Positions 1-64,000 of a stretch of 64,000 nucleotides of DNA are shown in pieces. Within the stretch, counting starts at the first letter, position 1, and each line of letters starts with the position of its first letter. Source of the DNA: Octopus sinensis (taxonomy: Eukaryota); assembly GCF_006345805.1 (NCBI RefSeq), contig NC_042998.1, positions 183,396,001 through 183,460,000 on the forward strand, in the 5' to 3' direction. The notes beneath the pieces are model-generated. The model was given only the letters and a program-made list of their open reading frames with translations, did not search any database and had not been told where the DNA came from. The position numbers were made by a program, and so were the translations under genes.

Positions 1-2699
1 TTTGAACTTTAGAACATTTTATCTGTATATATATATATAGATGTTCTTCAATAACATTGAGACAATACTCCAAAGTAAAATCAACAAACCAGTTGATGCC
101 CCAATGTTTCTACATGAATAGTCACCATATTAATTCACTTAGGGTTTGATCTGTTGAAACAGTAGCCAAATTGTATGAAGGAAAGGGCTGTGATCTTGGC
201 CTTTGCAGACCTGAGACTGGCTAGATCCAATGCTGTTACTGTTCCTTATGAACAGTTACAAGCCAATGGCTCCCAGAAGGCCAATGTTCTTATGACTGAC
301 CTCTGCACCTAATCCTAGACATACAAAAAGTAGATTGGTCATGGCAGGATTCATTAAACTGTTTAAGTATTGATTATCTTTGATTAGGTGTCAGTGGCAT
401 TAAGAGTTCTGGTAAAATATACTAACATCGACATTTTGTTAAGATAGATGTGTGGGGTACTTTTTCAAAAGCAATTAATAAAATGATCAAACCTCTGGCT
501 ATCCAGAGTTGCCAGTGTATGCCATAGTGTACAATGTTTTTCCAAGGGTCACTAACAGCTCAATTTAAGTCACATTACTTCAATCAGAAATCTTTATTTA
601 AATTATGGGTCTTTCTCATTAGAAGTTTATCTCCTTTAGAGCTCAAAAATAATGTATTTTTTTAAAAACTGATATCAAATAGTGTCATCACTTTCATTGT
701 TCCCCCACACCCCCACACCCCAATCCATATTAAATGTTATGCTTCACTTCATGCTGTCTATATCAAGTGAAGCATAAAGAGTGCACACTTTATAATAAAT
801 AGCCATAGAACTAATTATCAATTATTGACCACAATCACCAACAAAATCATGAGATAGTAACAAATAGTATGGTTTCTTAGAACATCAGCTAAATATACTA
901 TGCTCTTAAGGAAATTTATTTTTATATATTGCATTCTATTATATTTGATTTCAAATTTAAATATAAAAATAGCAACTGTGTTTTTCAATCTTTTCTATTT
1001 CTCTCTTATTTTTCCTGTTTCGTAATCTATTTTAGCTTTCTTATATAGTGGGAAAAGAATTTCCATTTCCTATTTCTAACAGACATTTTTTTTGTTTTTT
1101 TTTTGGCTTTTATCCTGATATTAACAGAGATATTCATTCATTTTTCCAATCAGTTTGACACTTAAAAACTTCTAAAATTTTAGTATTCTCTGAAAACAAA
1201 ATTTAAAATGTCCATGTATTTGCAATATTTTTTGAAACTGATGTTTCGCTTTTTATAAAAAATATGAATAGAACAAAGCTGATGGTATACCCAGTCAGTA
1301 ATTCTGATGTGGTTATTGAAATTGAATGTACTGAACATTAATTATAAGGTAAATATAAATATCTGTTTTACAAAATAATTATCATGTTTAAAAACCATAT
1401 TTATGATAACCTGTTTAATGAAAAGTGCAGAAAATATGAAATATGGTGCAGAACTGTAATAATTACAAACCCCTTGGCAATCACTGAAATCAATAATTTT
1501 ATGCTTTAAAGTGAACATGAAAAATGAAACTTTGAAGTGATGGAAATTTTTGTTATCTGTGTAACAAGTCTAATTAACAATTATTAATACCACATTTATA
1601 TATTAATACATTTTGGAGGGGGGTGATATTTTAATTGGTTTTATAACTGTCTCAAATGATCCAATGATTTGCTTTTGATAACATTTATAAATGAGTATAA
1701 AGCAAGGCTCACATGTTTCAAATAATTAAGTTTGAGTCAACTCATATCATTGTCTGTTGTTACATTCACTCATAGTGACAATTCAAGAAGCAATGTTTCG
1801 CTTCTTTTGTTATTATTATTATGTTTTAATAAATATCTGAAAAGTTTCAGAAAAGAAATCAAAGCCATAGAGTAATTATATTTATTTGTATAATGCTACT
1901 AATATTTTGAAGTCTTATTAAGTTTAAAACTATGATTATGTTTTATTTTTTATAATTTATTAATTAGTTAATAAGCAGTAACTAGCAACATTTATACAAA
2001 CTATGAATTTTTAAATTCAAAACAAAAAAGTATTATACATTAGTTTTATATTAAATACAACTATTTTTAGAAAATAGTTTTTGGGATTTTAAAAATTTGT
2101 GTTATTTTAAATTCTTTTCTAGATTTCTCAGAAAATAATTTAAGTCAAAAAGTGTTTTATGATATTGTTCAGTAAATTCTAAGAATTAGAATTTTTTTTT
2201 TTAAATGTTCTTTTCATGTAAATAATTACAAAATTCACCTGTATGTGATAAGAATTCAGCGTTATATTGTTGTTATTCCCCACCTCCTATTTTACACAAA
2301 TGTACAAAAGAATTTTTAAATGTTAAAATTATATATTGTTTGAAACTTCATGTGAAAATTATATAAATACACTTGTATTAAGGAAACACAAGTCACCTTC
2401 CTTTGTTTGCTCTTCCTCTTTTTCTTTGTCTGTGATTTAGTTTTTTTCCTTTCCCCTTCCCGTTTCTCTGTTTTTAATGAAAAAAATATTACTCCATAAA
2501 TTTAAATTGAGTGTTAATGCGTGATAATTTATTATCTGCTTATCTTGCCAATGAACACACTTAATTTCAATCCAATTTATTGTTTCATTTTATATTTTTA
2601 TATATTTTTAAAATACATATGAAGAATTACATTTCTCTTATGAATTTTTAAGAAGATAGTTCTAAGGTTTTTTTTTTTTTTTTTTTTTTAAACTTTAGT

Positions 2700-2990
2700 G
2701 AAACAAATTAAGCCTGGGTTTGTTCTTGGATGTGTATGTACAGCTGGTGAAACAACCGCAGAAACTATTTGGCAAAAAATAAACAACTCTATCTTGCATT
2801 TATTGACATAGTAAGGTTTTTGGCAGGATCTCATATAATGAGAAAGCTCACACAAAATATAAAATTGCTCAGGTATGAAGCGGCTAAAAGCCAACTCAGA
2901 ATAAATGAGATGTTCAGAGTGGAATTTAAGATTTGAAGAATGTCCACAAGCATCTGTCCTCAACCCTTTTATTTTCAGGTCATTCATAGT
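2700..2990 (+). mobile_element. Highly degenerate RTE-like LINE RT remnant
   Basis: Traces of GFV.G..TT and KQLYLAFID motifs, with frameshifts. Confidence 0.4.
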
Positions 2991-4592
2991 TCTTGATTGA
3001 GAGCTAGTTTCTAGATGACTTTATAGCATAATCAGTCTGCGAGCTATTTGAAACCAAGAAGATATGTCTAATGTATTATCTAGTTAGAAACACCCAGTAT
3101 TTTCAGGGATTAAGTTCAAACTCAGTGTTATTACCTCAACTTTTGTGAAGTTTCAGATGTAACAAATGACAAAAAAAATCCAAGCATTTTTAAGATGTTT
3201 AAAAAAAAAAGTAGTAATTCTTGGTAACAAGAGTTGGAGGTGGCTCTTCTGATAGGGAAAGTTTCAAAAACAGTAGTCTGTGTATAAAGGGTGGACAGTT
3301 TGATACTTATGTTGTGGCATATGAAAGGTAAACCATCAGCAGATACTTATGTTAGAAAGTAATAAGTTGAGTATATGCTGAATGAGCAGTGTTAATTTTA
3401 ACAAAGGGTTGAATGAAAAGTGCCTAGGAACCACAAGCATTACCTTTTGTGTACAAGAGATGACTGCACTAGTGCTATATGTAATTTGATTGGATGAGTA
3501 CTGAATAAAAAGCCATGAGGTAATAGGTAGTATATGAAAGCTAGGGTTCAGCTTTTCACGGAGACTCATGCCATATTGTTGAACCCTTCAACCCCATGCC
3601 AATATATGAAAGCAAAAAAATGATTTAGAATAGATACTTTTAATGTTTGTAATTGTTTCTTCATGGCAAGACACTCAAAATCAAGTAAATGGATTAAAAA
3701 TATTTAGTCTTTCATATCAGATTTCGATTACCTTTTTCAAATTATGTATGTATACACCTTTATACAAGTTGTTTCTTTCTCTCTACTTATACGATGTGAT
3801 ATCAGCATGAATGATTTGAAGTTTTTTTTTTTTTTTTTCATCATCCATAGGAGGTGAGTTAGGGTTTAATTTTTAATTTAAAAAGTCTCCTAAATCATCT
3901 AATTGACCATTCATTTATTTATTTATTTATTAAAAATAAATGTGGAAAGTAAAATTCACAAACCAACCTATTCTAGATCCTTGCTGAAGCAAATTTTGTC
4001 TGTTACATCCTGTTTTGTTGTTTTTCACTCATTATTTTTCTTCTTTCCTATGCTGAACATGTTAGACCTTTTTGCTGGTAATAACAGCTACATAAAGTCT
4101 TATGTGAGTTCTGCTGAGGCAATGCTGTCATTTTGTTATGCTTGTCAATTTTGTTTTCATGTAAGCTTCAATATTTTTCTGTACAATATAAATAATACAA
4201 GCAGCTCAATTCAAATATGTTAATGTCAGGATTTGTGAAATCCAACTGTTGAAGTGTCTAATAAAATTATAAACATTTAAAACTTCAATTTAATTTTATT
4301 TATTTATTTATTTTTTTGACTTTGTTGAAATTCTGCCAGTAATACACCAATGGTTTGTCTTTATGATACTTCATTAAAAATGCTTCATCGGAAGAATCTA
4401 AATTTAAGAAGCCTTAATTAAAATCTAGAAACTGGCATCTTAAAGAAACAGATATAATGTTGAAACTCATTCTTCTCTAGTCTTCAGTAGCAAATTTTCA
4501 TTAACCAACTCTTTTGCATTCAAGCAGCCAATTAAAACATCAAGAGATGGCCCATATACTGATTTATCTCTAGAAATATGCCAATGTGCTCT

Positions 4593-5345
4593 ATCATCAT
4601 CATCATCGTCGTTTAGCGTCCGCTTTCCATGCTGGCATGGGTTAGACGGTTTAACTGGGGTCTGGGAAGCCAGAAGGCTGCACCAGGCCCAGTCTGATCT
4701 GGCAATGTTTCTACGGCTGGATGCCCTTCCTAACGCCAACCACTCCATGAGTGTAGTGGGTGCTTTTTACGTGCCAGACAAGGCTGGCAAACGGCCACAA
4801 TTGGATGGTACTTTTTGGCGAGGCTGGCAATGGCCACGTTCGGATAGTTCTCTTATGTGCCACTGGCACTGGTATCACAGCTACGATTTCCATTGATGTT
4901 GATCGATTTTGATTTTCACTTGCCTCAACAGGTCTTCACAAGTAGAGTTTTGTGTCCCAAGAAGGAAAAGTATGCATAAGTGGACTGAGGCCACGGGTTA
5001 TGGCCTCACTTGTCCTGCCGGGTCTTCTCACGCACAGCATACTTCCAAAGGTCTCGGTCTCTAGTCATTTCCTCGGTGAGACCTAAAGTTCGAAGGTCAT
5101 GCTTCACCACCTCATCCATAAGTTCCCTCAACCGCTAGGGTGTGGCACTTTTTCACACAACTATCTTCATCCATTCTCGCCACATGACCATACCAGTGCA
5201 AATGTCTCTCTTGCACACCACAACTTATGCTTCTTAGGTCCAACTTTTCTCTCAAGGTACTTACACTCTGTCGAGTATGAACACTGACATTACACATCCA
5301 TCGGAGCATACTGGCTTCATTTCTTGCGAGCTTACGCATATCCTC
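4593..5345 (-). mobile_element. RTE-clade LINE 3' fragment (RT C-terminus, 3'UTR and (GAT)n tail)
   Basis: ORF 5112-5339 ([13 protein letters not shown]...[17 protein letters not shown]) is the post-RT region of RTE. It matches the copy at 55.1-56.5 kb. Confidence 0.9.
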
Positions 5346-5791
5346 AAAGACAAAAATAAAAGTAACATCTCTGGCTACAACTTATTGAAAATTATGGAAA
5401 AAATTAATAATCAACTTGAGATTTTCTTCATCTTTGACTACCACTATAGCTTCCAATGAACTAGATCTAAAGGAGATTTCTATATATCACTTACTAGTGG
5501 TTCCTTAAAATCTTTGTTGAAAACAAGCTTTCAATCCTACCTTGAATGAGGATCTCCTCAGACTATAAAATAGTTCATGCTGACAGGGCTCTTTCTCATT
5601 ATCACCTCTAGTCTACTTCCAGGTTTGCTAACATCTTTCTTCTGCACATTAATGTACTTGCTATCACTTCTAAGAACACGTTCCTATTCAAATGATATCA
5701 TCCTTCACCTTCTACATACAACACCTATTTCAGAACAGAAAACTTCAATTATTGTAAAACTTAAATAAAAATTTTAAAATTTGATATATAA

Positions 5792-5797
5792 TTTATT
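5792..5797 (-). terminator. Candidate NHP2 polyadenylation signal AATAAA
   Basis: TTTATT on the plus strand, about 15 nt past the stop codon. The region is AT-rich, so a chance match is possible. Confidence 0.35.
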
Positions 5798-5812
5798 TTA
5801 GAAAAATACAAA

Positions 5813-5938
5813 TCAAATAGGAACCGGCAAAGTTTTCATTTCCTCATGCAATTCTGTGTACAGCTCTTCAAATGCTTCATTTTTATTTATCATTACCAAA
5901 CTGACTGGCCGTATTGTTCCACATGCGGCACCAAGATC
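5813..5938 (-). CDS. NHP2: NHP2 coding exon 4 (TGA at 5815-5813)
   Basis: Encodes DLGAACGTIRPVSLVMINKNEAFEELYTELHEEMKTLPVPI*; acceptor CTTTCCCTCAG. Confidence 0.95.
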   Translation of the reverse strand, partial: DLGAACGTIRPVSLVMINKNEAFEELYTELHEEMKTLPVPI

Positions 5939-8930
5939 CTGAGGGAAAGCAGGGGGGAAAAAAAGACAACAATGTAATCTTTATTTTATGAGTGTTCCAA
6001 TATTTTCTTTAACATAATTTTCAATGGGGATATTGAGATATTTGAATAAGAGGCAAAAGAAATAAATAAAATTACATAAATTTCATGCATACTTGACCGT
6101 TAGCATCTAAACTGACCATATCCAGCCCAAATAATCTGTCTCATATTCAAAATTGCCCAGATCTGGCCCCCTCACATCTTTCCTACAATGCTATTCTATA
6201 AACAATCACATCATCAAAATCTAAAAGCAGTGAGATAAAACACGATTAATTCAAAACAATGAGAATAAATAAACATTACATTTGACAGTAATCTAAATGT
6301 TAAAGGTTTAAGAATTTCAACTGGGAGGACAATTTTGTTTCACCAATGGTAATACAGGACATGTAGTACTATATTTATAGGACTGTTTCCGCATACAACA
6401 TGAGATTTAAGAAAAATTTAGCTGCTATTTCTAAAAGTTGAGCAATCACATACAAGCTTCCCTGTTGGCTCATTGGTTTTTCAAAACAAAGGAACATCAT
6501 TTTACATCCACTTTCATGTTGGCATGGGCTGTAACTACTCTAGACAAATTGGATGATCACAACTTAACCCTTTAGCTCTTAAACTGACCATATCCGACGC
6601 TGGTGAGACCCATATTGGAGTACAGGATTCAAACCTTTTCTCCTTATCTCCTCAAAGATATACATCATCTCGAAAGAGTCCAGAAGCTGGCTACCTGCAT
6701 GGTTCTCAGGCATTTGTCTTATGAAGAGAGGTTGAAGACGCTCGACCTTTATTCTCTCGATAAATGACGCCGCCGTGGTGATCTCATTCTCGCTTACAAC
6801 ATCGTAAGCGGAAAGGGTAACCCCTCGAAAGAGCTGTTCTTCACTCCTGCTCCAGAGCGTGGGCTGCGGGGTCACTCCGAAAAGCTCTATCTACGACGAT
6901 TTCATCTCAATTGAAGGAAAGGGGCTTTCTCCGTCTGGGTTGCGGATCCGTGGAATAAGCTGCCAGACGAGATAGTGAAGATGCTGATGACCGCTCGGTT
7001 CAAAGTCTCTCTTGACCAGAAATGGCCTGAACTCTTTGCATGAACACCCTTCCTGTACATAACTCCATGTCCCCCTACATGGCCATGCTTTTGCTTTTTG
7101 AGCCAAAAAAATTAAATTAAATTAAATTAAAAATATTCTACTTGTTTCGTGTTCAAAGTGGCCGGATTTCTACTGACTATTTGTACAAATTTTACAATCA
7201 TCAGTCTATGTACTCAAGTTCTTAAATATCCATTTTATACTTGAAAAGTATCAAAAGAAGTAAACTCACATCTTTGGAAGGAACATAACAATAAGAAATC
7301 TGGTTGTCTTCACACATGATAGGAATGTGGCTGTAGATATCAATAGGACTGATGTCACCTGCTAAAATCACTAACCTGGATTGTGAAGAAAGAAAAAAAA
7401 TCGAATTTAAACATTGGCAAAATTGTTTTACATCTATTAAATTAGATCCAAAAATATAGCAGAATTCTTCAATCTCATATTCAGTAATGATGACAATTTA
7501 AATAATTCTTGAATTATTAATGGAAATTGTAGTTGCGATACCAGTGGCGGTGGCACGTAAAAAGCACCATCCGATTGTGGCCGTTGCCAGCCTCACCTGG
7601 CACGTAAAAAGCACCCACTGCACTCACGGAGTGGTTGGCATTAGGAAGGGCATCCAGCTGTAGAAACACTGCCAGGTCAGACTGGGCCTGGTGCAGCCTC
7701 CTGGCTTCCCAGACACCAGTTGAACCATCCAACCCATGCTAGCATGGAAAACAGACATTAAAATGATGATGATGATGATTGAATGTGAAAGCATGAAGAA
7801 CAGACATCATGATGATAATTATAAAGTAGTTTTGGGGTGTTGCAAAGACAAACATTTGAAAGGAAATCTTTTCAAAATAAAGGAAGAACATAATTTTACA
7901 TCCACTTTCATGTTGACATGGGTTGTAACTACTCTAGACAAGTTGGATGATCATAACTTGATTAACCCATCAGCTTTTAAACCAACTATATCCGGCCCAA
8001 ATATTCTACCCGTTTCATGTTCAAAGTGACCGGCTTTCTATATGGCCAAATATTCTTCCTAAGACTAACCACTTTACAAAGTGTAGTGAGTGCTACTTAC
8101 CATGATGCCAGTACTAGAGGGGTTGTCATGTCTTTGATCAAACTGAAGCGTCCTCTTGGCCACACACTTTAGTGTGTACAGAGTGCGTTTTATCATGGTA
8201 CCAACAATCCTAGTTACTAAGTCTTGGATAGCAGAGAATAGGAAAAAGGACTTTAAATTTAGAAAATAGGCCATCAACTTCAGATGAGAGTAAGAGGTAT
8301 TATATACAATCAGGATGCCTGGATGCAGGCACATAAAGACAAAAATGATCTCATATTTTACTTGCCTGCCTACTTCTGAAATAACATCTGCTGCTGCCTA
8401 TTCAAAAGTTTTTATTCTACTCGAGACTTATACAATTCATATCCTCATATTACAAATATACATACACAAAATAAATAAAATATATTAAAAAAAAAACAGG
8501 CTAAATGAAATGATAGACATATTGTTTTGCAGACCAATCTGGTTCATATTTTATATCATTAACAAAATATAGACATTAAAAAGACCATGATGATTATGAT
8601 AATGCCAGAAGACCTCATATTGGTAACTGTGTATACATATATCACAAAACATAAATACTATGGTTATTACTATCAGCATTAAGATAGTGAAGTATCAGAA
8701 TCATTAGCACTCTGGATAAAATGCTTAGCAGTGTTTCATTTGCCAATACGTTCTGAGTTCAAATTCTACCAAGGTCAACTTTGCCTTTCATTCTTTCAGA
8801 GTCAATAAAGTACTAGTTGAACACAGGTCAATCTGACCAACTTTCCCACCAAGTCAAAATTGCTAGTCTTCTGACAAAGAAAGAAGTATTATTATCATCA
8901 TTGTAAGATGGAAACTGAAAGAACCCCACC

Positions 8931-8961
<31 letters not shown>

Positions 8962-11900
8962 GAGGCGCAATGGCTCAGTGGTTAGGGCAGTGGACTCGCG
9001 GTCGTAAGATCGCGGTTTCAATTCCCAGACCGGGCGTTGTGAGTGTTTATTGAGCAAAAACACCTAAAGCTTCACGAGGCTCCGGCAGGGGGTAGTAGCG
9101 ATCCCTGCTGTACTCTTTCACCACAACTTTCTCTCACTCTTTCTTCTGTTGGCCTGCTCGCTTAGCCAGCAGGGTGGCGTCACTTAAAGGCTAAAACGAT
9201 GCAAAGCGCATTGTGACCAGCGATGTGTAGCAACATCTGATAGCCTGGTCGGTCACGGTGATATATATATATATATATTATGATATATTTATGTTTGTGT
9301 AGCTTTGTCTAGACATCCATAATGACAGTAAATGAGAATCTCATTGTCATACAAGCCAGGTTGTTTGTTTCTAATCTTCTGTGGAAATTATGTCTAGTTA
9401 TGGGAAAATATTACCTTGCTTAGAAATAGATGAGGATTGGTGATAGGAAGGCATCTGAACATACAAAATTTGCCTCAAGAAATTCTGTCTGATGCAAGGA
9501 TATTAAGTGAAATGATGACCATGATAATGACACATCAGGTAGTGAGTTGCCAGAATTGTTTAAAGTATCAGAAATAGATGAGGATTGGTGATAGGAAGGC
9601 ATCTGAACATACAAAATTTGCCTCAAGAAATTCTGTCTGATGCAAGGATATTAAGTGAAATGATGACCATGATAATGACACATCAGGTAGTGAGTTGCCA
9701 GAATTGCTTAAAGTATCAGAAAAATGTCTTGCAGAATTTCTTCTGGTTAACTACCTTCTGAGTTCAAATCCCATCAGAGTTAATTCTGTCTTTCATCCTT
9801 CTGAGGTTGATAACAAGAAGTACCAGTTAAGTACTTGGGTCAATGGTATCAATTAACAACCTACTCTCAAGCATGCTGGTCTTGTGTCAAAATTAGAAAC
9901 AATTATTATCCAAAGCACTTTAACCGGCCAAAAGTATTCTGCCTGTTTTATGTTCAAACTGACCATATCTGGTCTCTCACACCAGCCCTACAATATTGTT
10001 TTAAAAATTAACAGTTACCTCATCAAAATCTCATAGCTACAAGATAATGCATGATTAGTTTAAAACAATGTGGATGAAGAAGCATTAGTTTTGGCAGAAT
10101 AATGTGAACACTAAAGGGTTAAAAATCATATTCCAATATTTCTTTTCGGAATTAAGTAAACAGTCTTTAAGTTTAGTGGAATGTGAGAGAACTGATTGAT
10201 ATAGTTTATAAACTCACCCCTTTTCTCCTCGTCTTATAAACTTTTGTACCTCTCTGACACCTTTCCGCAATGATTTTGTTTTGCTAGCTATTATGAAAAA
10301 AAAAGAAAAAGCAACATGTAAGAAAAACAAATTTTCAATATGGTAAGAATGTAAACTTTCATTTTTAAGAACAAATTCATACACATCCATTTTAATTACA
10401 GAGTAGCAAATTCTCTAAAACAAAGACAACAGCAAATCGAAATCGCTCAAAAATCAATGGAAATTGTAGTTGTGATACCAGTGCCGGTGGCACATAAAAG
10501 AACCATCCGAACATGACCATTGCCAGCACCGCCCCGACTGGGCTCTATGCTGGTGGCACGTAAAAAGCACCAACTGATTGTGGCTGTTGCCAGCCTTGCC
10601 TGGCAGGCAAAAGGCACCCACAACACTCATGGAGTGGTTGGTGTTAGGAAGGACATCCAGCTGTAGAAACTCTGCCAGATCAAGATTGAAGCCTGGTGCA
10701 GCCATCTGGTTCACCAGTCCTCAGTCAAATCGTCCAACCCATGCTAGCATGGAAAGCGGATGTTAAACGATGATGATGAATTCCCAGCAAACAACAATCA
10801 CTAGGTGATGAGAAATACGTTTATTTCTTGTTAAGAGAATGTTGATAGCTACCATATATACGTGTATAAACATAGATAAAATAATTCATGTAAAAGTCAA
10901 TTCCCAACTGTTAGCCAAAAGATCTGGAATTTTCCATATATCTTGTGTAAAAGTTGACCATAGTCCTTCACAGAAAACATCATTTATATGTAAAGGGATT
11001 ATCCCTTACATAAATGTTATTATGTAAAAATGAATTTTTTTTTTAGTGTTAGCCTATTATCAGTATGTAAAATTCACACAAACATCAGGTTAGAGACTTA
11101 AAATCAGCTTGCTTATGCAAGTGCTGTCAACTGAAAGCTCAGCATACCACATACCAGAAAGTTTCAGGGTTCATCATTATCAAAGGCAAGTCAAAATGTC
11201 TCTTTGCAGCTAGCCTGATTTCAGTTCCAATATAAAAACTCGTAGTCATACAAGTGAGGTTTTAAAAATGTTGCCATGATTTTGTGTAAAAATAATATCA
11301 AGAAAACAACAAATCTACAACCACTTTAACCCTTTAGTGTTCAGATTATTCTGTCAAATGTGATGTTTGTTTATTTAAAATGGTTTGAATTAATCATGCA
11401 TTATCTTGTAGTTTACTCTTTTACTTGTTTCAGTCATTTGACTGCGGCCATCCTGGAGCACCGCCTTTAATCGAGCAACTCGACCCCAGGACTTATTCTA
11501 TCGGTCTCTTTTGCCGAACCGCTAAGTAACAGGGACATAAACACAACAGTATCGGTTGTCAAGCAATGCTAGGAGGACAAACACAGACACACACACGCAC
11601 ATATATATACATATATACGACGGGCTTCTTTCAGTTTCCGTCTACCAAATCCACTCACAAGGCTTTGGTCAGCCCGAGGCTATAGTAGAAGACACTTGCC
11701 CAAGGTGCCACGCAGTGGGACTGAACCCGGAACCATGTGGTTGGTAAACAAGCTACTTACCACACAGCCACTCCTGTGCCATAGAGATTTCAGTGATGTG
11801 ATTTTTTAGTTTTAGAATGACATTGTAGGGCTGAGGTGAGAGGTGAGAGCTGGTCAGTTTCAATATAAAACAGGTTAAATATTTTGGTCAAATATGGCCG

Positions 11901-14900
11901 GTTTGAAAACTAAAATGATTGAAGTTGCCACAAAGATAAATAACTGTGTAGCAGATAGTAAGAGAATTTTATATTTTAGAGGAACTAGTGAAAGTCTGGG
12001 AAACATATTGAACAAACTTCAGACAACGTCAAAGAGAAAATGTGCTCACAGGTGTAAACCAAATATTTGCAATTGGAGAAATAAGCTGCAGAGTTGGATA
12101 AGTGAAAATTATCAATATGAAAACTGCCTTACTTATCTCCCTGCCCAGCCTTTATACCATTCATCAATGTACCATTAGAGTTTTCTAAGTTACAAGATTA
12201 TTCACTTAGTACTCAATATTTTAGCCTGAATAGCTCATGGTACTTTGCCAACATTACAATTGGATCTTTGGTGTGCCATTCTGTGGACAGACGCGAGCAC
12301 CCATGCTATCTATCAATGACCTGACCAGACCTGATCTATCTATCTAATAAAACATCTTATTTCAATTTCAAATCATCATTGTTTAACGTCTGCTTCCCAT
12401 GCTAGTATGGGTTGGACGGTTCAACTGGGGTCTGGGAAGCCCGAAGGCTGCACCAGGCCAGTCAGATCTGGCAGTGTTTCTACAGCTGGATGCCCTTCCT
12501 AATGCCAACCACTCCAAGAGTGTAGTGGGTGCTTTTTATGTGCCACCGACACAGGTGCCAGACGAGGCTGGTGAACGGCCACACTCGGATGGTGCTTTTT
12601 ACGTGCCACCAGCACGGAGGCTAGGCGAGGCTGGCAACGGCCACGAATTGGATGGTGTTTGTTACGTGCCACCGGCACAGAGGCCAGTCGATGCGGTGCT
12701 GGCTATTTTCATTCATTCAATCGTTTGTTTTATTAGATAGATATATTCCACCCACCACCTCTGATTTACAGTTCACACATATTTATACATGTGGAGGGTT
12801 TTTTGTTTTTATTGTGGGTGCTGACTAGTCCACTGACTAGCACGTGTGCGTGCGGTGCATGCATCTGCTGACTGGTACGGGTCGACTCATCGATTTTCCA
12901 TGTTGGCATAGGTTGGACAGTTTGACAGGATCCTGCAAGCCACAGGACTGCATCAATCTCCAACATCAGCTTTAGCATGGTTCCCATGGCCTGATCCTCT
13001 CTTTGTAGCATCAACTACTTCACAGAGAACTGGGTGGGGGTTTTTTTTTCATGCAACCGGCACTAGTGAAGTTGCCAAGTACCTTAGAAGACAGAAGAAC
13101 GGAAAAAGCCCCTTCGACTAAGTGTGCATATGGAGAGAGGAGGTTTATGCCAGATGTTGAGAGGCTAATGTGTGATAGAGAGACGTGTCTTGCTATATCC
13201 TATCTTGTAAACAGGTGTATAACTTGTATAACAGTTAAATTCTCAGAGAGTATTTAGCAAAACCTCAAAGTGCAGGGTTGAATGATTCAGAAGGGATGTA
13301 ACAATTGAATATAACATGGCTAACAGTAACAAGAAGGCAGAAGCTAGTGCAAGAAGGTGGCGAGTTGGCAGAAACGTTAGCACGCCAGGCGAAATGCTCA
13401 GCGGTATTTCGTCTGCTGCTACGTTCTGAGTTTAAATTCCGCCGAGGTCGACTTTGCCGTTCATCCTTTCAGGGTCGATAAATTAAGTACCAGTTACGCA
13501 TTGGGGTCGATATAATCTACTTAATCCGTTTGTCCTCTCTGTGTTTAGCCCCTTGTGGGTAGTAAAGAAATAGGTATTTCGTCTGCTGTTACGTTCAGAG
13601 TTCAAAGTCCGCCGAGGTCGACTTTGCTTTCATCCTTATGGGATCAATAAATTAAGTACCAGTTACGCACTGGGGTCCCCTTGTGGGCAATAAAGAAATA
13701 AGAAGCTAGGGCAAGAAACAAAGACCTAAGAACAGTTCCAATGATTTACAGTCAACAGCATGTGATTGTGATGGAAACTGACCTCGTTGAGGCCAAATAT
13801 CTTGGTTTCTGACATAAAAAAGCAGCTAATCTGGTGGAGGCAAAGGACATGGACAACACCTGATTTGGGGGGGGGGGTCTACAGAAACCCACTTTTATGA
13901 CTGCAGAGATTCTGAATCTGCAAAAAAAAAAAATTGGCAGTTCAAAATTTCTCCCACTCCCTTTTCTTTGCCAGGGAGGTGGAGAGGGGGAAAATTAAAA
14001 TTTTGAAAACGTGTTTTTGGAGTTTTCAAAATCTTATGGTTAGGGGAAAAAATGAAAAATGAAGAAATTGGGGAGAATGGGGGCCGAGAGGTAGATATTT
14101 CAAATGGTCGAATTTTGGCAATTTTCTGGAATCTCCGTATCCGAAAACGGGGGTTTTGGGGGGGAAAAAATGGGGGGGTTTTGGGGGAAAAAAATGGGGG
14201 GGGGACAGGAGGAAGTCTTTAAAATTTTGAAATGCCGATCTTTTTTTTTTTTTTTTGCAGATTTGGAATCTCTGCAGTCGAAACCGAAAGTGGGTGCGGT
14301 CCATGTCCTTTACCTCCGCCGTTAATTCTATTTGAATTAACTGTACTGAGGGAAAAATGAAGGGAGTTGAGTACCAGAACTTGGGGTCAATGTTTACTTT
14401 AACTCCCGGTTATCAAAACAAAAACAAGTGTAATTAGGTGTAAAAAAAATGTGTGTTAATGTTTACAATATTACCAGGAAACGAAATTTCAAAAAGTAGT
14501 AGAACGGTTGTATTAAACGAATATGAAAACAAAATTTGCGCCAAGAACCTAGGGTTGGGGAGAGGACTTTCGGAAAATTCACAAGATCCGATTTTTCCCC
14601 TCATAACTTCTAGGAAGTTAACCGAGATTTGTGGGGAAAATTTTTTTTCTGAGGGAGTGGGGAAAGATGCCCATTTCTCCAACAGCCCCACAAAAGACAA
14701 AGATTAACAGGTGAACACATGGTTTTAATAGGTTAGGAATATAACATTCTTCTGAGGGTCGGTGTATCATTATGTTATAAGGTACTACTAGCGAACAGTG
14801 GTCCCGGTGCGCGCACTCGCGCTAGCTAGTCGTAAGTAGTCGATCCTACGACTTTTTAACCCCCAACCCTAACCTTAGTTTGTTTATAAAAATAATTTAT

Positions 14901-15331
14901 TTACTTTGTTCGAAAAATATTATTTAATTTTCTTTGATATGTATTCAGCCTTGAAATACAAATATACGCGCAAGTCATTGTAGAATCGACTACTTACGAC
15001 GACTAGCTAGTGCGAGTGCGCGCACCGGGACCACTGTTCGCTAGTAGTACCTGTTATAAGATAACCTTGTAGTGAGAAAATAGTAAAACATTTAGATCCA
15101 AGATAGTTTTATGTCGACAAAAAACTAAAGTTAATAAAATGCTTGTATGCTTTTGAGGAGAAAGCAGTTCAGACGTTTTCAAAAATTTAATAACAGATTA
15201 TTTATACATTTACCTTTTTTAACAACCTTGTTTATTCTTTTCGTTAATTTTCTTGAGGCTAGTGGTCGAGCAATCGGTGAAACATAGCTAATTTTCTTAA
15301 TCCACAAACTGGTTTTATCATCTTCTTCCAT
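5813..15331 (-). CDS. NHP2: H/ACA ribonucleoprotein complex subunit 2 (NHP2), complete 4-exon gene, 139 aa: join complement(15214-15331,10218-10287,7270-7375,5813-5938)
   Basis: Hand translation gives MEEDDKTSLWIKKISYVSPIARPLASRKLTKRINKVVKKASKTKSLRKGVREVQKFIRRGEKGLVILAGDISPIDIYSHIPIMCEDNQISYCYVPSKDDLGAACGTIRPVSLVMINKNEAFEELYTELHEEMKTLPVPI*. This has the L7Ae-family NHP2 motifs PIA.PLAS.KL, GV.EVQKF..GEKG and LAGD..PID. All introns are GT-AG with matching phases (1,2,0); exons are 118, 70, 106 and 126 nt. Confidence 0.96.
6097..6313. mobile_element. piggyBac-type MITE family copy (degenerate)
   Basis: Similar to copies at 9920-10121, 11326-11910 and 51850-52041; the family has TTAACCCTTTAG...CTAAAGGGTTAA ends. 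Confidence 0.55.
6597..7130 (+). mobile_element. CR1/L2-group LINE 3' end with (ATTAA)n tail, inserted in a MITE
   Basis: Translates as LVRPILEY...LERVQKLAT...YEERLKTLDLYSL..RRRGDLI...LRGH...PWNKLP, with stops and a frameshift. Confidence 0.88.
7270..7375 (-). CDS. NHP2: NHP2 coding exon 3
   Basis: Encodes LVILAGDISPIDIYSHIPIMCEDNQISYCYVPSKD; pyrimidine tract plus CAG acceptor, donor GTGAGT. Confidence 0.95.
7519..7779 (+). mobile_element. 5'-truncated RTE 3'UTR copy
   Basis: Contains TTAGGAAGGGCATCCAGCTGTAGAAAC...CCATGCTAGCATGGAAA...(GAT)n. Confidence 0.85.
8690..8880 (+). mobile_element. Degenerate SINE (same family as 13356-13700)
   Basis: Contains TTCTGAGTTCAAATTCTACCAAGGTCAACTTTGCCTTTCAT. 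Confidence 0.6.
8961..9261 (+). mobile_element. tRNA-derived SINE in a (TA)n tract
   Basis: A-box TGGCTCAGTGG and B-box-like GGTTTCAATTCC, followed by a non-tRNA body. Confidence 0.85.
9422..9717. repeat. 148-bp tandem duplication (2 copies)
   Basis: 9422-9569 and 9570-9717 differ at one base that I could see; AGAAA is present at the junctions. Confidence 0.9.
10218..10287 (-). CDS. NHP2: NHP2 coding exon 2
   Basis: Encodes ASKTKSLRKGVREVQKFIRRGEKG; acceptor TTTTCATAATAG, donor GTGAGT. Confidence 0.95.
10435..10779 (+). mobile_element. 5'-truncated RTE 3'UTR copy
   Basis: Same 3'UTR with internal ~40-bp repeats and a GAT tail. Confidence 0.85.
11412..11780 (-). mobile_element. tRNA-derived SINE nested in a piggyBac-type MITE (11326-~11910)
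   Basis: The minus strand starts GGCACAGGAGTGGCTGTGTGGTAAG...GGGTTCAGTCCC and has a CCTTGGGCAAGTGTCTT core. MITE sequence lies on both sides. Confidence 0.88.
12372..12705 (-). mobile_element. 5'-truncated RTE 3'UTR copy
   Basis: Reverse complement of the same 3'UTR and tail. Confidence 0.85.
13356..13700 (+). mobile_element. tRNA-derived SINE with internal partial duplication and a 17-bp TSD
   Basis: TSD AGAAGCTAG(T/G)GCAAGAA at 13339-13355 and 13701-13717. The body GTATTTCGTCTGC...GAGGTCGACTTTGC occurs twice. Confidence 0.9.
13833..14320. mobile_element. MITE with long imperfect terminal inverted repeats
   Basis: GGTGGAGGCAAAGGACATGG / CCATGTCCTTTACCTCCGCC ends, plus an internal inverted block GACTGCAGAGATTC..AATCTGCAAAA. 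Confidence 0.7.
14781..15051. mobile_element. 271-bp MITE with ~70-bp TIRs and a perfect 8-bp TSD (Merlin-like by GG-start TIR and TSD length)
   Basis: TIR GGTACTACTAGCGAACAGTGGTCCCGG...; TSD TGTTATAA at 14773-14780 and 15052-15059. Confidence 0.9.
15214..15331 (-). CDS. NHP2: NHP2 coding exon 1 (ATG at 15331)
   Basis: Encodes MEEDD...RINKVVKK+G; donor AAG|GTAAAT; phase 1. Confidence 0.93.
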
Positions 15332-15399
15332 GATTTAAGTTCGAACCTTCGAATTATAATTGATATAATTAAATGGAATGATAATTTGGGAAATGTACA

Positions 15400-15430
15400 A
15401 AAGCAAACACACGTGCGCCGGATGTGAAGA
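15400..15430 (-). promoter_or_regulatory. NHP2 proximal promoter elements (E-box CACGTG 15410-15415; ETS-like CCGGATG 15418-15424)
   Basis: CpG-containing motifs about 80-95 nt upstream of the NHP2 ATG. Myc E-boxes are typical of ribosome-biogenesis genes. Confidence 0.5.
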
Positions 15431-16297
15431 ATATGGTTGACTCGTAATGAAGGCTTGACAAGTTATTAAATTTAGTTCTCATTTCTTGATTTTTTTAAGA
15501 CATATATTTTATTAAAATTTTATTCTACATTTTATATGGCTCAAAATAATAGTTAACAATGAAAACCTTAAATTAATTTTTCTTCTTATTCGTCGCGGAC
15601 CTTGCATAATAATATTTCCTGTTAAGCTACCGCTTACGTGGTGATAAGTAATATAAAGAATTAAGTAACTTTAATAAACTAAATTAATTAACGAAATTAT
15701 AATATTTAACTGTTATAATGTAAAGTGATGTAGCAATACACTAGTTATTTGTAGCTCTCTTTCAAAAATATTTGAACTTTTAGCCGTACTTATGCAGTAA
15801 ATGTTTCTGCTCGACCATTCGTTCATTTTACTGACTTCCGTCATCAGCTTTTTTCTATGGTTACAATATTTCTGTGGAAAAGGCGGGAGATTAGCAGAAT
15901 CAGAAGGGTGGTGGACAAAATTCGTTGAAGTATTTAGTTGCTTTCTCAGTTCAGATTCTGCCTTTTTATTCTTTCAGTGTCAGTAAAATCAATACAATTT
16001 TAATAAATACAGGAATCTATATTATCAACCATAACCAATTCCCAAATTTGAGTTTTTTGTGTCTATATTAAAATCAAATATTTCTTGGGGAAAAGTGGGG
16101 TTTTTTAAAAAAATTAATTTCGAGAAGATAAACAGTCTTTTCATGAGGGAAGCAAAGCGAAAATACGATATCATTTATATTTTCAGTTTGCTCGCTTGCT
16201 ATTGTATATTGCTAGGTCAGTCCTGATTAAGCAGATGTATGATAGATTACAGGCATTCAAAACGCTTCAGATATATTATTTTTGTGACTGCTGTTTT

Positions 16298-16719
16298 GGA
16301 TCTTTTCCGTTTGAACGGCAGTTTTTAACATAATTTCTAGGTAACTAAAAAATTTTAACTTAGTATACTGGTAGAATGTGTTTATAAAACATCTTTTTCT
16401 CTTGGCTTTATTGAGAAAATTCTATAGTTTGTAAGATATCTGTTGTTTTTTTCTTCAATTTCTGCAATTTCAACCAATCAGTGACGTCTATTGAGGTAAA
16501 AAAAACATTCTGTGCCGTATGAATATGTCCCTCGTTTAAGAAACAGATTAGGTTTATTTACATTTGTGAAGGAAAAAAGATACCCTTCCCCCCACCCCTA
16601 ACCCTAACCCTAAAACAGATTGAAATGCAATAGATCGATACTAGGATCATAATTATGGGTGACAATTTCATATGACACCGCTAGCTAGAAAAAAACTGCC
16701 ATTCAAAGCGAAAAGATCC
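16298..16719 (+). mobile_element. ~420-bp MITE, copy 1
   Basis: TIR GGATCTTTTCCGTTTGAACGGCAGTTTTT. Flanks ACTGCTGTTTT / ACTGCTTTTTT match at 10 of 11 bases (possible Mutator-length TSD). Internal CCCTAA repeats. Confidence 0.85.
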
Positions 16720-17199
16720 ACTGCTTTTTTTGGGTGGTTGTTAGCAATGACTGGAAGTCGAACAAATTCCGATACATCTAGTATAGACAAATAATGAATA
16801 AGTTGATGGCGAGAAGTTCTATTTCGGAGTCAAAAAGATTACAAGCTAGCAATAACACCCCACTTAAACTGCTTGTTATTATTGTTCGGATGCTCCTGTC
16901 CATTATCTTCTGCCATAGAAAATATGGAATTTTGAATGAATCCTATCTCCTCTGATATATCGTAAAATGCAAACGACACAGCTCTGATCTTATAGAAAGC
17001 TTCTCAAAAGCCTTGAATGATTTCAGATTGACCATCCCCTTAAAGAAAACCATTATTGAGCTTAACAATGTTTCTCACATTATGTTTCTCAGACAATACA
17101 TTCCAGAATTCCCCCCACCCACCCTCTCTCTCTGAATATATCCTAATCTTTGAAGATTGCTACAGTGTATCCTATTTCCAAGATGAGCAATTCTCTGAC

Positions 17200-17389
17200 C
17201 AGTGCCAGATTTAGGACAAATGAGGCCTTGTGCTAGTTAAGTTATGTGGATCCTTACGTGGGCAGTCAGGCATGCATGCTCAAGAAATTCATCGTAAAAA
17301 CATTTTTTAGATAGGAAGATACCCCCGCCCCTGGTGAAACGAGGCCCTGTGCTTAAGCACACCTAAGCAGAATGGTAAATCCGGCACTG
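17200..17389. mobile_element. hAT-type MITE (190 bp)
   Basis: TIR CAGTGCC(A/G)GATTTA; 8-bp TSD TCTCTGAC / CCTCTGAC. Confidence 0.8.
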
Positions 17390-17768
17390 CCTCTGACTGT
17401 TCTGTTGCTCTTACTTCCAATATTTCAGAGATGATGATGATATCTATTACGAACAAATTTCTCTAACTCTTTGAGTCTCTCCTTCCTTTAAGGTTTATCA
17501 AAGCTACTGGATGTCTCCTCTCCTATGTCACTCACAAGTACAGTCTCACCCTCCAGAAATTCTGTAAAATCATTGATGATACCCTTAATATCATCAAAGT
17601 GGTGTCACTTTAGCATGCGGTCTATCTGGCCATTTACACTTTAACATGTAGTCTAACTCTAAACTTTAACCCTACACCTAATCCTAAATCAGATCAAGTC
17701 ATTTCAAAGCATTGACTACAGATACTGCAACAGACCTCACACTTAAGTAACACCATAAAAGTTTTTTT

Positions 17769-19500
17769 CATCATCATCATCATTGTTCGACCGTGGTCGA
17801 GACAATGGAATTTACCATGCTACGCCAGACTTCAACGGTCCATCATAGCATTACAGAGGTCCTGTTGCTAAATACCTGTATCCCTGGAGATTACATCAGG
17901 GTAGGAGAGTGTGCGCCCTCTGGTGTTGTGAGTAGATGGCTTCCAGAGGAGAAGAGTAGAAATTGCCTCGTTTTCAGCTCTACAACAATGTCCAGCAAAC
18001 TAGACTCTCCTACCTTTCAGAAGAGATGACACAGGTGGTAGTTTCCCATAAATTTGCATTTTGGTTGGATGACGCTTCAACGAGAGATTTTGAGCTCTCA
18101 TAAGGAGGCGAGTGTAGGTTTCATCCAACCGCCTCTCAAGCTTCTTTGATAACGTCCAGGTTTCTGAGCCATATAGTAGAATTGGTTCGACTGTAGCTTT
18201 GAAGATTTCAAGTTTGAAGTCTCTACTTAGATTTGATGATCATATCTTTTTTTTTCTACAGTACTAGATGTGCGAGTCTTTTGTCAAAATAACCATCAAT
18301 GGACTCTCTATGTCTCCTGTCTACTGGATCGGTAGCAGTTAAATCACTCGTCTGTGATGTATGCTGATGGAGTTGTCTCTAAGCCATTCTCTGTTAACTG
18401 TAATGTACCTCATAGTTTTGTTTTGCTTCCCACACTTTCTCTTTAATCAATAACTTACATGTCATCATATCTAACAACGCTCACACCTACGTGGCTAATA
18501 TCAACCTTCATTTCTTCCAAACCTTCTGCACAGTAGTGATGATAAGATATGATCAGACAATCAGCATCTAGACCTCTCCAAAATTACTTGGTCTGCGTGT
18601 ATTTCAAGATACCACAAAAGTTGTAGATCAAGTGTATTATTATTCCAATAATAAATGTTGCTATGCAGTGCTAGAATTAAATATAGGCGAATAACTTACA
18701 GCGCTGTTTGAATTACTTCTAACTTCAACTTTAAAATGTTCTTAACTTTTAGTTTTTAATGTTAGCTAATGCGAAGCCACTTTCCTTCCAGATATATTAT
18801 CCAACGCTTTCACTTAGGTCCGCCAGGTGTATAAGCCACTGACGATTTCCTTTCACTTATTTCAGTCTTGAGGTTTCTTCCATAATTTGTCCTAGGTTCC
18901 ACCAAATTGTTTTACGTCATTATGTCATGGTCTTCTTAATCTGTGTGAACAGTGGTCTGCATCTGCAAAATTACGCTGCTGGTTCCCCACGGCCAATGGA
19001 TTCTCAATATACTCCTGAAGCAATGGCTGATGAATGTGGAATTCTTTAGAATGGTTTTCGTTTACTTTCACGCCTCGACCCGAATCAATAGGACTCAATA
19101 TGTAGATCTTAGTGTTCCTGAGGATGAGACTAGATTGATTACCAGATATAATTCAGCAAGAACACTTTGCCAACCCCGTTTTCTCATTAGCGTCAGTTTC
19201 ATTTGTTAGGTCGATGGTGCTACCCAGATATGCAAAGCTTGTTTCCTCAAGTGGTTGATCCTTAATATGTACTGACTCTTCTGTGATAATAATAAGCCTT
19301 ATAACTTTAGTCTTTGCGAATGTTGAGGCCAACTTACATAGATATTTCATGGAGAATGGTTGTCTTCTGCATCTGGAGCAAACTAAGACTTAGCACAAGG
19401 TCATCTGCGTAATCGGATCCACAGTGATTTTGTCCATTGAATTCTTGTGCTCTTGTCAGCTGTGGTGGCCTTTATTATTCAATCGATCAGCAACAAAAAT
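17769..19500. mobile_element. Cluster of decayed LINE fragments: RTE-like on minus (YADD motif ~19390-19416) and an L2/CR1-like RT piece on plus (~18280-18600)
   Basis: The minus strand reads GAT TAC GCA GAT GAC CTT GTG (DYADDLV). ORF 19153-19350 resembles an RT C-terminus (AYLGS). Confidence 0.6.
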
Positions 19501-19652
19501 AACAAAAGAAGACAGCACTGGCGGCACTCTGGTCTCGATATGATAAATTGTTAATTTGAAGCAAAAAATAAAAAAGTGGAATTTTGTGAAAAGATTTATA
19601 ATTTTGATGCTTGCGTTTCAGTTAGTCAGTCAGTCACACAATCAATTAACTA

Positions 19653-20173
19653 CCGTAAATCCTCGAGTATAGTCCGCCCTTGAGTATAATACGCAAGGGA
19701 TTTTTAGGGGGCTGTACCTCTGAAAAACCTAAACCTTGTGTATAATACACACCCCTTCTCTAACTTGAGTCAAGGAGATCTATATAACGTCCTTGGTTTC
19801 TAAAAATGTATACAGTAACGTCCTTTATTATTATTGTATATATAACATAATGCAAACGTGTAGCTTTTTTGTGCATTTTGTTTGCAGAAAATAAAGAAAT
19901 AACAGTAATAATAGTAATAACGTTTAATAAATGTTGCTTACTGCAAGTTATGGATGATTCTTTTATGACTTCATTGCTTTCAGGCTTAGCTTAAGGTATT
20001 TTCGCGCCCGACATCACAAACTGCATCTGAATAAACATTGCCGGACAGCAAATAGAGACTAGGACATTGCATAGAAAATATTTTTCATTTTTAACCTCAC
20101 ATATAGTACGCACTAGGGATTTTGACCTTTAAATTCTGGGGGGGAAATGCGGATTATACTCGAGGATTTACAG
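19653..20173. mobile_element. Tc1/pogo-type MITE (521 bp) with TA TSD
   Basis: TA|CCGTAAATCCTCGAGTATA ... TATACTCGAGGATTTACAG|TA. Confidence 0.85.
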
Positions 20174-20650
20174 TAGTTTAGCTATTGCTCTCTCAGTACT
20201 GAGTAAAGACCTTTCTCTGATCTCTCCATAAATTTCGGTACCCCGCTCTTCAATATTTGTTAAATTTACCTAATTCATTTCACCCCATCTCGTTCGTTAT
20301 TGTCCCTTCTTTCTTTTACCGTCTTTTGGGATCCCGTCAAACATTTTTTTCGTTCACCAGTTGTTACTCTTCCTGTAGATGAGTCCCATCCAACTGTATT
20401 TCAATGAGTGTCTGGAATTCACAATGTCATTTAGCATCGTTTACATGTTAATAATTGGATCAAAGTTCTGCATTATTATTTTAGCCACACTTCCATATTT
20501 TATTCTTAAGAGACAAAATACTACCATCACCAGTAAGAAAAGACAGTTTACAAATTAATTTTAAAATTGTATAAAAAAAGTAATCAATAAACAAAATAAA
20601 AAAGTATATACACTCCCTTGGTTGCAACATTGCACTAGACAACAGTAATG

Positions 20651-21071
20651 GGATCTTTTCGGTTTGAACGACAGTTTTTTCCAGCGGTGTCATATGAAAT
20701 TGTCACCCATAATGATGACCCTAGTATCGATCTATTGCATTTCATTCTATTTTGGGGTTAGGGTTAGGGTGGGGGAAGGGTATCTTTTTACTTCAGAAAT
20801 GTAAATAAACCCAATCTGTTTCTTAAACGAGGGACATATTCATACGGCACATAATGTTTTCACCTTAATAGACGTCATTGATTGGTTGAAATTGCAGAAA
20901 TTGAAGCAAAAAAAAACAACAACAAATATCTTACAAACTATAGAATTTTCTCAATAAAGCCAAGAGAAAAAGATGTTTTACAAACACATTCTATAAATAT
21001 ACGAAGTTTAAAAGAGTTTAGTTACATGGAAATTATTTAAAAAAAAACTGTCGTTCAAACCGAAAAGATTC
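20651..21071 (-). mobile_element. ~420-bp MITE, copy 2 (inverted relative to 16298-16719)
   Basis: Reverse complement of copy 1 over its full length, with TTAGGG repeats on the plus strand. Confidence 0.85.
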
Positions 21072-21169
21072 AAGAAGCCTATATATACATTCGTTTCACA
21101 TGCATAAAAAAAAAAACAAAAAAAAAATCAGTTAGCTTATATCTATTGTCCTACAATATAAATTTCAGG

Positions 21170-21245
21170 AAAATATGACGTCATAATTTCCGACTTCCGG
21201 TTCTTTAATACGCAGGTGCAGCCGGAAGCCAACATTGGTCAGTCG
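21170..21245 (+). promoter_or_regulatory. PUF60 promoter: palindromic CRE TATGACGTCATA (21174-21185), ETS sites ACTTCCGG (21193-21200) and CCGGAAG (21222-21228), reverse CCAAT (21234-21238)
   Basis: A dense cluster of housekeeping-promoter motifs about 250-300 nt upstream of the PUF60 ATG. Confidence 0.7.
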
Positions 21246-21481
21246 ACTTCGAAATACTGAGAATTTCTAGTCGTACTTAAACGTTTTTCCTGTAAATAAT
21301 TCAATAAATTAAACGTTTACAGAGAATTTGAAAGATCATTGATTACTTTACTATCTATCTATATAGATAAATAAATATACTGAAGAGAAACAAGGTGCTT
21401 TCAGAAAGCCTTGTGTGTGTGTTATTTTACAAGCACGAAGGATTCCTATCATCTTTATACCGAATTACTTTCCATTTCATT

Positions 21482-21538
21482 ATGGCACTTACTATGTCGG
21501 ATTTGAAAGCACCGAAGCACAACGGTGATATTATGGAG
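21482..21538 (+). CDS. PUF60: PUF60 coding exon 1 ([19 protein letters not shown])
   Basis: ATGG start, strong donor GAG|GTGAGT, phase 0, directly downstream of the promoter motifs. Confidence 0.8.
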
Positions 21539-24500
21539 GTGAGTTCTGTTCAGTTAATTGATAATGTGGAAATATTGCATTTGATCAACAAACGATATAT
21601 TAAATAAATGTCGTTTCCTCGACCTCGCCATCTTTGCCAGATCCCCGTCACATGTCTGCATAGGAATATATTAAACGGAATATAATGTATAATAAGAATG
21701 GGTTTTGTCTCTTATTTTTCATTAATTTCTCTTAAATATTAAGCAAAATCACACATCTATATTATAAATTTTAATTGGCAATCTTTCGTCTCTAGTAGAC
21801 CTTTCCGTCGATTTCCGTAAAAAAATTATTTTTTTACATATGGGCTTGCGGGAACTTTTGAAGTAATGAGAGCGAAAGAGACTAAGAGAAAGCGATTGTA
21901 TGACGAGGGAAGTTCTTTTGAAGTTACCGTGCATGGGAGCATTGATGGGGTGTGGGAGACAGGCAGTATGTTGTGTAAGTGAAGTGCTTCTGTTAGTGTG
22001 TGTGAAGAGATAGAGAGAGTAATGTGTGAAAGAAAGAGATAACTGAAATTTTTTACTCGGTGTATGTGTATATGTATGTATATTACTTCAAAAGTTCCCG
22101 CAAGCCCATATGTAAAAAAAAAAAAAAAAAAATTTTTTTACGGAACGGAAATCGACGGAAAGGTCTACTAGAGACGAAAGATCGTCTTATAAATTTTAAT
22201 TATTATTATTCATGAAAGCAGGTTTTGCTTAAAACGCCCATTCCTATTTAAATTCATATTTGCTTTTACGTAAACAATTTAGGTAATTACTTAGTGGAAA
22301 AAAAAATAAAAAGATGAATATTTCAGTTAAATGTTGAAGAAATTAAATTTACTAAGTACTTTAAATACCCATTGAGCAAGGCAAAAAAATGCCCTGCAAT
22401 ATTTTCTTTATTGTAATATATTACTACATGTCGCCATTCTGCAAAATATATCTTATCTAAAAAATAAAAATTTTCAGCGTGGTATATACTTCCTCTGTTA
22501 TTATCGTTTTAGATTAGACTCCTTTAGGAGAAATAAATTGATTTCCCTCTCGCTGCACATATATATTATATATGTAGTTGTATGTAGTAAATATGTAGTT
22601 GTGCTGATTACATATATCTCTATTTGTATTAGATTTCATTTGCTGTCCATTTGAAAATAATTTCGAAATGTTAATGCTATCATTAGTTATGTTGATCGTA
22701 TATTGCAGTGAATCGCTTGAGGATCTATCTATCTATATATATTTAGCTATATATATATTTATATATATCTATCTATATATATTTATCTATATATTATATA
22801 TATTTATCTATATATTATATATATTTATCTATATATTATATATATCTATCTATATATATTTATATCTATCTATATATATCTATATATATTTATCTCTATA
22901 TATCTATATATATTTATCAATAATAATAAAGGGTGAAATTAATTAATTTGGAATAATCATCAATTTCACCAAGTAGTATATATTTATCTATATATAATAT
23001 ATATATATATCTATATCTATATCTATCTATATTTATCTATATCTATCTATCATCTAGATAGATAGAAAAAAGAAACCATTCAAGGAGTCTGGAAAATTCT
23101 CCATAATTAATTTAAATAAATTTTTAAATGCTAATAATATAACATTTTCATTTCTTATGAAGCATGGTACTTCTCATTTGAAATTCCGCCGCGCGCGCGT
23201 GTGTGTGGTTTAATGATGGTAAGATTTAGAAATAGAGGCAGAATTAATCTTATACACCGAAAGTAAAATATGAAGAAAAAAACTGAGATGCTCATAACTA
23301 ATTACTTTCTGTATATTTATCTATATATGCTATTACAACAATATACATGCATTTTATTTTATTAAAATTGTTTAACATAAACAGAAGAATAAGCCTTATA
23401 GAATATACATGTTAGTCTGTCTTTCGTGAACAATTAAGCATTGGTCTGGACACGTCTACCGCCACTTCGGTTGAAATGCTGTCCCAGCCGTTTGTCCTTG
23501 ATTCTTCATTGTCTGCCACTGGTGATACGCGGGTCTTTTAGTCTTAACAAAAACGTTTCTGTATCAGTTGTAAACGTATGGTAGCTATGATGTTCGGTTC
23601 CCGAATCAGTTTTGGCCCCCACTAGTTTACTGATCAAAAGCTTTCCAGTCTTATAGATAAATAAGCCATCTTGTCTTTTTGTTTAGTCAGCGTATCTTAG
23701 GACTGACTACTTATCTAATTAATCTCTCTCTCTCTTTTTTAAAGACGATATGGCTAGCGACCACGTAGAAGGTTCCCTCTTATATTAACTCAAGCAAACT
23801 AGTTTTATGGAGTGTGTCTGTCGTTATGCTGTTATGCAGCTATTAATAAACTGTTTTTACGCAAAGTGATTAGTATCTCAATAATGATTGAAAGCTGATC
23901 TCGGCCTTTCAACTCCGGCGGTTCGACTCTTGAAAGCTAAAAGCATATGCAACGGAGCCTGTCAAGTTGCATAGGAAGTTAAATTTGCAGATTTGCCCTA
24001 AATTTTTAAAACAGCCAACAAGAGTTAACTTTTAGGTCAAAGCAGGTTACATGACGTGCTCAAAATAGCAGCCAAATCTTCCTCGATCACATCCTAAGAT
24101 GGTGTGGTCACGGCTGGAACGTCTTTGCTTGTATGTTAAACTCCATCAGAGCAAACTTGAGATTAAAGAATCAATAAAATAAACCACTCGTGCGTAAATG
24201 AGCCACTTGGTAACAATCCGACAAAATTACCGCGAAGTTGCAAATTAGAAAAGCAATTTTATAAAATCCTAGCATTTATTATATTCAAGTAATTTATTTT
24301 TTAAAAATCCAATCAACATGGCACAGATTTATAACTTAGAAAAAAAAAATTGTTTTAAATTTCCCTCCTAACCTTTTGTCATTCTTTTATAAATTAACGT
24401 ATTTGTTGGAAATAGAAAACTCTAGAATTCTGAGTCCCGAAACTCCCATGTAATTTTCATATCACATGAGCTAAGAAAAATACGATTCTTCTTAATCACA

Positions 24501-27500
24501 ACGTTTCTGTTTCTGAAGAGGTCTTACTTATTTATTTTCCATATCTTTTGTTGTGCAGCGTTTGGAAAGGCCAATCTCCAATGACGTCCCGCGTCTTGCT
24601 TTCCTAACCGTTTAGTCGGAATCTTTATGTGGACGAAGCACTCACTGGATGGACATTGTAAATCTACACACAATCAAGCTGACACGCACACACTCAGTTC
24701 GCATTAGCGCCAAATTAGGATTTTCATATTGCAAGATCCTTGAAAGGGATAATCATTAGATTGATGTTCCTTACACTCCTTTGATCCGTTTATTCGATCC
24801 CATTTGCAAAGGGAAAATATGCAATATTTTTTTGCATACGTGGCGGCCCTTATTTGAATATATATATATATATATATTTTTTTTTTTTGCATCAGTGACA
24901 GAAATTGTGTTGATATTTTTTTTTAACGCCGGTTCATTTTTTTTGTATAACTGATTTCGTCTCATAAACCAGTAATTATTGTAAATGCAGCACGGATTTT
25001 TGTCAGTGAACAGGTCGCGGATTTTAGCGACGAAAATATTTTGACAAATTAAACTTAAATGTTGAAGTGAATCGAACGGCTTTTGTGTGTTTCTTAAATG
25101 GCTTACAAACACCTTCCACGCTGCAATTGTTTATTGTAAATAATTCGTTTGAAAAGAAAAATTTCGAAAAACAAAAAAAAAATCAGTTTTTTAATATATA
25201 GTCAAGTAAATAGCGATAATAAATTTTAAAACTTGTTCGGGCTTGAAATATCCGGCAAGCAAACAAAGCAACGATAGTTTCTTCTTTTTTTTTTGTGTGT
25301 GTGTGGTTAGATAGAATGGTGGAAGTATTGCACTTAGAGAAAAAATTGTGGTGGTTTGCATGCGTAAATGTTATTTCATTGAAGAGCGAAATTGAAGTCT
25401 TATTTATGTGAGAAGTATAAATACACTAAGCGAACATTATTTTACATATTTTGATGGAATATGTTGATTAAGACCGACACCAATTTGCAGCAAGACTTAA
25501 AAAGGCGAATTCAGCATCTGCAAAATTTGATCTCACCAAAATAATGATGCACTGTAAAAGTATCTGAGATTGTCTGTCCTGACTAATAATAGATATGATA
25601 TTGTTTTGCAGACACTAAGTGGTATCGGGTGTTCTGTTAAAATGACCCAATTCTTATACAGCAGTATGAAGTTGCAGTTACTTTTAACTGTCCATGAAGA
25701 CATTTTGCATATTTCTTTCTTAAGACACAGAAAAGGTTTTGAAAATGCAAATATATGGGGAATGTAATTGTGCAGCATTCATACCTTTTTTAGTGGCATC
25801 AAGCATAAACCTTAACGATTAGAAGAAGACATGACAAACACGAAACCTGATTGCTATGTTTATTTATAGTTTACAGCAGCTGCAGTTGTATTCTTAGATA
25901 TTAATTAGATTTTAGCTGAGTGAGCATAAATAAATTGCACTTGCTGGCTTTCAGCAGTTTTTGGAATATCAGATAAGTAAAGCATTTCGATTCAGTAAAT
26001 ACTGACCCCCATCCGAGATTTTAACGATAAAATATTGGAGTTACTACGATAATTATTTTATGCTGTAGAAATGAAAAGTCGGTCGCTGTTCAGAGGTCCC
26101 GTAGGGTTAGGGTTAGTTTTTAGGGGCCTCTGTATTTAAGTAGTACCCAGAAACCCGCCTTATCGCAAATTTGCGATCGATAATAATTATAATAATAGAT
26201 TTTTACTGGAGGCACACGGCCTGAAATTTTGGGGGAAGGGACTAGTCAATTACATCGACCCCGAAAGGATGAAAGGTAAAGTCGATCTCGGCGGAATTTG
26301 AACTCAGAACGTAGCGAAGCATTTCGTCCGGCGCGCTAACGGTTCTGTCAGCTCGCCGCCTTATAATAATGGTTTCAAATTTTGGCACAGGGCGAGCAAT
26401 TTCGGGGAGCGGGTAAATCGATTACATCAACCCCAGTGCTCAACTGGCACTTAAAGGATGGAAGACAAAGTCGACTTAGCGGAATTTGAACTTAGAACGC
26501 GAAGCATTTTGCCTAATAATAATAATAATAATAATAATTATTATTATTATTATTATGACTCGCATTTTAATTAGTGAAAATAAACACAAAATCTCTATGA
26601 AGGTTTGTAGAATTGATTTTTCAGCTTGGCACAAGACCAACTTTTACAGATGTATATTATTAGTTGAATATATTGACCGAGTTTACATATTAACGTCCAA
26701 GTTGACTCAAATCCAGTTAACTGAACGATAAAACTCAGTAAAGTATTTAGTTTGGCGCTTTACTGGTTTTCATCAACTTAATAATATTGATTTACCTATG
26801 TTTTATCAATATTTCGAGATTTGTAGACTTTATCAGATCTGTAGTACATGAAAAAGTGTGTGCGTAATAAAATGTTTTGTAAAATATGTCAGTATTTAAC
26901 GTGTATACATTAAAAGAAAGGTTTTTATCCGATATGCACGGTATCTCGAGGAGAAGAAACAAAGTTCGTCACATCGTCAGCTTCAACTAGCATTGTTAAA
27001 ACTACACAAAAAAAGCTCATTTGGAAAAGTAAACGGAGTTGGGTGGATTAACTCATAATAGTGAACTCAACAAAATACGGTTAATTATTTGAAAGCTTTC
27101 AGAAAAGGAATCCCTGTCAGACGAGTTAAATATATATATAAGATGGTCCGATTTGAATTTTATCTTCTACGGAAGGAAGAGCAAGCCTTCTTCTATCATA
27201 CTCTCAATTTTGGTCAACTTGTGCCGCAGGATCTCGGAGGAGATAGTGTTAGTTGAAGGCTACCAAACCTGCCATATACAGACAACTTCAGCTTTATATA
27301 TATATAGAGATGTAATAAAAAAAATTTCGAATTGATGCAGATTTTTTGGCTGTCGTTGTTTCATCACACCGATAACCAATGAAAATATCTTGGTCATCGG
27401 CGTGAGCTGGTTCTTTTCACTTTAATGTTTTTGTCTGTTTTTTTAATTTCGATTTGCATACGTTCAATTCGCTACTACCAAGTTTCATCAAGTTTAAATG

Positions 27501-28476
27501 GGGGGGGGGGAAGAAGAGGTGGGACGGGATAAAAAAATATTTTTTGCATATTCGTAATCTCCGACATCTAAAAAGTAGGAATCCGAAATTATTTTCAAAA
27601 AAAAAAAAAAAAAACCATTTTTCAAGGAGAGGTGCGAAACTGCATTTAGCCCCATTTTCTCTTATCTCATTTTAATTGATAAATGCTTTAAGGTGATAAA
27701 AAAAAAATGTGTGTAAACAATTTCAAACTGATTAGGTGCAGGATATATAAATGTGCAAATTTTAATAATCCAGTCAACATTTCTATTTCTCACTTTTTTC
27801 TTTCTCGTTATGAGAAAAGAATATAGAATACGATAGGTATATGCCTATAACAGTGCATGTGTGTACTAAATGTCTGAGAATTATTGAATGAGCAACAAAC
27901 ACTTTTACCAAGCCGATGATAATGTATATAGCTTCTATATTTGTGTTGTCTGCGCTGTGTCCATGACCTAGATATTTTTCTGATTCAGATTACGTACCGT
28001 AAAGGCTTCGCAGCTATGAACAGCGGGAACGATTGTTTTTTTTTTATCAGATTTACAATTGCCTAACGGAAGATATCAATAAAAAGAAAATTATTAATAA
28101 ACTGTTTTGCAATTTGTTCCACAGTTCCAATCTCTTTGTGATCAAGAGATAAATGTGCTTTTTGTTTCTTATTGTGTGCTTACCCCCCACCCCATTTATT
28201 AACGGAAGCAACTATGGGCATTCACAGCATTACTTGCGGGTGGTGAAGTGATTGAAGAAACACTGGACTATCCAATGTGTCATATAAAAAAAAAACCCCA
28301 AGAACTTCGTGGCTAGCGGTCCCAATCTCTTCAAACGTCACAAATACGACGGGTTGAAAAATGTTATTTACGTGTAAGTGGTGACACATCTGCGACTTAG
28401 CATGCACAGCCGCAGACGTGCTATATCTACCAGATGGATTTCCCTATTTCGATCTGTATGCTTTCATTTAAGATAT

Positions 28477-28519
<43 letters not shown>

Positions 28520-31500
28520 GGAAGCATTGCACTTTATTTACAGTTTGAAATAAATAGTCGATATTCGATTAATTTTGATTTTTGTATATGCACAAATTTG
28601 CGTCTATTATTTGTTAGGGTGATCATGGTTGAAATGCGTTTGTTGAAACCAGAGGGAAAAAAAAATTGCCGATTCCTTAAAAGAATGGAATGTTATGATT
28701 GAAAAACTATAGTCACAATGTTACACACACACATACAATTCATATTTGAAATGCACGTGTAGAAATCAAGTTTGACTATTATATTTTTCATACCATGTAG
28801 ATTGTACATGAGATTTCAGATGTCACCAATGGCAAGGTCAACTCCTGCAATCATTTTTCAGAGCCTTTGACACCGGTGGGAAGAATAGGAAGTTATCTTC
28901 AGACCAAAACCTAAGTGGATTCTGCTAAAAACTTTCCAAGTGATGGTGACTTAGGTTCTACTCAGTGGGATCAAATTTGAAAGCTTATAGTTTGCTATGC
29001 AAGCTTGTATATGCCACTCATGAACTGGCACTGAACTGACCTAACAATTTACAACAATGTTCATGTATGCATTGTCAGCATGGGCTAAGAATGGACAAAA
29101 CTCCATCCCTCAGGCTACTTAGAAGTTTGACTAATTTTCAAATTTTATTTAATGTTCTTCAAATAGCTCAGCCAACATATGATCTGCTTGCTAAATGCAT
29201 GTGGTTTGTGAGCAACCATTTGACCATCCCTGCTATGTAACTAAATCTCTCTATCTGTCACTATATTTTGTTTCTAGTATTACCATGCATCTATACTATA
29301 CAAGTGGTTGTACAAGAAGCACAAGGGACAAATTCTGATGGCCAAGGCCAAGGAGAACCACTTGATGAAGGCAAAAATGCTTCTGAACAAGCTGAGCTGG
29401 AAATGATCTGGTTTTTAGATGCAAAGAACTTCCACCTGGACAAGTTGCGCAACACACAGAACATCAGGTAGCTTGCCTACAATCCATGTGATGTCCCATG
29501 TATCATGAAAACTAACATCCCCCAAACTTTGATGGCTTTTGGGTGTGTCTTCAGTGAGAGTGATGTCATGCTGCTCCATATCTTTGAAGAGGGCTTAGGG
29601 TCAGTTCAGATGTGAAACTGCTGGAGAATGTGGTCAAACTCTGGCTGGGGAGGCCATATGTGTGATAACAGGATTTGGCTCCTTGCCATACCTTCCGAAA
29701 GAGTCAGATGTGGTTGTTGAAGAATTTCTATAACTTCGCTAGCTCCAATTTATGGCCTCCTAATCCCCTGATTGCAATCCCTAAGACAGACACCATGGCC
29801 AAGCTGGTAGATAAAATCAAGATGTTCAAAGATCTCAAGGACACAGGAATGCATTCATCAGGTTCCACAGCTGTTTTGAGGCTGTAGTGGAAGCTTTAAG
29901 TAAACTTATCTCTTAGCTGTAATTTCATTGATATTCTTGACTTTTTGAAATATTTTTTATTTTTGGATGAGAATATTGTTTTCCTGTTATGCAAACTGTC
30001 AAATTTAGTCAGAACATCCTGTAAATAATGCTACGTATATCTTGTTTTTTTAAAAAATTTCATGTTAAAATTTGTAAACAAATAGCATTGTTGGCTCCAA
30101 GGTTCCAACAGGCCAGTCATTTGTTTAATGTATTTCTGATGGCAATGGTGATAAGGAGCATCTGTAAACTCTGTGGAAAGGATTTCATTCAACTAGCACA
30201 ATTTTTTGCTACTGTTAACATCCCTTGTTGATAAATCTTGGTTAAAGATATGAATGCATACACACACATTGAACTTGTGTATAGTTTCTATCCACCAAAT
30301 TCCATTCACAAGATACTGCAATATAAATGTGTATGCAAGTTCATATATTTATGTATGTGTGTATACATATATATATATATACATACACATAAGTGGGGTG
30401 GTACTGAAAAGTTCTTGGCTTTCGGTAAAAGAAAATACAGGAGGATTAGTTAATGTGATTTTATTCAACATTCTCCCCTTTCAGATTCCCACATTTATTG
30501 CAGTTCTTAACCTTCATTTTATTTTCTAAAATCAAGGATAGCGAAAGTAATGCTCTTTTCTCTATATAGAATCAGAACATGTAGCTTGTAAGCATCAGTC
30601 TCTCAAAATAGATATCCTATACAAATGATTGCAGACTTCATATGCATACTCCATCACTAATCCTATTCAGTTGTTATTAAGCACCCACTTTCTTTAAAGA
30701 TACATATCAATATGTGACATGTGATCTAGCCCTAGCCACTTTCTGATTTGTGCTGGCCTATTGTGAAGGATCTATTGATCTTTTACAACAGGTCAGTACA
30801 GCTTGGCATTGGGTGTAGGCATATTTATTACTTTCTGATTGAAGGATCAGAGATCTTATTTCATTAGTGATGCACTTAAGACACTGCTTAAACAATTGAA
30901 ATGCATTCATTTGGTAATAGCTGAAAAGTTGTAGATCTTGAAACTGGAATTAGGCACTGAGAATAAAGTGCTAATAAGTGTTCAGAAGATCATGAATTCA
31001 ATATTGTTTCAGGTAAACTGCACACTGTCACTACATATTTAAAAAAATACAAATCATGATTACTTTATCACCGTAAAGATGAATAGCACGAAGTGAAAAA
31101 CCTCAATGTTGCTACAAATACTGTGCTTAAATGTCACTGAGGATCTCTTCTGATGAACATACATCATCATAGCCTAATCTGATTGACAAAGACTGGCTTT
31201 TCACTTGAGAGCCCCCAAAAAGTTCATGTCCCAGCTATGAACCCTCTACAAAGCTCTCATGAGTGAGACCTACAATGTTATTCCAACACCAAGGCCAATG
31301 CTGCTGCTACCCCCTCCCCTAGACTATCCAAAGAAAGACTCCTAGATTGATTATTATGAAGTCAATTACTGGCACATTCCAAAACTGACACTCAGATATA
31401 CTATCTCTCTACCTTTTCTAACAATAGTGCAATGGCCTCTACTTTTTGGAGCTGGTTTGTTTCATGTCACTCCCGCTAAACTCCCTTGATTTACTTGTCT

Positions 31501-34500
31501 CTCTCTTTTTTATTACCCTTATTGTGTCCACTCTCTTAGTTCCATACAAATCACTATATCTAATCCTTTCACCTCAGTTTGCTAACCCTCTGAAATTTTT
31601 ATCAACATGTTTTTTCTCGTCTATATCAACTTGAAACTATTCAAGAGGAATGTTGCCCATGTTGATTTCATTGGTCTCACAGCCCTTCCCCCGACAAAGA
31701 TTTATGCTAAGAAAAATGTATGTGAAACAGTTACAGAAAGTCATTGATTGATTTGGGCCTTATTTGCATTGGTTAAAAATATAATATTTATGTATCAGTA
31801 AGAATATATCACTGAAATAGTTTGGTATTGTTTTGCTAATGGTATCGTAAATCTATAATAATGATTCTACATTTGTGTTTGGCTCTTATATATAACCTAA
31901 TATTTTATAAGGAATTTAAAATTTCTGAATGGTATAACAATGCACTATAATACAAACAATGGACTATATGCCTGTTGTAATTTAGTCATCCATAGTGTGA
32001 TATGATATTTCGGAATAATATTCCTTCTTCAGATATTCTTAGATGGACTCACTGCTATAATCAGTTTTCCAACGGCTTTTATTTTTTTGGGAAGCGTCTC
32101 AGCAGTGGTCTCACGATGCTCCTTTCAGAATTCCTCATGAGTAGTGTGTGAGGTCAGCTATGTCTCAATCACATGTGTGCTGGTACATCCTTAGTACTGC
32201 TTCTAAGTTATGTATTATATGTGCTTTTTTTTTCTCTCTTTTTTTGTTATAAACTACAGATGAGCATATTATCAAAAATAAACCTACACGCATAGGAAGC
32301 TATACTCATACACAGACTAGGGCGCCAAATTAACAACAGGCTGGAGGTTGGTAATCAGTACATTATTTAGATACATTTGGATGCGTGTAGGTTCATTTTT
32401 GATAATATGCTCATCGGTAGTTTATAACAAAAAAAAAGGGGGGAAAAGCAAGCTGCACGTATAATACATAACTTAGAAACAGCGCTACGGATGTACCAGC
32501 ACACATGAGATTGAGACATGGCCAACCTCACACACTTATCATGAGGAATTCTGGAAGGAGCATCGTGAGACCACTGCTGAGACGCTTCCAAAAAGAAAGA
32601 AAAGCCGTTGGAAAACTGATTATAGCAGTGAGTCCATTCCGAAATATCATATCAGATTATGGATGACTAAATTACAACGGGTATATAGCCCATTGTCTGT
32701 ATTATAGTGCATTGTTATACCATTCAAAACTTTTTATTCTTTACAAACAATACACAATGCTTCAAGCGAGCTACAATACTCTCCTAATATTTTATGAGTA
32801 TAAACAATTTATGACAGCATTTATAAACTATATGACTAGGTACAGGTAAATGTGATTATTAAATGCATTGAATGTGCATGACAATAAGATATCATTATAT
32901 TTATAGCATGGGGAAATAAGATTTCTGGGAATTCTGTATAAAATTTAATTTATTTTTACCATTTATTTGGCTTAAAATCAAATATTTGTTGTTTCAGTTG
33001 GATTTGCAGCCAGACGAACGAGCCAAAGTCCTCAAATTGGATGTGGGTAAGTGAAAAATTGAGCAGCATCATGGTTTTTCTTTTACTGAAGATTTATGTG
33101 GCACAAACTTGTGGAAGCTACAGTTGCACTCATAGATATTTGACCTCATTTTTTTTTTTTTATAAACTCCCCTCATATTGGCTGACTCTGCCACCTGATA
33201 TTGGCATGGTTACAACCTGTAAACAATGTCAAATTCATAAAACAATCTGGTTTGGAACAAAAAAAAAATTGATGTTGGTGTGATAAGGAAATGTGCTTCT
33301 CTAACAGCTGTATCCACTGTTGGTGATTTTAGTTGTATTTGATATATTTATTTTACTCTATCAAAGTTGTTCAGGGCTTTCAGTATTTTCCCCCCTCGCT
33401 ATTTATGTACCCCCTGCTAGTCATCATGCTCTCATATATATCCTCTAGTGCTGGTGCCATGAAAAACTCTACTCAATACACTCTGTAAAGTGGTTGGGAT
33501 TAGGAAAGGCATACAGTTGTTGAAACTAAGCCAAAATGAGTAAGATTTGGTCTTCCTACCCTATGGAAGTACAGCAATGACGCATCCAGGCCATGTCATC
33601 ATGGAAAGTTGACTCAAATCAATGATGATGATTTCTTGTTTTCATTGTTGTGGTAATAGGTGCATGATCACTGCTATTTTGTTGCAGTACACAAGCGCAT
33701 ATATGCCGACGATGTTAATTGTTAATTTGTCTTCAGTAGAATACTCTGTATTTAGATTGTTTGAAAACTATTTAATTGGCAGAGGCATAGTACTGAGATT
33801 TTGTAGGCTTTCTTAGACTAATGAGATCAAAATGGATTTTCAACTTGAGCTATAAGGAAAATATAGCCAGGAATGTGGTTCTGGGGAATAAGCATTTGGA
33901 AAAGTGAGGGGCTGGTTAATAGGTGGGCTTGAATAGTGATGTACAACTTCACTAGTTTAATGTAACAGAAACTATTATAGTAAAAGTGGAAAATAAATAG
34001 CACATTTGCATAAAAATTAGTTGTGCAGTGTTGAATGAATTTTTGCCAATAGACATGAGTTTTTTTGTTTTAATCTGAAACGGACTCTAGGATGTTTGTG
34101 TGTGTATTGTTGCAACAATGTAATTTCAGATGTATGAGTGGTCATATTTGTGTTTTGGTATTGTTTAGTATGTTTGATTGGTGAAGTTGTAGATACCGAT
34201 CTGGAAATATCTTGGCAGGATAATTGTAACATACATGGGTTTTGATTTTTTGCCAGTCAGTTTAAATGATGCTTATAACAAGAAACTAATTGATGTACTT
34301 CACTGATGCAAAAAAAAACATTTTAACCTATAAAAAAAAAGTTACCTTTAGCACACTGCAACAGTTTAGTTTTTTACTATTTACTGTTGAAATTGATACT
34401 CTCTGTTATGTACCATAAATTGAGTGATTGGTGAAATACATGCTTCTACAATTCATGTAAATATCTTCAAATTTTTCAGCTAAATTTTTGGTGTTAAATT

Positions 34501-36625
34501 TTCTTTATAACATTTGTTCAGTTCAAGTTGTAGTGAAAGAGCTGTCTTTTAGGAACCATTTGCAAGTTCTGAAGACAAAATGAACTGGGAATCCTGTTGG
34601 CATTGTATTTTTGTTTAACAAATTTTCTAATGGATTTGTGTGTGCATGCATGTGTATGTATGTCTGCAAATCTGTTTTAAAACATTTCTTCAGAATCTTT
34701 TCTACAGCTTTGAAAAAATATTTTTGTTAGAATGATAATCAGTTTGTGAACTGTGAAGTAGATCATACTGAAGGATTAGTATTTATGTTCTTTAGTTATG
34801 GCATTTAGAGGTTTAGCACTTAATAACTTGATTATGAGTTTGTTAGTGTCAACGGATTTCTTTATATTTTTAAATTACAATTTGAGAAACCTTTTATTTT
34901 GTGTTGATTCAGTTTTATCAGTCAAATTTTCCTCAGATGTGGCATACAGCTATTATTGGAGCTAATTTTCTTGGATTACATCAACATCAGTGTTTTAAAA
35001 TAACTCCCATACATTTGCAGCATTAAAAAGATGTTAAATAAAAAAATAAAAATCCACACTATTTCTTGCAATAATTGCATATGGGGATGAAAAGGAGCTA
35101 AACATGTTGATATATGTAAATTAGTTTTTGGCTTTTATAATATTTTTCAGGTGATGAGATGCTGGCGTCTTTTGAGTAGGTCATCTTCATATCTTTCCCT
35201 TACAACCAATCAAGTACCAGCTTCTCATATCTATCTCTTTCTTTTTTCTCTCTATATTTGCAGCACTGAAAACACAAGGTCTCAAGGAGACCCAAACCTT
35301 GTACCTCAGTCTCAGACACCAGTTGCTGATGTAAGAGGAATGATTCAGCCGAACCATCTGCTTTTGGCAGCATTATTGCAAATCTTTATTATGATATGGT
35401 TTATCTATATTTTAAAACATGTTAGTCTAGGACAGAACAGAAATATGTTTATTTGATCAAATTTCTTTTAGAAATAATTTTAAACCTAAAATCTTTATAT
35501 TGCTGAAATCTAAAATTTATTTAATTCATATCAATCAAGATCCTTATCTTGAAATATTTTGAGAAAATTTAGCTACTGCTTAATTTTAGCAGTAAACGCA
35601 AAAGATTTTGACTCTTTATTTTATCGAACTGCCTGGTACTTAATGTTTAAATGCCACTTTTACATCAGCAACATATGCTGTACAGCAGAAACTGTCAGTA
35701 TGCAAGTAATATATGGTATCAGCAGTTAGTCTTCTTAAGCACACAACTTGGTCATATTTACATTGATTGGCTCAGTAAGTGTTGTGTGGCAATTTTTAAA
35801 ATCTTGATGTTGTAAAGGTGGATTATTTTATTCCTACAGTTTGTTAGTAGATATTGTTTATTAAAGAGTCTTTAGATTTTCATACTTAGATATCTAGTCC
35901 TGATTGACTTTCAAGCAATAGTTTTGTTTGTGTATCAGTAATGTTGCAGATTGTTCACTTGATCCAATCAGCTCTGATCTGCATTATCATGATTACAATA
36001 GAGGATCTGATGTCTACTAGATTAAATTTTAGTTTTCTAAATTTTAGTATATTTCTTTTAAAATAAATTTAATCAAACTGTGTGGTTTATTCTGATTATT
36101 GGTAGTAAAGTTTCAAGTTTGGGATTGGTAATTATAACAGATTCCATAATAAATCTGCTATCTTTTGATTTATGCTGGAAACAGATAGCTTCAGTTATAG
36201 CAAAGAGTTTCAATAATCACTAAATCATAAGTTAAAGAAAAATAGATTATGGAAATAAGTATACCAATAGTTATAAACAAAAAGTACATTAGTTCTTCAC
36301 TGCAGATAGATGCTGAGGCTTCTATGGTTTAAATCTTTGTAGTAGGTTTTTATGCTGCAGCAAGTTGGCTTTATGTAATGTGGAATGATCTACAATAATA
36401 ATGGCTGGTGAAACTGAAAATCTAATTAATCATACACGTGTACATAGCACACGCGTGCACACACACATATGCATACACATACACAAACACACACAATACA
36501 TACACATTTGATGATTGCTCTTAAAAAATTATGTAACATTTTAAAACTTTTAAATTATCTATTATACACACACATACATGCACATAAGCACAAATAAATG
36601 TGCATGTGCGTGTGTGTATATATAT

Positions 36626-36656
<31 letters not shown>

Positions 36657-38458
36657 TATATATATAACTCGTGTTGCATATTTTCCCCCCCTGTTTCATG
36701 ATTTGTCCTAGAAAAAACATTGGTTAAACTGAATAATTTTATCAAAAATGAGTACTGACTTATTACTGGGTTGCTAATCTGTGTATTTTGTTGGTGTGTG
36801 TCTGTGTGTGTATGTATATATATATATATATATATATATTGTGTGTGTGTATATACACGTGCATTGTGTAAGGGGAAGAAGGTATTTGGTTTAGACTTAG
36901 CTTTATGTATATATGTTGCCTATCCTGTATCTGTTATTTATATCTAAATTGCATCTGAAAAAAAGTAATTCTTTGCTTTTCTATTTCATATTGGATTTGA
37001 ACGCCATAATTTTTTATGTAGAGTAAAACAATATAAAGAGAAGAAACTACTATATTGTATCCCATCACTCAACAATTCCGTGTCTCACAGACAAAAAGAA
37101 CTATGTTCATTTATGTTTTTGTGCTTCACCTAAGATATCCCTGAAGCATATAAATGTAGTTACTCATGTATTCTGGTCAAACACCACTGAAAAAGAAAAG
37201 CAACAGCATCAGTCAAAACAAAATTTTTCATAACTGGGTTTTCAGCCTTTGGGGATATAATTCTTGAAAAGTATCAGTTGAAATTGTGTGACTTAAATTT
37301 TGATTTCTCTATTGTCTTTTTAACAGAGTTTCAACATTTTCTTTGCTAATCAGTTGTTGGGTTGTTTTCTTTCCAGTTCCAATCTCCTGTATTGCATATG
37401 GAATCCAGCTTCTAATAGGAAGGATGATATTTCTGAAATATTTTTCATAAGTTTTACTAAAATGAAACATAATTATCACCTTCACTTTCTAGCCTTTTGG
37501 TCTAGTTCCAGCTACTTTGAAAGGATGTCTGTATTATTTAGAACTTTCATTGAATTAAATTGAAGTACTCTAGTGATTTTAATGGTTAAAATCCCAGTAC
37601 TAATTATTTTTTTTGTTTTTTTTTTGTTCCTGAAACTGCTTTAATGCTGGTCGATGCTTGTCTGAAGGAGTTAACAAAAATAGTGTAGCTGTTCATGAAT
37701 GAATTTTAACATATCAATTATGGAATGATTTGATTGTTTGAACACATCTTCAATCATTTCTCATTAATTAGATCATATACATGACCATAAACTTTAAAAA
37801 TCTCCATCTCTGTGTGTATATAGATATGTATATATATATATCTCTATATATTCATATGTTCATATTTAAATATAGTGGTGGTATGTGTGTGGCAGAATTG
37901 GTAAAGCAGCAAACAAAATACTTTGAGGTATTTGGAATATGCTCCAAGTTCAGACCTTCCCAGATCCACTTTGCTCTTCACTTTTCCAAGGTCGATGAAA
38001 TAAGCATTGGAATTAATGCAGTCACCTCAGCATGACCATATATAATCAAAGAGGCAGTATTTTCAAACTACTCAGTAGCTCAATAAGAGAACTATTTTGG
38101 AAAAACAGTAATAAAGGAATGAAACTAGCAAGATTGTAGATGTAAGAGTCTGGCTTGGGGGTTAGTTTGTTTCCTCTCAATGCTTATGTGCAATTGATGT
38201 TTTACTTTAAAGGGAATCATCATCATCATCATTCTTTAATGTCCACTTTCTCGTGCTTGTGTGAGTTGGATGGAATTTATTGCGGTAGATTTTCTATGGT
38301 TGGGTGCCTTACCTGTCGCCAACACTCATTTGTTTCCAGGTAAGGTAATATTTCTTCCTGGCTACTTGTGTTTTTACAGAATATTGGAAATGAATGACAC
38401 TGCTTGACAGTGACAACTATTACAATGTCAAGACAACACATGGATTACATTCATGCAC

Positions 38459-38489
<31 letters not shown>

Positions 38490-38667
38490 AGACTGGTTTC
38501 TTTCTAAGTTTTCCTGTATACCAAACCCATTCACAAGGCTTTGAGCAGCCTGGGGCTATAATGGAAGACACCCTAGTTGTCATGCACCTGTAACCATGTA
38601 ATTGGGAAGCAAATTCCTCAACTGAAAATGTGTGTATGTATGTATATATATATATATTATATATATA

Positions 38668-38705
<38 letters not shown>

Positions 38706-41700
38706 TCATTATCATCTCTATTTTAACATCAGCTTTTCTATGTTTGTATGGCATAAGCATGACTTTGTGGTTTAGAAGGTTGCTCCCCAACCATTTGGTC
38801 TCAGGTTCAAGTTCTGCTATGGACAAGTGTCTTCTATATATGTACATGTGCGTACCCTTGTCTTGACATTATGTGATGGTTATAAATGAGCATTCCTCTC
38901 GTACAAGCAATGTTGTTTGTTTCCAGTCTTCTGTAAAAAGAATGTCTGACCATGAGGAAATATTAACTTGTTTAGAAACAGTTGAAGGTTGTTGACAACA
39001 AGAGCATCCAGCTCCCTCAACAAATTCCATCTGACCCAAACAAGCATGGAAAATTTGACATTGTGATGATGATTTTGTGTGTAGCACACATAGAATATGC
39101 ATGTAGGTATAGATACATGTACGTATATATAGATACATACATATGTGGGGTCGGCTATGTGTGTTCTGTAATACTTGTTTACTTTATAACAATTTTTCAA
39201 TAATTTTTGTATTTTTTTTTTTATTCATATCAGGTACATTCCAGTTCCTGGTAGCTGTTAAGTCTTATCACTCACATTGTTTTATAATAGTATTGAAATA
39301 TTTCATCAATCTTTTCTTTCTGTTTGTTTTTCAGTGAGCTGAAATTGATCTCTAAATATTGTCATATCCATTGTTAGTCTTTGTTATACAGTTGTCAGTT
39401 ACCAAGATAATTACTTATATGGATGTTTAGAGACACAGTCCATGTATATTTTTCTACCACTATAGATTTTAGGTTTCTGTTATCCGACCATGACATTATC
39501 AAACTATTCTATCAACTTTTTGCTTGATGGGAGACTACAAAACAATCTGTTGTAACTAACACTATGTGTAAAGCCAACATATTGATGCTGTTGATGCTAA
39601 ACTGACTTGTGTTGCATTAGCTGGTTCAGTTCACTTCACATTTAGTGGACCATTTATTTATTTAATAACCTTAGAATCCAAATCTAATAAAATTGATTTA
39701 CTCCCTCTTAAAAATTTAAGTAGCTAGTAATTTAGTTTAATCTAACCCAGTTAAAATACATGTTGATCATGGTGGGTGCAAGTATGATTTATGTCAAAAT
39801 TATTTCTTAAACAATCTGGAAACAAATTGTTTCCCACTTCTCAGTTAACTTCGTTGTTCCAAGTGGGTCTCATTGATAACTGAATTACCTGTGAACAGAT
39901 TGAGTGTTCCTGGACATGAAAATTTTTCATCATAACTTTCTTTTTTTAATTCCATCTCTTAAATGATAGAATATTTTAGGTTAAATTGTATTGAAATATA
40001 TCATTTAGTAAATTGAAAGCTTCCATGTGTAATTATATCTTGCTTTTTTTTTTGTTTTGTTATTAAAACATTACTTCCATCACTTGGATTTGAAAACCAG
40101 AAAATAATACTTATTTCTTTCTACCAATTATTATCTAATTATATATATATATTTAATGAAACTTGTCTTCATGTTCATTAAAATGGTTAATGAGAAATAA
40201 GATATGTTTATCTTGTTAGACAATTTTCTAACTGTAAAACACGATGCTGCTTTTTCTATGGTGTGAAATGTATTTTATGGATACTGTGCTCATTTATCTT
40301 TTAAGGCTACATTTTCGTGGTGTTCTTTATTATTAATCCTTTTAGACTATGATTAGTTAAAAATTTTAAGCTGATATATTGATATTCATTTCCTTTTACT
40401 AATATGTCTATGGTGGAGCGATATTCTTATTTCCTTTTCTTGGTTGTTTTGTATATGGTCACTCCATTTATGTTTTTATTTAGCTTCCCAGTAAGTTCCT
40501 TTCAGTATTTAGTGAAGTTCTTTGCATCTTCCCTTCCTAGTTCTTAGAAATTTGTAAGCATCTAAGCTTATCTCACTCTCTCGTACCTTATTCTTTTTTT
40601 TCAAGTTTCTTCATTTATATTAACATTCTGGTCTATCATATTAAGGGAATCGTAAAACTTTGTTATTGGAAATAGCTGAATGAATTTTAATAACATCAAT
40701 TGAGCATATGAGATTATCAATCTGAAGATGGTTTTATTTTCTATGCAATAAGACATACCATTAGTTACAGATTATAGCCAATTTAGTGAATGTTCTTAGT
40801 TAACATTATAAATTCATCACAGGCTCAACAGTTAAGTCTTCAATATAATAGTTGCCAAGTGCATATAACTCTTTAGATGGAAATCAAAGATAAAATGCTA
40901 GCAGTTATGGAATAATCTTCAGGATTAATAAATCCATTCTTAAACATAGTTAATTATTTGACTCATTCTCTATTCTGCACACTGAGAACCATTCTTCTAC
41001 ACTACCCTGCATTTGGTGGCTTTTCCTGAGCTAATAACTTTTGTAGATTACAAACGAGTATGTTGAGATAAAACTGTAAATACAGATTTATATGAAAAGA
41101 ATCAGTTTTAAGCATGTCAGCCCGTTCTTTGCAGATTTTGTATTTCTAATCAGATATCATTTATCTAGGTTCAATACCAATAATGTTTTGATGCTCAACA
41201 CAAAGTTCAGATCTGATTAGATTTTATTTTTCACCCCTTGAATCTATAATTGTTGTTCTATCAATATTCCTTTGATGAAATCTGGCAGAGATCTTCAAAA
41301 TTATACTTTGAATGCATTTCAGTAATTTTAATTATTTGATTTCTTTTTTTAGATTTTAGTTATGCAGTTAACTGTAGCAAAAAAAATATATTTGTCTACT
41401 TTAGTGCTATAGTTGGAATTAAGTGTTAAGCTGGGCACTTGGGATTCTGATTTTAACTATTTTCTTTTGATCTGAAGGAAGTGGCTGTGCCTATTGCCCT
41501 TCTAGATTTTCTGAGCCCAATAAGATTGAGACATTGAATGAGGATTGTTGGGAAAACATGGGCAGGGAGGGAATTTCAGAAGGTTCACATTTCTAGGAAG
41601 GACTGGGGTCAGTGGTTAGTGTAGGCTTGGGGAGTGGTGTGACAATATGGGTAATGAGGAGAGACGAGTCAACAATACCAGAGCAGAAGTGACATGAGAC

Positions 41701-44700
41701 CAAGAAGTTCTGAATAGTAGAATCCACTGTAGTAGCTACAGAAAGGGCAACAATATTTGTGTCAGAAGTTGGGCTGCATTGTGAACAACTTAGGAACTAA
41801 TCAATCTGATGGACTTACTTTGGATGCAATCTAGGATGTTTCTATATATATAGCAGCAACAATGTTATAGATGTATGGGCAGTACTCTTTTGTTGGGTTG
41901 CTTTGAACTTTATAGAGGGCTCATAGTTGTTTGGAGCTGAAATATTTCACTAAAGAGATAAAAATGAAAGCAAGGACTTTGTCGAACAACTTTATAAAAT
42001 TTAATATTGTTTCAGCATTTAATAATTAACAGAAGGTGCTAGCTGGTTTATTGTTTTGGTTGGATGTTATTTCTTCGTTATATATTTCAAAACAATATAT
42101 ATTGAATTTAGGTTTCCTTTTGGACTTGAACCGTACACTCTGTATATAGCCAGGTGCTGACTTGTAACTTTGTACATGGCAAAGAATGCGGGGAAGTGGA
42201 TAGTTGATTGAATTCTTTATCAACTCCATAGCATTGAAGTTCAATGTTGATTACTGTAGGATTTAATGTTCAAACTCATAACAGTTATTCTCTCTTATGT
42301 TTCATACAAGTTTATTTGTATTATTTTATCTAATGAATTTGAGTTAGTCTCAGTACTATTTTTTATCTTTCAGGCAACACACACTCACACATGCATTCAC
42401 TGTGATCCTGTGCTGAGAAAATTTTCAATTCTTTTTTCTTTTCTCTTTTTTTTTTTCCTTTTCAAATCTCCAAGCATTTTCTGTTTTTTTTTTTTTTTCT
42501 TCTTTTTTTCTTTTAAATCTTTTTTAGTGAAATGTGTATGTCGAATACCCGTTGCCTTCACCTCCAGCCATAGCAGATTTTGAATATACATTTATGTTGG
42601 TCCTTCTCAACTCTTTTCAATGCTTGTCAATAGGTTTCAAAGCACGCTGACTTTCAATGCTATTCTTCATTAAGACATTCATAAAAATAGCTTGCTTGTG
42701 CAGGTTTTATGTTTTTACAAACCGTAAACTATCTTAGGTCATGACTGACCAGAGCTACATAAGCTGTCTTGAACTGTATTATTTTATAATTACTATAATG
42801 AGAAAAAAAAATGCCATAAGAGATAATTAGTGAAATTTCTCCCAACTATGCGTATAACAAAATAAATCCCCCCTCCAATTTTAAACAGGTAATTTTTGTT
42901 AAATTGATAACTGTACTTAGTTTTGAATATTATATTTACTTTTATTTTAAAATTCTAAATTATTTCTGAAATTTAGAAAGTATCTATCCAGTTTTTTGGA
43001 TGTGGTATCTTTGAAAGAAAGCTTCACTGGATGTAATAAAAAATCTGCTTCGGTACCTTCAGGAAGCTGGTGGAGTTTAGTAGTATTGTAGCTTGTGTTG
43101 TGGATATGCACTTTGGGTGGGTGGGGACTATGAAATATTAAGCTAATAATAGTGATGTGAAATCTAGTATAGAAAATGTGATAAAAATTAGGGAATTGTG
43201 TCAAAGGATAACCTTTTCTGCTGTAATGAATATTCTCAAACCAGATATAATTAAAGGTAGCTTAGTTGCTGTATTGAGGCCTTTGGGATTTAATTTATGG
43301 AATGATGAAATAAAGTATTGAACTAGATAAAGTCTAATAATCACAAATAAGAAATGTGTAATTGATGAAGTTGTTGGGAGATTTTATTCTGAAAGATAGT
43401 AACATATAGTAGAAATCTTTTGCACATTTTAAAGACCACTCTAATATTCACAGCAAGTTTTCGCAGAAAATTACGTATTAAACATTTGAAGTGACTGAAA
43501 GAAGGCAATGATTTATGCATGAGTGACACTATGGAAATATAACAAACCACCTATATAAACTGCTATCTAAATGGTTAGATAACTTTAACCCTTTAACTGT
43601 GAAATTACAGTTCATGGTTATTCCATTAATGATGATATCTACCCCAAAATAGAAGTGGTATTTTGTGTAAGTCAATGTGGCCTCAATAAACTTAACATAT
43701 CTCAACAAAATTAGTTTCAAACATGATATCTCAACAAAAGATAGACTAGGGTATAAAATTGCTTTCTGCAGTTAAAGGTAACAAAATTTTGAGTGGATAT
43801 ATCATATAGCTGCAGTAAAAGGGTTAATGCTAATTTTGATTAGTTAATGAGAATAACTGAAATGTGATCAGCTTGAGTGGGTGGGTAAGTCTTGAAGATT
43901 CCTTTGAATATTGTAGATAGGGCTCATCTTGACAAATAGCTAAAGCTACTATATATATATATTTTATTACTATGGGAGATAAAAGAGAGAGCAGTTTGAA
44001 ATAGTGTATAATCTATATTCTGATAAGCTAAGATTAGATTTGGTAGTTTACCTTTGAGACAAGTATATGCTCTCTACTTTATGGTAAATGAGAGCAAAGT
44101 TTGGTAGACATAGAATTTCAATTAAAATAGGCACAAACGTGACTGTGTATTTAGCTTCTACACTGTGTGATTTTGGTTTTGAGCCCACTTTGTGACATCT
44201 TGGCTTGACCAATTCTTGTCAGTAAAATTTAGTAGATGGAATCTGTATGTAAGATCATGTGTGTTTGTGTGTATAGATGTGTGTGTTTCTCTGGATTTTT
44301 TTCTTTTTCAGCATTCAAGTTGGCTACTGACAAAGAATCAAGACTCTTAAGACAGCCCTTGGTGTTTGAGGATATGTGACTTAGTGTGTCTGTGTGTGTA
44401 TGTATATATGTAGGTGCAAGGGTGATTATATATATATATAAACATGTATATAAATGTGTGTATGTCATTTAATGTTGGTTTTCCATCCTCGCCTGAGTTG
44501 GATGGTTCAACAGGATCTGACAAGTTGGAGGACTGCATCATGTTCCAATTAGTGCTTTGGCAGATATTGGAGCATGAAAGCTGGATGACCTTAATGCTAA
44601 TCACTTTATAGAATGTACTGGGTGCTTTTTTGTGGCATTTGTACTAGTTTGCCTTGTATCTTGCAAGACTAAGAGCCTAAAGTGCTCTCTGTAACTAAGG

Positions 44701-47700
44701 GATAATTAATGAGAAAGGTACAATGATTATGGGCAGGATATTGAGGGAAGGTAAAATAAGAAAAAGAATAGCTTTGTAGTTAAGGTAGTAGCAGAGTAGA
44801 CAAATTGAGAAGCTTAGCAGGGAAATGGAAGGGATCACTATTAGGAATAACTGAGAAAGTAGAGAGACAATGGGAAGTTGATAGGGTAAGTTGTGTAGGG
44901 GTGGTCTACAGTTGTTCTTCATTATAATGCTGAGTATGGGTAGAAGGTGTGAGAAAAAGGACAAGAAGGGAGAACTAGACTAAGGTGGCAAGGAATCCCG
45001 AGTCATTGAAGCAAAGTGAGGTTTGATCAGAGTGGATATTTAGAGGAGCAACTTGTGGATGCAATGAGGGAAAGAGAGGCTGGAGTCTATCACAAAGAAA
45101 GGGGAAGAACATGAATTCAGAGAAAGCATCTTAGATTGTAGTGAGAGAGAGGATTATGTGGAGCAGTGAATGAAAAAAGAGGTCATTCCAGTGGTGCAAG
45201 GGTAAAAGGTATTGGGTGCAATGAAGATAACCAAGAAGGATATGTGATGGTTAGTAGTGTAACAAAAATATAACATGAGATGGGACGGGGAGGCTATGAG
45301 TGATGAATAGGCTGGTCATGGAGAGTTTGGGCATGAGGATTCGAATTAAGAAAAGAATGGTTACTTGTGTGTTAAGGTGCATTTTGTCATTGGAGGGTGG
45401 GTTTTTGTAGTGCTGCATATTGCCTGTTAGTATGGTCCTTTGTCATTTCCTCTGAAATGCAGCATCTTTAGGTAACCATCACCACTTTGCCCTAAGTCTT
45501 TCTTGGTCTCCTTCCACAAGTTTCACTAATTTTGAGAGTTCAGTACTTTTGTATGCAGCTGTCCTCCTCCACTCTCTTCATATACCTGTACTTTTGCAAC
45601 TCGCTCTCTTGCACATTACACCCGTTTCCTCTTATACCCAGTTAACCTCTTAGTTCATTTGTAGTCTGGCGTTCATGCACATTAATATTATGGATCCATT
45701 GGAACATGCAGGCTTCATTTATTTCTAGTCTTTGCAAATCTTCTGCATTTGAAGCTCATGTCTTGCTACTATGCAACATTACAATTTTAGCAGAAGATTC
45801 ATACAATCTGCCCTTTACTCTGAAAAAAAAAAATCATTGTTGTTAGTGGTAATAGCTCCTTGAACTTTTCCCAGTCTGTTGTTATCCTGATTAGTATACT
45901 TTCTGAGCAACTATCTTCCTTGTTAATTATTTCTATTAGGTGTATTGCTCTAGTGCATCTGTCACATGAAGTTCATCTCTGTTAGTCTGCCTGTATTTTC
46001 ACTTCATGCCTTGTGTGTCCATAAGCTTACATTAGACACAGCATCTGATGTCTATATCTACTTTGTGGCATATGAAGCAAAGCCATTTCTCTGATGATAC
46101 TGTTTCTTACTTGCTAACATCTTAATCTATTCTAAGTTTACTTTGAGGCTAGGCGTAGCTTCCATTCTGGGAGTTTCTTCTAATTCCACTATAGATTTAG
46201 CTATGAGAACTAAATCATAAGCATTTAGGATTTCTCATGGTCAGTAGCTTTTAAGCTTCTCTGTGACTATGATGAATACGAGAGGAGTGCCTTGATGACC
46301 CTACCTTCAGGCAAAATTCCAATTACTGTATTGTTATATTTAGCATGTACAGCACTAACAAACTATTTATCTCCTTGTTTTCTTGGTAACTACCAGATTA
46401 GTGTCAAAGGCCTTCTCTGAGTTGAATGCCAGGAATAGTGGTTTGCTTTTAGCCAAGTATTTCTCTTGCAGTTGTCTAAATTGGAGCATTGCAAACATAG
46501 TACCTCTGCTTGGCATGAAGCCAAACTGCACTTAATTTAGATTCACGCTGTGATCCAATAATTAGATTCTTCTATTTTGTCTCTATGGCATCTCTTTTAC
46601 CTCGATAGCAGTTTAGAATTATACTTCTATGACAGTTTTGTATTGTTTAATTATTCCTGATGGTCATGCGTATCCTATCTCCAATATTTTTGAGCATCTC
46701 TGCAACTATTCCTAATAATCCAGTAGCTTTCTTTGACTTCATGTTAGTCATTTTATCTACTAAATTGCTGTTCTCTATAGGATCATCATGAGGTAGTCTG
46801 CACCTTTTTAACCCTTGCATTTCCCACATTCAGCAGTCTCTAATAATAGCATTTTCATACCACTTGTTTTCCTTCCACAGCAGTGGCTGGTATACCTTCA
46901 TCATTTTGGTTATACCTCTCCCCAATAGCATCTTTGTTTTCTCTAACATGCAAATCTCTTCCTTTCTGCTTCATCGTTAGCCAAGTGCACCAGTTGCATA
47001 TCTGTCTTGCTTGCTGCCTGATAATGCACTCTGCTGCTACCTTCCTTCTAGGTTTTTCAGGCCTTTCTCTTTGCCGTTACACTACTATCAAACAGGTTAT
47101 TCTGCCTTCCCATTATATTCGGTTTGGTTGGGACTTTGCACCAGGCATATGTTTCATCTGTAGCCATAAGCAGGTTTTATGTATGCATGTAGGGTTCCTA
47201 ATGTACATCTTGTCTTATCCTTCTATTTCTCCCTTACACCTTCTTACCTCCTCATCAAGACCTGCATCCACCCCACTAATGAATTTATTCAAGATCCTAG
47301 TTGCTGATAACTGGCATGGTTCAGGGATTCCAGGTTAGCTGGTGTTCCTATTCATACTGCCAGAAACTAAACATGTTTACCATTATTATGGTGTTTTTAG
47401 GATAATGGATATTCTCTCATTTTTTTTTGTCATAACAACATTTTGTGGAAGCATGAAGCTGTGTATGTGGGTTCAGTCCCACTGCGTGGGACCTTGGGCA
47501 AATGTCTTCTACTATAGCCTTGGGCCGACCAATGCCTTGTGAGTGGATTTGGTAGACGGAAACTGAAAGAAACCCGTCGTATATATGTATGTGTGTGTGT
47601 CTGTGCTTGTCCTCCCAACATCGCTTGACAACCGATGGTGGTGTTTTTATGTCCCCGTAATTTAGCGGTTTGGTAAAAGAGACCGATAGAATAAGTACTA

Positions 47701-49770
47701 GGCTTATAAAGAATAAGTCCTGGGGTCGATTTGCTCGACTAAAGGCGGTACTCCAGCATGGCTACAGTCAAATGACTGAAACAAGTACAAGAGTATATAT
47801 ATATATATATACGCATGCGCGCGCACATATATCTATATGTATGTGTATAGTGTATATATGTACGTATATATATATATATATATGTGTATATACCTATGTG
47901 TGTATATATATGTATATACATGTATGTGTATATGTATATATGCATATATGTATGTATATATTTATAAGTATATATATCTGTATATGTATGTATTTATGTG
48001 TGTATATATATGTTTGTATGTATTTATATATGTATATGTATTTATATCTATATGTATGTGTGTATACATGTGAATGTGTGTATATATACATGTAAATGTA
48101 TGTGTATGTATATAAATATATGTATGTGTATATAAATATACACGTGTATCTTGCATATGTGTGTATGTATATAGGTATGTGTATATATATATATATACAC
48201 ATATGTGTGTATATATATATGTGTGTATATATATATATGGCTGTATGGGAAGAAGCTTGCCTCTCAAGCACATGGTTCCGTGTTCAGTCTCGATGCATGG
48301 TGCTTTGGGCAAGTGTCTTGTAGTATAGCCTCGGGTTGACCAAAGCCTTGTTGGTGGATTTGGTAGACTGAAGCTGGTAGGAACCCATCATATATGTGTG
48401 TGTATGTATTTGTGTGTCTGTGTTTCCCCCCTCAGCATCGCTTGACAAGTGATGTTGGTGTTTTTATGTCCCCGTACTTAGTGTTTTGGCAAAAGAGACT
48501 GATAGAATAAGTACTAGGCTTACAAAGAATATGTCCTGGGATTGAATTGTTCGACTAAAGGTTGTACTTCAAGTGACTGAGACAAGTCGAAGAATCAAAG
48601 AATATATATCTTTGTATGTATCTGTGTGCGCGTGTAGACTCATGACTGGACCTGTGCTGGTGGCACATAAAAAGCACCATTTGATAATGGTCGATGTCAG
48701 TGTCAGCTGACTGGATTGGTGCCTGGCTCGCCAGCCCCCTGTCAAACCGTCCAACTCATGCCAGCATGGAAAGCGGATGTTAAATGATGATGATACATAC
48801 ATGTGTGTGTATATCTTTTACTGGTTTTAGCCCAAGGCTGAGGTCTTGCAGCTGCACCACCTGTAGATGTTCAGTATTGTTTTGGGGGAAGTAGTGAGTT
48901 AGGCGGAGCTGCTCTTTACATATCTTGCTGCAGTATATATATATATGTATATATACATCCGTATATGTGTATATATATATATATATATATGCATATGTGT
49001 GTGTATGTATATATATATATATATATGCATATGTGTGTTTATGTATATATGTATGTGTGTTTATGTATATATGTATGTGTGTATATATATATATATGCAT
49101 ATGTGTGTATATATATATATATATGCATATATGTGTGTGTGTATGTATGTATATATATATATATATATATATATAAGTTCAGCAAAATTTAGATTCAGAT
49201 GAATATGGTACTTAAGTCAAAGGCACCAGAATTTTGTATGGTATTATCCATATAAATCAATGGGGTGATTATAAGCAACAAGTATATCCGAGATAGAGTG
49301 GTACAATTGTTTCATGCTACTTCATTTTATTAAACACTGTAAGTATTACATCAGTTTTAAAATGTCGAGCAATCTTCAGCTACTTATAGAAATTTTCTAA
49401 TCAAACGGACAATGCACATTGTTATCTCTATATCATTTGCCAACATTATAAAGAGGGTAGATATGAGTCAGAGAGTAAATTTACTACTATCATGTTCTTA
49501 AGAATGAAATCAACCTCTCTGTCTATATATCTACCCTCTTTATAATGTTGGCAAATGAAATAGAGATAAGAATGTGCATTGTCCGTTTGATTGGAAAATT
49601 TCTTTAAGTGGCTGAAGATTGCCCAGCATTTTAAAACTGATGTAATACTTACAGTGTTTAATAAAATGAAGTAGCATGAAACAATTGTACCACTCTACCT
49701 CGGATATACTTGTTGCTTATTTTGATTATTTACATATATATGCAAATATAAGAATGTCTGTGTATGAATG

Positions 49771-49801
<31 letters not shown>

Positions 49802-52800
49802 TATATATAAGTTCAGCAAAATTTAGATTCAGATGAATATGGTACTTAAGTCAAAGGCACCAGAATTTTGTATGGTATTATCCATATAAATCAATGGGGT
49901 GATTATAAGCAACAAGTATATCCGAGATAGAGTGGTACAATTGTTTCATGCTACTTCATTTTATTAAACACTGTAAGTATTACATCAGTTTTAAAATGTC
50001 GAGCAATCTTCAGCTACTTATAGAAATTTTCTAATCAAACGGACAATGCACATTGTTATCTCTATATCATTTGCCAACATTATAAAGAGGGTAGATATGA
50101 GTCAGAGAGTAAATTTACTACTATCATGTTCTTAAGAATGAAATCAACCTCTCTGTCTATATATCTACCCTCTTTATAATGTTGGCAAATGAAATAGAGA
50201 TAAGAATGTGCATTGTCCGTTTGATTGGAAAATTTCTTTAAGTGGCTGAAGATTGCCCAGCATTTTAAAACTGATGTAATACTTACAGTGTTTAATAAAA
50301 TGAAGTAGCATGAAACAATTGTACCACTCTACCTCGGATATACTTGTTGCTTATTTTGATTATTTACATATATATATGCAAATATAAGAATGTCTGTGTA
50401 TGAATGTATATATATATAAAACAAAACAAAACAATGTATGTATGTGTATAAAAAATGATATAGAAATAACATTGTTTTAAACAATTTTCTATTGTTTCTT
50501 CAAAAATGTGATAAGTTAGAAGATATTTTTAGAATTATTTGCCTCAGTGATAAAAGTTTTTCCTATATAAATGGAAGATCACTTAAAGTTATACATACTC
50601 GTAATATTTACATCTCTTGATTTTAACAAATTGTAATTCATCCAGCAGCAAAATGTGGTTTGGAAAGAAAAGGAATTTATTACTTGATGGAAGACCAGTT
50701 TCATGCCGTCCTATTTGATTGAAAAATTATCAGCTCTTCCATATGTAGAAAACTTAATGAAAGATAAATTATCAAGCAAATTTATCTAAAGTGTTCCAGG
50801 CAACTAGTTATAGAAAATACTTTATTATTGACAAGTAGGGTTGGGTCTTTCCTTAATCATGAACTTGGATTTTGTTTTAGCTTTTAAACTTTCCTTCATA
50901 AGTATGTTATCTTATAATCTATGTGGCTCAACTAATACATAGTATGGGGATTGTTTAACAAGCTGTAAATTTATTTTATTTGAAGAATTATACAGAACTT
51001 ATTGTAAAGAACAATTCTTTACTTTTCCTTGTATATCAAAAGCATTTTCTAATTACTTTTTGCACATTGAATCTTCTTGACTTTTATCCCAACTGTTTTA
51101 TAACAGTTGCTGATAACATCTCCGTCCAACCCGTGCTAGCACGGAAAACGGATGTTAAACAATGATGATTATCATCATTTCCTTTCTGTTCAGTACATTC
51201 GCACATTTAGTGACCCAACATTCATTAACAAAAAAAAAATCTTTGTTGCTGAAATACTAGAATTAATTCTCATATCAACTTTAAAGTAACATTAATACTG
51301 TTTTTTGATTAGCATCCTTCATTCTGTTCAACTACAGAGTAGATTAGTGTTTAATATTATACCCATAAAAGCATTAAATTCCCTAACACTGGCTTTATTG
51401 ATACATGTAAAGAAATCTGAAGTCAAAAGTGTAGTAATAGAAATTAATAATAAACATATTGTGTATATATAGGTAATATATGTATGTATAAATGTACGTA
51501 CGTATATGTAATGCTATTTACTGAAAATTCTAAAAGTTATGGAATAAGAATAACATGGAATATAATTTGTTAGGACTGCAGAATACTTATTGAATGAAAA
51601 TAATATTTGCCTTGAAGGAAAATGCTTTGCTTTTTATAAACTGCATATTCATATGGAACTTTCAGTTCATAAATAAAATTGTATAATCCTATTAGATTTT
51701 GTTTTTGTAAACAATGCTAACTCCATGAAATCAATTAACTATATCCTGTTTGTTTATGGGCCCCCTTTAAAAAGTTTTGATAGTGAAATATTGCTAGGTT
51801 GTTTATATCCTTCCTGATTTCAGTCTTCAGTTCAGGCACACCAAATTTAGGATATTTAAACCTGTTTTATGTTCAGACTGGCCAGATCTGGTCTCTCACA
51901 CCAACCCTACAATATCGTTTTAAAAAGTAACAGCTACCTCATCAAAATCTCATAGCACCAATATAATGCCTGATTAGTTCAAGGCAATGTGGATAAAAAA
52001 GGATTAATTTTGGCAGAATAATGCAAACACTAAAGGGTTAATTTTGTATCTAGTTTTTGGTGATATTGGAAGATTAATTCATCAAATTTCCAATTCCCTG
52101 AAGTTTATAACCTATCTAACTCATTAAAGACATTAGATGCCCTCCCTCCCACTTTTTTCCAAATAATTGGGAGTTATTTCACTTTAATGTCACTTATACC
52201 AATAATAATATCCTAATCTTCTAAACATTAAGTTAAAAAAAAAAAACCCAACAAAATGTAAGTTATAATTTGTCAGAGGAGCAGTGTTTCATGAGAATAC
52301 CATTTATTTTAGTATAAAACATTAAGCACATTTTCCAACCTGCTCCCAAATTTTTAACTCTTTCAGTAATTTTTGCCTGATCTAGAATATTCCAAGGACA
52401 GTGTCACTATTAAATGATATATTTTAGCCAATCTAGAAAGCATCTGCGTTTATTCTCTTTATGTTGTTCTTAAATGCTATTTTTCTCTCTTTTTTTGTGT
52501 TTTTATATATCAGTAAGAAGTTCAATATTGCTCGTGCCACCCTTACGGCCAGCTGTTTTATGGGGCTTTTGGTGAGACTACAGTGGCCAAAATTAGGGCC
52601 AAACTGGAGGCAATCAGTCGATCGGTGCTTGTGATGTGGTAATCCTTATTTCACATGAATATATTGTAAATTGTTTGATTCCTAAATACTGACAGCCTAT
52701 ATCTACTGGTGCACATCATTGATATTTTCTCTCTACGACTCTTGATTAGTAATCACTGAAACTTTTAAAGCAATATTAGTCTGGATGATCTAATATTCTT

Positions 52801-55800
52801 GCTCTCATACTTTAATTTTTTTAATGTATCTTCCCTTTTTATATTTTTCTCCATATCCCTTAAGGACTATGTCTGTGCCTCAAATAAAAAAAAAATAATC
52901 TTGTCTCTGCCCCAGTCTTCATTTGTCTTGGCCCTGTTCATATTCCGGCTCTTTTTTCTTTTTCTTTTTTTTTTTTTTTTTTACACAATATCATTATATA
53001 GTTTCTTCCAATACATGTCCTATTTTTAATTGTTTATTTAACTATCTTTTGGTTTTGCTGACAGATTTGGCTGCAGAAGAACTACAAACGCCACAGGCTG
53101 AACAAATAGGTCCCATTGTTGAAGGTCCCGGTGCAAAAAGAGACCAGAAACCATTTGTGTTGCCCAAATTGACAGCATCTCAACAAGAAGCTATACAGAA
53201 AGCTAAGAAATATGCAATGGAACAAAGTATTAAAAGTGTCCTGGTGCGACAGACCATTGCTCATCAACAACAGGTAAATTATGTGTGTGTGTGTGTGTAT
53301 ATATATAAATAAATAGAAGACCCAGCAACTAAAGTCCAGACCAGTTAAAAGTACCCCTGATGCATTGGGTGATATGATATGCTTGAGAAGACCTTTTGAG
53401 TCAAGTAAAATCAATATCATAGCTGTGGCCAGTGCCCTCTGACTGGCTCCTGTGCCAGTGACAACGTAAAAAGCACTAGCTGAATGTGGTCAATGCCAGG
53501 TCCACCTGACTGGCTCCCGTGCCTGTGTCACGTAAAAAGCACCGTCCGAACATGGCCGATGCCAATACCTCCTGACTGGCTCCCATGCCAGTGGCACATA
53601 AAGCATGGCCAATGCCAGAACTCCCTGACTGGCTCCCGTGCCAGTGGCACATAAAAAGCACTATCCAAACCTGATTGATGCCAGGCCTGCCTGAGTGACT
53701 CTTGTGCCAGTGGCACATAAAAAGTACCCACCACACTTGGAGTGGTTGGCGTTAGGAAGGGCATCTGGCTGTAGAAACACTGCCAGATCAGATTGGAGCC
53801 TGGTGCACTTGCTGGCTCTCCAGACCTCAGTCAAACTGTCCAACCCATGCCATCAGTGGAAAATGGACATTAAATGATGATGCTGTGTATTATGTTTATA
53901 TTTTTCATGCTAGTATATGGTTTTTGATAGTTTGCTTTGTTTGGATTAGCTACTTTTATATTTAGATGTCTGTCTTATTTGTAAAGTAACTAAATAGATC
54001 TGTGAGTTTGATTTGTTCCAGCTTAGTCAACTGTTATGTGACTGATTATTGAACAGAACCTTAACATGGCCCTCAAGCAGAATCAGCATGAGACAGTATG
54101 TGTGAGATAAAGCTGCCTTTGTGAATTACAAGTACATTCTTTCACGCAGTTTCCTTCTAACCATTTCTCACTCCTTGGGATTAAGTTAACCCAAGTCCAT
54201 GGTAGACAATACTTACTCTAAATGCTGTGAGGTGGGATTTAATCTGAGACCTAATAGTTGCAAAGTGAATGGGTCATAATGTAGAAGCTGCTCAGAGATT
54301 CATTAGTATTTCATTGGTAACTCTGGGTAGCTTCCTTTTGTTATATTTGCTGTGAAATAAATAAATAAAAAAGTTCTTTTTGTTTATAGTAATTAGTCAC
54401 TGTAGTTTTATCTGGAACACTTAAAGTAGAATGAGTAAACAAATTTGGTCAGTGGGCTTCAGGTCAGACAGACTATGATTATGTCTGGTTTCTTTAGAAA
54501 ATTTGGAAGCGGAACACTTTTTAAAGTTTCTCACCCATTCTGTTTCTAGACACAATCCATTATCATTGTCTGAATTGTTTTCACTGTTAAAAGTTGAAAT
54601 GTGATGCTTGTTGCCTTGTTTTTTGTCTTCTTGCTTTAGCTATTTCTTTGAGAAGATTCTTCAAATTCAGATTAAACATGATAATCATCAGATTGATAAT
54701 TTGATTTGACCTTTAAATACCAACTCACCTGAGGCTGTCAATTTATGTTCGAAAACACCAGCTTAATAAGAACCAAGTTATTTTACTAACATCTACATTA
54801 TTTTAAAAATTAATTGAAATAGTCATTATTTTTCAGTAGAAATATGGGAAAAAAAAAAAAGGTTAAATAGAAATATTTAAATCAGACTAGTCTTTGTCCT
54901 TCATATCTATATAGTAAATGTTTTGTTTGTTTTTTTTTATTTTAATGTTTTTCTATAATTTAAAACAAGTTTTTCATATTTTAGATATTTACTGTCATTT
55001 AAAATTATTCTTTCTGTTTTCAGCAAATGGCAAACTTTCAAAATACTGTTCAAAGGCAGCAGGCCTTAGCATTAATGTGCAGGTAAGTTATTTCAATTAT
55101 CAAAACTAGCTTTCTTTTTGCCCCTGGGAGCTCCTCTATGCTGACTACCTTGCTCTAATTGCTGAGTCACTATCAGAACTAGAGAAGTTTCAGGTTTGGA
55201 AGCAAGGATTAGAATTGAAAGGCCTAGCTAAAACCAAAGTCCTAATAAGTAGGAAGGCAGACAAACCACAAATCCCTTCTGGTAGATGGCCCTGCTTAAT
55301 CTGTAGAAATGGCGTAGGAAGATAGTTTTTGTATGTGGCAGATGCTCAGGAGCAATAAACACTGAAAATGTGCAGAGAGCAACTTCCGCCATATTCCAAG
55401 GAGAAAAACTAGTTGTAGTTGATAGCTTCTGTTACCTAGGTGACCAAGTCAGTAGCTGGGGAGGGTGCACTGAAAGTGTAGCTGCTAAAATAAGAATAGC
55501 CTGGGCAAAGTTCAGAGAGCTCTTACCTCTGCTGGGAACAAAAGGCCTCTCACTCAAAATAAAAGGTAGACTGTATGATGCATGTGTACGAACAGCCATG
55601 CTATATGGCAGTGAAACATGGGCCGTGACTGCTGAGGACATGCATAAGCTCGCAAGGAATGAAGCCAGCATGCTCCGATGGATGCGTAATGTCAGGTGCC
55701 TACTCAACAGAGTGTAAGCACCTTGAGAGAGAAGTTGGACATAAGAAGCATCAGATGTGGTGTGCAAGAGAGATGACTGCACTGGTATGGTCATGTGGCG

Positions 55801-58800
55801 AGAATTGATAAGGATAGCTCTGTGAAAAAGTGCCACATCCTAGCGGTTGAAGGAACCTGTGGAAGAGGTAGACCCAGGAAGACCTGGGATGAGGTGGTGA
55901 AGTATGACCTTCGAACATTAGGCTTCACTGACGCCATGACTAGTGACCAAGACCTTTGGAAATATGCAGTGCTTGAGAAGACCAGGCAGGCCAAGTGAGA
56001 CCATAACCCGTGGCCTATGCCAGGGTGTGACCAGCCCACTTACGTGTACCTTTTCTTCATTGGACACTAAAATCTGCTTGCAAAGACCTGTTGAGGCAAG
56101 TGAAATTGAAATCAAATCAAATTTGATGACTTGCACCTGTGCCAGCGGAGTGCTAAGAGCACCATCCGAGCGTGATCGTTTCCAGAGCAGCTAACTGGCT
56201 TCCATGCCGGTGGCATGTAAAATGCCAGTGGCACGTGAAAAAACATTTGAGTGAAGTCATTGCCAGTGCTGCTGGACTGGCTCCTGTGCAGGTGGCACGT
56301 AAAAAACACCATTTGAGCATGGCTGTTGCCAGTACCACCTGACTGGCCCTCGTGCCGGTGGCATGTAAAAGCACCCACTACACTCAGTGGTTGGGTTTAG
56401 GAAGGGCATCCAGCTGTAGAAACTCTGCCAGATCAGATTGGAGCCTGGTGCAGCCATCTGGTTTGCTAGTCCTCAGTCTAATCATTCAACCCATGCTAGC
56501 ATGGAAAGCGGACATTAAACGATGATGATCCATTTTATGTCACAACCCTGTGTAATTTCTGGCTTGGTCTGACAATGGGAATCAGATTTGTCAGTATTGT
56601 TTAGTAGCTTGCTAATCCTTGAGTCAATCTTTCCACAGAATGTCCAAATGTGTTGCTTAATTGAGGTAGTTAAATTTTTTTTATATAAATTTCCTTGTGT
56701 TCACCAGGGTAACGGACGCTTTCTAGTGTTGTATGTGTAGTTACACAAGTTGTCTCTCTTGGTCGCGTCTCATTTTTCTGTTAGTGTAATCTCAGTTCTT
56801 AAATTTCATTTTCCTAATTCACATTGAAAGTATTTCCAATTTTAACCTATTTTCTCTTTTCTAAAATATATTAGAATCATAGGAAAACGTTTTTTTGCCC
56901 AATTTAATTTTGAGTTATTTCCTAAAGGTTAAAATAGAATAAATTCTAAATAGTTCTATGCTATTTATTATATGACCAATTATCAAATTGCATATTAGAA
57001 TAATAGTTTCAATAAAGATTTTCTTCTTTTTCACAGGATTTATGTTGGTAGCATAAATTTTGAAATCAAAGAGGATACAATAAAGCAAGCTTTTTTACCA
57101 TTTGGTCCTATAAAGAGTGTCAATCTCTCTTGGGACCCTGTGACTAATAAACACAAAGGCTTTGCTTTTATTGAATATGAAGTCCCTGAAGCTGCCCAGC
57201 TGGCTTTGGAACAGATGAATGGTGTCATGATTGGTGGTAGGAATATTAAGGTAAATTTTAATTTTTTCTATCTTCTGCTATTCCCACCAATGTTTTTATC
57301 CTTGTGAATTATACATGTATCATTATAAAGGAAATATAAAGCAAAGGGTAAAGACCCCCTTCGGTCATGAATGACTATGGGATTGCACCTAGAAAGTTAC
57401 CCTCCTAGACACAAGTCCGGGCAAGGTTGTTTTATGGAAGACCAGCAGTTGCCCATGCATACCAGCCTCCCCTCTCCACACCACCAGTGTTATCCAAGGG
57501 AAAGACAAAGGTCGATACAGCTTGGCACCAGTGACGTCGCAACTCATTTCTACAGCTGAGTGAACTGGAGCAACGTGAAATAAAGTGCCTTGCTCAAGAA
57601 CACAACACGCAGCCCAGTCCGGGATTCGAGCTCACAACCTCACGATCGTAAGCCCGACGCTCTAACCACTGAGCCATGCGCCTTCACAATATAAATTTAA
57701 AAAAGGAAATATAAATTTTAAAAAAACACAGCCAGTATTTTCTTGGTGAAATTATTTAACCCTATTTTTCTTAATAGTGTAGTTCCTCATATGTGGGTCA
57801 TAAAATATTCTTTCTTTTTATTTGACTGAACCCATGAACCCAGGCAAGCAACTTGTGAGGAAAAAAACATATCAAATTCTTAATTTCTGGGATTTATTTA
57901 GAAGCACGGAAAAGCCTATTAGAGCTCACTTTGTGTTTTCTTAAAAAACCAAGTAAAAAAAAAACTTATAGAGAAATAAGACATGTAAATGCAGAATCAA
58001 AATTTCTTAGAAAACTAAGAGACAAAAACTTATAGAGGAAGACATGTGAATGCAGAATCAAAAATTACCTCCCCCAGTCCATATTCTGTGCATATTTTAA
58101 AACAAATATTTGAAAACAAAATGTGGCGCATATAATTTCATGAAAATAGCATCTGGTTCATTCATTTTTTGATTTGACTGATATCAGAGGTGTAAGTGGA
58201 TTCAAATTATTGTCTCTTTGGGAAGGGAAGAAATTAATGAAATTATTTGTACATGTGTAAGTTAGCCTATATTTTATACAGTGTAGCGAGTTTTTGAGTA
58301 GCTCAGAAATAACTAAATTTAAAATGTTCTTTGATTTTGTACGTTCATTGAAAAAATACATTCATCATCATCATCATTTAACATTCGTTGTCCATGCTGG
58401 CATGGGTTGGATGGTTTCAGCGGGCTAGCACACTGGAAGGCTGCACCAGACTCCAGTCTGATTTGGCATGGTTTTCTACAACTGGATGCCCTTGCTAACG
58501 CTAACCACTCTGAGTGTAATGGGTGCTTTTGCATGCCACTGGCACGGGTGCCAATTTGCGTGACACCAGTATCTGCCACAACTGATTTTGCTTGGCTTGG
58601 TGGGTCTTCTTCTCATGCATGACATAATGCCAATGGTCTCGGGTCATTACATCTGTGAAGTCCCACACTTGAAAGTAACTCAGCCACTTTATCTCTGCGA
58701 GGCCCAATGCTAGAAAGGGACTCAACCGCTTTGTTGCAGTACTACAAATGGTTTTAAGAAAAAAAAAATGTTAATAGAAGTTCTATGAGCTCAGTTCTTT

Positions 58801-61800
58801 TAATAATAATTTCTTATATTGGGAAGAGTTCACATATTTATTGGTTAGATATAACCCAGTTCATAATTGATAACTCAAGTTATCCATTCCTGGATGAATG
58901 AAAAGTCAAAATTAACCCAATACTTTTGAACTAAGAACATTTTAGTCTGTTAATCTTGGTTAATAGACTTAACCTGATTCTTAGGTATCTTTTGATAAGT
59001 CCATTCTGTTGCAACCACTTAGCCTGAGTTTTTGGCCTTAGAGTATCCTGATGTCTTGACTACAGTAATTTGTGACTTTTTTCCTTTGTCCAATTCCTCA
59101 GTCATGGAGGTCATGGAAAATTTGCATGCCTTACCCATCATCCTACAATAAAACCATAACAAATATTAAAAAAAAAAAAATTAATCACCCTTTTATTTCA
59201 ACAACAACAAGTGGAATGTTTGTGTACATTCACATTTCCATTTGAAATGCAAAACCTTACATAAAAAAAACTATTTGCATGCCATTTTTTTTCACATTCT
59301 GAATTTTAGAAAAACTGAAATGTTCTAACTACAAGCAGCTTTTATACATAACATATAATACCTTAGAGTTTAATATAACTTGTCTTTGTTTTAAAGGTTG
59401 GTCGACCAAGCAACATGCCTCAAGCTCAGCCCATTATTGAACAGCTTGCTCAGGAAGCAAAGAATTTTAACCGAATCTACATTGCATCCATACATCAGGA
59501 TTTGACAGAGATGGATATACAAAGGTTTGTATTTGATATATATATCAGAAGATACTTGTCTGAGATGTTATGCAAAGACATCATTTTTAAATGAATATAT
59601 TAACCCTTTCGTTACCAACCCGGCTGAAACCAGCTCTGGCTCTTTAGTACAAATGTCTGGTTTTCAAAAGTTCTGAATTAAAATTTTCCACCAAACCTTA
59701 ATCACAATTTATGTTCCTAAAACTAGCTTAATGATAACTAAGTTATTTTACTAAATACTTTGTTATATTTAAAGTAATTGGAAGAAACACAGAGCATCTG
59801 AAAATAAATACAGTAACGAAAGGGTTAATATTGCTAATATCAGCATTATGACTGAATATGCTGGGTGTTACAAAACAGGATTCGCAGAGCATGGGCTAAA
59901 AATGAAACTAAATCTAGTCCCATTTGATACATTTCTGATAATGAAGCAGTTAGGTAGTTGGTGATTAACAATGCAATCTTCTGAATTATAAGATTATATT
60001 TCCAATTAACGACATTGCCACTGATAAACTACGTGTTAGTAATAAATCAGGTTTCACATTGAAAATACCTCATCAAAATCATCATCATTCCTCATCTAAA
60101 TAAAAATTGTTTTAAAAAATTTAAATTGTACAATGGTAATTATGTTTCTTAATTTTTTCCTTTATTTCTTTTAGTGTCTTTGAGGCATTTGGGAAGATTG
60201 TGACTTGTAAACTCTCTCAAGACCCAACAAAACCTGGCAAACATAAGTATGCATTAAGTCTTTTGTATATTTTTTCTAAATTTATTTCTTCATTTCCTGT
60301 TAAATGTATGTTGTTGAGTTTAGAGTAGGATGAATTTAGAATAATACATTGAAGTTTGCTATGAAAACAAATATTCTTGAATGCAAATTTGAAAATAAAT
60401 CTTTCTGCAAGAACTTACATTTTCTTATTTAGAATCTGCTCATAAAACTATAAAAATAAATATTGATTGGATTTGTTAAAATGTTAATTAGAACAAGTGT
60501 ATAATTTGAATTAATATTATGAATCTAAATTTTAGTAATTTCTTTATTATGATTAAAGCTTGAAAAGTAAAACTTGCAGTAAACCTATGTATAAAAATCC
60601 CTTGTCACTGTACAAAAGGTTTTTTTGTTCGTTTTGAACTGGGACTAACTTTTTATGTTATAGAAGTTACGGCTTCATAGAATACGAAACACCTCAAGCC
60701 TCTGAAGATGCAGTTTCATCTATGAATCTCTTTGATCTTGGTGGTCAATATCTACGTGTTGGAAAGGTAATTATCATGCATTGCAGAAATTTTTAATTTT
60801 TTTTTATTTTATCTTATTTAATTCAAATTTAATGATAGTTGGTGTCTGAATTGTAGGATATTTAAAAAAATTTTTACTGTATAAAATTGTTTTAATGTCT
60901 CTCAACAAATAACATAGAATTAACTTTGTATAAATCTCAAAGAAAACCGTTTACAGTATCATGAATAAAACTTTGTAATACTTCAGTTTTATGGAAATAT
61001 TGACAAGTATTAACTTACTGGAAATATAAAACACAACTGCTATATTTTTTAAGTAATAGTGTATTTTTATATTAGTCTCAACAAAGCTTTTCATATTAAT
61101 TATCAAATGAAGGCTTGTATGGATTACACAATATTAGAAATCTTTCCTTATTTCTATTCTAGAGAATTAATTTCTCATTGTTTTTATATACAACTAGCTC
61201 TATGTGTGGGTGAGGGTGTGGTTGTTACTTTCTGTTGCTTCCTTTCTTTTTCTTATCGCCACATTCTCCCTCTTCTTTCTCTCACTTTCCCACTCTCTCT
61301 CTCCCATTTATAAAAAGCAAAAGATCTTGAGTAAGTTGAGAAAGAAAATATTTTGAAAGATCAATCATAAATATCAGGCAGTGACAACGGAAAGCACACT
61401 TGCCTTTTGTACATGCCACTATTTGAGCGATTAAAAATAAGGGAAAAAAGGGATTTCTTTGTTAAATTTAGTACTTATTTTAGGAATTTTTCGACAGTTG
61501 ACCATGCAAATGAAAGCTCTAAACATGGGCTACATGCAGCTGTAAATTTCTTTCAGAAAAAAATGAAAACTGTAAACAATAAAAAATAAAAGGCAAAAAT
61601 ACATAAAAATGAGAAATTTTTTTCAACTTCAAAAATCTTGTCTTAATTTTCAAAATTTCGAACCCATTTTCCATGCTTAAATTATAAATTTGCTTCCACT
61701 TTACCATGTTGAAAATTTGATTGAAATCAGGCAAACTCCCACCAAGTGTCCCCCAAAATCTGTTCCCATCCCAAAATGAGACAAACGAATTTTTCGCATT

Positions 61801-64000
61801 TCAGCTTTATAGATATTGATTCGTTTTACCTTCATTATACTGCTATATTACTTTCTCTATTCCTTCATTTTCAATCTTTATTATTAGTTATTAACAATGA
61901 TTATCGTTAACTGAATTTTATCTTCCTTCCAGGCTGTGACTCCACCAAACGCTTTACAACCACCGTCAGGTCCCAGTAGCATGCCAACTGCTGCAGCTGT
62001 AGCTGCTGCAGCAGTTACTGCAAAGATCACAGCAATGGATGCTCAACAACAAGCTGTTGGTGTAATGGGTGGTAGTTTGGTGAGTATATTGCTTTCACTT
62101 AAGCTTTCATCCTCTCTCCAGCAACAGTAAAATAAAGTACCAATCATATACTAGAGTTGATTGAATTGACCGTTCCAAAACCTTTGTAAGCTTTCCAAGC
62201 CTGACATGGCTGCACTTGATGCTCACATTGGACTTAAGAAGGTTGAGCATCATTTAAGCAAAACATAGGTGGTGATGTGGATTACAAGGGATAACAGCTA
62301 TGAAAAATAAGGATTGGAAAAGCTTTTCAAATAAGGCAGTATTAGCTGCCTTCTGGGGGGATGGTAGAAAATTTTTTATGGGTACTTGGGATAAAAGGGG
62401 TAGTGGGGAGGTTGTAGGGGACAATAAGGCTTTTAAGTGATAACCTGCTAGTTAGCCACGATCACAACAATGACGATATCAATACTGGCAGAAACGTTAG
62501 CATGCCGGGCGAAATGCGTAGCCGTATTTCGTCTGCCATTATGTTCTGGGTTCAAATTCCGCCGAGGTCGACTTTGCCTTTCGTCCTTTCGGGGTCGATA
62601 AATTAAGTACCAGTTACGCACTGGGGTCGATGTAATCGACTTAATCCGTTTGTCTGTCCCTGTTTGTCCCCTCTGTGTGTAGCCCCTTGTGGGTAGTAAA
62701 GAAATATATCAATAAAAGACTTTGAAATGTGAATAAACAAACAACTAAAAGTATGCTATTTATGCATGTAAATTATAAGCGATAAACAAAAAAGTATTTC
62801 CATAAATACAATTAAGATAGCTACTGCACTTGTAGTGTTTGCTAGTGTCATGACTTGGATACAGATGCTACCTAAATGTCCTCCCACAAGATCAAAAAAT
62901 TGTGTGGATATTTAGATTAATGTCCAATTACAATTTTCTCATAAAACTTTTAAATTACCATTTCTCAAAAAATATTTTTAATTTTTACTTTGTGTGCTGA
63001 TCAAGGTTCAAACAGGTTTTTGTTATGGTCTTGAGAGACTGAGTCTTTACAATGCTATTTTAACCAAGTTATATATCCACGGACCTTTGGTAAATCAAGG
63101 GCCTAGTTTGATATCTACTGCCTGAATGCTGTTTGGTAATTGCTGTGTAAGATCATTAATTGTGAAGCGTACCTTTTGTTGTGACTTCAGAAATTTCAGC
63201 TGTTCATGTGTAGAAGAGACTGTTTCCATGTGAAGGGATTGACTTTTGATGTTGTTGAAGAAAATAGATGAAAGCGGATTTAACAATTATGTCTATGGAA
63301 GTAGTTCAAAATGTAACATGAAAGGACTTGTTGCAAGCAGATGATACATGTGCACAGAAGGTTACAGTGGAGTGAAAAGTGGTATGTTATTAGACATGGC
63401 AGCAAGTGGGGAAGAGTGGGACATATAAACTAAGTTTGGAGTTCACCATAATAGATAGAATTTAGATTGTAGAAGCAGTTTAATTGGAAACAGATGAGGC
63501 AAGAGACGCTGATGAAGCGCATATTGCAGGCAACTTGGCTAAGTTCTCATGCCAGATATAGTCTAGATTTGGGTCAACTGAGGTTTCGTTTTTAGAGTTG
63601 TACTCATGTGTGCATGTGTGTCTCTGTCCCCAAAAACTAATTAGAAAAATTTTCTATTTGATAAATTATTGATTCCTTTTTTTTCTTTCATTTTCTTGTG
63701 TAGGCACCACCTGGTCTAGCAATGCCAACTGCACTTGGAGCCAACAACAACATTGGAGCTACAGTATCAACCAGTGCATCTACATCAGCTGCCTCACCTC
63801 TGATGGATTCAGCCAGTCCCATTTTGAGCAGTTCTGGTATTGCCACATCACAAGTAACAACTGTAACAAACCAAACTGGTATTGCTGCGTCAGCTTCTCC
63901 TCTTTTCTGTTCTGAATCCATGGTTACTATTCCAGCACCTCTACCTGCAGCTGCTCCATTAACAGCTTCACAGACTCAGATGCAGGCATCCGCAGCAGCT
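21482..64000 (+). CDS. PUF60: Poly(U)-binding splicing factor PUF60 / half-pint, 3'-incomplete. Core exons: 21482-21538, 32998-33046, 53065-53273, 55024-55082, 57037-57250, 59397-59524, 60175-60246, 60664-60766, 61933-62079, 63704->64000 (445 codons in window)
   Basis: The spliced frame is open throughout with matching phases. It contains hallmark motifs [105 protein letters not shown] and [15 protein letters not shown]. Confidence 0.96.
21777..22186. mobile_element. 410-bp TIR element (~100-bp arms) flanked by a 15-bp direct repeat
   Basis: Arms ATCTTTCGTCTCTAGTAGACCTTTCCGTCG... and its reverse complement; TTATAAATTTTAATT at 21762-21776 and 22187-22201. Confidence 0.85.
22723..23058. repeat. 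Compound (TA)/(TATC) microsatellites
   Basis: Read directly from the sequence. Confidence 0.9.
26200..26505 (-). mobile_element. Two adjacent truncated SINE copies (13356 family)
   Basis: GGCGGAATTTGAACTCAGAACG and related motifs occur twice. Confidence 0.75.
29300..30021 (+). mobile_element. Degenerate Tc1/mariner transposon, DD37D (maT-like) transposase remnant with right TIR
   Basis: Across frameshifts it reads [16 protein letters not shown]...WPPN(S)PDCNP*D, EAVVEA. There are 37 residues between the 2nd and 3rd Asp after restoring one base. It ends GAACATCCTG|TA. Confidence 0.8.
31925..32727. repeat. Long foldback (inverted repeat): arms ~31925-32293 and ~32381-32727, 87-nt loop
   Basis: The arms are reverse-complementary along their length, with scattered substitutions and one ~27-nt indel. 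Confidence 0.9.
32998..33046 (+). CDS. PUF60: PUF60 coding exon 2 ([16 protein letters not shown]+G)
   Basis: Acceptor TTGTTGTTTCAG, donor G|GTAAGT. Phase 0 to 1 bridges exon 1 to the 53065 exon exactly. Confidence 0.85.
35151..35175 (+). CDS. PUF60: Candidate PUF60 microexon A (25 nt; GDEMLASF+GA)
   Basis: Acceptor TATTTTTCAG, donor GA|GTAGGT. In frame when joined to the 17-nt exon at 39234. Confidence 0.65.
35264..35330 (+). CDS. PUF60: Candidate PUF60 alternative exon B (67 nt)
   Basis: Long pyrimidine tract plus TTTGCAG acceptor, donor GAT|GTAAGA. Same phase (1 to 2) as exon A; open in both relevant frames. Confidence 0.45.
39234..39250 (+). CDS. PUF60: Candidate PUF60 microexon C (17 nt; +YIPVP+G)
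   Basis: Long T tract plus ATCAG acceptor, weak donor CTG|GTAGCT. Restores the frame after exon A or B. Confidence 0.6.
44690..45350 (-). mobile_element. Decayed L2/CR1-like LINE remnant
   Basis: Purine-rich on the plus strand with weak RT-like traces on the minus strand. Confidence 0.35.
45440..47340 (-). mobile_element. Decayed RTE LINE fragment (~1.9 kb)
   Basis: The minus strand reads [11 protein letters not shown]...[22 protein letters not shown] near 46.4-46.55 kb. Confidence 0.75.
47440..48600 (+). mobile_element. Two tRNA-SINE copies (47440-47790, 48238-48600; same family as 11412-11780) separated by a long TA/TG microsatellite
   Basis: CTTGGGCAA(A/G)TGTCTT core and GATAGAATAAGTACTAGGCTT body in both copies. 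Confidence 0.85.
48930..49175. repeat. Compound TA/TG microsatellite
   Basis: Read directly from the sequence; it generates spurious Y/I/M/C-rich ORFs. Confidence 0.9.
49175..50420. repeat. 634-bp tandem duplication; each unit contains a 450-bp foldback element (49271-49720, 49905-50354; 194-bp arms, 62-nt loop)
   Basis: The units appear identical except for (TA)n lengths. The arms start ATAAGCAACAAGTATATCCGAG. Confidence 0.92.
53065..53273 (+). CDS. PUF60: PUF60 exon ([11 protein letters not shown]...QTIAHQQQ)
   Basis: Contains the conserved [22 protein letters not shown] motif; ACAG acceptor, CAG|GTAAAT donor. Confidence 0.95.
53345..53882 (+). mobile_element. RTE 3'UTR copy with expanded ~40-bp internal repeats
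   Basis: Repeated GACTGGCTCC(C/T)GTGCCAGTGGCAC units followed by the standard tail. Confidence 0.85.
55024..55082 (+). CDS. PUF60: PUF60 exon ([20 protein letters not shown])
   Basis: TTTTCAG acceptor, AG|GTAAGT donor. Confidence 0.95.
55122..56529 (+). mobile_element. RTE LINE 3' 1.4 kb (RT end, post-RT region, 3'UTR, GAT tail), starting about 40 nt after a PUF60 donor
   Basis: [14 protein letters not shown] (YADD mutated); ORFs 55370-55717 and 55795-55998 (FCYLGD...[12 protein letters not shown]...LYGSETWA...GRGRPRKTW). Confidence 0.92.
57037..57250 (+). CDS. PUF60: PUF60 exon encoding RRM1
   Basis: Encodes [71 protein letters not shown]. Confidence 0.97.
57341..57687 (-). mobile_element. 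tRNA-derived SINE with a Nin/Deu-like central domain and an 8-bp TSD
   Basis: The minus strand reads GAAGGCGCATGGCTCAGTGGTTAG...TCGAATCCC, then TTGAGCAAGGCACTT...GCTCCAGTTCACTCAGCTG. AATATAAA at 57333-57340 and 57688-57695. Confidence 0.85.
58362..58735 (-). mobile_element. RTE 3' copy, antisense to PUF60
   Basis: (TCA)n followed by the reverse complement of the RTE 3'UTR. Confidence 0.85.
59397..59524 (+). CDS. PUF60: PUF60 exon (RRM1-RRM2 linker and RNP2 of RRM2)
   Basis: Encodes [43 protein letters not shown]. Confidence 0.96.
59604..59824. mobile_element. piggyBac-type MITE (221 bp)
   Basis: TTAA|CCCTTTCGTTAC ... GTAACGAAAGGG|TTAA. Confidence 0.88.
60175..60246 (+). CDS. PUF60: PUF60 exon (RRM2 middle)
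   Basis: Encodes [24 protein letters not shown]; TTTTAG acceptor, AA|GTATGC donor. Confidence 0.95.
60664..60766 (+). CDS. PUF60: PUF60 exon (RRM2 RNP1 and C-terminal half)
   Basis: Encodes [34 protein letters not shown]; branch-point-like GACTAAC upstream, AAG|GTAATT donor. Confidence 0.96.
61933..62079 (+). CDS. PUF60: PUF60 exon (AVTPP...[16 protein letters not shown]...)
   Basis: CCTTCCAG acceptor, TTG|GTGAGT donor, 49 codons. Confidence 0.94.
62485..62705 (+). mobile_element. 5'-clipped SINE (13356 family) with a 9-bp TSD
   Basis: ATATCAATA at 62476-62484 and 62706-62714. Confidence 0.88.
63704..64000 (+). CDS. PUF60: PUF60 exon, Ala/Ser/Thr/Pro-rich linker; continues beyond the window
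   Basis: Long pyrimidine tract plus TAG acceptor; 99 open codons [12 protein letters not shown]...QASAAA in phase 0. Confidence 0.88.

What the first reader, a model, noticed from the sequence alone, without database searches (positions are those of the whole stretch)
35151..39250. Frame-gated, combinatorial microexon cassette in PUF60 intron 2 (candidate autoregulatory AS-NMD switch)
Seen in sequence: between exon 2 (ends in phase 1) and the 53065 exon there are three small units with GT-AG boundaries: A 35151-35175 (25 nt), B 35264-35330 (67 nt) and C 39234-39250 (17 nt). A+C (42 nt) inserts a clean peptide, ...[23 protein letters not shown].... B+C (84 nt) is also open. Every other combination stops early. 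A alone or B alone stops at TGA 53099-53101. C alone or A+B stops at TAG 53107-53109. A+B+C creates TGA exactly at the C/53065 junction. Established: many splicing factors tune their own level through unproductive splicing coupled to NMD, and PUF60 acts on U-rich 3' splice sites. Inference: two frameshifting microexons 4 kb apart must be co-included, forming an AND-gate that can produce either N-terminal isoforms or decay.
Basis: partly seen in the sequence, partly recalled or inferred. Interest (0 to 1): 0.85.

Follow-up and report, generated by a model that had tools for sequence, protein, structure and literature searches.

The report
Conserved frame-breaking exon block in PUF60 intron
Two of the three proposed mini-exons (A and B) lie in a deeply conserved island of a splicing-factor gene's long intron and probably form a "poison exon" that lowers the gene's own output, while the third (C) and the proposed A+C "AND-gate" look like chance.

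Summary
The coordinates, GT-AG borders, lengths (25/67/17 nt) and every frame or stop claim are correct, and the gene is PUF60. The three units are not equal.

A and B sit in a 274-nt island (35119-35392). It is 91% identical to the same intron of a distant relative (B 65/67). Coding exons there are only 78-83% identical, third codon positions 48%, and the rest of the 20-kb intron cannot be aligned.

C has no counterpart in the relative. About 32 AG..GT units in the intron score as well as the weakest of A/B/C. A and B each have four possible frame-restoring partners.

A is 25 nt here but 30 nt in the relative, so the A+C arithmetic is not conserved. B shifts the frame and brings a stop into exon 3 in both species.

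Best reading: B is a conserved regulated, unproductive (poison) cassette exon with a 45-nt pyrimidine tract. A is an accessory or cryptic exon that starts AG|GT, like a ratchet point. C is chance.

No transcript data for this lineage were reachable, so exon use, NMD and autoregulation remain inferred.

The parts
32998..33046 (+). PUF60 coding exon 2 (..[12 protein letters not shown], ends in phase 1), the upstream partner of all the proposed splices.
   Evidence: Sequence and splice sites. The motif [11 protein letters not shown] matches the EPAKKLKLENG-type end of exon 2 in other mollusc PUF60 proteins. Abalone and clam have the same exon layout.
35119..35392 (+). Conserved island 1. It holds the 32 nt upstream of A, A itself, the 88-nt A-B intron, B, and 62 nt downstream of B.
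   Evidence: 91.5% identity over 281 columns to L001 2440-2720. The edges are sharp: identity is 32% upstream and 44% downstream of the island. It is single copy. It has no Rfam match and no unusual fold (z -1.3).
35151..35175 (+). Unit A (25 nt). It starts AG|GTGATG, so an acceptor is juxtaposed to a donor-like sequence. Its own donor is TTTTGA|gtaggt. It is probably an accessory or cryptic exon, not a frame-conserved coding microexon.
   Evidence: It is the least conserved segment of the island: 77%, with 2 substitutions and a 5-nt indel, so 30 nt in L001. Its splice sites are identical in both species. The donor re-formed after ligation to exon 2 scores 4.3 against 2.8 for A's own donor on a crude PWM.
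35176..35263 (+). 88-nt A-B intron. It ends in a 45-nt tract that is 80% pyrimidine, just before B's acceptor.
   Evidence: 93% identity to L001. Pyrimidine count. PUF60-responsive exons are reported to have extended pyrimidine tracts (Kralovicova 2018, as cited in the KATMAP preprint).
35264..35330 (+). Unit B (67 nt, 1 mod 3). It is the conservation peak and the candidate frame-shifting (poison) cassette exon.
   Evidence: 65/67 identical to L001 2591-2657. It ranks 8th of about 9,800 AG..GT units in the window's intron and 7th of about 3,200 in L001 on a crude PWM. Its inclusion gives a stop in exon 3 in both species.
39234..39250 (+). Unit C (17 nt). It is most likely a chance AG..GT unit.
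   Evidence: No counterpart in L001 between island 1 and exon 3. Several unconserved units score as well or better. It is only one of four possible frame-restoring partners.
52445..52735 (+). It holds a long pyrimidine tract, then CAG|TAAGAAG...TTTTG|gtgaga (58 nt, 52514-52571), with an inner acceptor CCAG|CTGTTT (19 nt, 52553-52571). A further block at 52681-52735 is conserved in contigs from further sequencing runs.
   Evidence: 97.3% identity over 226 nt to L001 9355-9580, and 100% over 52448-52572. Both candidate units give TGA at the junction with exon 3 in both species. No Rfam match and no stable fold (z +1.4).
53065..53273 (+). PUF60 coding exon 3. It carries the out-of-frame stops TGA 53099-53101 and TAG 53107-53109, which are 172 and 164 nt upstream of its donor.

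Best explanation
Island 1 (35119-35392) is a functional, exon-containing regulatory module of PUF60 intron 2.

Its core, B (67 nt), is most likely an alternatively included cassette exon. B has a conserved 45-nt pyrimidine tract, a CAG acceptor, a GTAAGA donor, and about 60 nt of conserved intron on each side. Because 67 is not a multiple of 3, including B, with or without A, shifts the frame. That puts a stop codon 3-15 codons into exon 3, far upstream of many exon junctions. Such mRNAs would be unproductive and probably NMD substrates. B would then work as a poison exon that sets the PUF60 level.

Because PUF60 helps recognise pyrimidine-rich 3' splice sites, the simplest circuit is negative feedback: more PUF60 leads to more B inclusion and less productive mRNA.

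A is a short unit of variable length (25 or 30 nt) with poorly conserved content. It begins AG|GT. It more likely helps define or process the module, as a cryptic or recursive-type exon or an exon-definition partner for B, than encodes a peptide. C is not part of the system.

Shown: the anatomy, the conservation pattern, and the frame consequences in two species.
Inferred: that B is actually spliced in, that the product is degraded, and that PUF60 itself controls it.
For: - The relative L001 is deeply diverged. Over exons 3-9, codon positions 1, 2 and 3 are 94%, 99% and 48% identical. Exons are 78-83% identical. The rest of the intron gives no alignment.
- Island 1 is nevertheless 91.5% identical, with B at 97%, the A-B intron at 93% and the 62 nt downstream of B at 92%. 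Identity falls to 32% and 44% outside the island.
- All four splice sites are identical in both species.
- B ranks among the top 10 exon-like units of the intron in both species on a crude PWM. The only two of the window's top 10 that lie in conserved sequence are B and the 19-nt unit of island 2.
- B gives early stops in exon 3 in both species.
- B's pyrimidine tract is 36/45 in the window and 37/45 in L001. PUF60-activated exons are reported to have extended pyrimidine tracts.
- The island has no ncRNA family match, no stable fold and no protein homologue.
- Context from other molluscs. RefSeq lists N-truncated PUF60 isoforms whose CDS starts at the first Met inside exon 3, often from several transcripts each. 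Bivalve RNA-seq contigs show a stop-laden exon spliced directly onto exon 3. Abalone intron 2 has 95-100% identical islands built the same way.
- Highly conserved poison exons are the known mode of control for many splicing factors (PMC4379411; RBM39 in PMC10477243).
Against: - There is no transcript evidence for this species or its relative. No RNA-derived contigs or proteins of close relatives appeared in the database searches.
- Island 1 could be compared with only one species, so it cannot be resolved which positions matter.
- Conservation is nearly as high in the A-B intron and the flanks as in B. A non-exonic element would look similar.
- The splice-site scoring is a rough PWM written from memory, not a trained model.
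- Both substitutions in B fall on third codon positions of the frame set by a 25-nt A. That hints weakly at coding use.
- The islands have no detectable sequence homologue in abalone. The cross-mollusc parallels are therefore analogies, not demonstrated homology.
- How NMD recognises premature stops in molluscs is not established.
Confidence: 0.5

Rival explanations
1. A, B and C are three real microexons. A+C (42 nt) or B+C (84 nt) give productive N-terminal isoforms, and every other combination is degraded, so the cassette acts as a combinatorial AND-gate.
For: All frame arithmetic is correct. C has a respectable acceptor and donor, ranking 10th on the crude PWM.
Against: C is not conserved, although the whole interval was covered. 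There are four alternative frame-restoring partners of equal quality. A is 30 nt in the relative, so A plus a 17-nt unit would be out of frame there and A alone would be in frame. No protein in the databases contains the predicted peptides, but no proteins of close relatives appeared in that database, so this is a weak negative.
Confidence: 0.05
2. A and B are coding alternative exons that, with a third conserved unit, add a disordered N-terminal segment. In the window, A+B plus the 19-nt unit 52553-52571 is 111 nt and gives [37 protein letters not shown].
For: In the window, A+B+19 nt is in frame and open, and the 19-nt unit lies in the 100% conserved core of island 2. The two substitutions in B are both at third codon positions of this frame. 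The peptide is hydrophilic, like PUF60 N-termini.
Against: In L001, A is 30 nt, so the same combination is 116 nt and stops early. B is conserved at 97%, including would-be synonymous sites, while true coding exons have 48% third-position identity. The intron between A and B is equally conserved. No homologous peptide was found.
Confidence: 0.12
3. Island 1, and island 2, are conserved non-exonic elements: an intronic splicing silencer or enhancer platform, a decoy exon that promotes intron retention, a transcriptional enhancer, an unannotated small RNA, or a partner sequence for RNA editing. On this reading the exon-like borders are incidental.
For: Conservation is nearly uniform across the putative exons and the intron between them. 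Highly conserved intronic elements can be enhancers. Decoy exons are known to regulate retention of long introns (PMC7373989, abstract as listed).
Against: The element is strand-asymmetric and built exactly like exons on the sense strand: pyrimidine tract, AG, an open unit, then GTAAGA. No Rfam family matches. Fold energies are ordinary. There is no significant complementarity to the neighbouring exons or between the islands.
Confidence: 0.25
4. A is a recursive splice site (ratchet point) with a short cryptic RS-exon. Exon 2 is first joined to 35151, the re-formed donor GG|GTGATG is then used, and A never appears in mRNA. This is compatible with the best explanation for B.
For: The AG|GT juxtaposition is conserved. 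The host intron is 20 kb. A's content is poorly conserved and its length varies (25 or 30 nt, out of frame here), as described for cryptic RS-exons (PMC8605326). The re-formed donor scores above A's own donor, 4.3 against 2.8.
Against: GTGATG is a mediocre donor compared with the GTAAGT of fly ratchet points. The site lies only 2.1 kb into the 20-kb intron, so it would shorten the remaining intron very little. There is no intermediate or lariat evidence. The PWM is crude.
Confidence: 0.2

Closest known systems
Ultraconserved poison exons of SR and other splicing-factor genes (Lareau 2007 and Ni 2007 from memory; Lareau & Brenner 2015, PMC4379411; Tra2b, PMC11791180)
   Same: The host gene is a splicing factor. 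An exon-like unit plus its flanking intron is conserved more strongly than the coding exons. Inclusion brings in a premature stop.
   Different: Classical cases usually carry the stop inside the exon, whereas B works by frameshift with the stop in the next exon. The conservation shown here is between two invertebrate genomes only. Inclusion, NMD and feedback are untested. No PUF60 poison exon turned up in the literature searches.
RBM39 autoregulatory poison exon (PMC10477243)
   Same: RBM39, like PUF60, is a U2AF65-related splicing factor (own knowledge), and it lowers its own level by promoting a poison exon in its own pre-mRNA. This is the closest mechanistic model for the feedback proposed here.
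   Different: The RBM39 circuit is shown experimentally in human cells. Here the only support is the cis-anatomy (a long conserved pyrimidine tract).
Drosophila ratchet points with short cryptic RS-exons (Joseph et al.; PMC8605326)
   Same: Unit A has a juxtaposed acceptor|donor that is conserved, short downstream exon content that is poorly conserved and out of frame, and a long host intron.
   Different: The donor GTGATG is weaker than the fly consensus. A lies near the 5' end of the intron. Recursive splicing has not been shown in this lineage here.
Frame-preserving neuronal-type coding microexons (3-27 nt)
   Same: A and C are short and sit in a long intron.
   Different: A (25 nt) and C (17 nt) are not multiples of three. 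A's length is not conserved and C is not conserved at all.
Human PUF60/FIR N-terminal splice variants such as FIR lacking exon 2 (own knowledge, not checked here)
   Same: Alternative splicing also affects the N-terminal, non-RRM part of PUF60 in humans.
   Different: Those are in-frame protein isoforms made from annotated exons. There is no sequence relationship to the islands here.

Membership tests
Poison-exon (AS-NMD) cassette of a splicing-factor gene | The host gene encodes a splicing regulator. | tested here: met
   PUF60 by tblastn and by database hits.
Poison-exon (AS-NMD) cassette of a splicing-factor gene | Inclusion introduces a premature stop well upstream of the last exon junction. 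| tested here: met
   Including B, with or without A, gives TGA or TAG in exon 3, 164-172 nt before its donor, with at least 6 further junctions downstream. The same outcome holds in L001.
Poison-exon (AS-NMD) cassette of a splicing-factor gene | The exon and its flanking intron are conserved above the level of the coding exons. | tested here: met
   B is 97% identical and its flanks 92-93%. Coding exons are 78-83%, and third codon positions 48%.
Poison-exon (AS-NMD) cassette of a splicing-factor gene | The exon is actually included in a fraction of transcripts. | not testable with these tools
   No transcript contigs or proteins of this lineage were retrievable. There are only indirect parallels in other molluscs.
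Poison-exon (AS-NMD) cassette of a splicing-factor gene | The inclusion isoform is stabilised when NMD is blocked, and its level responds to the factor's own dose. | not testable with these tools
   This needs experiments.
Recursive splice site with cryptic RS-exon | A conserved, juxtaposed acceptor|donor (AG|GT) inside a long intron. | tested here: met
   tttttcag|GTGATGAG is identical in both species and the intron is 20,018 nt.
Recursive splice site with cryptic RS-exon | A short downstream exon with its own donor, with poorly conserved content that is generally out of frame. | tested here: met
   A is 25 nt in the window and 30 nt in L001 and is 77% identical. It is out of frame in the window. 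The criterion is taken from PMC8605326.
Recursive splice site with cryptic RS-exon | The re-formed donor is stronger than the RS-exon donor and close to the GTAAGT consensus. | tested here: inconclusive
   The crude PWM gives 4.3 against 2.8, but GTGATG lacks the +5 G.
Recursive splice site with cryptic RS-exon | Recursive intermediates, a sawtooth read pattern or lariats are observed. | not testable with these tools
   No RNA data were available.
Frame-preserving coding microexon | The length is a multiple of 3, or the combined length is conserved, and the peptide is conserved. | tested here: not met
   A is 25 versus 30 nt, C is 17 nt and absent in the relative, and no peptide homologues were found.
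Known structured ncRNA (Rfam families) | A match to a covariance model, or unusually stable folding. | tested here: not met
   There are no matches near gathering scores at either island. Fold z-scores are -1.3 and +1.4.

The most novel reading that the evidence does not exclude
PUF60 intron 2 in this lineage carries two ultraconserved-type islands. Each is built as a long pyrimidine tract, an AG, a short frame-breaking unit and a GT. Together they would form an ancient, possibly mollusc-wide, unproductive-splicing circuit for a U2AF65-type factor. Three observations elsewhere in molluscs point the same way: RefSeq isoforms whose CDS starts inside exon 3, bivalve transcripts with a stop-laden exon spliced to exon 3, and abalone islands of the same build. 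In this lineage the elements would be frozen at 91-100% identity, with unit A acting as a ratchet-type cryptic exon. I found no published PUF60 poison cassette in the literature searches run here, so this may be the first, and it would be a lophotrochozoan counterpart of the vertebrate SR-gene ultraconserved elements.
Probability: 0.3. Interest if true: 0.6.

Novelty: new member of a known kind. Interest (0 to 1): 0.45.

Why it matters
If B, and the island-2 unit, are real poison exons, then PUF60 would join the splicing factors that set their own dose by unproductive splicing. PUF60 is a dosage-sensitive factor in humans (own knowledge). It would also show that extreme intronic conservation around such exons arises outside vertebrates. 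That would give a clean system for asking why poison exons are conserved far beyond what a stop codon needs.

For genome annotation, it flags two short conserved intronic islands that gene models would probably miss.

Tried and rejected
- Protein searches with the predicted A+C isoform found only exon-3 matches. Searches with a chimera of all island reading frames on both strands and with the 101-aa read-through ORF against 1.8 billion representatives found nothing meaningful. So there is no conserved protein.
- An exact look-up of the island ORF found nothing on record, so the window's species is not in the collection. No proteins of close relatives were among the PUF60 hits.
- Two scans of JGI metagenomes with the B core and the island-2 core found nothing.
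- A search for the run accession in papers found nothing.
- L003, a more distant relative, has no island within 10 kb upstream of its exon 3, and the contig could not be read further.
- The Logan contigs L002 and L004-L009 stop at a poly-T run and reach only the last block of island 2.
- The ncRNA hypothesis was rejected: Rfam at permissive thresholds and fold z-scores gave nothing.
- The RNA-editing or long-range-pairing hypothesis found no support: duplex energies against shuffles and a reverse-complement search were unremarkable.
- The repeat or transposon hypothesis was rejected: both islands are single copy and syntenic.
- The alternative-promoter or first-exon idea was considered and set aside. 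Conservation starts only about 30 nt before A, and the ATG inside A is TTG in the relative.
- Sequence homology between the islands and abalone or clam intron 2 is not significant against shuffles. There is only a resemblance of the pyrimidine tracts.
- Isoform X2 proteins could not be looked up, because only the longest product of a gene is indexed.


Full report
**1. Checking the observation**

All three units exist exactly as described, with AG and GT borders.
- A is 35151-35175 (25 nt).
- B is 35264-35330 (67 nt).
- C is 39234-39250 (17 nt).

Exon 2 (32998-33046) ends in phase 1, and exon 3 starts at 53065. Its donor is at 53273/53274. I translated every combination:
- Skipping all three units is in frame.
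- A+C and B+C are open.
- A or B alone stop at TGA 53099-53101.
- C alone or A+B stop at TAG 53107-53109.
- A+B+C makes TGA at the junction with exon 3.

The gene is PUF60. The human protein aligns to eight exons of the window. A 341-aa model built from the window hits mollusc PUF60 at 84-88% identity. Abalone and clam PUF60 have the same exon 2/exon 3 layout, so 'intron 2' is a fair label. No proteins of close relatives were among the hits.

**2. Is it more than chance?**

The frame pattern follows from lengths of 1, 1 and 2 mod 3. With a rough splice-site PWM, whose frequencies I wrote from memory, 32 units of 8-120 nt in the 20,018-nt intron score at least as well as the weakest of A/B/C. 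Of 481 ordered pairs of those units, 34 are in frame and stop-free. A and B each have four possible frame-restoring partners, and C is just one of them. By minimum site score, B ranks 8th and C 10th of about 9,800 units. Several unconserved decoys rank higher. Splice-site quality and the 'clean' peptides therefore do not single out these units.

**3. Comparative evidence**

The exon-3 read-through ORF of a relative (P0002) led to a 122-kb ENA contig, from which I fetched 10 kb on each side of exon 3 (L001). Exons 3-9 are collinear and 78-83% identical. Codon positions 1, 2 and 3 are 94%, 99% and 48% identical. Synonymous sites are therefore saturated, and the intron is otherwise unalignable.

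Against that background, two islands stand out.

Island 1 is window 35119-35392 against L001 2440-2720, at 91.5% identity over 281 columns. Segment by segment:

| Segment | Identity |
|---|---|
| 33-70 nt upstream of A | 32% |
| 32 nt just upstream of A | 88% |
| A | 77% |
| A-B intron | 93% |
| B | 97% (65/67) |
| 62 nt downstream of B | 92% |
| Further downstream | 44% |

All four splice sites are identical in the two species.

A carries a 5-nt indel. It is 30 nt in L001, so there it is in frame on its own (GDELLASGFL), whereas the window's 25-nt A shifts the frame. B shifts the frame in both species. In L001 the stop comes three codons into exon 3.

C has no counterpart anywhere between the island and exon 3 of L001, although that whole interval was covered.

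**4.

Window 52445-52672 is 97.3% identical to L001 9355-9580, and 100% identical over 52448-52572. A further block at 52681-52735 is also present in short contigs from further sequencing runs. The island lies 393 nt upstream of exon 3.

It contains a long pyrimidine tract, then CAG|TAAGAAG...TTTTG|gtgaga (58 nt), with an inner acceptor that gives a 19-nt unit. Either unit creates TGA at the junction with exon 3 in both species. The 19-nt unit ranks 5th in the window's intron. So the only two of the window's ten best exon-like units that lie in conserved sequence are B and this one.

**5. What the islands are not**

- They are not repeats: both are single copy and syntenic.
- They match no known RNA family.
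- They are not unusually structured: fold z-scores are -1.3 and +1.4.
- They are not detectably complementary to each other or to neighbouring exons.
- They are not protein-coding in any frame that finds a homologue.
- They have no detectable sequence homologue in abalone intron 2.

**6. Context from other molluscs (indirect)**

RefSeq lists N-terminally truncated PUF60 isoforms for Mytilus, Haliotis, Argopecten, Pecten, Ylistrum and Physella. Their CDS begins at the first Met inside exon 3 (MEQSIKSVL.. or MKPFSLPKL..), often from several transcript accessions each. From my knowledge of how such pipelines behave, this is what one expects when the 5' part of a transcript breaks the main ORF.

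RNA-seq contigs from a myid-like bivalve, assembled in five runs, show a stop-laden 92-nt unit spliced directly onto exon 3. The sequence just before the junction does not end in AG, so this is a true splice. The unit's pyrimidine tract is conserved in the Mya arenaria intron. It also resembles the tract of island 2, but the resemblance is not significant against shuffles.

Haliotis rufescens compared with H. asinina shows 95-100% identical islands on a 65-75% background in intron 2. Each is built as pyrimidine tract, AG, short unit, GT. One example is a 16-nt unit, CGTCAGAAATATTGAT|gtaaga.

These observations make regulated, frame-breaking exons in this intron plausible across molluscs. They do not prove homology with the window's islands.

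**7. Mechanism**

Best explanation (confidence about 0.5): B is a conserved cassette exon whose inclusion is unproductive. The conserved 45-nt tract upstream of it is 80% pyrimidine. That is the kind of extended tract reported for PUF60-activated exons, so negative feedback by PUF60 is the simplest circuit. Its relative RBM39 does exactly this (PMC10477243). Highly conserved poison exons are the rule for many splicing factors (PMC4379411).

A fits the published description of a ratchet point with a short cryptic exon (PMC8605326). It has a conserved AG|GT junction, poorly conserved content that is out of frame, and a long host intron. The re-formed donor also scores above A's own donor. Against this, its GTGATG donor is mediocre and it lies only 2.1 kb into the intron. 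I rate this sub-hypothesis at about 0.2.

Shown: the anatomy, the conservation and the frame outcomes. Inferred: actual inclusion of B, decay of the product and feedback by PUF60.

**8. Rivals**

- A coding A+B(+19 nt) isoform, about 0.12. It is open in the window but broken in L001.
- A non-exonic conserved element or decoy exon, about 0.25.

**9. Verdict**

There is a real, strongly constrained, frame-breaking module here. Its core is B together with a second island near exon 3, not the A+C pairing. This would be a new member of a known kind: a poison-exon, ultraconserved-type element in a splicing-factor gene. I found no description of one for PUF60 in the literature searches I ran.

Noticed in passing
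window 52445-52735: A second intronic island lies 393 nt upstream of exon 3. It is 97.3% identical over 226 nt to the relative (100% over 52448-52572), which is more conserved than any coding exon. It contains 58-nt and 19-nt exon-like units that both create TGA at the exon-3 junction in both species.
   Followed up: partly
L010 (Haliotis rufescens) ~4965-5045, ~5380-5500, ~6870-7090, compared with L011 (H. asinina): Abalone PUF60 intron 2 also holds 95-100% identical islands on a 65-75% background. Each is built as pyrimidine tract, AG, short unit, GT, for example the 16-nt unit CGTCAGAAATATTGAT|gtaaga. There is no significant sequence similarity to the window's islands.
   Followed up: partly
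L012 1099-1190 (also L013-L016); L017 3660-3711: Bivalve RNA-seq contigs from five runs show a stop-laden 92-nt unit spliced directly to PUF60 exon 3, so the ORF starts at a Met inside exon 3. The unit's pyrimidine tract is conserved in the Mya arenaria intron and resembles the tract of window island 2.
   Followed up: partly
Proteins P0245, P0247, P0265, P0258, P0267, P0269, P0274, P0281: RefSeq annotates N-truncated PUF60 isoforms starting at the first Met inside exon 3 in many molluscs, often from several transcript accessions each. This suggests widespread transcripts with 5' variants that break the ORF.
   Followed up: partly
window 55370-55717 (+), in the intron after the 55024-55082 exon: A 115-aa ORF (..[47 protein letters not shown]..) looks, from memory, like the tail of a non-LTR retrotransposon ORF2. 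It has no Pfam hit.
   Followed up: partly
window 12528-12698: A 63-nt tandem repeat (2.7 copies, 79% matches) sits in the most GC-rich part of the window, inside a 113-aa mechanical ORF with a repeated FYVPP motif. Its meaning is unknown.
   Followed up: no
window 36430-36860 and 47770-49820: Dense TA/TG microsatellite fields give many sub-threshold matches to the Rfam families mir-297, mir-466 and mir-3149. This is low-complexity noise, not microRNA genes.
   Followed up: no
window 35322-35334 versus 35660-35672: A perfect 13-nt reverse complement of B's donor region lies 330 nt downstream, outside the conserved island (E about 0.09). It is probably chance.
   Followed up: no

What the first reader, a model, noticed from the sequence alone, without database searches (positions are those of the whole stretch)
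60661..60667. RRM2 RNP1 glycine is genomically serine (AGT): candidate restorative A-to-I recoding site overlapping a NAGNAG acceptor
Seen in sequence: the spliced frame reads KHK-S-YGFIEY, whereas RRM1 of this gene has [10 protein letters not shown]. Established: PUF60 orthologues have KGYGFIEY, coleoid cephalopods recode extensively by A-to-I editing, and ADAR favours a 3' G. Editing A60665 turns AGT into GGT (Gly) and restores the consensus. The same A is the A of the distal AG in the tandem acceptor TAG|AAG. Use of the distal AG would give KHN-YGF (one residue shorter), and editing would remove that option. Inference: editing could tune the RNA binding of a core splicing factor and be coupled to acceptor choice.
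Basis: partly seen in the sequence, partly recalled or inferred. Interest (0 to 1): 0.72.

Follow-up and report, generated by a model that had tools for sequence, protein, structure and literature searches.

The report
Octopus PUF60 serine, tandem splice acceptor
In the octopus gene for the splicing factor PUF60, a usually conserved glycine is a fixed, genome-encoded serine whose codon also created a two-way (3-base) splice acceptor that gene annotations already show, and nothing I could check indicates that RNA editing turns it back into glycine.

Summary
The window is Octopus sinensis chromosome CM016860.1. It carries PUF60/half-pint, and the junction 60246|60664 reads KHK-S(AGT 60665-60667)-YGFIEY where 91% of orthologues have Gly. 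TAG|AAG (60661-60666) is a tandem acceptor.

The editing interpretation has no support from anything testable here:
- The A is present in three independent Octopus assemblies and in an RNA-derived contig of a deeply diverged cephalopod.
- Ser at this position arose independently in lineages without extensive recoding: a teleost paralogue (AGC), cyst and root-knot nematodes (AGT) and an annelid-like transcript (TCG). Mussels and ticks have Glu. Gly is therefore not obligatory.
- I found no stable local fold, no complementary partner within about 3 kb, and no extra synonymous constraint around the site.
- No PUF60 site appears in the editing literature I could reach.

Both tandem-acceptor products (KHKSYGF and KHN-YGF) are already annotated in O. 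bimaculoides and O. sinensis.

Best reading: an ordinary lineage-specific GGY>AGT substitution that incidentally created a NAGNAG acceptor. Only RNA reads can settle whether the site is edited, and I could not examine them. Interest is low.

The parts
21482..64000 (+). PUF60/half-pint orthologue. Coding exons: 21482-21538, 32998-33046, 53065-53273, 55024-55082, 57037-57250, 59397-59524, 60175-60246, 60664-60766, 61933-62079 and 63704 to beyond 64000. The C-terminal UHM domain lies beyond the window end.
   Evidence: tblastn of orthologues and of the annotated product P0241 against the window. The spliced ORF has no stops and is 100% identical to the annotated cluster P0121.
57149..57178 (+). 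RRM1 RNP1, [10 protein letters not shown] (Gly = GGC)
60175..60246 (+). Exon encoding [24 protein letters not shown] + AA (the first two bases of the split Lys/Asn codon)
60247..60663 (+). 417-nt phase-2 intron, GTATGC...TTATAG. The position and phase are conserved in Lottia gigantea and Heterodera schachtii.
60644..60649 (+). ACTAAC, a candidate branch point. The putative branch A at 60648 lies 15 nt before the proximal AG and 18 nt before the distal AG.
   Evidence: Read from the sequence. This is a consensus match only and is an inference.
60646..60669 (+). Weak 8-bp hairpin: TAACTTTT (60646-60653) pairs with AGAAGTTA (60662-60669). It covers the branch-point A and both AGs, and A60665 pairs with T60650.
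   Evidence: ViennaRNA folds. The region is no more stable than shuffles (z = +0.33).
60661..60663 (+). Proximal acceptor TAG. The exon then starts at 60664 and the product is KHKSYGF.
   Evidence: annotated products P0240, P0241, P0242, P0244
60664..60666 (+). Distal acceptor AAG. The exon then starts at 60667 and the product is KHN-YGF.
   Evidence: Annotated products P0121 (O. bimaculoides) and P0243 (O. sinensis)
60665..60667 (+). AGT Ser codon at RNP1 position 2 of RRM2. A60665 is the proposed editing site.
   Evidence: The base is identical in O. vulgaris and O. bimaculoides. The cephalopod transcript L001 also has AGT.
60664..60766 (+). Exon encoding (K)[34 protein letters not shown], that is, RNP1 and the rest of RRM2

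Best explanation
The Ser is a genomically fixed, lineage-specific replacement of the RNP1 Gly of PUF60 RRM2. It arose by a single GGY>AGY transition at a position that tolerates Ser, and even Glu, in other animals, and it has been kept in cephalopods for a very long time. The intron here is phase 2 and the preceding codon base is A. The new AGT therefore incidentally produced a TAG|AAG tandem (NAGNAG) acceptor. The spliceosome uses mostly the proximal AG (KHKSYGF) and sometimes the distal one (KHN-YGF), giving two protein isoforms that differ in the first residues of RNP1. No RNA editing is needed to explain what is seen. If A60665 is edited at all, it is most likely at the low background level typical of coleoid coding adenosines. 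Shown: the substitution, its conservation, the tandem acceptor, the annotation of both products, and the tolerance of Ser/Glu elsewhere. Inferred: the direction of change, which acceptor is the major one, and the absence of meaningful editing.
For: (1) Three independent assemblies carry TTATAG|AAGTTAC: O. sinensis (the window, identical to L003), O. vulgaris (L004) and O. bimaculoides (L005).
(2) A 2.7-kb intron-less, hence RNA-derived, Logan contig reads AAA AGT TAT (L001). It comes from a cephalopod whose 4-fold sites are saturated against Octopus (48/161 identical) and whose protein is 88-93% identical.
(3) Census of 285 orthologue representatives: G 259, S 15, E 9. Ser outside cephalopods occurs in a teleost paralogue (Arctogadus, AGC), in Heterodera, Globodera and Meloidogyne (Heterodera AGT at the same phase-2 intron), and in an annelid-like transcript nearest to Capitella (TCG). 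Glu occurs in Mytilus and in ticks.
(4) The outgroup Lottia has the same intron position and phase, with cag|G GGA (Lys-Gly) and no tandem acceptor.
(5) Both isoforms are present in NCBI-sourced protein sets for two species: P0242/P0121 on the 192.5-Mb O. bimaculoides chromosome and P0241/P0243 on the 207.9-Mb O. sinensis chromosome.
(6) There is no ADAR-type substrate. MFE z-scores are +0.33 (pre-mRNA) and +0.07 (mRNA). The best duplex partner within about 3 kb is -25.7 kcal/mol, against -23.3 +/- 2.0 (minimum -27.9) for shuffled probes.
(7) There is no extra synonymous constraint at the site. Between O. sinensis and O. bimaculoides, exons 5 and 6 differ at 3/72 and 3/103 bases with no amino-acid change, which are among the most diverged coding exons. 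Intron 5 differs by 4.9%.
(8) Bradley et al. 2012 (PMC3250501) report that the proximal NAG is intrinsically preferred, that a purine at -4 (here A) shifts use to the proximal site, and that Ser AGY is a residue typically gained at NAGNAGs of phase-2 introns.
Against: No RNA reads were examined, so editing is not excluded. Coleoids edit a few percent of coding adenosines, and 'restorative' sites are edited more often than synonymous ones (PMC6881472). The triplet A-A-G is a favourable ADAR context by established knowledge, although 41 of 378 coding As in the window share it. Gly is still the state in 91% of orthologues, so Ser may carry some cost. The read support behind the annotated KHN-YGF isoforms could not be inspected, and the relative use of the two acceptors is unknown. 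The taxa of L001 and L002 were inferred from sequence similarity only.
Confidence: 0.72

Rival explanations
1. A60665 is deaminated by ADAR at an appreciable level in neural tissue, so part of the protein pool regains the consensus Gly. Because the same A belongs to the distal AG, editing before splicing also removes the KHN-YGF option.
For: The ancestral state is Gly and the derived codon is AGT, so the site is formally a potential restorative site as defined in PMC6881472. The 5' A and 3' G neighbours are favourable by established ADAR preferences. The A is conserved in Octopus and in a deep cephalopod branch.
Against: No predicted duplex of useful length was found: only an 8-bp local hairpin or a 13-bp imperfect exon5:exon6 helix, with z about 0, and no partner within about 3 kb better than shuffles give. 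There is no synonymous constraint around the site. The RNA-derived contig L001 carries A. Ser is tolerated without editing in fish, nematodes and an annelid-like species, once as TCG. The median level of restorative sites is below 2.5%, and only about 13% of them exceed 20% in squid. No literature record exists for PUF60. Editing before splicing would also create an AI dinucleotide at 60664-60665, a possible frameshifting acceptor.
Confidence: 0.05
2. The site is edited only at a low, promiscuous level (about 1-5%), like tens of thousands of other coleoid coding adenosines, with no consequence for RNA binding or acceptor choice.
For: In 3,587 genes, O. vulgaris has 19,014 synonymous, 2,818 restorative and 30,760 diversifying editing sites, and most are edited at low levels. 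The neighbour context is favourable.
Against: As above, there is no structural support. This reading is also compatible with the best explanation, since it adds noise rather than function.
Confidence: 0.15
3. The functional feature is the tandem acceptor itself. Regulated use of TAG versus AAG switches RNP1 of RRM2 between K-S-Y-G-F and (H)-N-Y-G-F and so tunes RNA binding. The Ser may additionally be a phosphorylation site in a basic context (KHKS).
For: Both isoforms are annotated in two species. The motif is conserved in three Octopus species. Many NAGNAGs are tissue-regulated (PMC3250501). Glu, a negative charge, is tolerated at this position in mussels and ticks. The candidate branch point lies unusually close to the proximal AG, at 15 nt.
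Against: There are no usage data. NAGNAG minor isoforms are often splicing noise. The three Octopus species are too close to show selection on the motif (intron divergence 0-5%). The phosphorylation idea rests on sequence context alone.
Confidence: 0.12
4. The A is an assembly error or a polymorphism of the sequenced individual.
For: None found.
Against: The same base is present in three assemblies made independently from three species, and in a transcript of a distant cephalopod.
Confidence: 0.01

Closest known systems
NAGNAG tandem 3' splice sites (Bradley et al. 2012, PMC3250501; Hiller et al. 2004, recalled from memory)
   Same: Two AGs lie 3 nt apart at an intron end, and both Ns are not G (TAG, AAG). 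The products differ by one residue plus a changed junction codon. The intron is phase 2 with an AGY Ser codon, the configuration that paper reports as typical. Both products are annotated.
   Different: Usage ratios and any regulation are unknown here. The affected residues sit in the RNP1 motif of an RRM of a 3'-splice-site recognition factor, which is an unusual place for a one-residue indel.
Restorative A-to-I recoding under the harm-permitting model in coleoids (Jiang & Zhang 2019, PMC6881472)
   Same: The ancestral state is G, the derived genomic base is A, and A>G would restore the ancestral amino acid. The species is a coleoid.
   Different: That class is defined by observed editing, and none has been observed here. 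Ser at this position also exists in lineages without extensive recoding, so the G>A change need not have been harmful.
Editing-splicing coupling: ADAR2 self-editing that creates an AI 3' splice site, and the GluA2 R/G site next to a 5' splice site (both recalled from memory, not tested)
   Same: In both cases an edited adenosine lies within 1-2 nt of a splice site, so editing can change splice-site identity.
   Different: Those substrates have well-defined intronic complementary sequences that form long duplexes. None is detectable here.
Ser>Gly auto-recoding site of insect Adar (PMC10826634, listed)
   Same: An AGY Ser codon that can be recoded to Gly by A-to-I editing.
   Different: In insects the editing is demonstrated, and the Ser was selected to be editable. 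Here editing is hypothetical.
PUF60 / FIR / half pint RRM2 (PDB 2QFJ, 5KW1, 2KXF, 3UWT, 7Q8A)
   Same: The octopus RRM2 aligns almost residue-for-residue with human PUF60 (phmmer E-values 5.7e-55 to 6.9e-54 for those chains). The RNP1 is otherwise identical (K-x-YGFIEY).
   Different: RNP1 position 2 is Ser instead of Gly, and there is one extra residue in the beta2-beta3 loop (PTKPGKH versus PT-TGKH).

Membership tests
PUF60 / half-pint poly(U)-binding splicing factor | Two N-terminal RRMs with PUF60-type RNP1 motifs; best matches are PUF60 orthologues and solved PUF60 structures | tested here: met
   tblastn and phmmer hits are named PUF60/half pint. PDB PUF60 chains match at E-values from 5.7e-55. 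Pfam RRM_1 is precomputed on the hits.
PUF60 / half-pint poly(U)-binding splicing factor | C-terminal UHM (third, atypical RRM) | tested here: met
   The domain lies beyond the window end. It is present in the annotated product of the same gene (P0241, ending ...RVMVLRNMVGPEDLDDELE...GRYFGGRIVKAETYDQDMFDANDLSG), which is encoded by locus L003, identical to the window.
Alternatively used NAGNAG tandem acceptor | NAGNAG at the intron-exon boundary with neither N being G | tested here: met
   TAG AAG at 60661-60666
Alternatively used NAGNAG tandem acceptor | Both junctions seen in transcripts | tested here: inconclusive
   Both products are present in NCBI-sourced annotation of two species. The underlying reads could not be inspected.
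Alternatively used NAGNAG tandem acceptor | Motif conserved in related species | tested here: met
   Identical in O. vulgaris and O. bimaculoides. The exon start AAGT is also present in the deep cephalopod transcript L001, whose genomic acceptor is unknown.
A-to-I (ADAR) recoding site | A in genomic DNA and G in a fraction of RNA reads from the same individual | not testable with these tools
   No read data are available. The protein database holds no cephalopod transcript fragments over this region. The one RNA-derived contig has A.
A-to-I (ADAR) recoding site | The site lies in a double-stranded RNA region of roughly 15-20 bp or more | tested here: not met
   Only an 8-bp hairpin or a 13-bp imperfect helix is predicted, with MFE z of +0.33 and +0.07. 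The best duplex within about 3 kb is within the range of shuffled controls. These are predictions only.
A-to-I (ADAR) recoding site | Favourable neighbours (5' not G, 3' G) | tested here: met
   The triplet is A-A-G, but 41 of 378 coding As in this gene's window portion share the context, so it is not specific.
A-to-I (ADAR) recoding site | Reduced synonymous divergence around the site, reflecting constraint on structure | tested here: not met
   Exons 5 and 6 differ at 3/72 and 3/103 bases between O. sinensis and O. bimaculoides, against 3/401 in the RRM1 exons.
A-to-I (ADAR) recoding site | Listed in a published editome | tested here: inconclusive
   PUF60 does not occur in the text or held supplements of PMC4384741, PMC8382921, PMC6881472 or PMC9989829, nor in full-text searches. 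The large site tables of Liscovitch-Brauer 2017 and Birk 2023 are not held.
Restorative editing (Jiang & Zhang 2019) | The post-editing amino acid equals an ancestral state | tested here: met
   Gly is present in 259 of 285 orthologues, including the molluscan outgroups. Lottia has GGA at the same intron position.
Restorative editing (Jiang & Zhang 2019) | The site is actually edited in the focal species | not testable with these tools
   See the rows above.

The most novel reading that the evidence does not exclude
A60665 is edited to a substantial level (20% or more) in octopus neural tissue. This would restore the RNP1 glycine of PUF60 RRM2 and, on the pre-mRNA, erase the distal AG of the tandem acceptor. 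ADAR activity would then set both the sequence and the splice isoform of a core 3'-splice-site factor.
Probability: 0.03. Interest if true: 0.65.

Novelty: new member of a known kind. Interest (0 to 1): 0.2.

Why it matters
As it stands, the finding matters little. It is a conserved cephalopod-specific Gly>Ser change in an RRM motif plus one more NAGNAG acceptor, both already implicit in public annotation. Two modest points are worth keeping. First, RNP1 position 2 of PUF60 RRM2 is less constrained than the textbook consensus suggests, because S arose at least four times and E twice. This warns against inferring 'restorative editing' from a consensus mismatch alone. Second, a single G>A transition simultaneously changed a residue and created an alternative acceptor inside an RNA-binding motif, which is a clean example of how NAGNAGs arise at phase-2 introns. 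If editing were shown, the site would be a rare case of editing-splicing coupling in a splicing factor. That needs RNA data.

Tried and rejected
- I looked for a G-bearing transcript variant in the protein collection with three queries of different length. The tool appears to return only hits of roughly 0.57-1.75 times the query length. The octopus cluster has 6 genome-derived members and no transcript fragments. This is absence of data, not evidence against editing.
- I searched the editing literature and held supplements for PUF60 and found nothing. The Liscovitch-Brauer 2017 manuscript is not held, and Birk 2023 did not turn up in a search.
- I tried to identify the species behind SRR27666087 and ERR6349723 from papers and found nothing. 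Their affinities were therefore inferred from identity.
- Genomic loci for chiton and scallop orthologues and for P0121/P0243 were not on record, because only the longest isoform is indexed. Lottia, Heterodera and Arctogadus were used instead.
- Rfam and tRNA scans of the window found nothing. ORF scans of the rest of the window gave only low-complexity or repeat ORFs.
- Rejected: assembly error (three assemblies agree). Rejected: Ser gained by NAGNAG insertion (the orthologues have the same length here, so it is a substitution). I did not run AlphaFold on the two isoforms, because it is insensitive to single-residue changes and would not test function.
Full report
**1. What is in the sequence**

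Window 60661-60667 is TAGAAGT. The upstream exon (60175-60246) ends ...CCT GGC AAA CAT AA and is followed by GTATGC. The 417-nt intron ends TTATAG at 60663. Joining 60246 to 60664 gives AAA CAT AAA AGT TAC GGC TTC ATA GAA TAC, which is KHK-S-YGFIEY. Joining 60246 to 60667 gives AAA CAT AAT TAC GGC, which is KHN-YGF. RRM1 of the same gene reads [10 protein letters not shown] at 57149-57178.

**2. Gene and organism**

tblastn and two database searches identify the gene as PUF60/half pint. Its coding exons in the window are:
- 21482-21538
- 32998-33046
- 53065-53273
- 55024-55082
- 57037-57250
- 59397-59524
- 60175-60246
- 60664-60766
- 61933-62079
- 63704 to the window end

The UHM domain lies beyond the window but is present in the annotated product. 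A locus fetched from GCA_006345805.1, CM016860.1, is 100% identical to the window over 12,001 bases. PMC10700109 names that accession as Octopus sinensis, GCA_951406725 as O. vulgaris and GCA_001194135.2 as O. bimaculoides.

**3. Is the A real and conserved?**

- O. vulgaris is identical across 60150-60790.
- O. bimaculoides differs by 4.9% in this intron but keeps TTATAG|AAGTTACGGC.
- A Logan contig (L001, SRR27666087) holds an uninterrupted 621-aa PUF60 ORF in 2.7 kb, so it derives from RNA. It is the nearest relative of the octopus protein, at 93% identity in conserved columns, whereas no other mollusc exceeds about 81%.
- L001's 4-fold sites are saturated against Octopus (48/161 identical), so it is a deep cephalopod branch. 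It reads AAA AGT TAT.

An assembly error or polymorphism is excluded. The Ser codon is old, and in that RNA sample the assembled base is A.

**4. Is Gly obligatory at this position?**

Human PUF60 structures have GKHKGYGFIEY. Among 285 orthologue cluster representatives, G occurs 259 times, S 15, E 9 and 'N' 2.

Ser outside cephalopods is found in:
- a teleost paralogue (Arctogadus CGG AGC TTT; also Phyllopteryx)
- plant-parasitic nematodes (Heterodera, Globodera, Meloidogyne). Heterodera has tag|G AGT at the same phase-2 intron.
- a transcript whose closest named relative is the annelid Capitella, where the codon is TCG and so cannot be turned into Gly by A-to-I editing

Mytilus and ticks carry Glu. 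These lineages are not known for extensive recoding (general knowledge). The position therefore tolerates Ser, and even an acidic residue, without any 'restoration'. This removes the main premise of the editing argument.

**5. Origin of the tandem acceptor**

Lottia gigantea has the same intron at the same phase: AAA CAT AA|gtaagt ... tttcag|G GGA TTT (Lys-Gly), with no second AG. One GGY>AGY transition therefore explains both the Ser and the creation of TAG|AAG in cephalopods (inference).

Bradley et al. 2012 (PMC3250501) report three relevant points:
- Ser (AGY) is one of the residues most often associated with NAGNAGs at phase-2 introns.
- The proximal NAG is intrinsically preferred.
- A purine at -4 (here A60660) shifts use towards the proximal site.

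I therefore expect KHKSYGF to be the major form (inference). A perfect ACTAAC at 60644-60649 puts a likely branch A only 15 nt from the proximal AG. That short distance could help the distal AG compete, but this is speculation.

**6. The distal product is already annotated**

The protein cluster that matches the window at 100% has six members, sourced from NCBI, UniRef and nr. P0242, P0244, P0241 and P0240 read KHKSYGF. P0121 (on the 192.5-Mb O. bimaculoides chromosome) and P0243 (on the 207.9-Mb O. sinensis chromosome) read KHN-YGF and are one residue shorter. So both NAGNAG products are annotated in two species. By my knowledge of NCBI's pipeline, such isoforms need transcript support, but I could not see the reads. 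No member has Gly. That is uninformative for editing, because annotated proteins are translated from the genome.

**7. Indirect tests of editing**

- Structure: folding +/-100 nt gives an MFE no better than shuffles (pre-mRNA z = +0.33, mRNA z = +0.07). A60665 is paired only in an 8-bp A/U-rich hairpin (60646-60653 with 60662-60669) or, after splicing, in a 13-bp helix with G-U pairs and a bulge to exon 5.
- Long-range partner: a duplex scan of the 41-nt segment around the site against 57.3-63.7 kb gives a best energy of -25.7 kcal/mol. Shuffled probes give -23.3 +/- 2.0, with a minimum of -27.9.
- Constraint: the two exons flanking the site are among the most diverged coding exons between O. 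sinensis and O. bimaculoides (3/72 and 3/103, with no amino-acid change).
- Context: A-A-G is favourable for ADAR by established knowledge, but 11% of the coding As here share that context.
- Literature: no paper combines PUF60 with cephalopod editing, and PUF60 is absent from the held supplements of four editome papers.
- Base rates: PMC6881472 defines restorative editing and the harm-permitting model. It reports 2,818 (O. vulgaris) and 1,960 (O. bimaculoides) restorative sites in 3,587 genes, a median restorative level below 2.5%, and only 13% of such sites above 20% in squid.

With my own rough denominator, a few percent of coding As are detectably edited. From this I put the chance of any detectable editing here at about 0.15-0.2, and of a level that could matter at about 0.03-0.05.

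**8.

If A60665 were edited before splicing, the distal AG would indeed be lost (AAG becomes AIG). However, A60664-I60665 would then read as AG. That is a potential acceptor 2 nt into the exon, and using it would shift the frame. Coupling of editing to acceptor choice also requires a duplex that forms on the pre-mRNA, and none is predicted beyond the 8-bp hairpin.

**9. Verdict**

The best explanation (confidence about 0.7) is an ordinary, ancient, genome-encoded Gly>Ser substitution at a tolerant RNP1 position. It incidentally produced a NAGNAG acceptor whose two products are already in public annotation.

Restorative editing coupled to splicing is not excluded, but nothing I could test supports it. 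Matched DNA and RNA reads would decide it in an afternoon. This is a new member of a known kind (a NAGNAG acceptor), and interest is low (0.2). The most novel surviving reading has a probability of about 0.03.

Noticed in passing
window 55024-59524 (exons 55024-55082, 57037-57250, 59397-59524): The exons encoding the pre-RRM1 segment, RRM1 and the start of RRM2 are much more conserved between O. sinensis and O. bimaculoides (3 differences in 401 nt) than the other coding exons (22 in 827 nt; Fisher p = 0.03). If any part of this gene is under RNA-level constraint (structure, editing or splicing enhancers), it is here rather than at the flagged site.
   Followed up: partly
window 53016-53064; proteins P0121 and P0242: The O. 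bimaculoides annotated products start with about 85 residues ([13 protein letters not shown]...[17 protein letters not shown]). The stretch nearest exon 3 matches the intron sequence just upstream of that exon. The O. sinensis and O. vulgaris models instead use short exons at 21482-21538 and 32998-33046. The former looks like an annotation artefact.
   Followed up: partly
L008 (Heterodera schachtii JBICCN010000319.1), locus position about 1810-1830: The nematode PUF60 orthologue has the same phase-2 intron and independently carries AGT Ser at RNP1 position 2, giving tag|GAG T. This converges on the octopus arrangement, but with a GAG second triplet, which is rarely used as an acceptor.
   Followed up: partly
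window 12528-12698 and 53439-53721; also 53627-53882 versus 56275-56527: Copies of a dispersed repeat built of units of about 53-66 nt (core ...GTGCCACCGGCAC... / ...GTGCCAGTGGCACATAAAAAGCACC...) occur in opposite orientations. A 78%-identical direct pair lies in two PUF60 introns. Inverted copies within one pre-mRNA would be more plausible ADAR substrates than the flagged site.
   Followed up: no
window 9422-9722: A 148-bp unit is duplicated in tandem at 99% identity.
   Followed up: no
window 22726-23050, 38635-38703, 47827-48239, 48934-49175: Long TA / TATG-type microsatellites, which produce the only 'long ORFs' in the region.
   Followed up: no
tool behaviour: the search for homologous proteins returned only hits between about 0.57 and 1.75 times the query length (221 aa gave 127-387 aa; 409 aa gave 346-700 aa; 128 aa gave 80-224 aa). 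A short query therefore hides full-length orthologues. This cost one search.
   Followed up: yes
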